Shown in pieces: positions 1 through 52,828 of a DNA stretch of 52,828 nucleotides (position 1 is its first letter; every line of letters begins with the position of its first letter). The notes under the pieces were generated by a model, which saw nothing but the letters and a program-made list of their open reading frames with translations, searched no databases and was not told the origin of the DNA. The stretch covers positions 1-52,828 of the forward strand of contig JBDTPD010000001.1 of assembly GCA_039932855.1 (NCBI GenBank), read 5' to 3'. Position numbers and translations under genes: made by a program. Source of the DNA: Chitinophagaceae bacterium (GTDB taxonomy: Bacteria; Bacteroidota; Bacteroidia; Chitinophagales; Chitinophagaceae).

Positions 1-206
1 TTATCTATGAATTCTATGATCATATCAATAGAATAAGAGAATAAACTTAATTCTTGCTTAATTTAATTCCTATAACTAAATTATTCCTAATTTAACATTA
101 TATCTTCAAATCATATAAATATTATAATATTTTAACTTTTTAATATATCCTATATAAATAATATATTCACTCTTAATTTCCCTGATAAAACCAGACGCGA
201 AAATTT

Positions 207-809
207 CTATTCAGCTGGTTCTTTTAATAAGGTCTCTATTTTCTTCATCATTTTATTTATTTCAGTTGGCTTTAATCCATCATAAAGGGCTCTTACTTCC
301 CCCTTTTTATTTACAACTGCCATAAGCTGTGTATGAAGAAAATTATTTTTTGTATCCAACAGGTTATCATTCGGATCATCAAGTGTGTAACTGATCCTTG
401 CCGTGCCATAGAGACTATCTTTTGGCCCAGTAAGAAAGATCCACTTGTGAGTATCAACTTTCATTGAATCAGAATAATACTTTAATTGCTGGACCGAATC
501 CCTTTCGGGATCACAGGTATGGGAAAGGATTAAAAAATCTTTATCATTTTTAAACTTCTCATATACGGGACGAAGGTTATTGTTCATTCTTGGGCAATAA
601 CCTGTACAGTTAGTAAAGAAAAATTCTGCGACGTATACCTTTCCTTTTACATCATCATTGGTAACCCGCTTACCATCCTGGTCCAAAAAAGAAAATGGTT
701 GTACAATTGAGATCGGTGGAGGGGGGGCGATCCATTTCCGGACGATCAGGTAAAAAGCCATCACTAATACCACGAAGAACCCGACGTAAAACATTCCTTT
801 TTTAGACAT
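207..809 (-). CDS. SCO1/SenC-family thioredoxin-fold copper chaperone / thiol-disulfide protein
   Basis: 200 aa with an N-terminal TM anchor. It has the CxxxC motif 'NCTGYCPRM' and a downstream His ('LSHTCDPERD'), typical of the SCO family. Confidence 0.8.
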   Translation of the reverse strand: MSKKGMFYVGFFVVLVMAFYLIVRKWIAPPPPISIVQPFSFLDQDGKRVTNDDVKGKVYVAEFFFTNCTGYCPRMNNNLRPVYEKFKNDKDFLILSHTCDPERDSVQQLKYYSDSMKVDTHKWIFLTGPKDSLYGTARISYTLDDPNDNLLDTKNNFLHTQLMAVVNKKGEVRALYDGLKPTEINKMMKKIETLLKEPAE

Positions 810-893
810 ATTTCTTTTTTAGCGCCACAAAGTTACCGCCATCGCAATCATTATTTGTCATGAGGAAAACAATCTAACACAAATTTTGCAACA

Positions 894-1313
894 ATGTTGC
901 TTTTTTGTACCTTTGACTTCTTGAATTGGAAAATAAACTGGGACGCATTGGGTATTACCGCTTCTGTGGCTTGCGCCATTCACTGTGCCGTTCTGCCTTT
1001 ATTTATTTCGTCTCTGCCACTTTTTGGCGTCAACATCATTCACAATATTCCTTTTGAAGCCGGAATGGTGCTGTTATCGTTCCTGATCGGCTCGTATTCC
1101 TTTTATCACGGATACAAGAAACATCATCATAACAGCCTGCCTTTTCTTTTGTTCAGCGCCGGCCTTGTATTTCTGCTGCTGAAATTGTTCTTCATCCATT
1201 ACGAAGCCTGGTTACTTATACCAGCTGTTATCCTGATCGTATCGGCCCATTTTTTCAACTTCAGGCAGTGCCGTGTACATGATCATGCTCATGCAGACGA
1301 CTGCGATCATTAA
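894..1313 (+). CDS. MerC-domain membrane protein
   Basis: 139 aa with 4 predicted TM segments. It has the MerC-like 'ACAIHCAVLPL' cysteine motif and a His/Cys-rich C-terminus. It is divergent from the SCO gene. Confidence 0.65.
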   Translation: MLLFCTFDFLNWKINWDALGITASVACAIHCAVLPLFISSLPLFGVNIIHNIPFEAGMVLLSFLIGSYSFYHGYKKHHHNSLPFLLFSAGLVFLLLKLFFIHYEAWLLIPAVILIVSAHFFNFRQCRVHDHAHADDCDH

Positions 1314-1359
1314 TTCTCTTTTTATTCTTTTACTTATCTTGACTGCATAATGGTTTATT

Positions 1360-1782
1360 ATGAAGCAGATCTTGTTTTATCTATTTCTCTTAATCAGTCT
1401 TCACGGCGTTGCACAATCAAAAGAAGAATTGATCATCCGCAACATGCTGGATACACAAACACAGGCATGGAACCGTGGCGACCTCGAAGGATTTATGAAA
1501 GGTTACTGGCAAAGCGACTCACTGATGTTTATCGGTAAAAGCGGGGTGACCAATGGCTGGCAAAAGACATTGGACAATTATAAGAAGGGCTATCCGGATA
1601 CTGCCGCAATGGGGAAGTTGTCATTTGAATACATTTCTATAAAACGACTTTCTTTTCAATATTTCTATGTAATAGGTAAATGGTACCTGAAGCGCAGCAT
1701 CGGAGATGTAAGCGGACATTATACACTTCTTATAAAAAAAATAAAAGGGCAGTGGGTGATCATTGCCGATCACAGTAGTTAA
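1360..1782 (+). CDS. secreted NTF2-like (SnoaL/DUF4440-type) protein
   Basis: 140 aa with a signal peptide (MKQILFYLFLLISLHGVAQ). The pattern 'MLDTQTQAWNRGDLEGF' is typical of the NTF2-like fold. The overlapping ORF 1350..1538 is rejected. Confidence 0.55.
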   Translation: MKQILFYLFLLISLHGVAQSKEELIIRNMLDTQTQAWNRGDLEGFMKGYWQSDSLMFIGKSGVTNGWQKTLDNYKKGYPDTAAMGKLSFEYISIKRLSFQYFYVIGKWYLKRSIGDVSGHYTLLIKKIKGQWVIIADHSS

Positions 1783-1845
1783 CATGAGTGCATGCCCAAG
1801 CTCATGATCTTCTGATGAAGCATTGCCAACTGCCGACTGCTGACT

Positions 1846-2262
1846 TTACTCAAGCTGCAATGCATATCGTTGTCTCATCTTTGCAAATACAACATAGGAT
1901 ATACTTAATCCTATTGCAGAAAAAAGGATGTCATATATATCAAACGTTCTCCCGAAGATTGGAATAAGTTGCAGGTATTCATTAAACACCAGCATACCAA
2001 AGCCGAGTGAACATATTATCCGCAGATCATAATTGGACCGGATATGAAATATACGTGCGAGTAAATAATTGTGTCCGCTGAAAAACCAGTAAGCGCCAAA
2101 TGGTATCAGAAAAGAACCGATGAAGTTAGGAGCAATACCAAAGAAGAAACGCATTGGGTCATCAAAGAAGTGAAGGGGACGGATAATTAGTTTAATTGCC
2201 CAGATAACCAGCGCACCGGCTATCACTATCCATTTACTGATCTGTTTTAATTCCATATGCAT
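1846..2262 (-). CDS. hypothetical multi-pass membrane protein
   Basis: 138-aa ORF with about 4 hydrophobic segments. No motif recognised. Confidence 0.4.
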   Translation of the reverse strand: MHMELKQISKWIVIAGALVIWAIKLIIRPLHFFDDPMRFFFGIAPNFIGSFLIPFGAYWFFSGHNYLLARIFHIRSNYDLRIICSLGFGMLVFNEYLQLIPIFGRTFDIYDILFSAIGLSISYVVFAKMRQRYALQLE

Positions 2263-2293
2263 TTAATGGTTATACGCTGAAAAGGGAAGGAAG

Positions 2294-2530
2294 TTACTTT
2301 CTCCAAGTTCTGTAATAGTATCTTAATAAAAAGAAAAAACTGGTGGCGGCGCATACATAAAATAATATCCTGTAGATAAGTGGTATGCTGCTATCCCAGG
2401 CCAGCCGGAAATAAAGGCCTGCTGTTATCATAATGGCCAACCATAAAATGCCATAGGTAATCGTCGACATGATCTTTTTAAAAAATTCTTTTATTTCCGG
2501 GTCCCACCCCTGTTCCTGTTCTTGTTCCAT
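2294..2530 (-). CDS. hypothetical small membrane protein
   Basis: 78 aa with two hydrophobic helices, in tandem with neighbouring minus-strand genes. Confidence 0.35.
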   Translation of the reverse strand: MEQEQEQGWDPEIKEFFKKIMSTITYGILWLAIMITAGLYFRLAWDSSIPLIYRILFYVCAATSFFFLLRYYYRTWRK

Positions 2531-2565
2531 GCAGCTGAAATTGTAACTACAAGGTAGTTGTTTAT

Positions 2566-3339
2566 TCAGTGCAGGAGGAAACTTCTGAATTCGACGGAGT
2601 CGCCATTGAATACATTGAAGTCTACTTTGGAAGTAATGCCATTTACATTTCCCTGATCATTATGTTGCCAGAAGATCCAGTTACGTTGTATGCGTGGTTG
2701 TTGTTGCTGATAATAATGCGCTACCCACAATGGATACTCATCGAAACCTGTCCCGAGGTTTTGATCATAAAAATCAACATTAGTATAAATGATCGGTTTT
2801 ACTCCGTAATAGGCTTCTACTGTTTCCAGCCATCGTTTCACTTCCCGTTGCAATTGAAGTTTAGATACGCCGTATCGTTGTTCAACGTCCAATACCGGCG
2901 GAAGATCGCCAGTTTCAAGATCTACTTTTTTTATAAAATTTTCCGCTTGTGTCTTTCCGTCTTTGGTAGCAATAAAAAAATGATAGGCTCCGCGAATGAT
3001 ATCATTGCTTTTTGACTTGCGCCAGTTGCGTCGGAACTGCGGGTCCATGTTTCCGATTCCTTCCGTAGCCTTGATAAAAGCAAATCCCATTCGTATGCCG
3101 CGTATATCCATTGACTTTACTTCTTCCCAGGCAATGATATCCTGGTATCTTGATACGTCAATACCGTGGATGATGTAAGAATTAGGAATGTCGATACCGA
3201 ATTCGGGATAATGAGTAAGTTTTGCTTTGCGAAGTTCCAGCCATTGCCAGCCAAAGTATATACCGAAGACCAATGCGCCTGCTATTACAATACTGAGGAC
3301 CCATCTTATAATTTTTTTCTTCAGTCGGCGAGGTGGCAT
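2566..3339 (-). CDS. glycoside hydrolase family 25 lysozyme (muramidase), membrane anchored
   Basis: 257 aa with GH25 signature blocks 'GIDVSRYQDIIAWEEV', 'FAFIKATEG', 'RGAYHFF' and 'GDLPPVLDVE'. Confidence 0.9.
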   Translation of the reverse strand: MPPRRLKKKIIRWVLSIVIAGALVFGIYFGWQWLELRKAKLTHYPEFGIDIPNSYIIHGIDVSRYQDIIAWEEVKSMDIRGIRMGFAFIKATEGIGNMDPQFRRNWRKSKSNDIIRGAYHFFIATKDGKTQAENFIKKVDLETGDLPPVLDVEQRYGVSKLQLQREVKRWLETVEAYYGVKPIIYTNVDFYDQNLGTGFDEYPLWVAHYYQQQQPRIQRNWIFWQHNDQGNVNGITSKVDFNVFNGDSVEFRSFLLH

Positions 3340-3416
3340 TAAGGGAGTTTGATCAGCAAATTTAGAGACTGTCCGGTGCTAAACATAGTTAATTCGGTGA
3401 AATAATAAGAAACAAA

Positions 3417-3532
3417 GAAATACGGAATAAGAAATGAGAAAATAATAGTGTGGAAATAGCAAATGCCTTTCATTACTGAAAAGCACTTACAAGAATCAAA
3501 CGTTACTCTCTTTATTTCTTATTCCGTATTTC
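3417..3532. repeat. inverted repeat / hairpin element directly 3' of the RAYT-like gene
   Basis: The perfect 19-nt arm 'gaaatacggaataagaaat' (3417-3435) pairs with 'atttcttattccgtatttc' (3514-3532). The spacer is about 78 nt. Confidence 0.8.
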
Positions 3533-3544
3533 TCTCTTTCTTTT

Positions 3545-4198
3545 TTAATTGCGAATGTATTTAACCAGAAAGGTCCCATTCATATTTTCTGTTGCTGCCA
3601 GTTGCTGTTCAATGGCTGGTAGTTTGGTAATATTTACCAACCCTTTCATACCTGTATAATCCCTTGCGGAACTATACAGATACTCTGAAGGGGTATCCAC
3701 CACCCTGTCCCGTACAGGATTCTGATGGATATGTTCGAAATGCTCAAGGAGAATATCTTTTTTCTCTAAATCTATATAGAGAGGATTGCTACAGTTTTGC
3801 CAAACATGATACTTCTTCATAGAACCCATCTTGTTTCCAAAATTCTCAAACCGTTCCATCATCCATTCTTTTCTGATCTCTGGTTCTGTATCGATCGCTT
3901 CAAGAATTTTTGTTGTGGTAAAGGATTTATATTCTTTTTCCACTTCTGCAATAACAGGACCGTTATCAGCTCTTGCTAATAAATGCAAGTGATGAGGCAT
4001 AAGGCACCATGCATATAGTTCTAATCCCTTACTATCTATAAAGTGATTCAACGTATGTACGATCACCTGTTTGTATACCGGCCTGATGAAAATATCAATC
4101 CAATCAACTGTTTGAAGGGTGATAAAGTAACAGGCTCTTTTGTCTCCGAATTCATCACTACGCATACGGCACATGTTTGATTGATCAAGCATAAGCAA
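3545..4198 (-). CDS. IS200/IS605-like Y1 HUH transposase domain protein, REP-associated tyrosine transposase (RAYT)-like
   Basis: 217 aa with the HUH motif 'PHHLHLLA' and a C-terminal catalytic-Tyr block 'PSEYLYSSARDY'. No TnpB partner and no IS ends were seen. The exact start is uncertain, as there are several in-frame Met codons. Confidence 0.75.
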   Translation of the reverse strand: MLMLDQSNMCRMRSDEFGDKRACYFITLQTVDWIDIFIRPVYKQVIVHTLNHFIDSKGLELYAWCLMPHHLHLLARADNGPVIAEVEKEYKSFTTTKILEAIDTEPEIRKEWMMERFENFGNKMGSMKKYHVWQNCSNPLYIDLEKKDILLEHFEHIHQNPVRDRVVDTPSEYLYSSARDYTGMKGLVNITKLPAIEQQLAATENMNGTFLVKYIRN

Positions 4199-4433
4199 AT
4201 GCTGTTCCGATTCATTAAAAATGTTAATAACTCATATAAAATTACCGCTATGAGGTATCGCTTTCAGTGTAATTGATCGACGAATGACGTATTTCTACCG
4301 TTTTCAGTGTTCATCGATCAACCCTTTGTTTCCGTCTTAACTGCGACACTGTTGATCCAAATTCAAAATTTCCGCTGATTCAGGGAGCTAGTTTTACAAC
4401 ATCGCTTTTATTCAATCATAAAAAAAATATACG

Positions 4434-4790
4434 ATGAAAAAGAATCTGACAACAATCATAGCCACCCTTATCCTGGTATTTATTTCAGTTGCGGGTCATG
4501 CACAAGATGAACAAGTAAGTACACCAAAAGCAAAATGGATATCTGATAAAGGTTTTTGGGTGGTAGAAGGTAATGTAAACAATGCCTTAGAGCATACGCT
4601 CCATTTCTACAATAACAACAAAGTAGAAATTTATAAAGAAACAGTCTCAGGTGTTAAGCTTAAGCTGAATAAGCGCAAAACACTTATGCAAATGAAAAGC
4701 GTGTTGGAAAATGCAGTAATTGCATGGGAACAAAAACAACCCCTCAATGAGAATGGAAAATATTTTATCGCAGCCATTCAGAAACAGTAG
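4434..4790 (+). CDS. hypothetical secreted protein
   Basis: 118 aa with a signal peptide (…VFISVAGHAQ). No motif recognised. Confidence 0.5.
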   Translation: MKKNLTTIIATLILVFISVAGHAQDEQVSTPKAKWISDKGFWVVEGNVNNALEHTLHFYNNNKVEIYKETVSGVKLKLNKRKTLMQMKSVLENAVIAWEQKQPLNENGKYFIAAIQKQ

Positions 4791-4914
4791 GCAGTCTATC
4801 AGTGGGCAGTCGGCAGTCACAGGTTTCAATTATTTACTTTCATTAAGTGTTCAGACCAACAAGACCATAAATGATGTCAGGTACTGACTGCGAACTGATA
4901 GACTGCTGACTGAC
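4788..4914. repeat. imperfect inverted repeat of the 'gcagtcggcagtc' family
   Basis: 'ggcagtctatcagtgggcagtcggcagtcac' (about 4790-4820) faces 'ctgactgcgaactgatagactgctgactgac' (about 4885-4914). Related short motifs occur at 1822-1843 and 33763-33786. Confidence 0.6.
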
Positions 4915-5082
4915 AAACCGATCTTAAGCATACCTGGTTCAACCAGGAACCCCCTGTCCGGTTCTCCGGATGGGGCTTTTACTTTTAAGGCATTAAATTC
5001 TTTCGTCGACGAAAACCTGATTTTAAGCGACAATACCAGTCTCAGCTAAGAACTACCCTCTACAAGTTGTAATTTAGTTTAC

Positions 5083-6240
5083 ATGATTGACAGGTATCCA
5101 TTCATATTTTCCAATGAATTTAAGTATCGCTTCAAGCGGCACTTTGCTTTTTGGTTTTGCTGGTGGATATTCCAGGCTATTCTTTATTCAATGGTAGCTG
5201 TAAATAGCGCATACTATTTCAGTTTACGAATACAGTCATCTACCCTCGAAGCTCTTATCTACCTGATACCTCATATGTTTATGGCCTATACACTGATGTA
5301 TTTTGTATTGCCAGTGTATGTGTTGAAACAAAAGTATTGGATGGCGGCAACATGGGTAATCATTCTGTCTCTCGCTACTGCTGGCCTGTCTGCAACATTG
5401 GGTATTACGATTATCCAAACAATAAGGATTTGTGTGCTGGGTAGTTTGTATAATGGCGCTCCGGAGAGCCAGCCCGTAAACGCAGTCTTTCTTTCATTGA
5501 TGGCCGGTCTTCGCGGTGCTATTACCATTGGTGGTGTAGCAGCTGCCATCAAACTGATGAAATACTGGTATATCAAAGAGCAGCGCAATCTTCAACTACA
5601 AAAAGAAAATCTTGCTTCACAATTACAATTATTAAAAGCACAGATACATCCGCACTTTCTTTTTAATACACTTAATAACATCTATTCTTATACACAAAAA
5701 GTTTCTCCAACTGCTTCTACATTAGTTATAGGTCTTTCTGATCTGATGCGATACATATTACATGAAGGAAGCCGCCAGTCAGTTCTTTTATCAAAAGAAT
5801 TGAAAATGATCAATGATTATATATCATTGGAACAGGTACGCTATGGTAATAGCCTTGACATTAATAAAGAAATGCCTGCAGATACAGGCGATCTGCATAT
5901 TGCACCTCTTTTGCTATTACCATTTGTAGAAAATTGTTTTAAACACGGTACCAGCGGCATGCTGGAGCAACCATGGATAAGACTGTTAGTAGAAGCAGAA
6001 GGCAATAAAATGAAAATGACGCTGATGAATGCGAAGTTTCCAGGCGCCACAAAGAAAGAACCTGTATCAGGCATTGGTATCAGCAATGTGAAAAAAAGGT
6101 TAGCATTGCTTTATCCTGATAAACATCAGTTGACTATAACAGAAGAAGAGGATATATACATTGTCAATCTTTCTATTGAGCTTGAATCAATACCAAAAGC
6201 TGTTATACTCAAAGAAGTAACTGAAATGAGTTATGCATGA
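5083..6240 (+). CDS. LytS/YehU-type sensor histidine kinase (membrane)
   Basis: 385 aa with an N-terminal multi-TM region. The His_kinase block 'IHPHFLFNTLNNI' and a C-terminal GHKL ATPase region are present. It overlaps the downstream response regulator by 8 nt. Confidence 0.85.
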   Translation: MIDRYPFIFSNEFKYRFKRHFAFWFCWWIFQAILYSMVAVNSAYYFSLRIQSSTLEALIYLIPHMFMAYTLMYFVLPVYVLKQKYWMAATWVIILSLATAGLSATLGITIIQTIRICVLGSLYNGAPESQPVNAVFLSLMAGLRGAITIGGVAAAIKLMKYWYIKEQRNLQLQKENLASQLQLLKAQIHPHFLFNTLNNIYSYTQKVSPTASTLVIGLSDLMRYILHEGSRQSVLLSKELKMINDYISLEQVRYGNSLDINKEMPADTGDLHIAPLLLLPFVENCFKHGTSGMLEQPWIRLLVEAEGNKMKMTLMNAKFPGATKKEPVSGIGISNVKKRLALLYPDKHQLTITEEEDIYIVNLSIELESIPKAVILKEVTEMSYA

Positions 6241-6952
6241 TCAGCCCATCATAAAATGTCTTATCATCGATGATGAACCTCCGGCAAGGGACATCATCCG
6301 CCGCTATGCAGAACAGGTATCGTCATTAGAGATAATAGGTGAATATGGGAATGCAATTCAGGCCTTTGGTGCCTTACAGCAGCACTCAATTGATCTGTTA
6401 TTCTTAGACATACAGATGCCGCAGCTTACCGGAACTGATTTTATAAAAACACTGAGCAATCCTCCGAAAGTAATTTTCACCACTGCCTTTCCTGAATATG
6501 CGGTAGAAGGATATGAACTGGATGCAGTAGACTACCTGGTAAAACCTATCCGCTTTGAACGTTTTTTAAAAGCTATCAATAAAACATTTTCGACTACTTT
6601 AAGTAAACAAGCTGTTATCGCACCTGTTGTTGAAGAAAAAAAAGAAGAATCATTCGTTTACTTCCGGGCCGATCGCAAAATGGTAAAGGTGATGTTGGGT
6701 GACATCCTGTATATCGAAAGCATGAAAGACTATATAAAGATCGTAACAAAGCAGGGAGTTGTGATTACCAAGCAATCTATCAGTTCTGTTGAAGCAATGC
6801 TTCCCGAAAAAGAATTTGTCCGCGTTCACCGCTCTTATATTGTCTCGCTCAACAAGATCAAATCATTTACTACTGAATTAATGGAAGTAGAGAAAACAGA
6901 AATTCCTATTGGAAAACTCTATCGGAATGAAGTCTTAAAAATGATTGGATAA
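6233..6952 (+). CDS. LytTR-family response regulator
   Basis: 239 aa with a receiver domain ('LIIDDEPPA…DLLFLDIQMP') and a C-terminal LytTR DNA-binding domain ('ILYIESMKDYIKI…FVRVHRSYIV'). Confidence 0.9.
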   Translation: MHDQPIIKCLIIDDEPPARDIIRRYAEQVSSLEIIGEYGNAIQAFGALQQHSIDLLFLDIQMPQLTGTDFIKTLSNPPKVIFTTAFPEYAVEGYELDAVDYLVKPIRFERFLKAINKTFSTTLSKQAVIAPVVEEKKEESFVYFRADRKMVKVMLGDILYIESMKDYIKIVTKQGVVITKQSISSVEAMLPEKEFVRVHRSYIVSLNKIKSFTTELMEVEKTEIPIGKLYRNEVLKMIG

Positions 6953-6985
6953 AGTGGAAGTGTTTGCAGCCTATAAACGCTTTTT

Positions 6986-7092
6986 GACACAGAGAGCCAC
7001 AAAGAAGCCCAGAGTTTCTCAGAGTTCTTTTCAGTTACATATTGTTTACTGATCTCTGCGGTTCTCTGGGCTTCTTTGTGGCTCTCTGTGTC
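6986..7092. repeat. REP-like hairpin, 'cagagagccacaaagaag' family (copy 1)
   Basis: Perfect 29-nt arms at 6986-7014 ('gacacagagagccacaaagaagcccagag') and 7064-7092. The element lies between convergent genes. Confidence 0.85.
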
Positions 7093-7142
7093 GAAATCAA
7101 ACTATAAGCTGAAGGTTTTTACAACAACTATGCACCGTTGAT

Positions 7143-9488
7143 TTATTCTAAAATCCGCAGCTTCGCATAATTGAGCATGATCTTTTTCTCACCATTATGC
7201 TCAAACTTCACAGTAGCAATCGGATTATGCGCAGCGCCTTCCATTTTAATGACTTCACCAAATCCAAATTTCTGATGCTCTACTTTCTGACCGGCCTGCA
7301 GATTAGTAGTATCGCTGGCTTTGAAATCCTCAGAAGGCGTATGTTGTTTTAATGCTTGTATATTGACCTTGGGTGCTAAGTAAGTAGGCGTAGAAGATTG
7401 TTTGGACGGAGGCGCGCCATATCTTTTTTCCGCTTCTTTCACATCATTCGATCCATAACCTCCACGCATTCTGTCAAACGCAGAACCGGATGACCAGTTA
7501 CCCTGGTTCTTTGCTCCACCACCTGCAAAGCTGCGATCGAGATTATCGGCTGGTATTTCATCGATGAACCGGCTTGGTTCATTTTGAACAAGCGTTCCAA
7601 ACCGGTATCGTGAATTAGCATAAGTGATCCACAATTTTTTCTTCGCTCTCGTGATCACGACATAAAACAAGCGTCGCTCTTCTTCTAATTCCTCGCGTGT
7701 ATTAATGCTCATGGCATTGGGGAAAAGCATTTCTTCCAAACCAGCAGCGAATACAACTCCGAACTCCAATCCTTTTGCCGCGTGGATAGTCATTAATTTA
7801 ACAGTATCAGCATTTGGATCTTTCTGATCTGAATCGGTCAACAGGGTTATCTGTTGCAGATAAGCGCCAAGACTTTTATCAACTACTTCACCATCTTCAT
7901 TATCCGGACTTTCCACCCATTCTTTAATAGAGTTCAATAACTCCTGGATATTCTCATAACGTGCTAAGCCTTCTGTGCTTTTATCATTAAAAAGTTCCTT
8001 CGTGATATTTGTTTGTTTTCCTACATGCGATGCTACTTCATAGGCATTATGCTTTTGCAGCATGCTGGTAAAACTCCTTATCATCAATACAAAATCCTGC
8101 AGGACGGTCAATGTACCGGCACGGAAACCATATTGGTCTGCATGCTGCAGCACTTCCCACATGGAAATATCCTTTTCATTAGCAGCAAGCACCAGTTTAT
8201 CAATAGATGTTTTACCAATTCCTCTTACAGGGTAATTGATGATCCTTTTCAATGCTTCTTCATCTTTCGGATTTACCAACAGACGGAGGTAAGAAACCAG
8301 GTCCTTTACCTCTTTACGTTGATAGAAACTAATACCACCATACATAGTATAAGCAATACCCATCCGGCGAAGGGCTTCTTCAAACGCACGGCTTTGTGAA
8401 TTGGTGCGGTAAAGAATAGCAAAATCTCTATTGGAAAAATGATTACGTAGTTTTTGTTCCTGGATCGTATCGGCAACAAACTTTCCTTCTTCGTTATCAG
8501 TCATCGTCCGCACCAGCTTGATCTTTTCACCTTCTGCATTTTCAGTGAACAATACTTTTTCAATCTGGCTCTTATTATTTTTGATGACTTCATTGGCGAC
8601 GTTCAGGATACTTTTTGTACTGCGATAATTTTGTTCCAGCTTAACCACTTTTACATTATCATAATCCTTTTGAAACTGCAGGATGTTTTCAATGGTCGCT
8701 CCGCGGAAGCTATAAATACTTTGTGCATCATCTCCTACCACGCAGACATTCTCATGCATGGCGCCAAGTAATTTGATGATCTCGTACTGGGCAGGGTTTG
8801 TATCCTGGTACTCATCGATCAGGATGTATTTGAATTTGCGTTGGTATTTACTTAAAGCTTCCGGTTGTGTTTTCAGTAATTCGTAAAATTTAAGCAACAG
8901 GTCATCAAAATCCATAGCGCCATTTTTAGAACAGCGTTTTACATACGCATCATAGATCTGCGCAATAGCCGGGCGGTTAGCACGCATATCTTCCTGTTGC
9001 AGATAATAATCAGCGGCGTATGCTGCTGGTCCTACCAACGCGTTTTTTGCAGACGATATCCTGTTATATACTGTATTGGGTTTGTAATGCTTGTCATCCA
9101 GTTCCATTTCATTGATAACAGTCTTCACCACACTTTTGGCATCATCTGTATCATAGATCGTGAATTGATTAGGATAACCGATGCGGTGGGCTTCAGCACG
9201 AAGTATTCTTGCAAATACAGAGTGAAACGTACCGATATAAAGATTGCGGGCTTCATTATTTCCTAATATCCTTTCTACCCGCTCTTTCATTTCTTTCGCG
9301 GCCTTATTGGTAAAGGTTAGAGCCAGTATATTAAAGGAATCTACTCCGTTTGCCATCAGGTGCGCAATACGGGTAGTTAATACTTTTGTCTTACCGCTGC
9401 CGGCCCCGGCCACGATCATCAGGGGACCATTAATATGTAATACGGCCTCACGTTGTCTTTCGTTCAAATCCTTCAGATAGTCTTGCAT
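7143..9488 (-). CDS. UvrD/PcrA/Rep-family ATP-dependent DNA helicase
   Basis: 781 aa with Walker A 'AGAGSGKT' and the blocks 'DEYQDTN', 'QNYRST' and 'TIHAAKGLEF'. There is a C-terminal extension. Confidence 0.95.
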   Translation of the reverse strand: MQDYLKDLNERQREAVLHINGPLMIVAGAGSGKTKVLTTRIAHLMANGVDSFNILALTFTNKAAKEMKERVERILGNNEARNLYIGTFHSVFARILRAEAHRIGYPNQFTIYDTDDAKSVVKTVINEMELDDKHYKPNTVYNRISSAKNALVGPAAYAADYYLQQEDMRANRPAIAQIYDAYVKRCSKNGAMDFDDLLLKFYELLKTQPEALSKYQRKFKYILIDEYQDTNPAQYEIIKLLGAMHENVCVVGDDAQSIYSFRGATIENILQFQKDYDNVKVVKLEQNYRSTKSILNVANEVIKNNKSQIEKVLFTENAEGEKIKLVRTMTDNEEGKFVADTIQEQKLRNHFSNRDFAILYRTNSQSRAFEEALRRMGIAYTMYGGISFYQRKEVKDLVSYLRLLVNPKDEEALKRIINYPVRGIGKTSIDKLVLAANEKDISMWEVLQHADQYGFRAGTLTVLQDFVLMIRSFTSMLQKHNAYEVASHVGKQTNITKELFNDKSTEGLARYENIQELLNSIKEWVESPDNEDGEVVDKSLGAYLQQITLLTDSDQKDPNADTVKLMTIHAAKGLEFGVVFAAGLEEMLFPNAMSINTREELEEERRLFYVVITRAKKKLWITYANSRYRFGTLVQNEPSRFIDEIPADNLDRSFAGGGAKNQGNWSSGSAFDRMRGGYGSNDVKEAEKRYGAPPSKQSSTPTYLAPKVNIQALKQHTPSEDFKASDTTNLQAGQKVEHQKFGFGEVIKMEGAAHNPIATVKFEHNGEKKIMLNYAKLRILE

Positions 9489-9589
9489 ATCGCGAATTTA
9501 CGACAAGGGATAGTGAGGCGGAAAGTCTGGCCTGATATTTATATTATTTAAAGGAGAAACTAATTATTCAACTAATAAAACAGTGCACT

Positions 9590-9811
9590 ATGAACAAATT
9601 ACTGACAGGATTGGCGATCGGGGTGGCCATCGGTATATTACTGGCTCCGGATAAGGGATCAGAAACCCGTAAAAAAATCGCTGAGAAGGGAAACGATCTG
9701 AAAGACATGTTTAATGATTTTGTAGACACCCTGTCTGACAAGATTGATTCTATCAGGGGACAGGCAGAAGATGTAGTCGAATCTGCAAAGGCTGAACCCT
9801 ATTCTGTATAA
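9590..9811 (+). CDS. YtxH-domain small protein
   Basis: 73 aa. 'GLAIGVAIGILLAPDKGSETRKK' matches the typical YtxH N-terminus. Confidence 0.7.
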   Translation: MNKLLTGLAIGVAIGILLAPDKGSETRKKIAEKGNDLKDMFNDFVDTLSDKIDSIRGQAEDVVESAKAEPYSV

Positions 9812-9842
9812 TATCAGCACCTGATCTTCTACTAAAAAGACA

Positions 9843-9950
9843 TTAGCCGGGAAAGTTGGAAGATTATTAACCTCAAAGGTTTCAATTAAATGCTAGTAGC
9901 ATACTAAAGAGAAACCTTTGAGGTTAATAATCTTCCAACTTCCCGGCTAA
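9843..9950. repeat. very long hairpin (about 40-bp arms) between convergent genes; likely bidirectional terminator / REP-like
   Basis: The arm at 9843-9883 pairs with the arm at 9911-9950 with a single 1-nt bulge. The loop is about 27 nt. Confidence 0.85.
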
Positions 9951-9988
9951 ATTTTTTTACTCAAGAATTTCGTACTGGTTTTCAGGTA

Positions 9989-10183
9989 TCAGGTTGCCTT
10001 ATCACGTGTGTTTTGAATCAATCCGATTCCGGCGAAGAAAAAAACAGCGCCTAATACTCCAAAAGTGACGATCTGTTTAACATTATGTGTGTTGCCTCCT
10101 CCTTTCATAAAATTTACTCCTGCCAGTATCAATCCTACTATTCCTAGCAGGATAAGAATTATTCCGAATGTTCTTTTTTCCAT
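9989..10183 (-). CDS. hypothetical small membrane protein
   Basis: 64 aa with two hydrophobic helices. Confidence 0.4.
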   Translation of the reverse strand: MEKRTFGIILILLGIVGLILAGVNFMKGGGNTHNVKQIVTFGVLGAVFFFAGIGLIQNTRDKAT

Positions 10184-10579
10184 AGTTGTTATTTGTTAGA
10201 ATAAATACAAATGATATGCCCGATAATGGCAGGTCTAGAGCGAGTGCCCATTGAGGTAGGTACATAAAAAAAGGGCCCGAATAAAAATCCAGCCCTTTAA
10301 TAAAATCCAATATCCAATGAAAAACTAATTAATACATTTCAAAACGTATGCCAGCGTATGTTAAACGGAAGAGATTTCTCCTGACACCTAATTCCACACT
10401 ACTATGTGTAAAAAGTTTACCAGTCAGGGGAAACGAATTACACACTTTTTTAAGATTAAGTGTAAACTCTTGACTAAGACTAAATAAAGATTAGCCCTTA
10501 AAGCCCTGTTAAAGGTGAACTGTCGAGCGATCAAATTCGCCGGGTATTACGTTTATACTAATTACTCAATTAGTATACC

Positions 10580-11761
10580 ATGCATCCACGAAAATCCATT
10601 CTCGTAATTTTTGCCGGCCTCATTATCCTGGCTGGTTGTAAAAAACAAGATAACGCGCCGTCAAAAAGGAACACGGCCCCTGATGATTGTGTACAGGGTA
10701 GCGCTGTTGATAACGGAACTGTGATCGACGGAAAATATATCGTTGTGTACAAGAACACAGCTGTAAGTGCAAAAGGCATGAGCGCTGAACGATTAACAGA
10801 GATCAACCAGGATGCGTTATCCAGAAATAATATTCCGTCATCTGCATTGGATAAAAGTTTTGGGGGCGAACTGCCAGGATTTGTCGCCAGTTTATCAGAC
10901 GATGAATTGAGCAGGCTCAAACAAGATGTTTCCATTGAAGCTATAGAACCTGACAGGATCATTTCATTAAGCGAATGCTTTACCGTAGCGGAGCCGCGTT
11001 TGATCACCTGGAATATCAGTCGTGTTGGCTATGGTAATGGTATTGGCAAAAGAGCTTGGATCATCGATACAGGAATTGACTTTAATCACCCGGATCTGAC
11101 AGTAGATGCTTCTAAAAGCAAATCATTTATTTCAGGCGTTACTTCTGCCACCGATGAGAATGGACATGGTACTCACGTTGCCGGTATCATCGGGGCAAAG
11201 AATAATTCATTTGGTGTACTGGGTGTAGCATCCGGAGCAACACTTATTTCATTACGCGTATTGGATAAAGATGGTAAAGGAAGCGTTTCAAACATCATTC
11301 AGGCGCTTTCTTATGTAAGCGCTAATGCTTCTCCCGGTGATGTAGTAAATATGAGTGTTGGTGATGATGATGGTGTTTCAGATATTCTGGATCAGCAGGT
11401 AAAAAATGTAGCTGCCAAAGGAATTTACTTTGCCATTGCAGCCGGCAATGATCATAAACTTGCCAATACAACTTCACCGGCAAGAGCAAATGGTTCTACT
11501 ATTTATACAGTATCAGCTATTGACAGTCTTGATAATTTCGCCAGTTTTTCTAACTATGGTAATGATGTGGTTGATTATGCCGTGCCTGGCGTAAGAATAT
11601 TATCTACGTATATGGGCAATAAGTATGCGTACATGAGCGGAACATCGATGGCAGCGCCGCATATGGCTGGATTACTATTATTAAAAGGTGCAAACATCAG
11701 TACTTCTGGTGCAGCTAAGAATGATCCTGATGGAACGCCTGATCCGATAGCGCATTTTTGA
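10580..11761 (+). CDS. S8-family (subtilisin-like) serine peptidase, lipoprotein
   Basis: 393 aa with the lipobox 'LAGC', an inhibitor_I9-like propeptide and the catalytic triad blocks 'IDTGID', 'HGTHVAG' and 'GTSMAAPH'. Confidence 0.9.
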   Translation: MHPRKSILVIFAGLIILAGCKKQDNAPSKRNTAPDDCVQGSAVDNGTVIDGKYIVVYKNTAVSAKGMSAERLTEINQDALSRNNIPSSALDKSFGGELPGFVASLSDDELSRLKQDVSIEAIEPDRIISLSECFTVAEPRLITWNISRVGYGNGIGKRAWIIDTGIDFNHPDLTVDASKSKSFISGVTSATDENGHGTHVAGIIGAKNNSFGVLGVASGATLISLRVLDKDGKGSVSNIIQALSYVSANASPGDVVNMSVGDDDGVSDILDQQVKNVAAKGIYFAIAAGNDHKLANTTSPARANGSTIYTVSAIDSLDNFASFSNYGNDVVDYAVPGVRILSTYMGNKYAYMSGTSMAAPHMAGLLLLKGANISTSGAAKNDPDGTPDPIAHF

Positions 11762-12033
11762 ACACGGATGACACGGATTAAAAGGATGTTCACGGATTTT
11801 TTTATTTGGCAATAATCAAACTGACCTTTAGCCCATGGGTTGATGAAAATATAGAGCAGATAAATAAGATTAGCGGAGCGTCTCTTCCAATATATGATTG
11901 ATGAAATGCAGAACGTTCTAATAAAATTATAGCAGGACCTCTCTTCCAACCCATGGTTGAAACCATGGGCTAATTACAGCTTTATTAAGGGAGATTATCC
12001 GTGCAAATCCTTTAATCCGTGTTATCCGTGTTC
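11761..12033. repeat. nested inverted-repeat element, 'cacggat / cccatggttgaaaccatggg' family (copy 1), MITE/REP-like
   Basis: The outer arm 'aacacggatgacacggattaaaaggat..cacggat' pairs with 'atccgtgcaaatcctttaatccgtgttatccgtgtt'. There are inner 'cccatgg..' palindromes. The element fills the whole convergent intergenic gap. Confidence 0.8.
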
Positions 12034-12041
12034 CAAAAAAA

Positions 12042-13589
12042 TTAAATAGAATACAACGGTATATTAATGTATAAAGAAACGCCATTCTCCTCCTCCGCCT
12101 TATAATTATAATCATTACTAAGTGTCCTTACACGGTTAAGCATGCTTTGCAAACCAATACCGCCTGGCTTCTTCACTTTATCAGGATTAAAACCTTTTCC
12201 ATTATCAGATATTTTTACTTCAGCGTGGCGACTACCATAGCGGATGTATAAAGTGATATCGGTTGCTTCAGAATGCTTTTCACTATTATGAATAAATTCC
12301 TGGATGATGCGATAGAGATTGTTTGATACGTTGGGTAAAAATTCTTTTTCTTTCCCAAGCACTGTCAGGTTGTATTTTATTTTATCTACGCGGTTAAGCC
12401 GGCTGATCATGGCTTTTATTCCTTTCAGAAAACCACTGTTCAGCAGATCGACCGGCATCAGGTCATGCGAAACTTTACGGGCAATAGACAGCGTTTCCGC
12501 CACCAGTTCTTTTGTTTCCGTAATAAAATCACCAATAGCCGGATCATTTTCTTTTAGCATTTTCTGAATAGTATCGATAGAAAGATGAACGGTTGCTAAA
12601 TGCTGACAAACTCCATCATGCAGATCGGCCGCAATGCGATCCCTTTCTTTTACTTCTGCTTCGGCAATGGCATTGGAGACAAGTTGATTCACTTCTTTCA
12701 AACCGGTGATGTCCTGTACAATGAAAATAAGAGACGATGGTTTATTAGGGTATTCTACACGTTTTACGGTGGTATTGTAATAAATGATCTTCTTTTGTCT
12801 GCCTCCGGCTTTCATTTCAAAGTTCACTGCTTTGCCACTTTTTATCGCGAGTTCTATTTTTTGCTGTAACAGGTTATGGTTTTTCGCATAAAAAATGCCG
12901 GATACTTTTTCTCCGATACGTTTACGCTGGCTACCATTGATGTATTGAATAGTGCCATTGGTCGTCGCCTTAATGATCAGCACCGGCGCCGAATCAGTAA
13001 TAGAACGTAACTCTCTTTCTTTATTTAATACCTCATCTTCTTTTCTTTTTATTATGGAAATATCCTGTGTGGTACCGAAAATGATATCCTTATCGACATT
13101 TTTATTCATTCCGGAAAAAGTCGTCTGCAGTGTCTTCACTTTTCCGGAGCTGGTTTTTATCCTGTAAGTAATGGGATTATATTTTCCCTGCATTGCATTT
13201 TTAAATGCTTGTATTACGTCGGGGTAATCTTCTTCGAAAATATAATTGCATTCTTCATTTCCCATCAATGGTTCACAACCTTCCTTTGCTTCGAAAATAT
13301 CAAGGAGATGAGAGCTCCAGTTCATCTTCAGCGTTTTCCGGTTCAATTCAAAATAGCCGAGTTTGGCAACTGCTGATGCGAGTCGAAGCAATTCATTTCT
13401 CTTCAATACTAACTCAAGAGCGGAACGATTATTAAGGATTGATTTGTTTTTGCTACCGAACAAAGTATCGGCGGCAGCGAGGTGAGCAGCAGAAATAGTT
13501 TTTAATGGCCGTGAAACTGGCTTGGGGTGAATAGATTGTTTTTTAGACAATGTCTTCCCAGCCGGACCACTGGTGGTTCGGTTTTTCAT
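12042..13589 (-). CDS. PAS-domain sensor histidine kinase (HisKA_3 / NarL-partner type), cytoplasmic
   Basis: 515 aa with PAS-like repeats, the H-box 'AADLHDGVCQHL' and a C-terminal HATPase ('DNGKGF…GGIGLQSM'). No adjacent response regulator. Confidence 0.85.
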   Translation of the reverse strand: MKNRTTSGPAGKTLSKKQSIHPKPVSRPLKTISAAHLAAADTLFGSKNKSILNNRSALELVLKRNELLRLASAVAKLGYFELNRKTLKMNWSSHLLDIFEAKEGCEPLMGNEECNYIFEEDYPDVIQAFKNAMQGKYNPITYRIKTSSGKVKTLQTTFSGMNKNVDKDIIFGTTQDISIIKRKEDEVLNKERELRSITDSAPVLIIKATTNGTIQYINGSQRKRIGEKVSGIFYAKNHNLLQQKIELAIKSGKAVNFEMKAGGRQKKIIYYNTTVKRVEYPNKPSSLIFIVQDITGLKEVNQLVSNAIAEAEVKERDRIAADLHDGVCQHLATVHLSIDTIQKMLKENDPAIGDFITETKELVAETLSIARKVSHDLMPVDLLNSGFLKGIKAMISRLNRVDKIKYNLTVLGKEKEFLPNVSNNLYRIIQEFIHNSEKHSEATDITLYIRYGSRHAEVKISDNGKGFNPDKVKKPGGIGLQSMLNRVRTLSNDYNYKAEEENGVSLYINIPLYSI

Positions 13590-13666
13590 AGCTAATCAGC
13601 GAGTTTGTTAGGTGCGCACTGGTGTTTAAAAGTGGCTGTGATGCGCTCTATAAATATAATCAAGGA

Positions 13667-13737
13667 AATCAAAATTAAAAAGCCGAAACTCAAAATATCA
13701 GAGTGATATTTTGAGTTTCGGCTTTTTAATTTTGATT
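13667..13737. terminator. perfect 34-bp-stem hairpin 3' of the outer-membrane protein gene
   Basis: 'aatcaaaattaaaaagccgaaactcaaaatatca' (13667-13700) pairs with 13704-13737 across a 'gag' loop. Confidence 0.75.
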
Positions 13738-13769
13738 TTTGATTTGATATGAAATAAAATTATTACGCG

Positions 13770-14624
13770 TTAGTATCGTGTCGCAGGACAACCTGCTTTC
13801 TTATCACGCTTATAAGCAGGGAGACCAGCAATTTGTTTGTATTTATCAAAGAAGTAACGAACGGTATATGTTATAGCAATATAATAATAACCATCTTTTG
13901 CTTTAGGGCTCCCGCGTGTAATACCAGCTGCAGGATATGGACCAGAACCTACCTCGCCTCCACGATATGCCAGATCAACGGCAGTTTGTCCGCGTGCTGC
14001 TAACAACGTAGCCTGATCGACATAGTCGGTACTAACATCATCAATGTAATCAGTAAAGGTGAAGCGATAACCCATCTCAAGTCCTAACCGCATATCTTCA
14101 TTCAATGATCTTTCGATACCAAATCCGATCGGGATACTGAACTGAGTAAGTTTATATTTTTTTACTCCCGGTAAAAATCCTTCGCCTTCTGTGCTCAATG
14201 GTTGAAGAGAAACTTTTTTACCATTTGCATCTGTTGTGGTTGGTTTAAAATGAAAGAGACCGATACCAACATACGCATAAGGTATCCACCAGCTGTCATT
14301 TGGATTTAAGAAACTATACTGTCCGCCACCTTCCCAATCAAACACACCACTTTTGAAATTGAGGTTGCGCGTTTTCATACTGGCCGTACCTTTTTTGTCA
14401 TCGGCTTTCAGCGAAGTAAGCGTCAGGTAACTGCGTAAAGCAATTTTTTCACTAAGATCATAGCGCACCCCTAGTGATAACATAGGTTTAAGTCCGGTAA
14501 AGGAAACAGTATGAGCTTTCAGGTCACCCTGGTAGCCGGCAACTCCCAATCTTGCTGAAAAATTGAAATTCTGGGCATTGCTCAGTAACGGGAGGAAAAA
14601 GAAAGCGGGAAATAGTTTTTTCAT
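13770..14624 (-). CDS. outer-membrane beta-barrel protein (DUF6089-like)
   Basis: 284 aa with a signal peptide and an alternating beta-strand pattern. The aromatic-rich C-terminus is typical of Bacteroidota small OM barrels. Confidence 0.6.
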   Translation of the reverse strand: MKKLFPAFFFLPLLSNAQNFNFSARLGVAGYQGDLKAHTVSFTGLKPMLSLGVRYDLSEKIALRSYLTLTSLKADDKKGTASMKTRNLNFKSGVFDWEGGGQYSFLNPNDSWWIPYAYVGIGLFHFKPTTTDANGKKVSLQPLSTEGEGFLPGVKKYKLTQFSIPIGFGIERSLNEDMRLGLEMGYRFTFTDYIDDVSTDYVDQATLLAARGQTAVDLAYRGGEVGSGPYPAAGITRGSPKAKDGYYYIAITYTVRYFFDKYKQIAGLPAYKRDKKAGCPATRY

Positions 14625-14680
14625 CGGTGTTGATTATGGTGACCAACTGTAAAAACGCTTTTAAGGGGAAATTATTATAA

Positions 14681-14964
14681 AACGCGGATGACACGGATGG
14701 CACGGATTGAAAGGATTTGCACGGATTTTATTCAACAATAACCAGACTGGCCCTTAGCCCATGGTTTCAACCATGGATGGAAGAATTGTCCTGCTATATG
14801 ACGACAGGTATGAAAATTCATAAGAGATGGGCGTTTCTAATCATTTTATTCATCAGTTCTTTCTTTTCATCAACCCATGGTTGAAACCATGGGCTAAGGG
14901 CCAGTCTGATTATTATACCAATAAAAATCCGTGCAAATCCTTTCAATCCGTGTCATCCGTGTTC
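14681..14964. repeat. nested inverted-repeat element, 'cacggat / cccatggtt' family (copy 2)
   Basis: The outer arm 'aacgcggatgacacggatggcacggattgaaaggatttgcacggat' pairs with 'atccgtgcaaatcctttcaatccgtgtcatccgtgtt'. The inner arm 'ggcccttagcccatggtttcaaccatgg' pairs with 'cccatggttgaaaccatgggctaagggcc'. Confidence 0.85.
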
Positions 14965-14972
14965 AAAAAACA

Positions 14973-17021
14973 TTAGTCTTTCACAGGATGGTAGACCCTT
15001 TCCGCCGTCCTCAAAATCTCCTTCTTATCCAGCGTCATTCGCTTGGTCTTTTGCTGGCGGAACATCTCTTCCTGGTCCCTGAAATGTGGTGAATCCGGGT
15101 GACTGGAAGCGCCAAACGTATTGACAGATTCGATTAAAGGCAACCCGGTTTTAGGATAACGGACAAAACAGATATAAGCATCTCCGGAATTCACTTTCCG
15201 TTGTCCATTCTTATAGGGTTCGGAATAAGAGGAAGCCAGTACATCAGGAACACCATTTGCCGGAAGCGCCTGATCACCGCGAACCAGTTTTTCTATATCG
15301 CCCAATACAAGGTCAGTTTTTCCAAAATATTTCATCATGTAATCATATACATACTGGTATGCTTCTACACTTTCCTCCAGGGTCAATTGTCGCGGAGCTG
15401 CCCCTTTCATTCTTTCTGCCACATGATAGTATACCAATAGAAAAATAGCAGCGCCTTTACTGGTAGCAATTGCTTTACGATCCCATTGCTGAAAAGTAGT
15501 AATCACATCACGCAATTGCGGATAGTTATTGGCATCGAGACTAAACATGATGTCAATACCATAGGGATATTTTAATTCTTTCGGCAATTGTTCATCAAAC
15601 TTGATCCGTTTGAATTGTTCGTAATCGAATTTATTAACGCCTTGTACCAGCTCTGTCATTCGCTGACTTCGGTTATTGTGATATGTTTCATACCCATCAT
15701 TCGGGTCAAATTTATCAGGGTCAAGGTTAAATGCGGGATCAGTTGCCAAGAAAGGAGAATGATTAGTATTGAATAAATATCCTGATCCGGGATTTATGTA
15801 CTGAGGTAATTCATTGACAGGTTTAAACGTGGTCCATAACGTCGCTGATGTATTTCCCGGCAATGTACTTTGCCAGTGATAAGCAGGATCGGGATTACGT
15901 CGTGGCATTTTTCCATTACTGATATAGAAAATAGTATCGTAGCGGTCTGCATACATGATATTGAACATTGGCAGACTCGTCATGCTAACTGCTTTATAGA
16001 ATTCGGTAAAATTTCTTGCCTTATTCATCCGGTACCATTCTTCCAATGCTTTTATATCCATATTAGCAGGAAGACGAATAGCGAATACACCGTTCTTAGT
16101 TTTGACGGTAGCGCCGTACTTGCTCCAGTATACTTTTTTACCAATAGTAACAGGTATGCCTTTTACTTTCAGCTTAGCTTTTTTTGTTTCGAGTGTCAAC
16201 CACTGACCATCGAATTTATATTGATTGCTATTAGATGGATTCATTTCCAATTGATACAGATCTATCTTATCCATATAATTCACGGTATGTGCCCATCCAA
16301 GGTTTTCATTTGTACCGTGAAAGATCAAACAGCCACCAGGGAAAACACCGCCAAGCATGTTCCATCCCTGATCGCTTTGTACATGTGCCTCATAAAAAGC
16401 AGTAGGACCTTCCAATGGTTGATGTGCATTGATCGCAAGAAATGCTTCGCCTGTATTGGTGTGTGTTGGATGAACAGCAATTGCATTGGAACCCTGTGAG
16501 GAAAAACCCGGGATGGTTGCCACCTTTCCACCAAGCACTTGTGGCAATAATTGATCTACACCACAGAAAATGCTTAACGAGAATACAACGGACGTGATAT
16601 ATTCTTTTTCATCAAAGGGAAATATATGCTTGTATTTAATTTCTTTCGGGTGCGCTTTTCCATAAGCATTCAACCCTGCTACATATCCTCTTACCACGGC
16701 TAAAAAATCGGGGCTTAATGTGTTCCATTGTTCATCGACCACCTCGCGGCAACGAAGCAGGTTGATCACATAATCGGCTTGCGCGCCGCTTTTTCCCAGT
16801 GCAGTTCCCAACCTCGCTTTTCCGGAAAGCATCAGTAATTGAATGGAAGCAAAATCATCTTCCGAATGTGCCCAGGCAAGTCCGTAGGCTGCTTCCGCAT
16901 CGGTAGGGGCGAAAATATGCGGTACACCAAAGCTATCCCTGGCAATAGTGATATGCTGAGGATCGATCTGTGCGACAGCAACAAGTGGTGCAAGAAAAAT
17001 GAAAAGAAGGATTTTTTTCAT
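14973..17021 (-). CDS. penicillin acylase-family Ntn hydrolase (possible acyl-homoserine-lactone acylase)
   Basis: 682 aa with a signal peptide. The candidate autoprocessing site 'GSNAIAV' carries the nucleophile Ser. The size and blocks are typical of PvdQ/penicillin-amidase-like enzymes. Confidence 0.8.
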   Translation of the reverse strand: MKKILLFIFLAPLVAVAQIDPQHITIARDSFGVPHIFAPTDAEAAYGLAWAHSEDDFASIQLLMLSGKARLGTALGKSGAQADYVINLLRCREVVDEQWNTLSPDFLAVVRGYVAGLNAYGKAHPKEIKYKHIFPFDEKEYITSVVFSLSIFCGVDQLLPQVLGGKVATIPGFSSQGSNAIAVHPTHTNTGEAFLAINAHQPLEGPTAFYEAHVQSDQGWNMLGGVFPGGCLIFHGTNENLGWAHTVNYMDKIDLYQLEMNPSNSNQYKFDGQWLTLETKKAKLKVKGIPVTIGKKVYWSKYGATVKTKNGVFAIRLPANMDIKALEEWYRMNKARNFTEFYKAVSMTSLPMFNIMYADRYDTIFYISNGKMPRRNPDPAYHWQSTLPGNTSATLWTTFKPVNELPQYINPGSGYLFNTNHSPFLATDPAFNLDPDKFDPNDGYETYHNNRSQRMTELVQGVNKFDYEQFKRIKFDEQLPKELKYPYGIDIMFSLDANNYPQLRDVITTFQQWDRKAIATSKGAAIFLLVYYHVAERMKGAAPRQLTLEESVEAYQYVYDYMMKYFGKTDLVLGDIEKLVRGDQALPANGVPDVLASSYSEPYKNGQRKVNSGDAYICFVRYPKTGLPLIESVNTFGASSHPDSPHFRDQEEMFRQQKTKRMTLDKKEILRTAERVYHPVKD

Positions 17022-17307
17022 TCTGTAAATTATGAAAAACTGGTTGGGTTACGGTGGGGTAGTTACCAGCTTTTCAAAAATTACGTCTTACTATTAAAAT
17101 AGATAATTATAAAAAGATGTGGCTGTATTGCTCCTACGGAGCAATACAGAACATCACATGCGTCAATTTTAATTCAACTGTGTTTAAAAAAATATCAATT
17201 CAATATGCTTTTGCTTCGTATTATTCTTTTTTGCTCTACCTTAAATGATGCAATGGGTATTACCTTCTCATTGCGTCACCATCTACCATCACCTAAACCT
17301 TAATCTT

Positions 17308-19014
17308 ATGCGCTTCAAAAATGAAAGCGGACCGTTAAAATTGTATGCGGTTGCCGGCACACAAACTGTTTTACTTTCCTTTGATATTGCTCTCGCAAAA
17401 ATTGATACCAAAAATTTTCTGGGATTTGATATCAGGCGAACTGATAAGGATGGCTCGGTTCATTCGCTCAATGGTACCAAACTCTTCAAATCGCTGATGA
17501 ATGACATCACGGTCACTGATCCGAAATTGAAACACCTGTCATTGGTGCAGTCTTTTTTCTGGAAAGATTATACAGCAGATCCGGAACAAACGTATATCTA
17601 TACAGTAACTGCCATGTCAGGCACCGCATTGCATCATCAGCCATTATTTGCCAGTACGATCAAGGTGCGCACCGAACCGTTGCAGAAAGGAAAACATTCC
17701 GTGTATTTCAATTATGGCGTTACCGGTTCACAGGCATATGTAAAAAGATTTGGCGACACTCCCGTAAACAATCTTGCACCAAAAAAGAAAGAAGAAGCAT
17801 TAGCCATGCTGGGTCGTGAACTTTGGAAAGAAGGATTGATAAAGTTTGTGCAACAGGCAAATGGAAAAAAATTCAGTTTGTTTGGTGCGTTCTATGAATT
17901 TCAATACCCTGATTTTCTTAAAGAAATAAAAGCGGCTAAAGCGACCGGTGCTGATGTACAGATTGTATTCAGCGCTCAGCCTGGACAAAATAAAGAGCCG
18001 AAAGCAAATGGAACATTACGATCGAATAAACAAGCGATTGCCAATGCTGGCATCACCGCTATATGTCATCCGCGTACAAAAGCGAATCAGCCGCATAATA
18101 AGTTTATGGTATTATGCGAAGACGGTAAACCAAAACAAGTATGGACCGGCTCTACTAATATCACTCCTGCTGGCATTTTTGGTCAATGCAATACCGGTCA
18201 CTGGATCGTCGACAGTGCTATCGCTAATAAATACATGAAGTACTGGACATTATTGCAAACCAATCCGGATCTGATCAATTTATCAGCCGTCTCTTCAACA
18301 ATACAACCTGATACTGATCTGAAAAAGTTAGCCGATGGAACATATGTATTCTTTAGTCCCCGTGATCTACCGGCTAAAAAGAATACAACACCGGTACATT
18401 TATCCAATTATGCAAAACTGATCGATAGTGCTAAAGAACTCGTGTGTATGGTCTTTCCATTCAATATCGATGATGTATTTACCAAAGTATATCGCAAACA
18501 AAAAAAGTACCTCCGCCTATTGATCTTTGAAAAAGCAGCGCAGGCAAAAAGTGTAAAAAGTAATGATATTAATTTAAAGGTAACGGGCGGCGCTATTCTT
18601 AAAACACCTGTGGAAGAATGGGCCAAAGAAGTTTCTTCCAAAACAACAGTTGAAGCAGGCATTCTATATGTACACAACAAATTCTTTATCATCGATCCAT
18701 TAGGAAAAGATCCTGTGGTAATAAGTGGTTCTGCCAACTTCAGCGGCTCGTCTATTACCAGTAATGATGAAAACTCGATGCTGATCAAAGGTGATCAGCG
18801 CGTAGCAGATATTTATCTCACAGAATTCAACCGCCTGTTTGAACATTTCTGGCCAAGATACCTTAGTGAAATTTTACCCAAGAACAAAAACCAGGGGTTT
18901 GAAAAGCCATTGGATGAAACATTTGTATGGCACAAAGACTATTTCGATCCTAAGAAATATGATAAGAAGCGGAAAGATCTTTTTATCAATATGCAGGGCG
19001 CCGTCAAAGGTTGA
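17308..19014 (+). CDS. phospholipase D-family protein with two HKD motifs
   Basis: HKD-like blocks are 'HNKFMVL…TGSTNIT' and 'HNKFFIIDP…ISGSANFS'. I start the gene at Met22 of the ORF (ATG 17308, 'MRFKNESGP'). The N-terminal region of about 150 aa is beta-rich and unassigned. Confidence 0.8.
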   Translation: MRFKNESGPLKLYAVAGTQTVLLSFDIALAKIDTKNFLGFDIRRTDKDGSVHSLNGTKLFKSLMNDITVTDPKLKHLSLVQSFFWKDYTADPEQTYIYTVTAMSGTALHHQPLFASTIKVRTEPLQKGKHSVYFNYGVTGSQAYVKRFGDTPVNNLAPKKKEEALAMLGRELWKEGLIKFVQQANGKKFSLFGAFYEFQYPDFLKEIKAAKATGADVQIVFSAQPGQNKEPKANGTLRSNKQAIANAGITAICHPRTKANQPHNKFMVLCEDGKPKQVWTGSTNITPAGIFGQCNTGHWIVDSAIANKYMKYWTLLQTNPDLINLSAVSSTIQPDTDLKKLADGTYVFFSPRDLPAKKNTTPVHLSNYAKLIDSAKELVCMVFPFNIDDVFTKVYRKQKKYLRLLIFEKAAQAKSVKSNDINLKVTGGAILKTPVEEWAKEVSSKTTVEAGILYVHNKFFIIDPLGKDPVVISGSANFSGSSITSNDENSMLIKGDQRVADIYLTEFNRLFEHFWPRYLSEILPKNKNQGFEKPLDETFVWHKDYFDPKKYDKKRKDLFINMQGAVKG

Positions 19015-19131
19015 AAGGTTTAAGACGTTTAAGGGTTTAATGGTTGTTAAAAAGAAGCAGAATGATAATAGACTATTATACTGTGCCATTTAACAACCAT
19101 TAAACCCTTAAACCTTTAAACATCTTAAACG
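19015..19131. repeat. inverted repeat ('tttaagggtttaatggttgttaa') between convergent genes
   Basis: Perfect 23-nt arms at 19028-19050 and 19090-19112, with an imperfect extension outward. Confidence 0.8.
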
Positions 19132-19143
19132 TATTGAACACTC

Positions 19144-20694
19144 CTAAGCTCGTCGCTTACTCTCCAGGTACTTACCATGTATTATTGCACCCATCGTCTT
19201 ATTGTACACCTTGCTTTCTACCCATGAGATAACATCGAGGTAGGCAAAGGCACGTGTCTCGAACCTGTTTTTTTCAAGGTGCTTGATCTTTTGGAGAAAG
19301 CTTTCCAATTCAGGTTTAAGTTGTCTTGGAGAAAGATTAAATGCCTTACGTAAAAACTGGAACATCGCTTCTTCTACTACCGTCAGGTTTTGCATCTTGG
19401 CCATGAAACGGTAAACAGATTTTGTCAATGACTCCATAATGCTATCATTACCCATCTCATAGTGCGACATCAGATGAAGCAGACGGGCATAACATTGCAG
19501 ATCATTACGCAGACCTTCGCCTTCGTAAATCACTTTTTGTAAATAATCGATCGCTGTATTATAATCCTGGTTGCCGAAATGAAGCATGGCGATCTTGTAA
19601 TTGATCACCATCTCACGATGACTATCAAGGAAAATAGAGTATTCTTTTAATCGTTGTTCAATTTCTGGCACCAGTAACAACCCTTCTTTAAATGTACCCA
19701 TCATGAAGTGCTGGTTGATCTTTGCGCTGGCGATATAGATAAACGCCTGTATCCGGAAGTTATCGTGATCCTGCACACGATCAGTGCGGGAAAATTCTTC
19801 AAATGTTTTTAAGGTCTTATCAAACTCCTTAAAGTTGCGCAGATCAAAATGCGCGTTCATCAACGTATGAAGTCCTTTGATGTAATGACCTGTTTCAACA
19901 CGGATCATTAATCGTTGCCCATGAAAAAGATCTACCCATTTCTGGGCATAGCGATAATACATGAGAAAATCCTGGCGTATGAAAGCGTACCAGCTAAAAC
20001 TCTGGTAGAGATAAAGCCTTTCATAAAAACCTTTTTGTTCCCATGCATCTTTGGGAAGGTTCATACGTAAAAACTCTTTGACACCGGCTTCATCTGCAAG
20101 ATTACGTGCATGACCGTGTTTGGTAAACCAGCTATACATTTTCAATGCAAGATTTGACAACCTCGCTACGATCTGGTTACGGTTTGATATCTCCATCGCT
20201 TCAATGGAGAGCTGTTCAACCCGGCTTTGCATGCTTCGGGTAATGTGAAGGCTCTCTATTCTTTTCTCCAACGAAATAACCTGGGTAAGGAAATTAAACT
20301 TCTGGTTGGCCCGTGCCGTTTCCTTTGTCTTCTCCAGGATCTTCAGGCTTTGCAGGAAGAGCCCTTTCTTATAAAGAATATGGGCGTAGTCAAACTGTTC
20401 ATGTAACTGAAGGTCGATGCTGTCAGCGCTTTTTAAAAGGCGGAGACTGGCCAGTATTTCGCGGTAAAGATGGGTTTTGAGATTGTAAAGCTGCCGCTTC
20501 TCAGTGCCAGGCAGTTTCTTTAGTAAGGATTTTTCTTCATATGTTTCCTGCTTGTCCAAAACATCGAAAAGACGGACGATTTTGAGGTCATCGTTAGCCG
20601 AACTGCGCTTGATATAGAGCTTGAAATGTCGTTTTTCAGCCTTTTCCAGAGATTTTATCAGCTGAAATAATATGTCGGAAGAACGGTTGGACAT
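19144..20694 (-). CDS. hypothetical all-helical (TPR-like) protein
   Basis: 516-aa long ORF with no competing frame. Its helical-repeat-like composition carries no catalytic motif. Confidence 0.5.
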   Translation of the reverse strand: MSNRSSDILFQLIKSLEKAEKRHFKLYIKRSSANDDLKIVRLFDVLDKQETYEEKSLLKKLPGTEKRQLYNLKTHLYREILASLRLLKSADSIDLQLHEQFDYAHILYKKGLFLQSLKILEKTKETARANQKFNFLTQVISLEKRIESLHITRSMQSRVEQLSIEAMEISNRNQIVARLSNLALKMYSWFTKHGHARNLADEAGVKEFLRMNLPKDAWEQKGFYERLYLYQSFSWYAFIRQDFLMYYRYAQKWVDLFHGQRLMIRVETGHYIKGLHTLMNAHFDLRNFKEFDKTLKTFEEFSRTDRVQDHDNFRIQAFIYIASAKINQHFMMGTFKEGLLLVPEIEQRLKEYSIFLDSHREMVINYKIAMLHFGNQDYNTAIDYLQKVIYEGEGLRNDLQCYARLLHLMSHYEMGNDSIMESLTKSVYRFMAKMQNLTVVEEAMFQFLRKAFNLSPRQLKPELESFLQKIKHLEKNRFETRAFAYLDVISWVESKVYNKTMGAIIHGKYLESKRRA

Positions 20695-20784
20695 CGTGCA
20701 GAAATTTTCATGGAATCGGCCACCAGTAAGGCTTTTGTTATTAAAACGACCTGTTTGACATGCCCAAAACGTCTTTAAGATGTT

Positions 20785-20815
20785 TTGAACAGTGTTATTT
20801 ACCAGGCTACATTTG
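20785..20815 (+). promoter_or_regulatory. candidate Bacteroidota sigma-A-type promoter (-33 TTG / -7 TAnnTTTG)
   Basis: 'TTG' at 20785-20787 and 'TACATTTG' at 20808-20815, separated by 20 nt. Confidence 0.3.
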
Positions 20816-20821
20816 TGCTGT

Positions 20822-21008
20822 ACTAGTTCATCAAATAGATCATACAGCAGGCAATCGTTAGGAGCAAGTCGTCAGAGGCCAAAGTTAGTGAAGTGATGTC
20901 TGCAAACAAATCCCACGGGATGGGATTCAACAACTACTTCGAAAATTTTTCATATGGCAAGCAATCGTTAGAGGTCAGTCCGTTTCTACGGAAGGACCTT
21001 TTTTTTTA
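20822..21008 (+). ncRNA. candidate small non-coding RNA (unclassified)
   Basis: It is bounded by the promoter-like site and a strong intrinsic terminator. It contains an internal 7-bp hairpin (aatccca/tgggatt) and a duplicated 12-nt motif 'gcaatcgttag' at 20851 and 20961. No convincing ORF is present. Confidence 0.3.
20970..21008 (+). terminator. Rho-independent terminator
   Basis: The stem is 'aggtc-ag-tccgt ttct acgga-ag-gacct', followed by a T9 run. Confidence 0.6.
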
Positions 21009-21264
21009 TTTAAGGTGCGCTAAGTTAACGCTTTAAATTAATTACAAATAAAAAAAACTTGCCTTTTTCCGTCCTGGTTGAAAAATTGAGCTCCACTAAA
21101 GGCTAAACCTGCAAACTCCCGAATAATCCCGCAAGCTCCTGCCAGTTTTTAATTCCAAAGACGCAATTACCATTAAACACCAGTTACCACCGTCATTAAA
21201 TTCGAGGCTTTGATTTCCTATTGATCTGTTGATCTTTGAACGACTGCAACTTTATTTCTTTTTT

Positions 21265-21343
21265 GACGCAGAGAGCCACAAAGAAGCTCAGAGATCCACA
21301 AAGACTCTGCGGCACTCTGAGTTTCTTTGTGGCTCTCTGCGTC
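21265..21343. repeat. REP-like hairpin, 'cagagagccacaaagaag' family (copy 2)
   Basis: 29-nt arms at 21265-21293 and 21315-21343 with 1 mismatch. The sequence is near-identical to copy 1. Confidence 0.85.
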
Positions 21344-21379
21344 AAAAAAACTATATACCCTTGCACACTATTACCCGTC

Positions 21380-22228
21380 ATGCAACACATCGAATTCTTC
21401 GACAGCGATCATTTTGAAAACAATTATTTCAGAACACCGCCACCGGCAGGGCTATCTCATTTGATTGATTTTTTCTGGGAAACAAAATTCGATTCATTAT
21501 GGAAAAAACATCCTAAAGGTTTTTCCGATGCACAGTTTCCCAATATCGGCTACACATATCTCATCAATTTGGGAACTCCTTTTGTGATGCAGGTAGCTGA
21601 TAAAAAGATCAGCATGAAAACAGATGGTTTTCTTCCCCGCTATAATCCCATTGAATGTTTTCATAAACCAGGCAATCATTTATTCGGAATTAAATTCCGC
21701 ATTTCTCCTGTGCTATTTAAAAAGAAAATCAATTTCTCTGAGTACCGCGAATATATCTACCCATTGAGTTACCTGCTGGAACAACCTATCATTGAACAAA
21801 CAAAAACAGCAAAGAGTTTTGATAACCGCACAGATCTTCTTTCAAATTATTTTTTATCTGAACTATCAAAATATGAAGATTCATTCCGCGCGGTAAATAT
21901 TGTAAGTACAATTATGAATGATTGCTTTCAGAAAAATATGTTTGACGTTTCTGTTGACAAGCTTTCCGCGAAATATAAAATATCATCGCGCACTCTTCAG
22001 CGTTATTTTGAAAACTGTACAGGTATCAGCAGTAAACAAGCTTTGCAGGTAATGCGTATACGAAAAGCGGTCTCGCATCTCGCCACTTCACCAACTGATT
22101 TTCATTATTCGCAATACGGCTATTATGACCACAGCCATTTTTATAAACATCTTAGACAATTCACGCAAAAGAATACGCTGAAAAAAATACAACCACATCT
22201 ACTGTTGTTAGAAAGCTTGCACAAGTAA
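21380..22228 (+). CDS. AraC-family transcriptional regulator
   Basis: It has a C-terminal AraC HTH ('SSRTLQRYFENCTGISSKQALQVMRIRKA…'). I moved the start to ATG 21380 (MQHIEFF) because the upstream part of the ORF reads through the REP hairpin. Confidence 0.8.
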   Translation: MQHIEFFDSDHFENNYFRTPPPAGLSHLIDFFWETKFDSLWKKHPKGFSDAQFPNIGYTYLINLGTPFVMQVADKKISMKTDGFLPRYNPIECFHKPGNHLFGIKFRISPVLFKKKINFSEYREYIYPLSYLLEQPIIEQTKTAKSFDNRTDLLSNYFLSELSKYEDSFRAVNIVSTIMNDCFQKNMFDVSVDKLSAKYKISSRTLQRYFENCTGISSKQALQVMRIRKAVSHLATSPTDFHYSQYGYYDHSHFYKHLRQFTQKNTLKKIQPHLLLLESLHK

Positions 22229-22586
22229 GTACGAAATACGAAGTACAAAGAAAAGTACGAAGTCAGAAATACGAAGTACGGGTGCCTGATAAAAGAATAA
22301 ACTTCAATAATCGGAGACCCGTACTTCGTATTTCTGACTTCGTACTTATTTAGTTTTACGCCGTTGTTGGTGTTCTAACGTCAGCATCTTGCTTTATAGT
22401 TTCTCCTCACCAACAACCGGTCTTAATTAAATTTCTACATTGTTTCGGAATAACCTTGAGTGCGTGTTGTTGGTGAAGAGCGTTATACTTGTAACGATCG
22501 CATTTCAGAACACCAACAACGGCGTAAGATTTTAGAAATGTCCATTCCTATAAGGTCGTACTTCGTATTTTGTATTTCGTACTTAC
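22229..22586. repeat. composite nested hairpin element, 'gtacgaagt/gaaatacgaagtac' family (copy 1)
   Basis: The outer arm 'agtacgaaatacgaagtac' pairs with 'gtacttcgtattttgtatttcgtact'. An inner hairpin is 'gtacgaagtcagaaatacgaagtacgggtg…cacccgtacttcgtatttctgacttcgtac'-like. A second inner hairpin is 'ttacgccgttgttggtgttc…gaacaccaacaacggcgtaa'. The element fills the full gap. Confidence 0.8.
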
Positions 22587-25043
22587 TTAGTTGCCTGCCC
22601 GCTGTCTTTCTTCCTCAGAAGCTGTAGTTCTTCTTCGCGCAGCTTGTACCTTATTATTTCCAAAGCGATAGCTGAAGCTGAGACTGGCTACACGCGTTTC
22701 TCTGATCGCGTGCCATTTTTCAATATAGTTATCGTAAGTGATCACCGCCCCGGGTAAGTTGGTCCAGAATATATCGGTGACATTAAAACGAAGTGTTCCT
22801 TTATTTTTCAAAACAAGTTTTTGTATACCGGTTCCTATACCCCATTGCGAATGGAGCACCATAAATCCTGCCTGGCCACCTGAGTTAAAGCTTCCATTGA
22901 GTTCAGCTGTCCATCCTTTTTTAAAATTGAATGTGTTATTGGTGCGCAGATCAGCTGCTGGCTTACCATTGTTCAACACTGTTGTTCCCAGCTGTCCATT
23001 AAAATGCTGGTAATAGATATCTGCATTATTGATCATGTTCCACCATTTGGTTACACGAACAGGCGCTGCAATGGTAAGCCCTATATAATCTGATGAACTC
23101 AGATTGATAGGAACCTGCACCGTTACGTTATCCTCAGAAGGGATGTTGGGGAATACATCTCTGAATTTTGCGACGGCTATATCCTGGTTATCTTTTGTAT
23201 GACTATAACCCAATGAAAAATTGAGACTCTTTACGGTATAACTTAATTCATACGACCAGGTGAGTTGTGGTAATAATCCAGGTTGACCCGTCGCATAAGT
23301 CGTAACATCGATCAGGAAAAGAAATGGATTCAATTGAGAATATCCCGGGCGATCGATGCGTCTGCTAACGGATATGCCTACTGTCTGATCTTCTTTGATT
23401 TTGTAATTGAAGAATGCGCTGGGAAATAATTGAAAATAACTGGAATCGAATCTGATATTTCCTTTCAGTTGTTCTGTTCTGATCTTTGTTTGTTCGCCCC
23501 GTAAACCTAATTGGAAATCAAATTTTGAAAACTGCTTACTGAAATTTATATAGCCCGCATTATTAGTTTCATGATAAATAAAATGATTGGTCTTGTTTAC
23601 ATCATCCTGTGGTGTGCCGCTACTGACATCAAAGAACTTTGCATCGTTGTCAGATGATACAAAACTGGTTTTAGCGCCGGCTTCTATTTTCGCATCTTTT
23701 CCTAATGGATTTACATAATCTACTTTGGCTGTTTTAAATGTCAGCTTGCCGGTCTGATCACCGTTCAAAACATAATCGGGTTGTAAAAAAGAACCGTCAA
23801 GCTTATAGTAGCTTGTTGCATTCAACGTTAATGAAGTAGAATTATAAACGCCATAATCTGCATCAGCGGTCAATTCGCGGCCAGTGCTGTCAAAGCTGTG
23901 TTTGAAATTGATATTAGCCACTACATTATTTCCATGATCATTATTGGTAGCATAAGAGCGGAAGCTGCTGACTTTTTCTCTTTGAGGATCCAGTACAGTG
24001 GACCGGTTGTTATTTTTCCTGGTATAATGATTAAAGTTTCCATTGACAACAAACCCGATAATAGTTTTTTTAGAAGGGAAAAAATCCATTCCTATTCTCG
24101 AAGTATTTGAATTGATCGGTGATTTGGAATAATTATCTTTTAAATCACCGCCATTATATACACCATTATCGAAAAAGTTTCTATCAAGGATGAGGTGATT
24201 CAACCCGATGCGATACGCATAATTATAGTTACCGAAAATATTCACCTTCTTATTACGATAGTTAAATGTAGCTCCGGCATTTGCTTTTGAGTAAACACCT
24301 TGTCCATAACCAGCAGTAGCCGTTCCATTTATCCCTAACCGCTGATCTTTTTTCATTCTTATATCAATGATGCCTGAATTACCAGCTGCATCATACTTAG
24401 CAGAAGGGTTGGTAATGATATCTATTCGTTCAATAGCAGCAGAAGGAAGTCCACGCAGGTAATTTGCCAGGTCTGCTCCGGTCATAGCAGTAGGCTTTCC
24501 ATCGATCATAATGATAACACCAGAACGTCCGCGTAAACTGATCACATCATTCTGATCGATGTTTACTCCGGGAGAACGTTCCAATACTTCCATTGCCGAA
24601 CTACCCGCATTGATAATACTATTCTCCACGTTCACTACGATACGATCCGTTAGTTTTTGAATAAATGGTTTGGTAGCAGTAACTGTCACAGCGCCCAGCG
24701 ATGTTGATCTGGGTTGAAGGATAATAGCTGGCAACTGAAGTGTCAGATTATCTGCCGATAGTTCAAATACGGCAGCGTATTGCGTAGTATGATTGACCAT
24801 ACTCAGCTTCGCAACATAAGAGCCAACAACGATATGTTCAAACTCTGCGATTCCCGATTTATCAGTAAGCGCCACCTTTACCAGTGAAGAATCTTTTGAT
24901 CGCAATAATTCAACCGTCACATTTTCCAGCGCTGCCTGTTGTGCATCGGTGACTTTTAGGCTGATAGTACCTCTTGAAGATTGTTGTGCAAATAATAAAG
25001 TGCTTAGCAGAATGCCAGAAAGCGTCAGGATCCATTTTCTCAT
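22587..25043 (-). CDS. TonB-dependent-receptor-like outer-membrane beta-barrel protein with CarboxypepD_reg N-domain
   Basis: 818 aa with a signal peptide, an N-terminal carboxypeptidase-regulatory-like fold, a plug-like region ('VISLRGRSGVIIMIDG') and a long beta-barrel ending in an aromatic residue region. Confidence 0.8.
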   Translation of the reverse strand: MRKWILTLSGILLSTLLFAQQSSRGTISLKVTDAQQAALENVTVELLRSKDSSLVKVALTDKSGIAEFEHIVVGSYVAKLSMVNHTTQYAAVFELSADNLTLQLPAIILQPRSTSLGAVTVTATKPFIQKLTDRIVVNVENSIINAGSSAMEVLERSPGVNIDQNDVISLRGRSGVIIMIDGKPTAMTGADLANYLRGLPSAAIERIDIITNPSAKYDAAGNSGIIDIRMKKDQRLGINGTATAGYGQGVYSKANAGATFNYRNKKVNIFGNYNYAYRIGLNHLILDRNFFDNGVYNGGDLKDNYSKSPINSNTSRIGMDFFPSKKTIIGFVVNGNFNHYTRKNNNRSTVLDPQREKVSSFRSYATNNDHGNNVVANINFKHSFDSTGRELTADADYGVYNSTSLTLNATSYYKLDGSFLQPDYVLNGDQTGKLTFKTAKVDYVNPLGKDAKIEAGAKTSFVSSDNDAKFFDVSSGTPQDDVNKTNHFIYHETNNAGYINFSKQFSKFDFQLGLRGEQTKIRTEQLKGNIRFDSSYFQLFPSAFFNYKIKEDQTVGISVSRRIDRPGYSQLNPFLFLIDVTTYATGQPGLLPQLTWSYELSYTVKSLNFSLGYSHTKDNQDIAVAKFRDVFPNIPSEDNVTVQVPINLSSSDYIGLTIAAPVRVTKWWNMINNADIYYQHFNGQLGTTVLNNGKPAADLRTNNTFNFKKGWTAELNGSFNSGGQAGFMVLHSQWGIGTGIQKLVLKNKGTLRFNVTDIFWTNLPGAVITYDNYIEKWHAIRETRVASLSFSYRFGNNKVQAARRRTTASEEERQRAGN

Positions 25044-25173
25044 AGCCGTTCTTTTCCCAAAAGTTTATAAAAAACGAAACCTTTCGCAGTCTTTATTTAT
25101 CAGCAGTAAATCGCGCCCTATAAGCGGGAAGCTACGAGGAAGAGCGTGTCGGATTTTTACATGGGGAAGTGAT

Positions 25174-25200
25174 TGTGGCTCTCTGCGTCAAAAAAACTAT
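25174..25200. repeat. solo half-site of the 'gtggctctctgcgtcaaaaaaactat' REP family
   Basis: 27 nt identical to the right end of copy 2 (21329-21355 region). No partner arm nearby. Confidence 0.7.
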
Positions 25201-25240
25201 TATGATACATTCAAGTATATTTCGGCAGGTCTTAAGCCTC

Positions 25241-26884
25241 TTACTTCAGCATCTCATCTCTACGCGCCTTGAACTCCGACCCAGCTTTCCACTCCGGCCA
25301 TTTAGTAGTAGCGTCGAGACGCTGGCCAACATGGAACAATAATTTCAGATCTTCGATAGCGCCATCGAGTATCCATGTTTTTGGGTCATACTGATCAGAT
25401 GGACGGTGATAATGATCTTTGGTAAATTCATCTTCTACCTGTTTACCATAACCTTTTTCTTTTCCTATTACATCAATACCACTACCGGTGTACAATGCAG
25501 GAATACCAACTTTTGCAAAATTAAAATGATCGGAACGATAATATGATCCTGCTTCAGGACGCGATTCAAATGCAATGGTTCTATTAACTTTCGCTGCTTC
25601 TTCCTTCAGGTAATCTTCTAATTCATTTTGTCCCTGGCCAACAACAATCAGGTCTGTTGTTTTACCGTACCAGTTCAATCCATCCATATTGATATTCGCC
25701 AATGTTTTGGCAGCAGGATAAATAGGGTTTTGTGCATAGTATGCCGAACCCCAAAGTCCTTGTTCTTCCGCCGTCACAGAAAGAAATATAATTGTTCTTG
25801 CAGGTTTTGTTTTCTTGAATGCTCTTGCTAATTCTAATAAACCAGCTGTAGCGCTTGCATTATCCAATGCACCATTGTAAATAGAATCACCAGTCTCATC
25901 GGGTTTACCAATTCCTAAATGATCCCAATGCGCTGTATAGATGATTGTCTCATCAGGATGTTCGCTCCCCGTGATCTTACCAATCACATTATGTGATTTA
26001 TCATAGGTAGTTTTTACCTGCATATTGATAGACAACTTTAATCCAAGCTGCTCACCTTTGAAACCACGTTTGTCTGCCGTAGCTAATAAAGAACTATCCT
26101 TACCGGCAGCAGCTAACAATCTATTGGCAGCAGGACCAGACACCCAACCGATCACATCGCATAATGTTTCCTGTTTACCACGATTATCCAATCGCAGACG
26201 CGAACCGTTCCAGTTATTTTGTACCACAGAGAAAGGATAGCTGGCTGCCTCTGTATTATGAACGATCAAACAACCTTTTGCACCTTGTCTCGCTGCTTCT
26301 TCAAATTTATAGGTCCAGCGGCCATAGTAGGTCATTGTCTTTCCTTTGAACAATGTACTATCTCCTGCATTGAAACCAGGATCGTTTACCAGCACTAATA
26401 CCACCTTTCCTTTTACATCTAACCCGGCATAGTCATTCCAGTTATATTCCGGTGCTACTACGCCATAGCCTGCAAATACAAGGTCAGTATTGTTTAATGA
26501 GATAGCACTATCTGTTTTATCGGTCCATATTACATAGTCATCAAATCCTTCGAGATTAAATTTCTCTTTCGGTGCAGTCACCTGCATTTGCGTAGCGGCC
26601 TGCGTAGTGATCTTTACCATCGGTACATCCTGGAAATAGCTATCTCCGTTACCAGGTTCAAGACCAACTGCTGTAAACTGGTCCTTTAAATAATTGATCG
26701 TTTTTGTTTCTCCTTCGGAAAATGGTTTACGACCCATAAATGCATCTGACGACAGCGTTGCAATATGCTGACCAAGACTATCCGCGCTGAATGCTGCATC
26801 AGCACTTTGTGCGTCGTTTTTATTTTCAGAACAGGAAGTAATAAGAATAGTTGCTGTAATCAGCAGGAGGGAGAGACGATACAT
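25241..26884 (-). CDS. M28-family metallo-aminopeptidase with PA domain, lipoprotein
   Basis: 547 aa with the lipobox 'ITSC' and the blocks 'HWDHLG', 'NGALDNASATA' and 'EEQGLWGS', typical of M28 zinc ligands. Confidence 0.85.
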   Translation of the reverse strand: MYRLSLLLITATILITSCSENKNDAQSADAAFSADSLGQHIATLSSDAFMGRKPFSEGETKTINYLKDQFTAVGLEPGNGDSYFQDVPMVKITTQAATQMQVTAPKEKFNLEGFDDYVIWTDKTDSAISLNNTDLVFAGYGVVAPEYNWNDYAGLDVKGKVVLVLVNDPGFNAGDSTLFKGKTMTYYGRWTYKFEEAARQGAKGCLIVHNTEAASYPFSVVQNNWNGSRLRLDNRGKQETLCDVIGWVSGPAANRLLAAAGKDSSLLATADKRGFKGEQLGLKLSINMQVKTTYDKSHNVIGKITGSEHPDETIIYTAHWDHLGIGKPDETGDSIYNGALDNASATAGLLELARAFKKTKPARTIIFLSVTAEEQGLWGSAYYAQNPIYPAAKTLANINMDGLNWYGKTTDLIVVGQGQNELEDYLKEEAAKVNRTIAFESRPEAGSYYRSDHFNFAKVGIPALYTGSGIDVIGKEKGYGKQVEDEFTKDHYHRPSDQYDPKTWILDGAIEDLKLLFHVGQRLDATTKWPEWKAGSEFKARRDEMLK

Positions 26885-26927
26885 GTGGGTGTTAATTTAG
26901 GGGAAGGTAGAAGAAAAAGTACGAAGT

Positions 26928-27083
26928 TAGAAATACGAAGTACAAAGAAAAGTACGAAGCCAGAAATAAGAAGTACGGATGTTTGAAGAAAGTACGAAGT
27001 TAGAAATACAAAGTACGGGTGTCTGATAAAAGAAGAAACCCTCAATCATCGGACACCCGTACTTTGTATTTCGTATTTCGTAC
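26928..27083. repeat. 'gtacgaagt/gaaatacgaagtac' family element (copy 2) with degenerate tandem units plus terminal hairpin
   Basis: There are three units of about 33 nt of 'agtacgaagttagaaatacgaagtacaaagaa'-like sequence. They are followed by the hairpin 'gtacgggtgtctgat…atcggacacccgtac'. Confidence 0.75.
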
Positions 27084-27962
27084 TTACTTCCCGGCATTCG
27101 GCTCAAGCAGTTTGAAGAACTGATCAAGCTGAGGAAGGATAACGATTCTTGTTCTGCGGTTGGCAGCTTTGCCTTCTGCAGTAGTATTATCAGCAACAGG
27201 TTTGTATTCAGCGCGACCGGCTGCTGCGATCTTAGCCGGATCCAATCCATATTGATTTTGTAAAATTCTTACAACAGCAGTTGCTCTTTTCACACTAAGA
27301 TCCCAGTTGTCGATCAACACTGCATTGTGGAAAGGAACATTATCTGTATGACCCTCTACCATGAATTCGATATCAGGTTGATTTTTCAATACAGCGGCTA
27401 CTTTTCCCAATACAACTTTTGCATCATTGGTTACTTCGTATTTACCACTCTTGAACAACAATTTATCAGAGATATCGATGTATACAACTCCTTTGTCCAC
27501 TTTGATATTGATATCATCATCATTCATACTGCCGACAGCGCCTTTGAGGTTCATCACCAGCGCCATGTTCAATGAATCTTTATGCGCCATTTGCTGTTGC
27601 AGCGTCTGGATATAAGAATCTTTAGCGCCTAGATTATCCATTGATTTCTTAATGCTTTCAGCTTGAGAAGAAGAGATGACTGAAAGATCCTGCAGTTGTC
27701 TTAATGCCTGTGTATTGTTTTGCTTTAAAAAATCAACTTGATTTTTCAGGTTAGCAATATCTGCATCCAATGCGGATTTTTGACGGTTCAATTCTGCTTT
27801 GTCGTTATTGCAATCATTCAGGCTACTTTGCGACGCCGTGTATTGACCTTGCAACACAACATAATCGGCCTGAGATTTTTTGAATTTCTTGGAACTGACA
27901 CAGGATGCCAGTATAAGAATAGACAAAAGTGGAAAGAGTGATTTTTTACTAATCATGGACAT
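27084..27962 (-). CDS. OmpA/MotB-family peptidoglycan-binding lipoprotein with coiled-coil N-region
   Basis: 292 aa with the lipobox 'LASC' and a C-terminal OmpA domain ('EGHTDNVP…NWDLSVKRA…NRRTRIVI'). Confidence 0.85.
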   Translation of the reverse strand: MSMISKKSLFPLLSILILASCVSSKKFKKSQADYVVLQGQYTASQSSLNDCNNDKAELNRQKSALDADIANLKNQVDFLKQNNTQALRQLQDLSVISSSQAESIKKSMDNLGAKDSYIQTLQQQMAHKDSLNMALVMNLKGAVGSMNDDDINIKVDKGVVYIDISDKLLFKSGKYEVTNDAKVVLGKVAAVLKNQPDIEFMVEGHTDNVPFHNAVLIDNWDLSVKRATAVVRILQNQYGLDPAKIAAAGRAEYKPVADNTTAEGKAANRRTRIVILPQLDQFFKLLEPNAGK

Positions 27963-28158
27963 ATGTTTTAAATGAAAAAAATTGTTTGGTGATACTGCAA
28001 TGTCCTTGCAGTAGGTTGGTGAGCCGCAAAGATATATACTCTCTTTTTTGTATTCCTTTGGGCTTTGTTAATTTGGTATATGACCAAAAACATGCCTGTT
28101 TATAAAAAATATCTGTAGCTGATAAAAAAACTTGCAATTTTGTCGCTATTAATATTTT

Positions 28159-29427
28159 ATGGCAACAAATAGACAGGCAGCAGTAGGTTTTATTTTCATT
28201 ACGCTTCTAATTGATATCATGGGATGGGGATTAATTATCCCTGTTATGCCCGATCTTATCGCACAGTTAAAACATATTAGTGTTAATGAAGCCAGTTCTT
28301 ATGGCGCCTGGTTATTGGCTGCTTACGCTATCACACAATTTTTTTGTGCGCCTATTGTCGGTAATCTAAGTGATCGTTATGGTCGCCGCCCTGTACTATT
28401 ATGTTCATTGCTTGGATTTGGTGTTGATTATTTATTTCTTGCTTTGGCACCTAACTATGGATTGTTATTTGTTGGTCGCATCATTGCTGGATTAACGGGC
28501 GCCAGTTTTACAACTGCATCCGCATACATCGCTGATGTGAGTACACCCGAAACACGTGCAAAGAATTTTGGACTGGTTGGCGCTGCTTTTGGTTTAGGAT
28601 TTATCATCGGTCCGGCATTGGGTGGCCTCTTAGCTGGCTGGGGCATACGCGCTCCTTTCTATGCAGCAGCAGGTCTCTGTCTTGTTAACTGTCTTTATGG
28701 ATATTTTGCATTGCCTGAATCATTAGCAAAAGAAAACAGGAGAGCTTTTAGTTGGAGACGGGCCAATCCGTTTGGATCATTGCAGTTATTAAAAAAATAT
28801 CCTGCTATCGGCGGATTAGCCGTTTGTTTCTTTCTGATCTATTTGGCGGCTCAAGCTGTGCAGGGTAATTGGAGCTTCTTTACGATTTATCGTTTTCACT
28901 GGAGTGAGAAAATGGTTGGTTTATCATTAGCTGTAGTCGGTTTGTTGGTAGGAGGTGTGCAGGCAGGTTTAACAAGGGTGATCAATCCGAAGATAGGCAA
29001 TGAGAAAAGTATTTACATTGGATTGTTATTATACTCTCTCGGTCTTGTATTATTTGCATTCGCCAACCATAGCTGGATGATGTTCGTGTTTTTAGTTCCT
29101 TATTGCTTAGGTGGTATCGCCGGACCTTCTTTACAATCTGTTTTGGCCGGGCATGTACCATCGAATGAACAAGGCGAATTGCAGGGAGCATTAACCAGCC
29201 TCATGAGCCTAACCACTATCATTGGTCCGCTGATCATGAATAACCTGTTTACATATTTCACCACTAATAAAGCGCCATTTTATTTTCCCGGTGTATCATT
29301 CTTATTAGGCGGTATTTTTATGTTGATCAGTACAGTTATTGCCTGGAACGTTTTCTCAAAAGAAAAGAAAGCAGGGGGTATAAAGGAAGTAACCAGCGCT
29401 GTTGAATTGGAGAGCGGCGCACATTGA
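28159..29427 (+). CDS. MFS transporter, TCR/Tet(A)-like drug:H+ antiporter family
   Basis: 422 aa with 12 TM segments and MFS motif A '[14 protein letters not shown]'. Confidence 0.85.
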
Positions 29428-29441
29428 TCTGATTTTTTAGC

Positions 29442-29672
29442 AACGGATGCACGGATCGCCTTCGGCGATATAATCATACTATCAGGCTGACCCTTAGCCC
29501 ATGGTTTCAACCATGGGTTGATGAAAATATCAGAACTAATGATAAAACCATAATGGTTGATATCCTGCAACCCATGGTTGAAACCATGGGCTAAGGGTCA
29601 GCCTGTTTATGTTACCATTAAAACTTCTATACATCAAATCAATATCGCGGTAGGCGATCCGTGCCTCCGTGG
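29442..29672. repeat. nested inverted-repeat element, 'cacggat / cccatggtt' family (copy 3)
   Basis: The outer arm 'aacggatgcacggatcgcc' pairs with 'ggcgatccgtgcctccgtgg'. The inner arm 'ggctgacccttagcccatggtttcaaccatggg' pairs with 'cccatggttgaaaccatgggctaagggtcagcc'. Confidence 0.85.
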
Positions 29673-29677
29673 TTAAA

Positions 29678-30031
29678 TCATTTTACAGCTTTCTTCAACA
29701 TATCTACAGATTTCTTATCGTTGCCAATAAATATCTTTTCATTGATGATCGTCACTGGTCGTTTGAGAAAGGTATATTCTTCCAGAATGAAGTTGCGGTA
29801 GTCTTTTTCATCCAGTTTTTTATCTTTTAACCCCAATTCTTTGTATTTCATAGCGCGCCGGCTGAATAGTGATTCATAGCTACCACTCATCTTTTTCATT
29901 TCATCCAGTTGCGTGGCTGTGATCTTTTCAAACTTTATATCCTGCATGTCAAAGCCTTTCTTATCTACCCCGGTTTCTTTAATAATAGCCTGGCAGGTGG
30001 TACAATTGCCAAGGTGATATATTTTCTTCAT
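29678..30031 (-). CDS. ArsC/Spx-family (arsenate-reductase-like) thioredoxin-fold protein
   Basis: 117 aa with the N-terminal motif 'LGNCTTCQ'. The length and layout are typical of the ArsC/YffB family. Confidence 0.7.
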   Translation of the reverse strand: MKKIYHLGNCTTCQAIIKETGVDKKGFDMQDIKFEKITATQLDEMKKMSGSYESLFSRRAMKYKELGLKDKKLDEKDYRNFILEEYTFLKRPVTIINEKIFIGNDKKSVDMLKKAVK

Positions 30032-30068
30032 CGTAAATGCTTTACTTTGTATCCTTTATTTTTATTTT

Positions 30069-30797
30069 ATGAGCAAAGATGAAGTTTTTAAGGGCGAAAT
30101 AGAGCAAGCCAGCGATTTTAAGTTTGGCGCCAACGTAGCAAAAGTGTTTGATGATATGGTAAACCGTTCGGTGCCATTCTATGGCGAGATTCAGCGGATG
30201 ATGGCTGAGCTGGCGGCGGACCATGCAAAAGAAGGAACGGATGTATATGACCTTGGTTGTTCTACCGGCACTACTATGATCGGTATGGATACGATGGTAA
30301 ATCAGAATATCCGTTTTGTTGGTATCGATGATTCGCAGGAGATGCTGGACAAATGCAAATCGAAATTACTGGAGCTTGGTTTTTCACGCGACTATGATCT
30401 TCGTTGTGTTGATCTGAGTACTGGCGTAAATGTTTCCAATGCATCCGTTGTTGTATTGTGCCTGACGCTTCAGTTTGTACGCCCTATCTATCGTGAGAAA
30501 TTATTGAAAGACATATTCGATGGCCTCAATCCGGGTGGTGCATTGATATTAGTAGAAAAGATCTTAGCGGAAGAAAGCAATTTCAACCGTGATTTTATTG
30601 AATACTATTATAATTACAAGCGTCGCAATAACTACAGCGAATTAGAAATTTCTCAAAAAAGAGAAGCATTGGAAAATGTATTGATCCCTTACAAACTCAC
30701 CGAGGATATTACCTTGTTGCGTGATCGTGGCTTTGCACATTGTGAAGTTTTCTTCAAGTGGTATAATTTCGCAGGAATCATTGCGGTAAAAAAGTGA
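30069..30797 (+). CDS. cmoA: carboxy-S-adenosyl-L-methionine synthase
   Basis: 242 aa, collinear with E. coli CmoA as I recall it. Shared blocks are 'VFDDMVNRSVPFY', 'VYDLGCSTG', 'LQFV', 'LNPGGALILVEK' and 'NYSELEISQKREALENVL'. Confidence 0.9.
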   Translation: MSKDEVFKGEIEQASDFKFGANVAKVFDDMVNRSVPFYGEIQRMMAELAADHAKEGTDVYDLGCSTGTTMIGMDTMVNQNIRFVGIDDSQEMLDKCKSKLLELGFSRDYDLRCVDLSTGVNVSNASVVVLCLTLQFVRPIYREKLLKDIFDGLNPGGALILVEKILAEESNFNRDFIEYYYNYKRRNNYSELEISQKREALENVLIPYKLTEDITLLRDRGFAHCEVFFKWYNFAGIIAVKK

Positions 30798-30807
30798 ACG
30801 CAGAAAT

Positions 30808-30887
30808 GATGAATTATGAGTTATGAATTCAGAATATGGCGTGACATGATAAGCACATTCTTAATTCTCCATTCATAACTCATAATT
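30808..30887. repeat. hairpin of the 'cataactcataatt' family (copy 1)
   Basis: The arm 'gaattatgagttatgaat' (30811-30828) pairs with 'attcataactcataatt' (30871-30887). Confidence 0.8.
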
Positions 30888-30911
30888 ATACTGAACATCC
30901 AACTTTCAACT

Positions 30912-31634
30912 ATGGTCTCTATCGGTAATTTTTTCTTTAAGTACCGCAACTGGATCTTTATCATTTTCTATGCGGCATTGTTTATTCCGTCATGGAAAAT
31001 ATTTACACCCGAACAATTTGGTGAGCACTATTATGTATGGCCGATCACGATTGGTTTGTTTGTAACCATACTTGGTCAATTGATCCGTGGATTAACTATC
31101 GGTCTTGCCTATATCGTTCGTGGTGGTAAAGAAGGAAAACCTTATGCAGAAGGATTGGTGACTGAGGGAATTTTTAATCATTGCCGCAATCCGTTGTATG
31201 TCGGCAATATCCTGATGTTGCTTGGTGTTGGAATTCTTGCCAATTCTTTAGTGTATGTAGCAATTGTGATCCCTATTTTTCTTTTTGTATACCAGGCGAT
31301 CGTGTTGGCGGAAGAAAATTTTTTACGGGGAAAGTTCGGTGCTGGTTATGATGAATATCGTAAAAAAGTAAATCGTTGGTGGCCGAGACTCAGCGGCCTT
31401 GGTCATACACTGAAGGGTATGCATTTTAACTGGAAGCGCTGGATATTAAAGGAACATACTACTCAATTCATCTGGCTGATCGGTATTACGCTGATCCTGC
31501 TCTATATCTATCCCGAACTCACTGGTGGCGATGACCGGTTGAGAAATCTGCTAACAGGTGTTGTTCTTGGAATTTTATTACTTCTTTATGTGATGATCAG
31601 GTTTTTGAAAAAAACAGGGAGATTTAAGGAGTAA
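30912..31634 (+). CDS. isoprenylcysteine carboxyl methyltransferase (ICMT)/phospholipid methyltransferase-family membrane protein
   Basis: 240 aa, multi-TM, with 'GIFNHCRNPLYVGNIL', typical of the ICMT/PEMT family. Confidence 0.7.
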   Translation: MVSIGNFFFKYRNWIFIIFYAALFIPSWKIFTPEQFGEHYYVWPITIGLFVTILGQLIRGLTIGLAYIVRGGKEGKPYAEGLVTEGIFNHCRNPLYVGNILMLLGVGILANSLVYVAIVIPIFLFVYQAIVLAEENFLRGKFGAGYDEYRKKVNRWWPRLSGLGHTLKGMHFNWKRWILKEHTTQFIWLIGITLILLYIYPELTGGDDRLRNLLTGVVLGILLLLYVMIRFLKKTGRFKE

Positions 31635-31641
31635 GAAACGT

Positions 31642-31776
31642 TGTCTGAACCGGGATTTGGGAGGATTTATGGATGATCAGGTTTACTGGTCACCTGGATA
31701 CTTCTCCCTGAACTCTTGATCTTCAGCTTATAAATCTGATTAATCCAAAAAATCCTCCCAAATCCCGGTTCAGACA
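31642..31776. repeat. inverted repeat with perfect 27-bp arms
   Basis: 'tgtctgaaccgggatttgggaggattt' (31642-31668) pairs with its exact reverse complement at 31750-31776. Confidence 0.85.
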
Positions 31777-31867
31777 TCCATTGCAGACAACAATCCCGAC
31801 TATTTGTTGTTATTTTTGCACTGTTCGCCACAACCTTATTTGAGGCGGACAACCTAAATTTCGAGCT

Positions 31868-32464
31868 ATGATCAAAACAGGAAACCCTATTATCAGCATT
31901 TACACGGAGATGACCCCAAACCCGGAAACGATGAAGTTTGTGGCCAATAAGCTCCTTTATCCGGGCAAAAGCATCGATTTTCCTGACGCTGACAGCGCAA
32001 AACCTTCTCCTCTTGCTGTAGAGCTGTTTGGTTTTCCATTTATTAAAGCCGTGTTCATCGCCAGCAATTTTGTGACGATGACAAAGACGCCTGATGCAGA
32101 ATGGAATGATGTGATCCCTGCTATCCGCCAGTTTTTGAAAGAATACCTGGAGGATGGAAAAGAGGTGATCAATGAAGATGAAGTGGTGCATATCAAAAAA
32201 GAAAGCAGCAACGAAGTATTGGCTGATGATGATGATGTGGTAAAGCGTATCAAAGAATTATTGGAGAATTATGTAAAACCAGCCGTTGAGATGGATGGTG
32301 GTGCTATACAATTTAAAAGTTATGATGAAGGCGTAGTAAACCTGATGTTGCAGGGAAGCTGCAGCGGTTGTCCTTCTTCTATGATCACATTGAAAGCTGG
32401 TATTGAAGGAATGATGAAGAGAATGATACCGGAAGTGAAAGAAGTGGTAGCGGAAGCGGAGTAA
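31868..32464 (+). CDS. NifU/Nfu-family Fe-S cluster scaffold/carrier protein
   Basis: 198 aa with an Nfu_N-like N-domain ('TPNPETMKF') and a C-terminal NifU domain carrying 'GSCSGCPSS'. Confidence 0.85.
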   Translation: MIKTGNPIISIYTEMTPNPETMKFVANKLLYPGKSIDFPDADSAKPSPLAVELFGFPFIKAVFIASNFVTMTKTPDAEWNDVIPAIRQFLKEYLEDGKEVINEDEVVHIKKESSNEVLADDDDVVKRIKELLENYVKPAVEMDGGAIQFKSYDEGVVNLMLQGSCSGCPSSMITLKAGIEGMMKRMIPEVKEVVAEAE

Positions 32465-32521
32465 TCTTAATTATAAACGATTTTACAGATAGAGCAGTCA
32501 TAATATGGCTGCTTTTTTGTT

Positions 32522-32602
32522 TCACGCAAAGGCGCTAAGGTTTCGCGAAGGCGCAAAGAGTCTCTTGTATTCTTTGCGTTTCTTCTTTGCATCTTTGCGT
32601 GA
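32522..32602. repeat. imperfect inverted repeat ('cacgcaaag…ctttgcgtg')
   Basis: 'tcacgcaaag' (32522-32531) pairs with 'ctttgcgtga' (32593-32602), and there are internal 'gcgcaaagag/tctttgcgt' pairs. The element lies between convergent genes. Confidence 0.6.
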
Positions 32603-32607
32603 AACTC

Positions 32608-33732
32608 TTACTCAGTAAACTTCCAATTGACATTTCGTTGCTTGAGATAATTGATAACAAAATCAAAACACTCTTTGTATTTCCCTACTAACTCTGGCGG
32701 GAAGACGCCTTTCTCCGTAAACATTTTTTTTGCAATAAGATTGACAGCAGCTGTACAGGTATACCCTGTTGTACGGGCCATGGAAGAAGTTTTGCCCGCC
32801 ACATCATAACGATCAAATAAATCATAGGTGACGGTTTTCTCTTTTCCATCCTTTTCACCTTTGACAATTACTTTCATGACGGTGAACTCTTCTTCTTCCG
32901 CTCCTAATTTCCATTCATTTACCAGTAAGCGCGATGTAAATTCTAACGGGCTAACATCTGCATGTTGAATACGCAAAGGTTGTGTATCGAAGAAGCCCGC
33001 CATTTTTAATGCCATGATCAGATCGATATGTCCGGGATAGCGAAGCGTTTTCTCTTTCATATCGGGAATATGTCCCATGGTATAGATCAGTGAGCGAAGG
33101 CCATCTGTATTGAATGCTTCCAGTTCACCTGCCTGATCGAAGGTGATCATCTCCCGATCGCTTAAGGCAGGTTTAGTAACGATCTGTCCGTTCTCTACTA
33201 ATCGTGCCGGACGAATATATTCCTGGATAACATCTACGGGTGAAAAAGGAGCTTTGTATTGAAACGGAGGTTTTTTTTCTACTGGTAATCCTCCCACATA
33301 ACATTCAAACGACATTACTTTCATTTCTTCATTATAGCGACCAAGAATAAAATTGCTGACACCTGGCGCTACTCCGCAATCAGTAATGACGGTTACGTTT
33401 TTTTCTTTTGCTAACTTATCTAACTGCAATACATCCTCGGGGAAAAAAGAAATATCTACTACATTCTTACCAGTATTAATGACTGCTTCTAATGTTTCGT
33501 AACCCATGAAACCGGGAACAGCTGTCACTACCAGGTCAAAAGGAAGAAGGAAGTCTTGGTATAATTTATAATCGGAAAGATCAACGGCAGCTGTTGCAAT
33601 GCCTGCGTTCCTTTTTTTTAGTTCTTCCAGGTTCTCTTTGCTCAGATCAAAAGCAGTAACGGTATGTTCTTTCGCAAGATCCAGTGCAATAGCGCGTCCA
33701 ACCATTCCGGCACCGAGTATGGCAATCATCAT
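32608..33732 (-). CDS. saccharopine dehydrogenase-family NAD(P)-binding protein
   Basis: 374 aa with the Rossmann motif 'ILGAGMVGRAIA' and a Sacchrp_dh C-terminal-like region. Confidence 0.8.
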   Translation of the reverse strand: MMIAILGAGMVGRAIALDLAKEHTVTAFDLSKENLEELKKRNAGIATAAVDLSDYKLYQDFLLPFDLVVTAVPGFMGYETLEAVINTGKNVVDISFFPEDVLQLDKLAKEKNVTVITDCGVAPGVSNFILGRYNEEMKVMSFECYVGGLPVEKKPPFQYKAPFSPVDVIQEYIRPARLVENGQIVTKPALSDREMITFDQAGELEAFNTDGLRSLIYTMGHIPDMKEKTLRYPGHIDLIMALKMAGFFDTQPLRIQHADVSPLEFTSRLLVNEWKLGAEEEEFTVMKVIVKGEKDGKEKTVTYDLFDRYDVAGKTSSMARTTGYTCTAAVNLIAKKMFTEKGVFPPELVGKYKECFDFVINYLKQRNVNWKFTE

Positions 33733-33818
33733 AAATTCAAAATTAAAAAGTCAAAAAGAGAAGCAGTTGGCAGTCGGCAGTCTGCCTCTGACATAAGTGA
33801 AAGTAATAAAGGTCCGGA

Positions 33819-34262
33819 TTATTCATCAAGCAATTTTTCAATTCTTTGCCTGGTTATTTTATTTTGTTCGTCTGCGGCTATTTCTATTTCATCAGCCGGG
33901 TCATTGGATAATCTTTCTTTTAAGAGTAATAATATCTCTTCGGCTGATTGTCCGGTATCAGCAACGATAAAAGTGTAACCGAACATCTTTTCATATTGTT
34001 GATTGGCTGTTGCTAACTCTTGTATGATTTGTGGAGATGCAGTAACTGTGTCATTGACCTTCGAATGTCGTGCAAACGCTTCTTTCCAATCTATTGGTGA
34101 ACATTGATACCATTGTTCTTCTGCATCTTCTAATAATTCTACCAGGTCATCAGCCGGAAAAAAAGGAAGCATCTTATATACCCAGGCTGTTGAACCACAG
34201 CAGTTGGCCAATTCAGTGATGAGTTGCTGTTTTGACAAGGTATTTAGTTCATGTAAGGTCAT
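33819..34262 (-). CDS. uraD: 2-oxo-4-hydroxy-4-carboxy-5-ureidoimidazoline (OHCU) decarboxylase-like protein
   Basis: 147 aa. The blocks 'LN…Y…FGYTFIV…G.SAEEIL..LKERL.N' and the C-terminal 'EI…KITRQRIEKL' resemble the OHCU decarboxylase layout. The His-Pro motif is replaced ('ARHSKV'), so activity is uncertain. Confidence 0.6.
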   Translation of the reverse strand: MTLHELNTLSKQQLITELANCCGSTAWVYKMLPFFPADDLVELLEDAEEQWYQCSPIDWKEAFARHSKVNDTVTASPQIIQELATANQQYEKMFGYTFIVADTGQSAEEILLLLKERLSNDPADEIEIAADEQNKITRQRIEKLLDE

Positions 34263-34410
34263 ATAGTGAGTGGTGTGTCGTGAGTCATGAGTCGTGAATA
34301 GTGAGCAGGGTACTACGATTGTGAATCTATTTATTTTTGTATTGCTTAACTATCTGCAAATCTGCTGCCGGATTAACAAAGGACGTCTTCGAAACAGAGA
34401 GTACTAAAGC

Positions 34411-34472
34411 AATTAAGAATGTGTTTATCATAACACGCCAGATTCATAATTCTTAATTCATAACTCCTAATT
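34411..34472. repeat. partial element of the 'cataactcataatt' family (copy 2, inverted relative to copy 1)
   Basis: 'aattaagaatgtgtttatcataacacgcc' is the reverse complement of the copy-1 core 'ggcgtgacatgataagcacattcttaatt', with a few mismatches. It is followed by 'attcataactcctaatt'. Confidence 0.65.
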
Positions 34473-34652
34473 GATCCCTGAATTCTTGACCTCTATCAAT
34501 CCCTATCCCTCATTCTAGGGGTTAACCATTTATTTCCTGGGGTGTATTCACTAAAATATATATAACTACCTAACAGTCATTTGATTCATGGAGGTTTTTG
34601 TATTGCTTCGTTGTCTGATCGATTTAAATAACCCGTCCATAATCCGATACTT

Positions 34653-35204
34653 ATGAAGAGAGCCTTATCCTTTTTTTTACCCCTTTGTCTTCTTTTTATA
34701 AAATCTCATTCCCAAACAACGATATCTCCTGTATCGGCTGAGGGTGTATATTTTACCGCTATTTTTTTTAGTGTTCCTGAATATAGTTCGGGTATTACCG
34801 ATGGCAATGAACATCGTTCCGGATCAGCCGGATATATTCATCAATCACCGACGCCTGCCGGTACTACAGTGATGAATAAAAAAGTGAGTGTTCCTTTTAA
34901 CCTGTATAATCCGAATGATAGTACGTTACCGGTCAATGTGCGGGTGTTTGTGGATTGGAATGGAGATAATGACTTCGATGATAAGGATGAGCTGGTATAT
35001 GATTTTGATTATAATATTTATGGGCATACAAGTTTTGGGACCAGTGCTTGCTGGAAAAATTCGATGACACCTATTTCATCGGTGAATGTACGATTTGCGG
35101 TGCGCCAGGGTGGAGAGAAAGCAGATGCGTATGGAGGATATACTGGGGAGATAGAAGATTATAAGTTGGATCTGATTTCGGATGTGGGATTGGTAGTGAG
35201 GTAA
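34653..35204 (+). CDS. secreted hypothetical protein with GEVED-like C-terminal motif
   Basis: 183 aa with a signal peptide. 'VFVDWNGDNDFDD' and 'GEIEDYKL' resemble the GEVED domain. Confidence 0.5.
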   Translation: MKRALSFFLPLCLLFIKSHSQTTISPVSAEGVYFTAIFFSVPEYSSGITDGNEHRSGSAGYIHQSPTPAGTTVMNKKVSVPFNLYNPNDSTLPVNVRVFVDWNGDNDFDDKDELVYDFDYNIYGHTSFGTSACWKNSMTPISSVNVRFAVRQGGEKADAYGGYTGEIEDYKLDLISDVGLVVR

Positions 35205-35252
35205 TCTTCTTTGTTATTTAAATACGTTAGTTAGGGTTGTTTATTGGATAAG

Positions 35253-35283
35253 CACCTTCGTGAAAGCGAAGGTGTTTTTTTGT
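35253..35283 (+). terminator. Rho-independent terminator at the left edge of the accessory block
   Basis: The stem is 'caccttcg tgaaag cgaaggtg', followed by a T9 run. Confidence 0.7.
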
Positions 35284-35396
35284 TAAAGTATGCATCTTTT
35301 GCTTCTAAAGATTTAATCTCAGTTATAAATAAGTGCCGGATTATTATAATATTCTCAAAATCCTTTTTAATTTGATCCACTAAACCTTAACCACCT

Positions 35397-37298
35397 ATGG
35401 GTATTTCATGGAAATGGGGTGCCGAGGAGAAACGAAAAGGAGATGAAGGATTCAATAATGCAGGCATTCTAACCTTTAGCAGTCATACGATTAATTCTTT
35501 TGTAAGAGAATTGTTTCAGAACTCCAATGACGCCAAGCAAAAAGGCGCAAAAAAAGTATCAATTAAAATTGAGCAAAAGAATATTGACAGAAGCGATATC
35601 CCGGAATTCAGAAGCTATCGTGATATTCTAGACGCTGTTGAAAAATCCCATCCTAAGCAAAAAAGATTTTATAAATCTGCTAATAGCCTTCTGAATAATA
35701 TCAGGATTCCTTTCCTGGTCTATTCAGATTATCAAACCATTGGTCTTACGGGTAAAGAAAGCGACAGCAATTCCAGTTTTATGGCTTGTGTCCTATCTGA
35801 GGGTATTTCCGCTAAAGAATCCGACACTGCAGGAGGTTCATATGGTATTGGAAAAAATGCAATCTACGGCTTATCAGCCTTGAGAACAGTGTTCTATTCA
35901 TCTATGAACACTTCGGAAAATTGCATATTTCAGGGTGTTGCTAAACTAGCTTCCTACAGGATGCATAAGGTCAATCACGAAGGAAGAATATATCTCGGAG
36001 AAGGTGAAGAAAGGTTATCTGTCAGAAAACAAAAAGACATTCCAAAAATATTCAAAAGAACAGAACCCGGCCTTTCGCAGTTTGTAATGGGAGTCGAAAT
36101 AAAGCCAGGGTGGCATATTGATTTTACTAAGGCAATACTAAGAAACTACTGGATGCTTCTAATGCAAGACGGTTTGGAAGTTGAATTGTTGGAAAGCGGT
36201 AAGTCTTTGATTACAATAAATTCAAAAAATATTGACACTTTGCTTAAGCAGTATTTTGAGAATTACTCAGACGAACATAGTTTATATCCAAAAGGCAATC
36301 CATATCTTTTCTATGAAGCTTTCAAGGAAGGTGAAAGAATAGAAATGGATATTCCTTTTATAGGAAAATGCAGTTTTTATTATAAGAATAGTGATAGAGG
36401 AGAAAATAACATTGCTTATCTAAGGAATGGAATGGTAATCTATAGTGATATCGAGAAACGGCTTATAGGAGCAACTGTCACTGGTGTTTTTAAATGTGAA
36501 TCCGATGCAGGCAATGAAATTCTAAGGACAATGGAACCACCCAAGCATGATAGTTTTGAGCCGGAAGTTCTTGAAAGTAATCATAATGATCTAACAAAAA
36601 TACAAGGGCAGAAAATTTTAAACTCAATAAAGAAAAATATCAGAGATACCATCAAAAGTCTGATCGAAAAATTTAAAGAAGTAACTGAGACACCAATTTT
36701 TTTAACAGAATTGTTTGAGGATTTACAAAAATCAATTGTTAGTGGAAACAAAGGAGCCAGAAAAAATGAAAGTAGTCAAACTGAAACTATTTATAGAAAA
36801 GCTGTTGAAGATGAAATAGCAATCTCCTTACATTCTGAACAGGAGAATTCTTATGTCAGTAATGTCAACGGTACTACGACAGGCCCTGGTGGAACACCCT
36901 TAAAAGAGAAGAAAAAGACGGATACTCCGAAAAATAAAGAGAAAAAGAATGTTGGTCCCGGAAACAGAACTGCCAAAAAGTATCCTATTAAAAGCAGGAT
37001 CTATTACTTACGTGAGAAAAATGGAAAGAATATTTATAAAGCAATCATTTCATCTGAGGCAGTACTTGGTGATACAGAACTCGGACTCGCTCAATATGCA
37101 GATTCCGGCTCAGATATAGCTTTTGAATTGTCTGGTATAACTGATGCAGATGGCAGCAAGATATCATTTAATGAAGTGAAGGATACCGATGGTCTGGTGT
37201 CAGAATATAAATTCTTCATTAATGTAAAAGAAGGAAAGAATATTTTTTTTCTAGAGGTTTATGACAATTATAAATCAGCATTCATAATAAACGGATAA
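35397..37298 (+). CDS. GHKL-superfamily (Hsp90/MORC/sacsin-like) ATPase with a large uncharacterised C-terminal region
   Basis: 633 aa. The Bergerat-fold motifs are the N-box 'RELFQNSNDA' (aa 37-46, ExxxNxxD), a degenerate G1 'SDYQTIGLTG' (aa 110-119) and the G2 'GGSYGIGKNA' (aa 146-155). A Lys-rich low-complexity linker lies at about aa 495-530. The remainder is unassigned. Confidence 0.6.
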   Translation: MGISWKWGAEEKRKGDEGFNNAGILTFSSHTINSFVRELFQNSNDAKQKGAKKVSIKIEQKNIDRSDIPEFRSYRDILDAVEKSHPKQKRFYKSANSLLNNIRIPFLVYSDYQTIGLTGKESDSNSSFMACVLSEGISAKESDTAGGSYGIGKNAIYGLSALRTVFYSSMNTSENCIFQGVAKLASYRMHKVNHEGRIYLGEGEERLSVRKQKDIPKIFKRTEPGLSQFVMGVEIKPGWHIDFTKAILRNYWMLLMQDGLEVELLESGKSLITINSKNIDTLLKQYFENYSDEHSLYPKGNPYLFYEAFKEGERIEMDIPFIGKCSFYYKNSDRGENNIAYLRNGMVIYSDIEKRLIGATVTGVFKCESDAGNEILRTMEPPKHDSFEPEVLESNHNDLTKIQGQKILNSIKKNIRDTIKSLIEKFKEVTETPIFLTELFEDLQKSIVSGNKGARKNESSQTETIYRKAVEDEIAISLHSEQENSYVSNVNGTTTGPGGTPLKEKKKTDTPKNKEKKNVGPGNRTAKKYPIKSRIYYLREKNGKNIYKAIISSEAVLGDTELGLAQYADSGSDIAFELSGITDADGSKISFNEVKDTDGLVSEYKFFINVKEGKNIFFLEVYDNYKSAFIING

Positions 37299-37302
37299 AA
37301 CT

Positions 37303-38148
37303 ATGATACCCGGTAATATATCAATGCCACATCCGGTCCTTGGGATAAATGGTGATATGAAAGAAGGAGCCTTCGATATATCTTTTGTAATTAAGGTTGA
37401 TAAATCAAGCAGAGAGTATGTTATTAAAGACATAAATGTTACGCTGACTAATCCATATATTGGACAGCTTTATAATGAAAAAAAATTACAGCTAATTCTT
37501 AAAATAGGCTGTACCCCTACTTACAAAACCTGGACTGTTGTTGACCCGATAGAAATCAGACTTCCCGAAAATGAAATTGATTTGTTGCTGGAAGTTGAGT
37601 CATTTCTTATTACTGCAGATAAGGTGGACGATTATTTCGACAAAACTTTTGGTGATGTTTTCGATGAAGATCATTTTCAGCTTGAAAAAGGAGATATTGT
37701 TGCTCTAACTGGTTCAAAGAAAGTAATGATTCCTAAAGAAAACGAAAAAGCATCATTGGGCAGCATCTTCAGATTTAAAAAAATCACACCGGAATCAGAT
37801 CATCAGGAGATGCATTTTGAATTTGACGAAGATCAAATCGTTATCAATTATCCTTCGGCAAACAGAGATTACGATCCCGTTACACTTCTATTTGATAAAA
37901 AACAAGGCATGCCCTATATGGCTCTTAGTTTATACATAATTCCTGCCCTGACAGAAGCATTCAGGATAAGAATGGATGAAGAAGAAAAAAGCTATAGCGA
38001 GAATAAGTGGTTTACAATCCTCGAATCGATTCTGCCAGATAGTGAAATGTCAGATGACGCTTTTATTAACGCACAACGAACGATTAAAACCGGTTTGCCA
38101 CTTAATATGGCATTCGATGAATTCATCAATAAAAATTTAAGGGGATGA
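37303..38148 (+). CDS. hypothetical protein (second gene of the GHKL operon)
   Basis: 281-aa acidic protein. It starts 4 nt after the stop of the ATPase gene. I recognise no family or catalytic motif. Confidence 0.5.
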   Translation: MIPGNISMPHPVLGINGDMKEGAFDISFVIKVDKSSREYVIKDINVTLTNPYIGQLYNEKKLQLILKIGCTPTYKTWTVVDPIEIRLPENEIDLLLEVESFLITADKVDDYFDKTFGDVFDEDHFQLEKGDIVALTGSKKVMIPKENEKASLGSIFRFKKITPESDHQEMHFEFDEDQIVINYPSANRDYDPVTLLFDKKQGMPYMALSLYIIPALTEAFRIRMDEEEKSYSENKWFTILESILPDSEMSDDAFINAQRTIKTGLPLNMAFDEFINKNLRG

Positions 38149-38870
38149 TGAAGGTTACTCTTTTCAATAATAATACCTGCCAGGAGCTTTTAAATTACAG
38201 GACAGACTCCTCTATCCGAGATTTATATGACAATGCTAATGAGTTTAATTACGAAAAAGCAGGTCTTATTGCGGATACAATTGATATTGACATTTCAAAA
38301 AAAGAGTTAGATCTGGGAACGAAACCCGGCGATGATCTTGATAATTCAATTAAAATTTACTCTGCATTGAAGCATCTGGATTTGGTTCAGGCAAATGATA
38401 AAAGATTATGGGTTACTTTAACCCACACTTTGTTTTATAAATATGCGATGGAACGATGGAGTTTAAGTGAGTCTTCCAGTAACGATGTTATTAAAGATAG
38501 ATTTCATTTTGAGGGAACAGGACTTAGGGCGAGAAATCAGAATAGCATAGCAAGATTATGGTGGGCGGCTAAAATCACTTATGATGAAAAAAGAAAAGAC
38601 CCATTTGAGTTGACTAAGTTGTTGTGGGAGAAGCAGGATCTTTATCAAAATTTGATTGACAGAAAATTTAGTACTTACAGAGGAACGTTGACTGGTTTTC
38701 TAAATTTTTATTCGGAGCATAAATATCTTGATCTAAAAAAGGATATGAGAAAACTTTTTAAAGGAATTAATGCTTTGGGTGGAGTAAAAATATTATCACT
38801 TTTAGAAGATTCTGATGTCCAGAAGGAGTTACACAGATTATGTAAATTTAATAAAATCAAGCTCAATTGA
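38145..38870 (+). CDS. hypothetical protein (third gene of the GHKL operon)
   Basis: 241 aa. Its ATG overlaps the upstream TGA (ATGA coupling). It has Trp-rich blocks 'KRLWVTLTH' and 'IARLWWAAKITYD'. No family recognised with confidence. Confidence 0.5.
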   Translation: MMKVTLFNNNTCQELLNYRTDSSIRDLYDNANEFNYEKAGLIADTIDIDISKKELDLGTKPGDDLDNSIKIYSALKHLDLVQANDKRLWVTLTHTLFYKYAMERWSLSESSSNDVIKDRFHFEGTGLRARNQNSIARLWWAAKITYDEKRKDPFELTKLLWEKQDLYQNLIDRKFSTYRGTLTGFLNFYSEHKYLDLKKDMRKLFKGINALGGVKILSLLEDSDVQKELHRLCKFNKIKLN

Positions 38871-38885
38871 TTAAGCAAATTTTTA

Positions 38886-40223
38886 CTACATCGAAGAAGT
38901 ATCCACCACTTCGTGTTGATAGTAAAGCGAAAAAAGGTTAATTGGCTTGGTACGAAATAGACTTCTGACTTTAACGCTCTGTTTTCTCTCCCCTTCAATT
39001 GCCATTTCTAATTTAATTCCAGGGTCATAAAAAACATTTCCCAGATGAATTTCATTGAGTAGTAATGAAACATCAGTATAGTTTCCTAAGATTATTTTAT
39101 TGCCATAGCAATATTGTTGGATTTGATTCGCTTGTCCTTTCTTGGATTTTGAAGGCACATAGCAAGCCTGCGGATGTTTTGCTTTCCAGTGTTCAATTAT
39201 AGAACTAAAAGACCAGATAGCCGCCGGAACTTTATTATCATCAATAAGGGCTACATATCCATTAGTGTTAACTATTTTTTTTCTCTCGTAATCAAATCCT
39301 TCAATTATCATTTTAAGTGAAGTGAGCTTATGAGAAACTTCATGCTTATGTGTTCCTCCAAAATTCATTCTCGATGGTCTTCCCTTTCGATCAGGATAAC
39401 CATATTTTCGAACAAAGGCTTCAGCTCCATTTTGGTGAAAATACCCGCCAGTTGGGCTGTGATCCATTAAGGTGATTGATTTTGAACCAAATTTGTTAAA
39501 ATCAGTAACATTGAACTGTTTTATTTCCCAGCCAAGAAAATCGGGGCCTGCAATCGCATTAGATGGAATATTTAATTCAGCTTCTAGTGTATAACCTCCG
39601 CAGTTCGTATGATTGCAGGGAATAAGAGCCCGATCGGCATTCAATCTTTTTGAAGTTATCCATCCAAGATTGTGAATTCTATTTAATTCGTTTAGAAGTA
39701 TCCCTTTACTATCTCTAAGTATTTGCCCTCTGGCAATTGTAATTACGGCAAAAACGCCATGCGAATCAAGCTTCTTTAAATTCAAAAATTCTTGTCCGAC
39801 TTCGCTTTCAAAAAGAGTAACAAACCCATAAATTTTATTTTGTTCACTTACTCCTAAAAATAAAATTCGATTTTCAATCCTAGCGGTAAAAAAATTTGAT
39901 GGGGCATTTCTACATCCTTTCAAAAATCCTGAGAATCTAACTTCGGGATAGTCGGGATATAAAATTAGTTGAGCGTAAGGAGCAATAAAAAGTCCGCCTT
40001 CCTCATTTATCCAGTAAAAATCTAATTTAGATTTAAAACTTTCTCTTTTCCTTTTTCCTTCTTCGTCTGTGGTGACATTGCTGGAAGGAAAAATGTTTAA
40101 TACATCAAAACTTTCACCAAAATAAATCTGATTTTTAGAATTATCATTCGGCGAAAGTTTTTTTACATACACCTTTTGACATCCTCTTTCTGAAAATATT
40201 TTAAGAAGATTTTTTAAATTCAT
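38886..40223 (-). CDS. putative type II restriction endonuclease (MutH/MvaI-BcnI-like D-x4-E-x-K core plus extra N-terminal domain)
   Basis: 445 aa, translationally coupled (ATGA) to the upstream m5C methyltransferase. The candidate PD-(D/E)XK-type motif is 'GPDFLGWEIKQ'. The N-terminal region of about 170 aa ('KKLSPNDNSKNQIYFG…') is unassigned. Confidence 0.55.
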   Translation of the reverse strand: MNLKNLLKIFSERGCQKVYVKKLSPNDNSKNQIYFGESFDVLNIFPSSNVTTDEEGKRKRESFKSKLDFYWINEEGGLFIAPYAQLILYPDYPEVRFSGFLKGCRNAPSNFFTARIENRILFLGVSEQNKIYGFVTLFESEVGQEFLNLKKLDSHGVFAVITIARGQILRDSKGILLNELNRIHNLGWITSKRLNADRALIPCNHTNCGGYTLEAELNIPSNAIAGPDFLGWEIKQFNVTDFNKFGSKSITLMDHSPTGGYFHQNGAEAFVRKYGYPDRKGRPSRMNFGGTHKHEVSHKLTSLKMIIEGFDYERKKIVNTNGYVALIDDNKVPAAIWSFSSIIEHWKAKHPQACYVPSKSKKGQANQIQQYCYGNKIILGNYTDVSLLLNEIHLGNVFYDPGIKLEMAIEGERKQSVKVRSLFRTKPINLFSLYYQHEVVDTSSM

Positions 40224-41473
40224 TTTCTTTTGGTTTCCAAAACTTCGACAATCTTTTCTCCAATAGCCTTTATTAAAGGCACGACTACAGAATTTCCAAA
40301 CTGTCTATAGCCCTGATTCATTGAAACAGCATTAACAATAAAATGATCGGGATATCCTTGCAATCTTGCTGACTCTCTTATCGAAAGCCTTCTGGGGGGT
40401 TTATTTTTCTGAGGAATTAATATTTCAGAACCATCCTTGTAATACCTGGCACTCATAGTTCTTGTAATGCCTTCAAGATCTACAAGTCCAAAGCCAAAAC
40501 CATTTCCTTTTTCTTTATGTTTCCTGGCATAATCCTGCAGATACTTCCATAGATGTTCTGTTAGTGTATATTTTGGATCAACCTTATTCTCGAGTATATC
40601 CTTTATTTTTTTTGTAGGTGTGGGCAGCACAGGAAATTCAAACTTCTCTTTGTTATGAAAAACTTTTGTATCAAAACCCACCATAAAAGTTCTTTCACGA
40701 TGCTGAGGAACGAAATGCTTTCCATTAAGAATCTTTGAATGAAAAGAATATCCAAGATCAATCAAGCTCTCCTTGATTATTCTAAAGGTGTTTCCTTTAT
40801 CGTGTGAGACGAGATTTTTTACATTTTCAAGAAAAAAAGCCTTCGGTCGATGTTTTTCCAGTATTTCAACAATATGAAAGAAAAGATTTCCCTGTTTTTC
40901 GTCTTCGAACCCATGTTTTCTTCCCAAGCTATTTTTTTTGCTTACACCTGCGATAGAAAATGGCTGACAAGGAAAGCCTCCACAAAGAAGATCAAATTTA
41001 TCAGGTATCCAATCCTTTGTTTCCTGTTTGGTAATATCACCAAATGGGATCTCTCCAAAGTTTGCATAATATGTTCTTTGCGCCATCTTATCCCATTCAG
41101 ACGTAAATACACATTCGCCCTGAAGTCTTTGCATTGCTATTCTAAATCCACCAATACCTGCAAAGAGGTCGATGAAGGTAAACTTTGCATTTGCTGGTGT
41201 AGGGAACACAACATAGTCATCAAATTTGATAATCTGCTGTAGCGCTTCTTCGGCAACTTTTGAATTCAGCTCACCATTTAAATATCCTTCGAGTAAGTCT
41301 GTTGAATATTCAATAGCATATTTTTTAAGCTTCTTATCCTTTGTTCTCAGATAATGGCTTATTACTGCAGCCCGATAATTATCCGGTCCAAACAGTGCTA
41401 TTTTCCAAAGTTTTTCTGATACCAGATGTAATTTGGTACTTAAAAGTGCGGGGCTTTTCTCTGCGATCATCAT
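40220..41473 (-). CDS. DNA (cytosine-5)-methyltransferase
   Basis: 417 aa with the canonical m5C motifs. These are I 'FAGIGGF', IV 'GGFPCQPFS', VI 'FFLENVKNL', VIII 'QHRERTFMVG', IX 'RESARLQGYP' and X 'QFGNSVVVP'. Confidence 0.95.
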   Translation of the reverse strand: MMIAEKSPALLSTKLHLVSEKLWKIALFGPDNYRAAVISHYLRTKDKKLKKYAIEYSTDLLEGYLNGELNSKVAEEALQQIIKFDDYVVFPTPANAKFTFIDLFAGIGGFRIAMQRLQGECVFTSEWDKMAQRTYYANFGEIPFGDITKQETKDWIPDKFDLLCGGFPCQPFSIAGVSKKNSLGRKHGFEDEKQGNLFFHIVEILEKHRPKAFFLENVKNLVSHDKGNTFRIIKESLIDLGYSFHSKILNGKHFVPQHRERTFMVGFDTKVFHNKEKFEFPVLPTPTKKIKDILENKVDPKYTLTEHLWKYLQDYARKHKEKGNGFGFGLVDLEGITRTMSARYYKDGSEILIPQKNKPPRRLSIRESARLQGYPDHFIVNAVSMNQGYRQFGNSVVVPLIKAIGEKIVEVLETKRK

Positions 41474-41709
41474 TTGCTTCTCTTTTTTCCGTTGAATAAA
41501 TCCGTATTGAAAAAATCCTTAAGACTTGTTTCTAATCCGTTGCATATAATTTTTGTCAGTGATTCCACTGATGCGTTTCTTTTGCCGTTTTCGATATGAT
41601 TCATGAATGTTCTGTCAACTTCCGCTTTCCAGGCTACGGCCTCCTGTGTGAGGTTTTGTTGTGTGCGGAGTTCTTTAATGCGCAAACCAATCTTGGCCTT
41701 AATATCCAT
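41470..41709 (-). CDS. XRE-family HTH protein, likely R-M controller (C) protein
   Basis: 79 aa with the HTH 'LTQEAVAWKAEVDRTFMNHIENGKRN'. It overlaps the methyltransferase start by 4 nt and sits directly downstream of a GACT/AGTC palindrome. Confidence 0.7.
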   Translation of the reverse strand: MDIKAKIGLRIKELRTQQNLTQEAVAWKAEVDRTFMNHIENGKRNASVESLTKIICNGLETSLKDFFNTDLFNGKKRSK

Positions 41710-41727
41710 AAGACAATAGTATTTTAT

Positions 41728-41758
41728 GTGACTTAAAGTACATTGGTGTTTAAGTCAC
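41728..41758. promoter_or_regulatory. candidate C-box operator
   Basis: Perfect 10-bp inverted arms 'GTGACTTAAA'…'TTTAAGTCAC' are separated by 11 bp. They lie 19 bp upstream of the C-protein start, in the 73-bp gap after vsr. Confidence 0.45.
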
Positions 41759-41782
41759 GTTGGATAAATCAATAACAAGTAT

Positions 41783-42196
41783 TCAGGAGAGTTTTTTCAA
41801 CAACCCGGAGAGGGTTTTTTCTGCATTGGAAGGCTTTAAATCACACTCCCATAACGTAAAAATTCGCCAATTACCTTTTTCTAATGCAAGGATCGCTTTT
41901 TCATCATTGGCTTTATTACCATTTATCTTATTCAACCACCATTCCGTCCTCGTCTTCGGAACCACATAATACCTACACCCTTCATGCCCATGCCAGAAGC
42001 ATCCATGAATAAAAATCACGGTCTTGTATTTCGGCAACACCAGGTCTGGTTTACCCGGCAACGTTTTGTCATGAAGTTTATACCGGAATCCCTGTGCATG
42101 TAAAAATCTTCTTACCAGCATTTCTGGTTTTGTATCCTTGGCGCGGATACGGGACATGTTATAACTACGGGTTTTCTTGTCATGCACATCTGCCAT
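41783..42196 (-). CDS. vsr: very short patch repair endonuclease
   Basis: 137 aa with Vsr blocks 'RSYNMSRIRAKDTKPE', 'LPGKPDLVLPKYKTVIFIHGCFWHGH' and 'WRIFTLWEC'. Confidence 0.9.
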   Translation of the reverse strand: MADVHDKKTRSYNMSRIRAKDTKPEMLVRRFLHAQGFRYKLHDKTLPGKPDLVLPKYKTVIFIHGCFWHGHEGCRYYVVPKTRTEWWLNKINGNKANDEKAILALEKGNWRIFTLWECDLKPSNAEKTLSGLLKKLS

Positions 42197-42310
42197 ATTG
42201 CAAAGGTATGATCATCTGCTAATCACCTCAATTGTGACATCAGGCAGAAGAAATTTCCCCCTTTCTCACCGCCTCTTAATCCTACCCGCTTCGCCCTTCG
42301 TTATATATAA

Positions 42311-42400
42311 AGAGAGACCAAACAGAGACCAAAGACACACCAAACACACACCAGACACACGCATTTGCACTGTTTGGTGTCTCTTTAACCTGTCTTTGGT
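42311..42400. repeat. imperfect inverted repeat ('gagaccaaagacacaccaaac' / 'gtttggtgtctc…gtctttggt')
   Basis: Complementary segments flank 'gcatttgcac', upstream of vsr. Confidence 0.5.
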
Positions 42401-42454
42401 TACAGTCTGCTCTTTTTTTAACCCGAACAATAACCGAAGCAAATACGAATCAGT

Positions 42455-43087
42455 ATGGGAAAATTCATCAATGGGATCAATGGCCCTGTTCAGGGCAAAG
42501 TGGGCACTATTATCGGATCCTCCTGGAAAGGCATTCCGTATGTAAAATCAAAACATAAAAAGCGTACAAAAAATGTCAGTGAAAAAGAGGAAGCCAATCG
42601 TACCAAATTTGCCAGCGCTCATAGCTGGCTCCGTCCACTGTTGTCGTTTGTACGTACCGGATTCAAAGGATACAGCGTAAAGGCAGAAGGTTTTAATGCA
42701 GCAAAGTCGTACCTGTTGCGAAACGCTGTTGAAGAGTCACCGGATGGTTTTAGGATCATGCCTTCTTTGATGAAACTAAGTGTTGGCGATCTGCCATTGC
42801 CTGCAACTATGAGCGTTACTAAAATGGCTGCAGATAAATTGCAATTCACCTGGGAGGTAGCACAAGCAAGCGGAGCACATGGCCGCGACCAGGTAATGAT
42901 GATGGCCTATGATACCGATAACCAAAAAGCTTTCTTTGTAACGAATGGTCTGTTCAGAAGTGCAGGAGCAGATATACTAACGGTCTATGGCAAAACAGGA
43001 TCAACATACCATTTGTATGCAGCGTTTGTGGCGGTAGACAGGAGCAGGCAATCAGATAGTATGTATCTGGGAGAGATCACCATGTAA
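42455..43087 (+). CDS. hypothetical protein (resembles a Bacteroidota DUF, possibly DUF6266)
   Basis: 210 aa. The N-terminus 'GKFINGINGPVQGKVGTIIGSSWKGIPYVKSK' is a pattern I recall from an uncharacterised Bacteroidota family. The assignment is from memory only. Confidence 0.4.
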   Translation: MGKFINGINGPVQGKVGTIIGSSWKGIPYVKSKHKKRTKNVSEKEEANRTKFASAHSWLRPLLSFVRTGFKGYSVKAEGFNAAKSYLLRNAVEESPDGFRIMPSLMKLSVGDLPLPATMSVTKMAADKLQFTWEVAQASGAHGRDQVMMMAYDTDNQKAFFVTNGLFRSAGADILTVYGKTGSTYHLYAAFVAVDRSRQSDSMYLGEITM

Positions 43088-43153
43088 TTTTTTTTGCCGG
43101 GAAGGCGGTAAGACGTTATTACCAATTTTATGGTCAGAAGGAGAGATTGCTGT

Positions 43154-43513
43154 TTAATATGCCGCAATTAATGTTTCAGCAGGGATACTTAGTTTTTGAT
43201 GAAGTTCCCGAATCATAGCAAGAGATAATTTCCTCCTGCCACTAAGTATTTCAGATTTGCGACTGCGGCCACCGAGTATTCTGATCAATTCCTTTTCATC
43301 TACACCCATTTGTTCCAACCTGAACTTGATAGCTTCAATAGGATGTGGTGGCGGAACAGGGTAATGTTTTCTTTCATATGCTTCCACCAGAATAGAAAGT
43401 ATTTCTAGTTCATCAGAAAGCTTACTACCTTTTTTCAAATCTTTCTGCATAAGATTATATACCCGTTCTACTGCGGTATCATATTCTTTTTTTGTTCTAA
43501 TTGGTTTTAACAT
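43154..43513 (-). CDS. higA: HigA-type antitoxin (HTH, XRE-like)
   Basis: It begins 'MLKPIRTKKEYDTAVERV…' and has a C-terminal HTH region. I chose ATG 43513 as the start. It overlaps the HigB stop by 17 nt. Confidence 0.7.
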   Translation of the reverse strand: MLKPIRTKKEYDTAVERVYNLMQKDLKKGSKLSDELEILSILVEAYERKHYPVPPPHPIEAIKFRLEQMGVDEKELIRILGGRSRKSEILSGRRKLSLAMIRELHQKLSIPAETLIAAY

Positions 43514-43808
43514 ACGTAATCTTTTTTGAATCAATTAAATCATACTCTTTATGTGTTCCGATCCAAACGATAAAAATGATTTGTAACTCGTATTCTATAT
43601 CAACAATCAACCGGTGTTTATTACCATGAATATTAAAAACAACACGTTTATCGCCAATCACGGATGCATTTCCAAATTGGGCTTTTAGCTCATTATGATT
43701 TTTCCATTCTGCCTGATATGCTTCTTCATACCATACCAGCAGTGACTGTTCGGCCTCCTTTCTCTTTTTTCCATACAACTTCAGTGTCTTAACAACAATC
43801 ACCCTCAT
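43497..43808 (-). CDS. higB: HigB-type (RelE-fold) mRNA interferase toxin
   Basis: The protein is about 103 aa from ATG 43808. 'MRVIVVKTL…W…A.W.N..ELK..F..ASVIG.KRVVFNI.GNK.RLIV.I.Y…V.I..IGTH.EYD' matches the HigB_toxin family layout. Confidence 0.75.
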   Translation of the reverse strand: MRVIVVKTLKLYGKKRKEAEQSLLVWYEEAYQAEWKNHNELKAQFGNASVIGDKRVVFNIHGNKHRLIVDIEYELQIIFIVWIGTHKEYDLIDSKKITYVKTN

Positions 43809-44016
43809 GGTAAAGATATTAAAATGTTCCCAAATTGGGAACACATTTGAGTAATTTAATAATGATTTATCTATCTAATTTAGACGTAAGGGATCACTTT
43901 CATTAAGTTAAATCCTCTGTATTTTCATCATAATTTTCCTGTTTTTTCAGATTGAACCATTCCGCCTTCCCCCAATTCTTATTACATTTATCCCACACTT
44001 AAAAAACCCTCACTGC

Positions 44017-45066
44017 ATGAAGATCCGGCTGCTATTCCTGGTAATCTTATTACCTCTTTTCACCATTGCTCAAAACCCTATCCTCGCTTACACTACTCCC
44101 GTAAAATTTTACACTCAGTCACAGCCCACCATGATGCACCTTACCATCAATGGCAAGAACATGTGGCCCAACTATATGACCATCACCCTTACCACGCAGA
44201 TCATGCACATACATTTTAAAAAGAATGGCCGTGATGAAATTATCCGCGGCAGTGGCATCAGTACCGATAAACAAATCGTCGACTTCAACTCTGCACTCTG
44301 GCTCAATACACCCGGCGATATCGAAATATATATTACCATCGACGAATTCAGTGGGCGACCGGCTTTCCGTTCCAATTCTATTTTTATGAAGATAGAAGCC
44401 ACGCCAGTAGCTGCTCCCACCATCATCAGCATCTCGCCTGCTACTTTCAAAACCGGTGAACCTCGCGATCATTATTATATCCGCATTGTTGGAAAGAATT
44501 TTGGCGAACAACGTACTACCGGCGCCTCCATCGGTGGTTATACTGCAGCCGTCGGTTGGGAACACCTGGAAGATGGTGTGATGGATGTATGGATCCCTGC
44601 AGAAGTATTTAATAAAGCAGGCGACTACGGCGTGAAAGTGAATACCAAATATGGTATCAGCAACCAGTTAAACCTGAAAATAGAAGCACCACTTGTAATC
44701 AACAAGGTGAAACCCGGCACAAAGGTAGCAGTACCGGTGAACGCAAGGGCATCAAACGCTGTTACCAAAACTATTTTACAGGCAGATAAAGACGTGCGCT
44801 TAAAAGCTGAAGTGATGAAGGGTGTTCGCGTAACTGTTACCGGCGTGGTAGCAGAGGGAAGTACAAAAGCGATACTGGAAAATTTTATTACCGGGCTCGA
44901 TAATGTATTTGTAGTAGAAGATAAACTTACCATTGCTGATGCCAATGGAAATATTAATATAGTCTTGAAAGCAACGGGTGTCGATAAGGCTGTGACTGAT
45001 AAGATCAGAAAACAAATACAGGATAAGGCAGCAGTGATGAGGTTGACAGTGAGTGTTACGCCGTAG
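44017..45066 (+). CDS. secreted hypothetical protein with IPT/TIG-like segment
   Basis: 349 aa with a signal peptide. 'PTIISISPATFKTGEPRDHYYIRIVGKNFG' resembles an IPT/TIG Ig-like domain. Confidence 0.45.
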   Translation: MKIRLLFLVILLPLFTIAQNPILAYTTPVKFYTQSQPTMMHLTINGKNMWPNYMTITLTTQIMHIHFKKNGRDEIIRGSGISTDKQIVDFNSALWLNTPGDIEIYITIDEFSGRPAFRSNSIFMKIEATPVAAPTIISISPATFKTGEPRDHYYIRIVGKNFGEQRTTGASIGGYTAAVGWEHLEDGVMDVWIPAEVFNKAGDYGVKVNTKYGISNQLNLKIEAPLVINKVKPGTKVAVPVNARASNAVTKTILQADKDVRLKAEVMKGVRVTVTGVVAEGSTKAILENFITGLDNVFVVEDKLTIADANGNINIVLKATGVDKAVTDKIRKQIQDKAAVMRLTVSVTP

Positions 45067-45071
45067 AAGGG

Positions 45072-45140
45072 GCTAGTGGGGAATAGCTAGTGGCGAGTGG
45101 GAAGAAACCCCCTACTCGCCACTAGCCATTTCCCACTAGC
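45072..45140. repeat. hairpin ('gctagtggg.aat.gctagtggcgagt')
   Basis: 27-nt arms at 45072-45098 and 45114-45140 with 2 mismatches. The element lies between convergent genes. Confidence 0.8.
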
Positions 45141-47521
45141 TATTCTGTCCGCAGGCTCTTTCCCGGATTCACGATGGCCGCTTTGATAGATTGATAGCTG
45201 ATAGTTAGTGCTACAAATACAATGATTGATACACCTGCAATGATAAAAGCACTGGCTCCTATATTTACCCGGTAAGCAAATCCTGACAGCCAGCTATGCA
45301 TTGCCCACCATGATAAGGGAAATGCGAGCAACATAGCAATGATGACCAGTTTGACAAAATCTTTTGACAACAACATCATCACATTCCCCACCGATGCGCC
45401 CAATGCTTTGCGGATACCGATCTCTTTTGTTCTCACCTCTGCATTATATGCTGCTAATCCAAACAAACCCAAACACGATATCAATATTGCCAATCCTGCA
45501 AAATATCTCGACAGCAATGACACCCGTTGTTCAGAAATGTATTGTGATTGATAAGTGGCATCTAAAAATTTATAATCAAATACATACCCCGGATTATAAC
45601 TTTTGTAAAAGGCCTCCACTTTACTCAACGTTTCTTTTTCCTGTCCCCCCTTAATCTTTACCATAAAAATGGATGAATTTTCTGGTTCAAACCGGAAGAC
45701 CATCGGAGCAATCGTCTCATGTAATGACTTTATATGAAAATCTTTTACAACTCCTATGATCGTCACGTCCTTCCCCCACATGCTTACCCGCGTACCTACC
45801 GGATTTTTTAAGTGCATGGCATTAATAGCTGTTTCATTAAAAATCAATGAAGAAGTATCAGCTCCAAAGTCTTTAGAGAAACTTCTTCCTTCTTTAACCT
45901 GGATCCCTAATGTTTCCAATAAATCATAATCAACGGAACGCACTGCAAAATTTACCAGCTCATTTGGGTTTTTACCAGGCCAGTTAATACCGTAGGTAGC
46001 GCTACCACCAATTGTTTGTACTATATTACTTTGAATCGACGATGCATTGATAACGCCCGGAATTTTCTTTAATCCTAACATAAAATCTTCCGCACTTTCA
46101 TTCGCTTTTCCTTCTTTATCAAAATAAATTATGTTGTCTTTATTATACCCGAGATTTTCATTTTGCACATACTTTAATTGCTTGTAAATAACAATCACCG
46201 ATACGATCAATACCAACGACAGCATGAATTGAAATACAACCAATCCTTTTCTTGCAAGCAATTCAGCAAACGAACTCCTTAATTTTCCTTTCAATACAGT
46301 TACCGGGTTGAACCGTGATAAATAAATCGCCGGATAACTTCCCGCCACCAATCCCGTAAGTATTGCCACTCCCAACGCGCTTGTTAGTAGACCGGCACTG
46401 AGGTGAACTTTCATTTGTTTTCCTGTTACCTGGTTAAACATCGGCAGAAATAATAACACCATGACTGACGCAAGTATGACCGACAACAAGGCCATCACAA
46501 TTGCTTCTGACAAAAATTGTATGACCAATGCTCTTCGTGTAGATCCAACTGCTTTTTTTATTCCTACTTCTTTTTGTCTCCGAGATGCCTTTGCCGTAGA
46601 AAGATTCATGAAATTGATACAAGCGATCAGTAAAATAAAGATGGCGACAAGCGAAAACAATTTTACATATTCGATCCTTCCGCCTGTCAATACGCCGTTC
46701 TCATATTTATCATGCAGGTAGCCGCTTGAATAAGGTCTGACAAACAAGGTGAAAATGTTTCCCTTCCAGTAAGTAGTAAGGTAGTCCTTGATTTTTGCGT
46801 TGAACTTATCTATGTCCGTTCCTTTTTTTAATACCAAAAAAGTAGCAGGTCCTGTGTTTCCCCATTTGTATCCATTAGGCCAGACATCAGCCAGCAGTTT
46901 TTCATACGTCAATACAAAATCAAACTTCATACTATTATTAGCAGGAAGCCTGGCGAACACACCTGATACCGGTGACAATGTTTTATTTCCAAACAACTCC
47001 CATTCTATACTTTTCCCAATCGCTTTTTCCGGTGAGCCGAAAAGATTTATCGCAAGGTCCTCGGAGATCACAATCGAATTCTTTTGTGTCAATGCCGTTT
47101 GCGCGTTTCCCTGTAAAAAAGGAAATGAAAAAACAGTAAAGAAATCTTTGCCGGCAAATGTTCCGGACGACCTTACAACTTTTTCATCTGCTTTTATTGT
47201 TACGGCCATGGCTTCCCTTTGCAAAGACATCGATGCCACTGCAGATGTTACTTCAGGAAGATCTTTAGCCATACTTTCCGCCAGCAATCCCTGTGTATTG
47301 TCATGCACTTTGATATCATCATTCTCTTTATTCATCTCCATGACCTGGAACAGTTGCTTGTCATTCTTATTGAACTTGTCAAAGTTCCATTCATCCTGTA
47401 CCCATAAATAAATAAGAAAAGTGCAGGCAAGTCCTGTAGACAAACCAATGAGATTGATGAGGAAAGAACCCTTATGACGTTGCAGGTTCCTGAAAGCTAT
47501 AAGCAAGTTGTGTTGAAACAT
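45140..47521 (-). CDS. ABC transporter permease, FtsX/MacB-like (double FtsX domain)
   Basis: The start is moved to ATG 47521 ('MFQHNLLIAFRNLQRHKG', the canonical N-terminus of this family). It has two 4-TM FtsX modules and MacB-type periplasmic domains. Confidence 0.85.
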   Translation of the reverse strand: MFQHNLLIAFRNLQRHKGSFLINLIGLSTGLACTFLIYLWVQDEWNFDKFNKNDKQLFQVMEMNKENDDIKVHDNTQGLLAESMAKDLPEVTSAVASMSLQREAMAVTIKADEKVVRSSGTFAGKDFFTVFSFPFLQGNAQTALTQKNSIVISEDLAINLFGSPEKAIGKSIEWELFGNKTLSPVSGVFARLPANNSMKFDFVLTYEKLLADVWPNGYKWGNTGPATFLVLKKGTDIDKFNAKIKDYLTTYWKGNIFTLFVRPYSSGYLHDKYENGVLTGGRIEYVKLFSLVAIFILLIACINFMNLSTAKASRRQKEVGIKKAVGSTRRALVIQFLSEAIVMALLSVILASVMVLLFLPMFNQVTGKQMKVHLSAGLLTSALGVAILTGLVAGSYPAIYLSRFNPVTVLKGKLRSSFAELLARKGLVVFQFMLSLVLIVSVIVIYKQLKYVQNENLGYNKDNIIYFDKEGKANESAEDFMLGLKKIPGVINASSIQSNIVQTIGGSATYGINWPGKNPNELVNFAVRSVDYDLLETLGIQVKEGRSFSKDFGADTSSLIFNETAINAMHLKNPVGTRVSMWGKDVTIIGVVKDFHIKSLHETIAPMVFRFEPENSSIFMVKIKGGQEKETLSKVEAFYKSYNPGYVFDYKFLDATYQSQYISEQRVSLLSRYFAGLAILISCLGLFGLAAYNAEVRTKEIGIRKALGASVGNVMMLLSKDFVKLVIIAMLLAFPLSWWAMHSWLSGFAYRVNIGASAFIIAGVSIIVFVALTISYQSIKAAIVNPGKSLRTE

Positions 47522-47728
47522 AGTAGAGATATTAAATGTAACTATGCTTTGCAACTAAAAAAATGCCGGAGTAATATGGCATTGGGTTTCAATGATCTGT
47601 ATTAAAAACGGGGAAGCGGGTGTTCGGTTTTGATACGATGGGTGTTCAATTTCAGATAAGCCAAGAGTTTGCTATTGCACTTTGCAATATCAAAGCATAC
47701 ATTTTACGGTTTATGAGCAGACTAATTT

Positions 47729-47757
47729 CTTTGAGGTCACAAATTTTGACCTCAAAG
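47729..47757. repeat. palindrome related to the ORF6N-motif palindrome (diverged copy)
   Basis: 'CTTTGAGGTCA-caaattt-TGACCTCAAAG' has 11-bp arms. Confidence 0.8.
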
Positions 47758-47818
47758 AGTCATTTTTGTTGCCGAAAGAGGGGTTTTCGTTTTTAATAAA
47801 TTGATTTTTAGTCACTTG

Positions 47819-47845
47819 TTTGAGGACGCAAATTGCGTCCTCAAA
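47819..47845. repeat. palindrome identical in core to an intragenic ORF6N sequence; probable terminator of the ORF6N gene
   Basis: 'TTTGAGGACGCAAATTGCGTCCTCAAA'. The 21-nt core GAGGACGCAAATTGCGTCCTC is identical to 48178-48198. It lies 9 nt past the ORF6N stop. Confidence 0.8.
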
Positions 47846-47854
47846 GCTTTTCTA

Positions 47855-48391
47855 CTAATTTTCGGGCTCTGGTTCACCCTTTCTTTTAAACCCAATCTTT
47901 CTTCGGGGTGGTTGTGACGGATGAATAAGTTTTTTTAAGTGTTCAAAAATGACAGCAATATGCAGATCATGTCCTTGTAAATTACTTTCAATTTTTTGTA
48001 ATTGAAGTAATATGTCTTTATTAGAAAAAAGCAATTCCCGCATTTTTGTAAATACCCTGATGATCTGAATATTAACCCGAATAGCGGTCTCACTATTTAA
48101 TACACTGGACAACATCGCTACTCCTTGTTCAGTGAAACAAAATGGAGGATATCTTAATCCGCCCTTTAAAGAATTGGAGGACGCAAATTGCGTCCTCCAA
48201 TTTTCTAATTCACTTGCTGACATCACAAACATGAAATCTTCGGGAAAACGATCTATATTTCTTCTGATTGCCTCTTTTAATCTCTTGTTTTCTACTTGAT
48301 ATAAGTTTGCTAAATCCATATCCAGCATTACTTTTCGGCCACGAATCAGATAAACTTTACTGCTAATCATCTCTTCAGATACAATTGACAT
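47855..48391 (-). CDS. ORF6N-domain (KilA-N-related) protein
   Basis: 178 aa with 'IRGRKVMLDMDLANLYQVENKRLKEAIRRNIDRFPEDFMF' and 'FCFTEQGVAMLSSVLNS', typical of the ORF6N family. Confidence 0.8.
   Translation of the reverse strand: MSIVSEEMISSKVYLIRGRKVMLDMDLANLYQVENKRLKEAIRRNIDRFPEDFMFVMSASELENWRTQFASSNSLKGGLRYPPFCFTEQGVAMLSSVLNSETAIRVNIQIIRVFTKMRELLFSNKDILLQLQKIESNLQGHDLHIAVIFEHLKKLIHPSQPPRRKIGFKRKGEPEPEN
48174..48200. repeat. intragenic palindrome encoding the ORF6N 'WRTQFASS' motif
   Basis: 'TTGGAGGACGCAAATTGCGTCCTCCAA' lies inside CDS 47855-48391. Confidence 0.85.
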
Positions 48392-48562
48392 AATAGTAGT
48401 TTAAATATTAACTAACGCATTCTTTAAAAATTGGATATCACAATTTGTGATACCCAATTTTCTTCAAACCTAAATTCATCAGCAATCCTAACCATTGCTT
48501 TTTCATCAAAATAAAAGGGGAATTTTCTGACAGAACCGTCAGGTAATAGCAGAATGCTATCG

Positions 48563-50089
48563 CTAAATTTCATTGCTTATATTCGAAATATTCCTGGTAA
48601 GCATGATATTATTTATCCGGAAATGATCTTTTACCTTTTTTTCAAATCCTTCTCTGACTACTAATAACATTTTTCCTTTGTGATCAGTCAACACCTCTCT
48701 TAGTATCATCGCAAAACCTTCATCTCTTAATTCCATCGGACCAATCTCATCAATGATCAACCAACCATTCTTATTCATTCCATCACGAATAATTCCGATG
48801 GCTTTATCAAAGGCAGCCTTACTAAACGTAAATCTTCCAACGATCAATATTTCTGTTTCGCCTTCTGCTGCCTCCATGGCGAACTGTTCCTTCGTTCGCA
48901 CATTCATAAAAACACGTTTGTCATTAACTACCGGAGTAAGGATGCCCCAGGCATCTTTTCTTTTCTCCGACCAGTTTATCAATGAAGTGGTCTTGCCAGT
49001 TTGTATCGGACCAGTAAGAATAAAGACTTGTCTTTTATTTGCCGGTTCCAATGCATTTACCAAAATGATCTTACCAGTCACAATTAATCTCTTCCATCCT
49101 TTTCTGCCTGCAGAAGCTCTCCAGCTTTGAGCTGCCAGCTCCTGCGTAGCTGGTAACAGTTCCAATACTTTTTGTATTTCAGCACGGCTTGCTGTTTTCT
49201 TTCGCTGCAACCAATAATGCAATAATTTTTTCAGCAATGGATTAAAAATAAAATACCAACCCAATACAATGATCACTGATCGTATTAATATCTTCAATGA
49301 AATATGTGAAGGCAACAATGGTTTGCCGATATTAAAATACGATTGTACATAGAGCAAGATCAATACGATCCACACTACAAACATTCCTCTTTCTACAAAT
49401 CTTTTCTTTTTGGTACGCTCCGGCATTAAAACATTTTCTGCGTCTCCGCCTTCACGCTCCCATCCCCGTAGCCATCGTGAATTATGTTGATTCTTACTCC
49501 AGTTATTAATTCTTTCCGGTAATATCGATGCCCATCTGCCAATCATGATACCTGCAATCAGATGAAGAAATACATAACCCCCACCAATCAATAGACTATA
49601 ATTAGTAGTAACTGCTTGACCGGTCAATCCATTTATAAAATCATTGATCGCTTTCCAGAATGCGGTTCCATAAATAACCGTAAGCATAATGATCCGCTGA
49701 AATCCTGATTCCAGCAATGCCAATAACGCGAACAACATGCAGGAAACTTTATAGAATCGCCTGTTCCAGAATAATAATTCTCCTAACACCCCCTGGAAAA
49801 GCACCGCGATATAAGCAGGAAAAGGCGCCTGCGGACTCAGCATCATTTTAAATACTGCTACGATTACTGTTGCTTTGAAAATAGATCCCTTCGCTGGCAC
49901 ATACCAGGCGATCAGGGAAATGCATATCACCGCACAGCCGCCAACGACCAATCCGGAGACAGGGATCTTTAATCCATGAATAATTCCACCCAACATTGCT
50001 TCAGATAAAACCCAAAGTGCAATAAGGCGATAATACACAAGTGATCCTTCACCTATTGGGCGACTTGTTATAGTTTGCTGTTGATTCAT
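48563..50089 (-). CDS. fusion protein: N-terminal multi-pass membrane domain plus C-terminal P-loop NTPase (THEP1/DUF2478-like)
   Basis: 508 aa with about 8 TM segments in aa 1-300. The C-terminal domain has Walker A 'LTGPIQTGKTT' and Walker B 'WLIIDEIGPMEL'. Confidence 0.55.
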   Translation of the reverse strand: MNQQQTITSRPIGEGSLVYYRLIALWVLSEAMLGGIIHGLKIPVSGLVVGGCAVICISLIAWYVPAKGSIFKATVIVAVFKMMLSPQAPFPAYIAVLFQGVLGELLFWNRRFYKVSCMLFALLALLESGFQRIIMLTVIYGTAFWKAINDFINGLTGQAVTTNYSLLIGGGYVFLHLIAGIMIGRWASILPERINNWSKNQHNSRWLRGWEREGGDAENVLMPERTKKKRFVERGMFVVWIVLILLYVQSYFNIGKPLLPSHISLKILIRSVIIVLGWYFIFNPLLKKLLHYWLQRKKTASRAEIQKVLELLPATQELAAQSWRASAGRKGWKRLIVTGKIILVNALEPANKRQVFILTGPIQTGKTTSLINWSEKRKDAWGILTPVVNDKRVFMNVRTKEQFAMEAAEGETEILIVGRFTFSKAAFDKAIGIIRDGMNKNGWLIIDEIGPMELRDEGFAMILREVLTDHKGKMLLVVREGFEKKVKDHFRINNIMLTRNISNISNEI

Positions 50090-50326
50090 GCTTTAATGGA
50101 ACACAGAACATTCATAAGATGATAATTATTGCATGTTCTTCTGTTCGGGAATTGTTTTAACAGCAGGCGATCATTGGCGGCTCCCAGGTCCGCCTTTCAT
50201 TACTCCAATTATACTAACTTTAAAGGCAATAATAAAAACCATTTTGACATCTCTTACCCTTAATGATAAATAGCTGACTTTTCCAGGGTATTATACGATA
50301 TTCCCATTACTCCTTAAAACCAGCAC

Positions 50327-50863
50327 ATGCAGAAGCTGACCATTCTCTTCGGTACTATTGTTATTGCGATCTTGCTAACGTCCGTTTATGTGATGGTTCA
50401 AAACTTTATTGCCTTTTCAATTTCTCCCGACTACTTTACTCAAATTAAATTTCCTTCTTTTTCCTATGATTCAATTATGCCCGGTAGTGAGAGAGAAAAA
50501 GCCGTTATGCTGGGTCTTTCTTCAGCATGGTGGATTGGAATAATTATCGGCGCCGCAGTAGGATTTACTGCCATGCTCTACAATGACTATGGCTATATGA
50601 GAGCAGCAGTAAGAAATGGCTTCCTGGTCATATTTTGTACTGTCACCATCATTAATTTCATACTACTGATTATTGGAAAATTTTATTGGTCCAGAACAGA
50701 TGCTGCATTAACTCCGTTGGTTCCGGACAAAGACAATTTTGTTGCCGTTAAATCAGTCGATGATTTTATCATGTATGCTGTTATCGCCGGAGTTGTTTTT
50801 GCGCTTGTTTATATGGTCGCTAACAAAGCACGACTGGTGCGATTAAACACGGCCTCCTTGTAA
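50327..50863 (+). CDS. hypothetical membrane protein
   Basis: 178 aa with 4 hydrophobic segments. No motif recognised. Confidence 0.4.
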   Translation: MQKLTILFGTIVIAILLTSVYVMVQNFIAFSISPDYFTQIKFPSFSYDSIMPGSEREKAVMLGLSSAWWIGIIIGAAVGFTAMLYNDYGYMRAAVRNGFLVIFCTVTIINFILLIIGKFYWSRTDAALTPLVPDKDNFVAVKSVDDFIMYAVIAGVVFALVYMVANKARLVRLNTASL

Positions 50864-50921
50864 AATAACTCTTACGTCGTTATCGATATCCATAGTTTAA
50901 AACTAAGGATAACCTTTGAAA

Positions 50922-51989
50922 CTACGGATAGCGTTTGGCTCGCACATATTGCTTTGGCCATTCTGTTTTCGCTTTCAATTCTTCAGCAGCCGTTAACGCA
51001 AAATAGGGATCACGTAATGATTGTCTTGCAATGAAAATAAGATCGGCTTTCCCTTCTTTCAATATTTCTTCTGCCTGTTTTGGTTCTGTGATCAATCCTA
51101 CTGCACCTGTTAAGATTCCTGTCTTTCTTAATTTTGCAGCGAATGGTACCTGGTAGCCGGGACCTACTGGTATTTTTTGATGAGGTGATACACCACCTGA
51201 CGAACAATCAACAAGATCTATTCCCTTTCCTTTTAGCAACTCTGCCAATTTTACTGAATCATCTTCTGTCCAACCACCTTCTACCCAATCAGTAGAGGAA
51301 ATTCTCACAAACAAAGGCAATTTGTCTGGCCATTCTGTTTGAATCGCTTCAATTATTTCCAATAAAAATCTTGTCCTGTTTTCAAAACTGCCGCCATACT
51401 CATCAGTTCGCTGATTACTTAAGGGTGATAAAAATTCATTGATCAAATAACCATGTGCCGCATGTATCTCAATTACTTTATATCCTGCTTTCACCGCTCT
51501 TGCAGCAGCAGCTTTAAAGTCTGCTACTACTTTTCTTATTCCTTCTTTGCTTAATGCAACAGGCGCTTCTTCCTCTTCTTTAAAAGGAATAGCAGAAGGT
51601 GCTACTGTTTGCCAGCCTCCTTCATTCGATTTTATTTGCTTACCGCCTTCCCACGGCACTTTACAACTTGCTTTACGTCCGGCATGTGCCAGTTGTACAC
51701 CAGCAACAGATCCATGTTCATTAATAAAACGGGTAATGGTTTTTAATTTTTCAATATGTTCATCTTTCCAGATGCCAATATCACCCGGAGAAATACGACC
51801 CTCCACAGATACAGCCGTTGCTTCCTGTATTACCAATGCAGCGCCGCCAACAGCACGGCTGCCCAGGTGAACAAGGTGCCAGTCAGTAGCAAATCCATCC
51901 GTGGATGAATATTGGCACATGGGAGAAATTATAAGTCTGTTTTTAAACGTAATGTCTTTGATAGTGAGAGGAGAAAATAATGTAGACAT
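50922..51989 (-). CDS. namA: NADPH dehydrogenase / Old Yellow Enzyme-family flavin oxidoreductase (YqjM/NamA-like)
   Basis: 355 aa with 'SPMCQY', 'HLVHLGSRAVGGA', 'QLAHAGRK', 'IEIHAAHGYLI.EFLSPL.N.R.DEYGGS' and 'RIS..DW'. Confidence 0.9.
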   Translation of the reverse strand: MSTLFSPLTIKDITFKNRLIISPMCQYSSTDGFATDWHLVHLGSRAVGGAALVIQEATAVSVEGRISPGDIGIWKDEHIEKLKTITRFINEHGSVAGVQLAHAGRKASCKVPWEGGKQIKSNEGGWQTVAPSAIPFKEEEEAPVALSKEGIRKVVADFKAAAARAVKAGYKVIEIHAAHGYLINEFLSPLSNQRTDEYGGSFENRTRFLLEIIEAIQTEWPDKLPLFVRISSTDWVEGGWTEDDSVKLAELLKGKGIDLVDCSSGGVSPHQKIPVGPGYQVPFAAKLRKTGILTGAVGLITEPKQAEEILKEGKADLIFIARQSLRDPYFALTAAEELKAKTEWPKQYVRAKRYP

Positions 51990-52089
51990 ATTTGTTTGAC
52001 ATTAAGATTGGTAAATTTTGGAATTGGGAAATCGGGAACTTTTCGAACCGTCTAATAGTCCTTAAATTTATGTAATAAACACCCTTACG

Positions 52090-52692
52090 ATGAGATCAAT
52101 TTCCCAATCTCTGATATTAACGTTCTTAATCCTAAATGGTTTTCCTGCATTTTCCCAGGACGACTACTCTATCCGTGATTTAAAAGCCGGTAAGTTCAAG
52201 GAAGACAAGAGTTATATCTATGATCTCCCATTTGAAAGTAAAAAGAAGGTCTTCCTGATCCAGGCGTATGAAAGTAAGATGAGTCACAAAGGTGAGCGTG
52301 CCCTGGATTTCAAAGTAAGAAAGCAAACAAAGATCTGCGCGGCACGCGACGGCATTGTAGTCGCTGCGAGAAAAGATTCTGATAAAGGCGGACTAAAGCC
52401 AGAAAATCTTTCTGATGGTAATTATGTTTCTATTCAACACAATGACGGCTCTGTTGCCCACTACTGGCACCTGCAAAAAGACGGTGTTGTCGTAAATGTT
52501 GGTGATACTGTTCAAAAAGGTCAGTGGATCGGATTGAGCGGTAACACCGGCTATTCAGCTTTTCCGCATCTCCATTTTGAAGTACAGGGATATGATGCAT
52601 CCGGTAACTATAAGCAGCTGGCTACGAGATTCAATACCAATAAGGGTGTCCTCTATTTACGGCCGGGTAAATTCTATAAAACAAGACACTAA
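52090..52692 (+). CDS. M23-family metallopeptidase
   Basis: 200 aa with a signal peptide and the blocks 'ALDF', 'HNDGSVAHYWHL', 'GLSGNTGYSAFPHLHFEV'. Confidence 0.8.
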   Translation: MRSISQSLILTFLILNGFPAFSQDDYSIRDLKAGKFKEDKSYIYDLPFESKKKVFLIQAYESKMSHKGERALDFKVRKQTKICAARDGIVVAARKDSDKGGLKPENLSDGNYVSIQHNDGSVAHYWHLQKDGVVVNVGDTVQKGQWIGLSGNTGYSAFPHLHFEVQGYDASGNYKQLATRFNTNKGVLYLRPGKFYKTRH

Positions 52693-52696
52693 CTAA

Positions 52697-52776
52697 TTAA
52701 GAATTATGAGTTATGAATTATGAATGGCGCTGGAATCGGGATCATATTCTGCATTCATAATTCATAACTCATAATT
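52697..52776. repeat. hairpin of the 'cataactcataatt' family (copy 3)
   Basis: The arm 'aattatgagttatgaattatgaatg' (52702-52726) pairs with 'cattcataattcataactcataatt' (52752-52776). Confidence 0.85.
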
Positions 52777-52828
52777 TCTGTCTTTAGTTTATGCATTTTT
52801 AGTGTTCAGCACATCTTAAGATCATACA

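Follow-up and report, generated by a model that had tools for sequence, protein, structure and literature searches.

PDC-M33 is one of 145 phage-defence candidates in PADLOC-DB v2, in which PDC systems are defined by their genetic embedding within other defence systems (Payne et al., 2024, bioRxiv 10.1101/2024.01.29.577857); supplementary file 8 of that study gives its cassette as FAM_02818>>FAM_02838>>FAM_01881. The paraMORC2 family of GHKL ATPases is characterized in the main text of Iyer, Abhiman & Aravind (2008, PMC2292703) by an N-terminal GHKL domain with intact ATP motifs joined to an S5 domain in whose C-terminal part an ExxxH motif is strongly conserved, by gene neighbourhoods that contain Vsr and DNA methylases, mostly of the cytosine type, and by a sporadic distribution with many Gram-positive and some cyanobacterial members; the partners stressed there are SF-II helicases and RE-fold nucleases. 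A paraMORC-related pair, HEF_HK/Response_reg_2, combines a GHKL protein with a small partner, has a C5 methyltransferase (MTase) upstream and Vsr directly downstream, and often lies in type II restriction-modification (R-M) regions (Bellieny-Rabelo et al., 2021, PMC8011034). VcSduA, a paraMORC3-type Shedu protein, is experimentally validated as anti-phage; its N-terminal GHKL ATPase is essential and has been proposed to gate an effector (Adams et al., 2025, PMC12137116). The GHKL-transducer modules of MutL, Topo VI-B, and MORC/SMCHD1 are ATP-gated dimerizing DNA clamps that hand over to separate nucleases (MutH, Vsr, Topo VI-A).

The window analyzed here is a stretch of 52,828 nucleotides from Chitinophagaceae bacterium contig JBDTPD010000001.1, and at the level of sequence models it encodes a complete PDC-M33 cassette, an already catalogued defence candidate. 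In a comparison with PADLOC-DB v2.0.0 covering matches at E ≤ 1 for the window and for homologues from an L. lactis plasmid, the three proteins g1, g2, and g3 match PDC-M33A (9.1e-86, residues 1–587, 627-position model), PDC-M33B (2.4e-33), and PDC-M33C (2.1e-46) over nearly full length, and the genes are adjacent on one strand in the order A>>B>>C, with no family-level difference from the catalogued system; the plasmid copy of the trio also matches the PDC-M33 models. The PDC-M33 model itself comprises three genes, without the MTase/Vsr linkage and without the small upstream gene g0 reported here. Component models of BREX, DISARM, Dnd/Ssp/Pbe, Zorya, Druantia, Septu, Gabija, Lamassu, Wadjet, Mza, MADS, Abi, and other systems in PADLOC-DB v2.0.0 are not matched by the trio. 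AbiR of L. lactis pKR223 is a multi-component, methylase-dependent system interleaved with the LlaKR2I R/M genes; the lactococcal trio matches none of the Abi models in PADLOC, a set that may not include AbiR. The initial annotation had called the trio undescribed, which does not hold given the PDC-M33A/B/C matches and the fit of g1 to a family described in 2008, whereas its statement that no named, validated system matches the trio stands, the PDC-M33 models being the only ones in PADLOC-DB matched at E ≤ 1.

The three ORFs lie on the (+) strand at 35397–37298 (g1, 633 aa), 37303–38148 (g2, 281 aa), and 38145–38870 (g3, 241 aa), and re-reading of the sequence bears out the tight packing recorded initially, with a 4-nt gap between g1 and g2 (TAA-AACT-ATG) and an ATGA start/stop overlap between g2 and g3. 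The earlier interpretation as a co-translated three-gene operon is upheld. Synteny of homologues, suggested earlier as a check, proves to be strong: order and strand are kept in 68 of 69 assessable loci, which span over 10 phyla and include plasmids and a temperate phage, and all but one exception to the order coincide with a contig end. Retention of the trio in 68 independent genomes shows that g1, g2, and g3 are real genes and not chance ORFs. The trio is a real, widely transferred, and horizontally mobile operon; the cassette is found on 27 plasmids, and a temperate phage carries it beside its own integrase with an MTase nearby. In the window a terminator-like hairpin (35250..35277, +; 12 bp stem and T-run) ends the upstream GEVED-domain gene and so sets that gene apart from the operon, and it is followed by an AT-rich leader (35278..35396, +) that is the putative promoter region. 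This leader is too short for g0, a gene of ~77 aa that precedes g1 in many relatives (35/80 loci), and no g0 homologue occurs in any frame of the window. The GC content falls to 0.33–0.36 across about 36.0–41.0 kb versus about 0.40 elsewhere in the window, in agreement with the AT-richer block noted before, and the trio, the restriction endonuclease (REase), and the MTase of the window lie in this one low-GC tract.

Structure prediction (AF2) covered g1 and g3, and g2 was compared by sequence. The PADLOC match, the AF2 model (pLDDT 82.5), and Foldseek identify g1 as PDC-M33A, a paraMORC2-like GHKL + S5 (transducer) ATPase. Foldseek matches include Topo VI-B (2.5e-9), SMCHD1 (1e-6), the MutL N-terminal domain (1e-6), and GyrB (4e-6), and the alignments to the ATPase modules of the latter three cover both GHKL and transducer; alignments to GHKL+S5 ATPase modules run over 350–470 columns. 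Bergerat motif I (N-box, E38-LFQNSN-D45; 35508..35531, +) contains E38, Q41, and D45, which do not vary among 109 sequences and reach a conservation of at least 92% in 84 homologues from genomes, and the motif residues quoted initially, including N42 and S43, are invariant or nearly so in the family. In motif II (G1, D111-YQTIGLT-G119; 35727..35753, +) residues D111, T114, G116, and G119 are 94% or more conserved, and in motif III (G2, G146-GSYGIG-K153; 35832..35855, +) residues G147, G150, G152, and K153 are the same in all 109 sequences, although this motif falls in the low-confidence region of the ATP lid (residues 141–151, pLDDT below 50). These motifs together with the predicted fold agree with the N-terminal Bergerat fold first proposed and support the assignment of g1 as a genuine GHKL ATPase of the MutL/MORC/Topo VI-B class. 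Secondary structure and Foldseek place an S5/transducer-like domain with invariant R343 at approximately residues 256–395 (36162..36581, +). The ExxxH motif E380-P-P-K-H384 (36534..36548, +) lies at its C-terminal end, just past the last S5 helix in the model; neither E380 nor H384 varies among 109 sequences, and both are 96% conserved in the set of 84. Two long helices (residues 401–448; 36597..36740, +) form a modeled stalk past the transducer that may be analogous to the transducer stalk of Topo VI-B. The Lys-rich linker and the C-terminal module of about 100 aa that had been read from the sequence correspond, respectively, to a predicted disordered Lys/Gly-rich segment (residues 450–527; 36744..36977, +; pLDDT below 50), the length and composition of which vary within the family, and to a beta-sandwich (residues 531–632; 36987..37292, +; pLDDT 82–95) that Foldseek relates only weakly (E about 1e-2) to CBM/chitin-binding-type sandwiches. 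Assignment of g1 to MORC proper, Hsp90, or sacsin was considered and rejected, there being no significant match to curated sequence models: Pfam gives no HATPase_c-type or MORC match, g1 scores 18.6 bits with the NCBIfam sacsin N-terminal model, for which the cut-off is 50, and a profile search against the PDB reaches MutL at no better than E = 0.14.

Among the described systems, g1 fits paraMORC2 by published description only: the domain order with intact ATP motifs, the ExxxH motif, the methylase and Vsr neighbourhood, and the sporadic distribution with many Gram-positive and some cyanobacterial members are all shared, and partners of the g2 and g3 (DUF6339) type are not described in the main text of that paper. 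The MutL, Topo VI-B, and MORC/SMCHD1 modules share the GHKL and transducer fold with g1 (Foldseek E 2.5e-9 to 8e-5), but identity is about 10% and the C-terminal half of g1 differs in having the stalk, the basic linker, and the beta-sandwich; moreover, the trio has neither the C-terminal endonuclease domain of MutL nor a Toprim/Spo11 partner. The HEF_HK/Response_reg_2 pair resembles the trio in composition and setting but belongs to different protein families, g1 lacking HATPase_c_3 and HEF_HK and g2 and g3 lacking a Response_reg_2 match. VcSduA carries a DUF4263 PD-(D/E)xK nuclease fused to the ATPase in one polypeptide, whereas the trio has no such domain and two separate partners.

The partner g2 (PDC-M33B, 281 aa; 37303..38148, +) belongs to a family whose members, all about 270–300 aa long, fall into at least 1,675 clusters at 50% identity, with a conserved N-terminal P-[HY]-P-V-L motif and conserved D18, C70, T73, P214, and W236; no Pfam or PDB relative was found. 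The partner g3 (PDC-M33C, 241 aa; 38145..38870, +) had been considered unassignable but is DUF6339 (Pfam 1e-48), with conserved N67, A83, W89, H94, Y100, R104, W139, W140, and N209 and a mainly alpha-helical AF2 model (pLDDT 93.3, pTM 0.89) that has no structural relative in the PDB or BFVD. The initial view that g2 and g3 lack a recognizable enzymatic domain holds for Pfam, PADLOC, and NCBIfam profiles. Profile searches of all three proteins and structure searches of g1 and g3 turned up neither a nuclease nor another effector domain in the trio, and no PD-(D/E)xK, HNH, PLD, or GIY-YIG pattern appears among their conserved residues; the sensor or clamp model with an unrecognised effector proposed earlier is possible, with no effector found in g1–g3. 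The trio itself is rejected as a classical type II R-M system, as none of its proteins matches an REase model in Pfam, PADLOC, or NCBIfam.

Convergent with g3 and 15 nt from it lies an R-M block on the (−) strand consisting of an MvaI/BcnI-family type II REase of 445 aa (38886..40223; catalytic domain residues 177–434, N-terminal 176 aa without assignment), a C5-cytosine DNA MTase (40220..41473; Pfam 4e-90), a controller-type HTH_3 protein of 79 aa identified by profile match (41470..41709; in the same place in loci L081 and L084), and Vsr (41783..42196; Pfam 4e-36). Of the neighbours reported initially, the R-M/vsr genes and HigB are present, and the R-M/vsr genes do adjoin the trio; what fails is their treatment as mere neighbours, because a C5 MTase, often with Vsr, is a kept companion of the trio across phyla. 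Homologues of the window MTase occur in 48/80 loci and Vsr homologues in 23/80, always with the MTase. Of 52 fully flanked loci, 30 have a C5 MTase within 2.5 kb and only five have one at 2.5–10 kb. It overlaps or abuts the start of g1 in L005, L009, L012, L013, L028, L043, and L055; L009, L028, and L055 are single operons with the order dcm-g1-g2-g3-vsr, and L088 reads dcm-vsr-g1-g2-g3-EcoRII-C. The REase is the variable part, relatives having EcoRII-C or none: L084 has the trio with MTase, HTH, and Vsr between housekeeping genes and no REase, and only a few of 107 genes bordering MTase-trio blocks are recognizable REases. This conserved companionship of C5 MTase and Vsr makes 35397–42196, and not 35397–38870, the likely functional unit in the window.

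The same loci bear on a tentative alternative, that the trio defends on its own (for example, by abortive infection or as an ATP-dependent sensor-effector), needs no methylase, and is parked in R-M loci where defence genes gather, or serves as a back-up against R-M inhibition. The embedding by which PDC systems are defined (bioRxiv 10.1101/2024.01.29.577857) would be expected of such a system, and the defence-island context claimed initially is borne out by diverse neighbours in relatives (type I and IV R-M, GmrSD/HEC-06, AIPR, pAgo, AbiG). In roughly one third of the fully flanked loci no C5 MTase is encoded within 10 kb; among these are L087, which has a PLD nuclease instead, and three loci in which the trio is inserted cleanly and alone between queA and tgt. 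The MTase is also exchangeable, with a clear swap in at least one case (L041/L060), and co-diverges poorly with g1 (Spearman 0.14). However, the companion is specifically a C5 MTase, with only two N6 MTases among about 200 flanking genes scanned, and it clusters within 2.5 kb, mostly in the same orientation and in many cases translationally coupled to g1 or part of dcm-trio-vsr operons in distant phyla, a pattern that random co-location in islands does not predict and that argues against autonomy.

The trio probably works with the adjacent R-M genes rather than alone, and our leading explanation, held with about even confidence, is that the PDC-M33 cassette is a mobile defence module with a paraMORC2-type motor functionally coupled to the REase-MTase-C-Vsr block at 38886–42196. 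Its most likely role is that of an ATP-driven clamp on DNA, coupled to C5 methylation. In the proposed mechanism g1, which its fold and motifs show to be a MutL/MORC/Topo VI-B-class ATPase, would dimerize upon ATP binding, as expected of its class, into a clamp able to capture or loop DNA; DNA binding may be aided by the basic disordered linker, and the C-terminal sandwich or the stalk may dock partners. Strict co-occurrence and co-divergence (a correlation of 0.66 between the pairwise identities of g1 and those of g3) suggest that g2 and g3 are obligate subunits of the g1 complex, and since they carry no catalytic signature they would most likely provide target or partner recognition, g3 through a surface of conserved Trp, Tyr, His, Arg, and Asn. 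The gene linkage suggests that the C5 MTase marks self DNA and that the complex acts on unmarked DNA, where a nuclease is present through the co-encoded type II enzyme (MvaI/BcnI-family here, EcoRII-C in relatives), and elsewhere either by non-nucleolytic blocking or by an unrecognised activity that the invariant ExxxH site of g1 might supply. Such a scheme would resemble BREX and DISARM, in which self DNA is methyl-marked and a multi-protein ATPase complex with no obvious nuclease attacks unmarked DNA, but the likeness is conceptual only, as no component is homologous and the MTase is a small exchangeable C5 enzyme, not PglX or DrmMI.

Vsr would accompany the methylase and repair 5mC deamination, and its presence in 23/80 loci, sometimes directly after g3, also suggests another, improbable role for the trio as a DNA-repair accessory of Dcm/Vsr, in which a MutL-like ATPase complex would bring Vsr or other repair enzymes to T:G mismatches from 5mC deamination, or stimulate them there, and limit the mutational cost of the C5 methylase. 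The resemblance of g1 to the MutL N-terminal ATPase, the stimulation of Vsr by E. coli MutL reported in work cited by Iyer, Abhiman & Aravind (2008, PMC2292703), and the recurrence of UDG, NUDIX_4, and MutH-family genes near trio loci are compatible with this role, but 57/80 loci have no Vsr within reach and many no MTase, a MutS-like mismatch-recognition component is lacking, plasmids and a temperate phage carry the cassette next to Abi and R-M genes, and its sporadic, laterally transferred distribution is typical of conflict systems. A regulatory or signalling module controlling expression or activity of the linked R-M genes is far-fetched: although the HEF_HK/Response_reg_2 pair with the same C5 MTase/Vsr context was interpreted as TCS-like (PMC8011034) and g2 and g3 have no catalytic signature, profile searches find no HTH, receiver, or kinase-dimerization domain in any of the three proteins, the R-M block already has a dedicated C-protein (HTH_3), and the trio also occurs where there are no R-M genes to regulate.

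Within the preferred explanation of a defence module coupled to C5 methylation, a stronger and rather doubtful proposal is that PDC-M33 and its linked C5 MTase constitute a distinct methylation-keyed class of restriction, in which the MutL/MORC-like GHKL clamp and two partners of presumed new fold, g2 and DUF6339, would sense missing 5mC and stop foreign DNA without a canonical nuclease. If true, this class would act through a new catalytic site (ExxxH in S5) or ATP-driven DNA entrapment, and the type II nuclease of some loci would be an optional add-on. Against the preferred explanation itself, a largely invariant trio would have to match differing methylase specificities, the window shows no avoidance of CCWGG or CCSGG, and its conventional REase alone could account for the MTase.

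The three genes lie on the forward strand at 35397–38870, exactly where the initial annotation had placed them, and encode a GHKL ATPase of 633 aa (gene 1, 35397–37298), a protein of 281 aa (gene 2, 37303–38148) and a protein of 241 aa (gene 3, 38145–38870). The junctions read TAA-AACT-ATG between genes 1 and 2 and ATGA between genes 2 and 3, confirming the tight packing, with its 4-nt gap and start/stop overlap, that had been described. The public gene call for gene 2 begins at an internal Met and gives 263 aa; the putative start at 37303 is supported and is preferred here because homologues of 279–283 aa align from residue 1 and share a conserved N-terminal PHPVL motif. A strong terminator-like hairpin (35250–35277) closes the upstream GEVED-domain gene and leaves an AT-rich leader of ∼120 nt before gene 1, and the genes upstream of the trio are housekeeping genes. 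The cassette measures 3.5 kb, or 6.8 kb including the methylase block. The AT-richer block noted earlier is likewise real, GC content being 0.33–0.36 over ∼36.0–41.0 kb versus ∼0.40 elsewhere in the window, and the low-GC tract spans the trio together with the convergent genes for a restriction endonuclease and a methyltransferase. The type II restriction-modification (R-M)/vsr operon and the nearby HigB are present as described: on the reverse strand follow an MvaI/BcnI-family endonuclease (38886–40223), a C5 methyltransferase (40220–41473), an HTH_3 protein (41470–41709) and a Vsr endonuclease (41783–42196). A search for mobile-element boundaries around the low-GC block found neither a tRNA nor convincing flanking repeats.

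Comparison with PADLOC-DB indicates that the trio is an already catalogued candidate family. All three proteins match a single existing entry, PDC-M33, through its models PDC-M33A (gene 1, 9e-86), PDC-M33B (gene 2, 2e-33) and PDC-M33C (gene 3, 2e-46), and no other system model matches the trio at E ≤ 1. Judged from sequence, the trio is thus a PDC-M33 member by every testable criterion, and the earlier description of an undescribed system holds insofar as no named PADLOC system matches, but not insofar as the trio was already listed as a candidate. PDC-M33 is one of 145 phage defence candidates drawn from gene cassettes nested inside known defence systems (Payne et al., 2024, bioRxiv 10.1101/2024.01.29.577857), where it corresponds to the three-family cassette CAS_00129, with a count of 98 (supplementary file 8). 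A full-text literature search for "PDC-M33" or "DUF6339" found no paper. Relative to PADLOC and the papers found, what is new here is the quantified, local linkage to C5 methyltransferase and Vsr genes, the optional and swappable endonuclease, a confidently folded DUF6339 protein having no PDB relative, and a fourth gene. Two better-known systems were compared with the trio. One is AbiR of Lactococcus lactis, which has several components and depends on a methylase; the L. lactis copy of the trio matches no PADLOC Abi model. The other, the validated GHKL defence protein VcSduA, a paraMORC3-type Shedu (Adams et al., 2025, PMC12137116), was rejected because it carries a fused nuclease, an architecture unlike that of the trio.

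The Bergerat fold proposed for gene 1 is upheld by both conservation and structure prediction. Across 109 homologues, the (nearly) invariant positions include E38, Q41, N42, S43, and D45 of motif I, D111, T114, G116, and G119 of motif II, G146-G147-S148-x-G150-I-G152-K153 of motif III, and additionally R343 and an E380-x-x-x-H384 motif. The AlphaFold2 model derived from this alignment is confident (mean pLDDT 82.5), and the PDB structures that match it best are without exception GHKL + transducer ATPase modules, namely Topo VI-B (2.5e-9), the SMCHD1 ATPase module (1e-6), GyrB (4e-6) and MutL N-terminal domains (1e-6 to 8e-5). The approximate domain boundaries are residues 1–255 for the GHKL domain, 256–395 for the S5/transducer domain, 401–448 for two long helices, 450–527 for a disordered Lys/Gly-rich linker and 531–632 for a beta-sandwich having weak CBM-like matches. 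In both its fold and its invariant catalytic motifs, gene 1 belongs with the GHKL clamps, whose dimerisation is ATP-gated. It has no Pfam match, and its sole NCBIfam match, to the sacsin ATP-binding model, is sub-threshold; assignments to Hsp90 or sacsin were rejected on their sub-threshold scores, and assignment to MORC proper on the curated models. A genome scan with the single gene 1 sequence returned no matches; the alignment-based scan succeeded. The published description of the paraMORC2 family (Iyer, Abhiman & Aravind, 2008, PMC2292703) places its members in R-M neighbourhoods, mostly with cytosine methylases and Vsr, chiefly in Gram-positives and cyanobacteria, and gene 1 agrees with each element of the family as so described.

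The earlier statement that genes 2 and 3 are unassignable stands for gene 2, which has no relative beyond its own family in Pfam, NCBIfam or PDB, but not for gene 3, which is DUF6339 (Pfam, 1e-48), the only Pfam match among the three proteins. The gene 2 family comprises at least 1,675 clusters at 50% identity (E ≤ 1e-3) and is uniform in length in an exhaustive HMMER search, the best 150 matches, examined for fusions, all being standalone proteins of ∼270–300 aa. Its conserved features, an N-terminal P-[HY]-P-V-L motif, D18, C70, T73, G130, P214, and W236, show no nuclease-like constellation, in agreement with the absence of a visible nuclease motif reported initially. The model of gene 3 is a mainly helical domain of very high confidence (pLDDT 93.3, pTM 0.89) for which Foldseek finds no structural relative in PDB (best E = 2, TM < 0.2) or BFVD; its conserved residues are N67, A83, W89, H94, Y100, R104, W139, W140, and N209. 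Several clades bear C-terminal extensions of gene 3 in which a Pfam search finds no domain, and the idea that extended versions substitute for an absent methyltransferase is unsupported (Fisher p = 0.26). Sequence and profile searches against PDB with all three proteins and with the product of g0, a small gene upstream of gene 1 in many relatives, gave nothing significant, and the ferritin, Ig-domain and designed-helical-repeat matches encountered were discarded as chance or compositional.

Scanning one genome per species with a profile confirmed 248 relatives of gene 1, from which 80 loci were kept. Most are from Bacillota, and the rest come from Bacteroidota, Alpha- and Gammaproteobacteria, Planctomycetota, Verrucomicrobiota, Cyanobacteria, Spirochaetota, Fusobacteriota, Nitrospinota, Thermodesulfobacteriota and Chloroflexota. 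The conserved order asked about in the initial annotation is found: genes 2 and 3 lie directly 3′ of gene 1 on the same strand in 68 of the 80 loci (iterative HMM search of six-frame ORFs), and of the 12 loci lacking gene 3, 11 run into a contig end and one, L004, has split genes. Since the order is kept, the exceptions are explained, and pairwise identities of genes 1 and 3 are correlated (0.66), the trio is a single evolutionary unit and an obligate one. In L004 (10098–12783, Balneolaceae) genes 1 and 2 are each split into two ORFs and gene 3 is absent, and the cassette still adjoins its own Vsr and methyltransferase genes; it appears to be a decaying copy.

Clustering of flanking genes in the 80 loci yields two dominant families, the homologues of the window's own C5 methyltransferase (48 loci) and Vsr (23 loci). 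The methyltransferase usually lies immediately upstream of gene 1 on the same strand, overlapping or abutting its start in L005, L009, L012, L013, L028, L043, and L055; the order is dcm-g1-g2-g3-vsr in L009, L028, and L055, and L006, L016, and L032 have a convergent layout like that of the window with no endonuclease gene between. Among 52 fully flanked loci (entire trio, with ≥3 kb of sequence to either side), 35 have a C5 methyltransferase within 10 kb, 30 of them at ≤2.5 kb and five at 2.5–10 kb, indicating that the association is local and not island-wide. N6 (type I) methylases number only two among ∼200 flanking genes scanned. Linkage of the trio to C5 methylases is thus both preferential and tight; the adjacency reported initially is real, and its treatment of the R-M/vsr operon as a mere neighbour missed this conserved link. 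The methyltransferase and gene 1 identities correlate weakly overall (Spearman 0.14, reached by 10 of 2000 Mantel permutations), and close cassettes mostly have the same methyltransferase, with one clear swap (L041/L060), so that the methyltransferase behaves like an exchangeable partner as opposed to a co-evolving subunit.

The restriction nuclease is variable. Recognisable endonucleases are a handful among the 107 genes bordering 35 contiguous methyltransferase-trio blocks (three HNH, two MutH-like, one HpaII, and a few REase_II models), and a homologue of the window's MvaI/BcnI enzyme is found in none of the 80 loci. Within the window's clade, L081 has the window's layout with another endonuclease family (trio, EcoRII-C at 11466–12695, methyltransferase, HTH, Vsr), in L082 (EcoRII-C at 13895–15121) and L083 the trio is accompanied by an HTH-fused methyltransferase, Vsr and EcoRII-C, and L084 has the trio with methyltransferase, HTH and Vsr between housekeeping genes and no endonuclease. 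In a Marinobacter locus (L088, gene 1 identity 27%) the operon reads dcm-vsr-g1-g2-g3-EcoRII-C, the last at 11532–12758. What is conserved beside the trio is therefore the methylase, which may be accompanied by Vsr and a C-protein; a conventional nuclease is optional and interchangeable. The window's endonuclease has an unassigned 176-aa N-terminal extension that shows no similarity to EcoRII. The likely targets of MvaI/BcnI/EcoRII-type enzymes, CCWGG (97 observed versus 55 expected from shuffles, with ≥97 in 0 of 100 shuffles) and CCSGG (55 versus 37), are over-represented in the window and not avoided, and so are uninformative on specificity.

In 35 of the 80 loci (L001–L080) the small gene g0 (∼70–77 aa, helical) lies 0–30 nt upstream of gene 1 and shares its strand; it has invariant R10, F11, and "CAN" and "YEY" motifs. 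Further copies, outside those 80 loci, occur at L082:7758–7988, L084:7764–7997, L086:7756–7989, L087:7760–7996, and L090:1907–2131. It is missing from the three-gene PDC-M33 model and from the window, both at 35205–35396 and in any frame. The presence of g0 is associated with that of a nearby methyltransferase, which occurs in 17 of the 22 loci that have g0 and in 13 of the 30 that lack it (Fisher p = 0.02).

These data are best explained by an ATP-driven DNA-clamp module coupled to linked C5 methylation. The complex would clamp or loop DNA in an ATP-dependent manner, as the published account of Iyer et al. (2008) proposes for paraMORCs, would distinguish DNA by the C5-methyl mark from the linked enzyme, and would rely on a co-encoded type II nuclease at loci that have one; elsewhere it might use an unrecognised activity, for which the ExxxH site of gene 1 is a candidate, or block without nucleolysis. 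The proposal taken whole is given an even chance, and the interpretation in the initial annotation is partly supported, its underlying observation being confirmed. About one third of the 52 fully flanked loci have no C5 methyltransferase nearby, and in three Selenomonadaceae/Quinella genomes (L027, 8922–14705; L034; L042), with gene 3 extended to 330 aa, the trio is cleanly inserted between queA and tgt, both housekeeping genes, and has no methylase nearby; a trio that is autonomous and merely embedded next to R-M genes is a possibility to which we attach some weight, to be set beside the concentration of methyltransferases at short range. In L087 a PLD-family gene takes the place of the C5 methyltransferase, and in five Bacillaceae loci (L046, L053, L068, L071, L074) the trio adjoins not a methylase but 5mC-directed genes, with SauUSI-like type IV endonucleases (PLD + ResIII + DUF3427) and a NUDIX_4 protein as neighbours, and an EVE-HNH protein in L074. 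The MutL matches of the gene 1 model and the presence of Vsr bear on a MutL-like accessory for Dcm/Vsr repair; with Vsr homologues in a minority of loci, we consider this unlikely. A HEF_HK/Response_reg_2 pair likewise has a methyltransferase upstream and Vsr downstream, and a regulatory module was suggested for it (Bellieny-Rabelo et al., 2021, PMC8011034); for the trio, such a role seems very improbable.

The cassette matters because the role of prokaryotic MORC-like (paraMORC) ATPases in R-M loci has been a standing question since 2008 and bears on how eukaryotic MORC/SMCHD1 couples DNA methylation to chromatin compaction. A GHKL ATPase within an R-M island will not surprise a specialist; the cassette offers a compact, widespread handle on paraMORC function, with clear mutational targets in gene 1 (E38, N42, R343, E380, and H384). 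A functional methylase coupling would represent a new restriction logic and bring two new protein folds into bacterial immunity; failing that, the cassette is one more catalogued candidate.

The trio is laterally mobile and travels among defence genes. It occurs on 27 plasmids, including those of L. lactis, Ligilactobacillus, Priestia and haloarchaea, and the copy on L. lactis pS127 is flanked by an AlwI-family R-M locus on one side and AbiGI/GII on the other. A temperate Clostridium innocuum phage (L090, NatCom_9291, PV036421.1) carries g0-g1-g2-g3 right after the integrase (1907–8274), with a gene 3 of 354 aa and a DNA methyltransferase ∼1 kb downstream. In the window, a DUF6266 gene on the forward strand (42455–43087) lies just past the R-M block, before HigB, and recurs in two related loci (L082:15899–16537 and L083:8220–8858); it is possibly part of the same mobile island. 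The HigB toxin gene (43497–43844) overlaps a 126-aa ORF (43154–43534) that has no match in a Pfam search and is presumably a HigA-like antitoxin, the pair (43154–43844, reverse strand) lying within a second low-GC patch (GC ∼0.35). Further along, a G+C-rich 30-nt inverted repeat at 45072–45140 (90% complementary, 9-nt loop) is placed between an ORF ending at 45066 and a MacB/FtsX-type permease gene ending at 45140, and is probably a bidirectional terminator.
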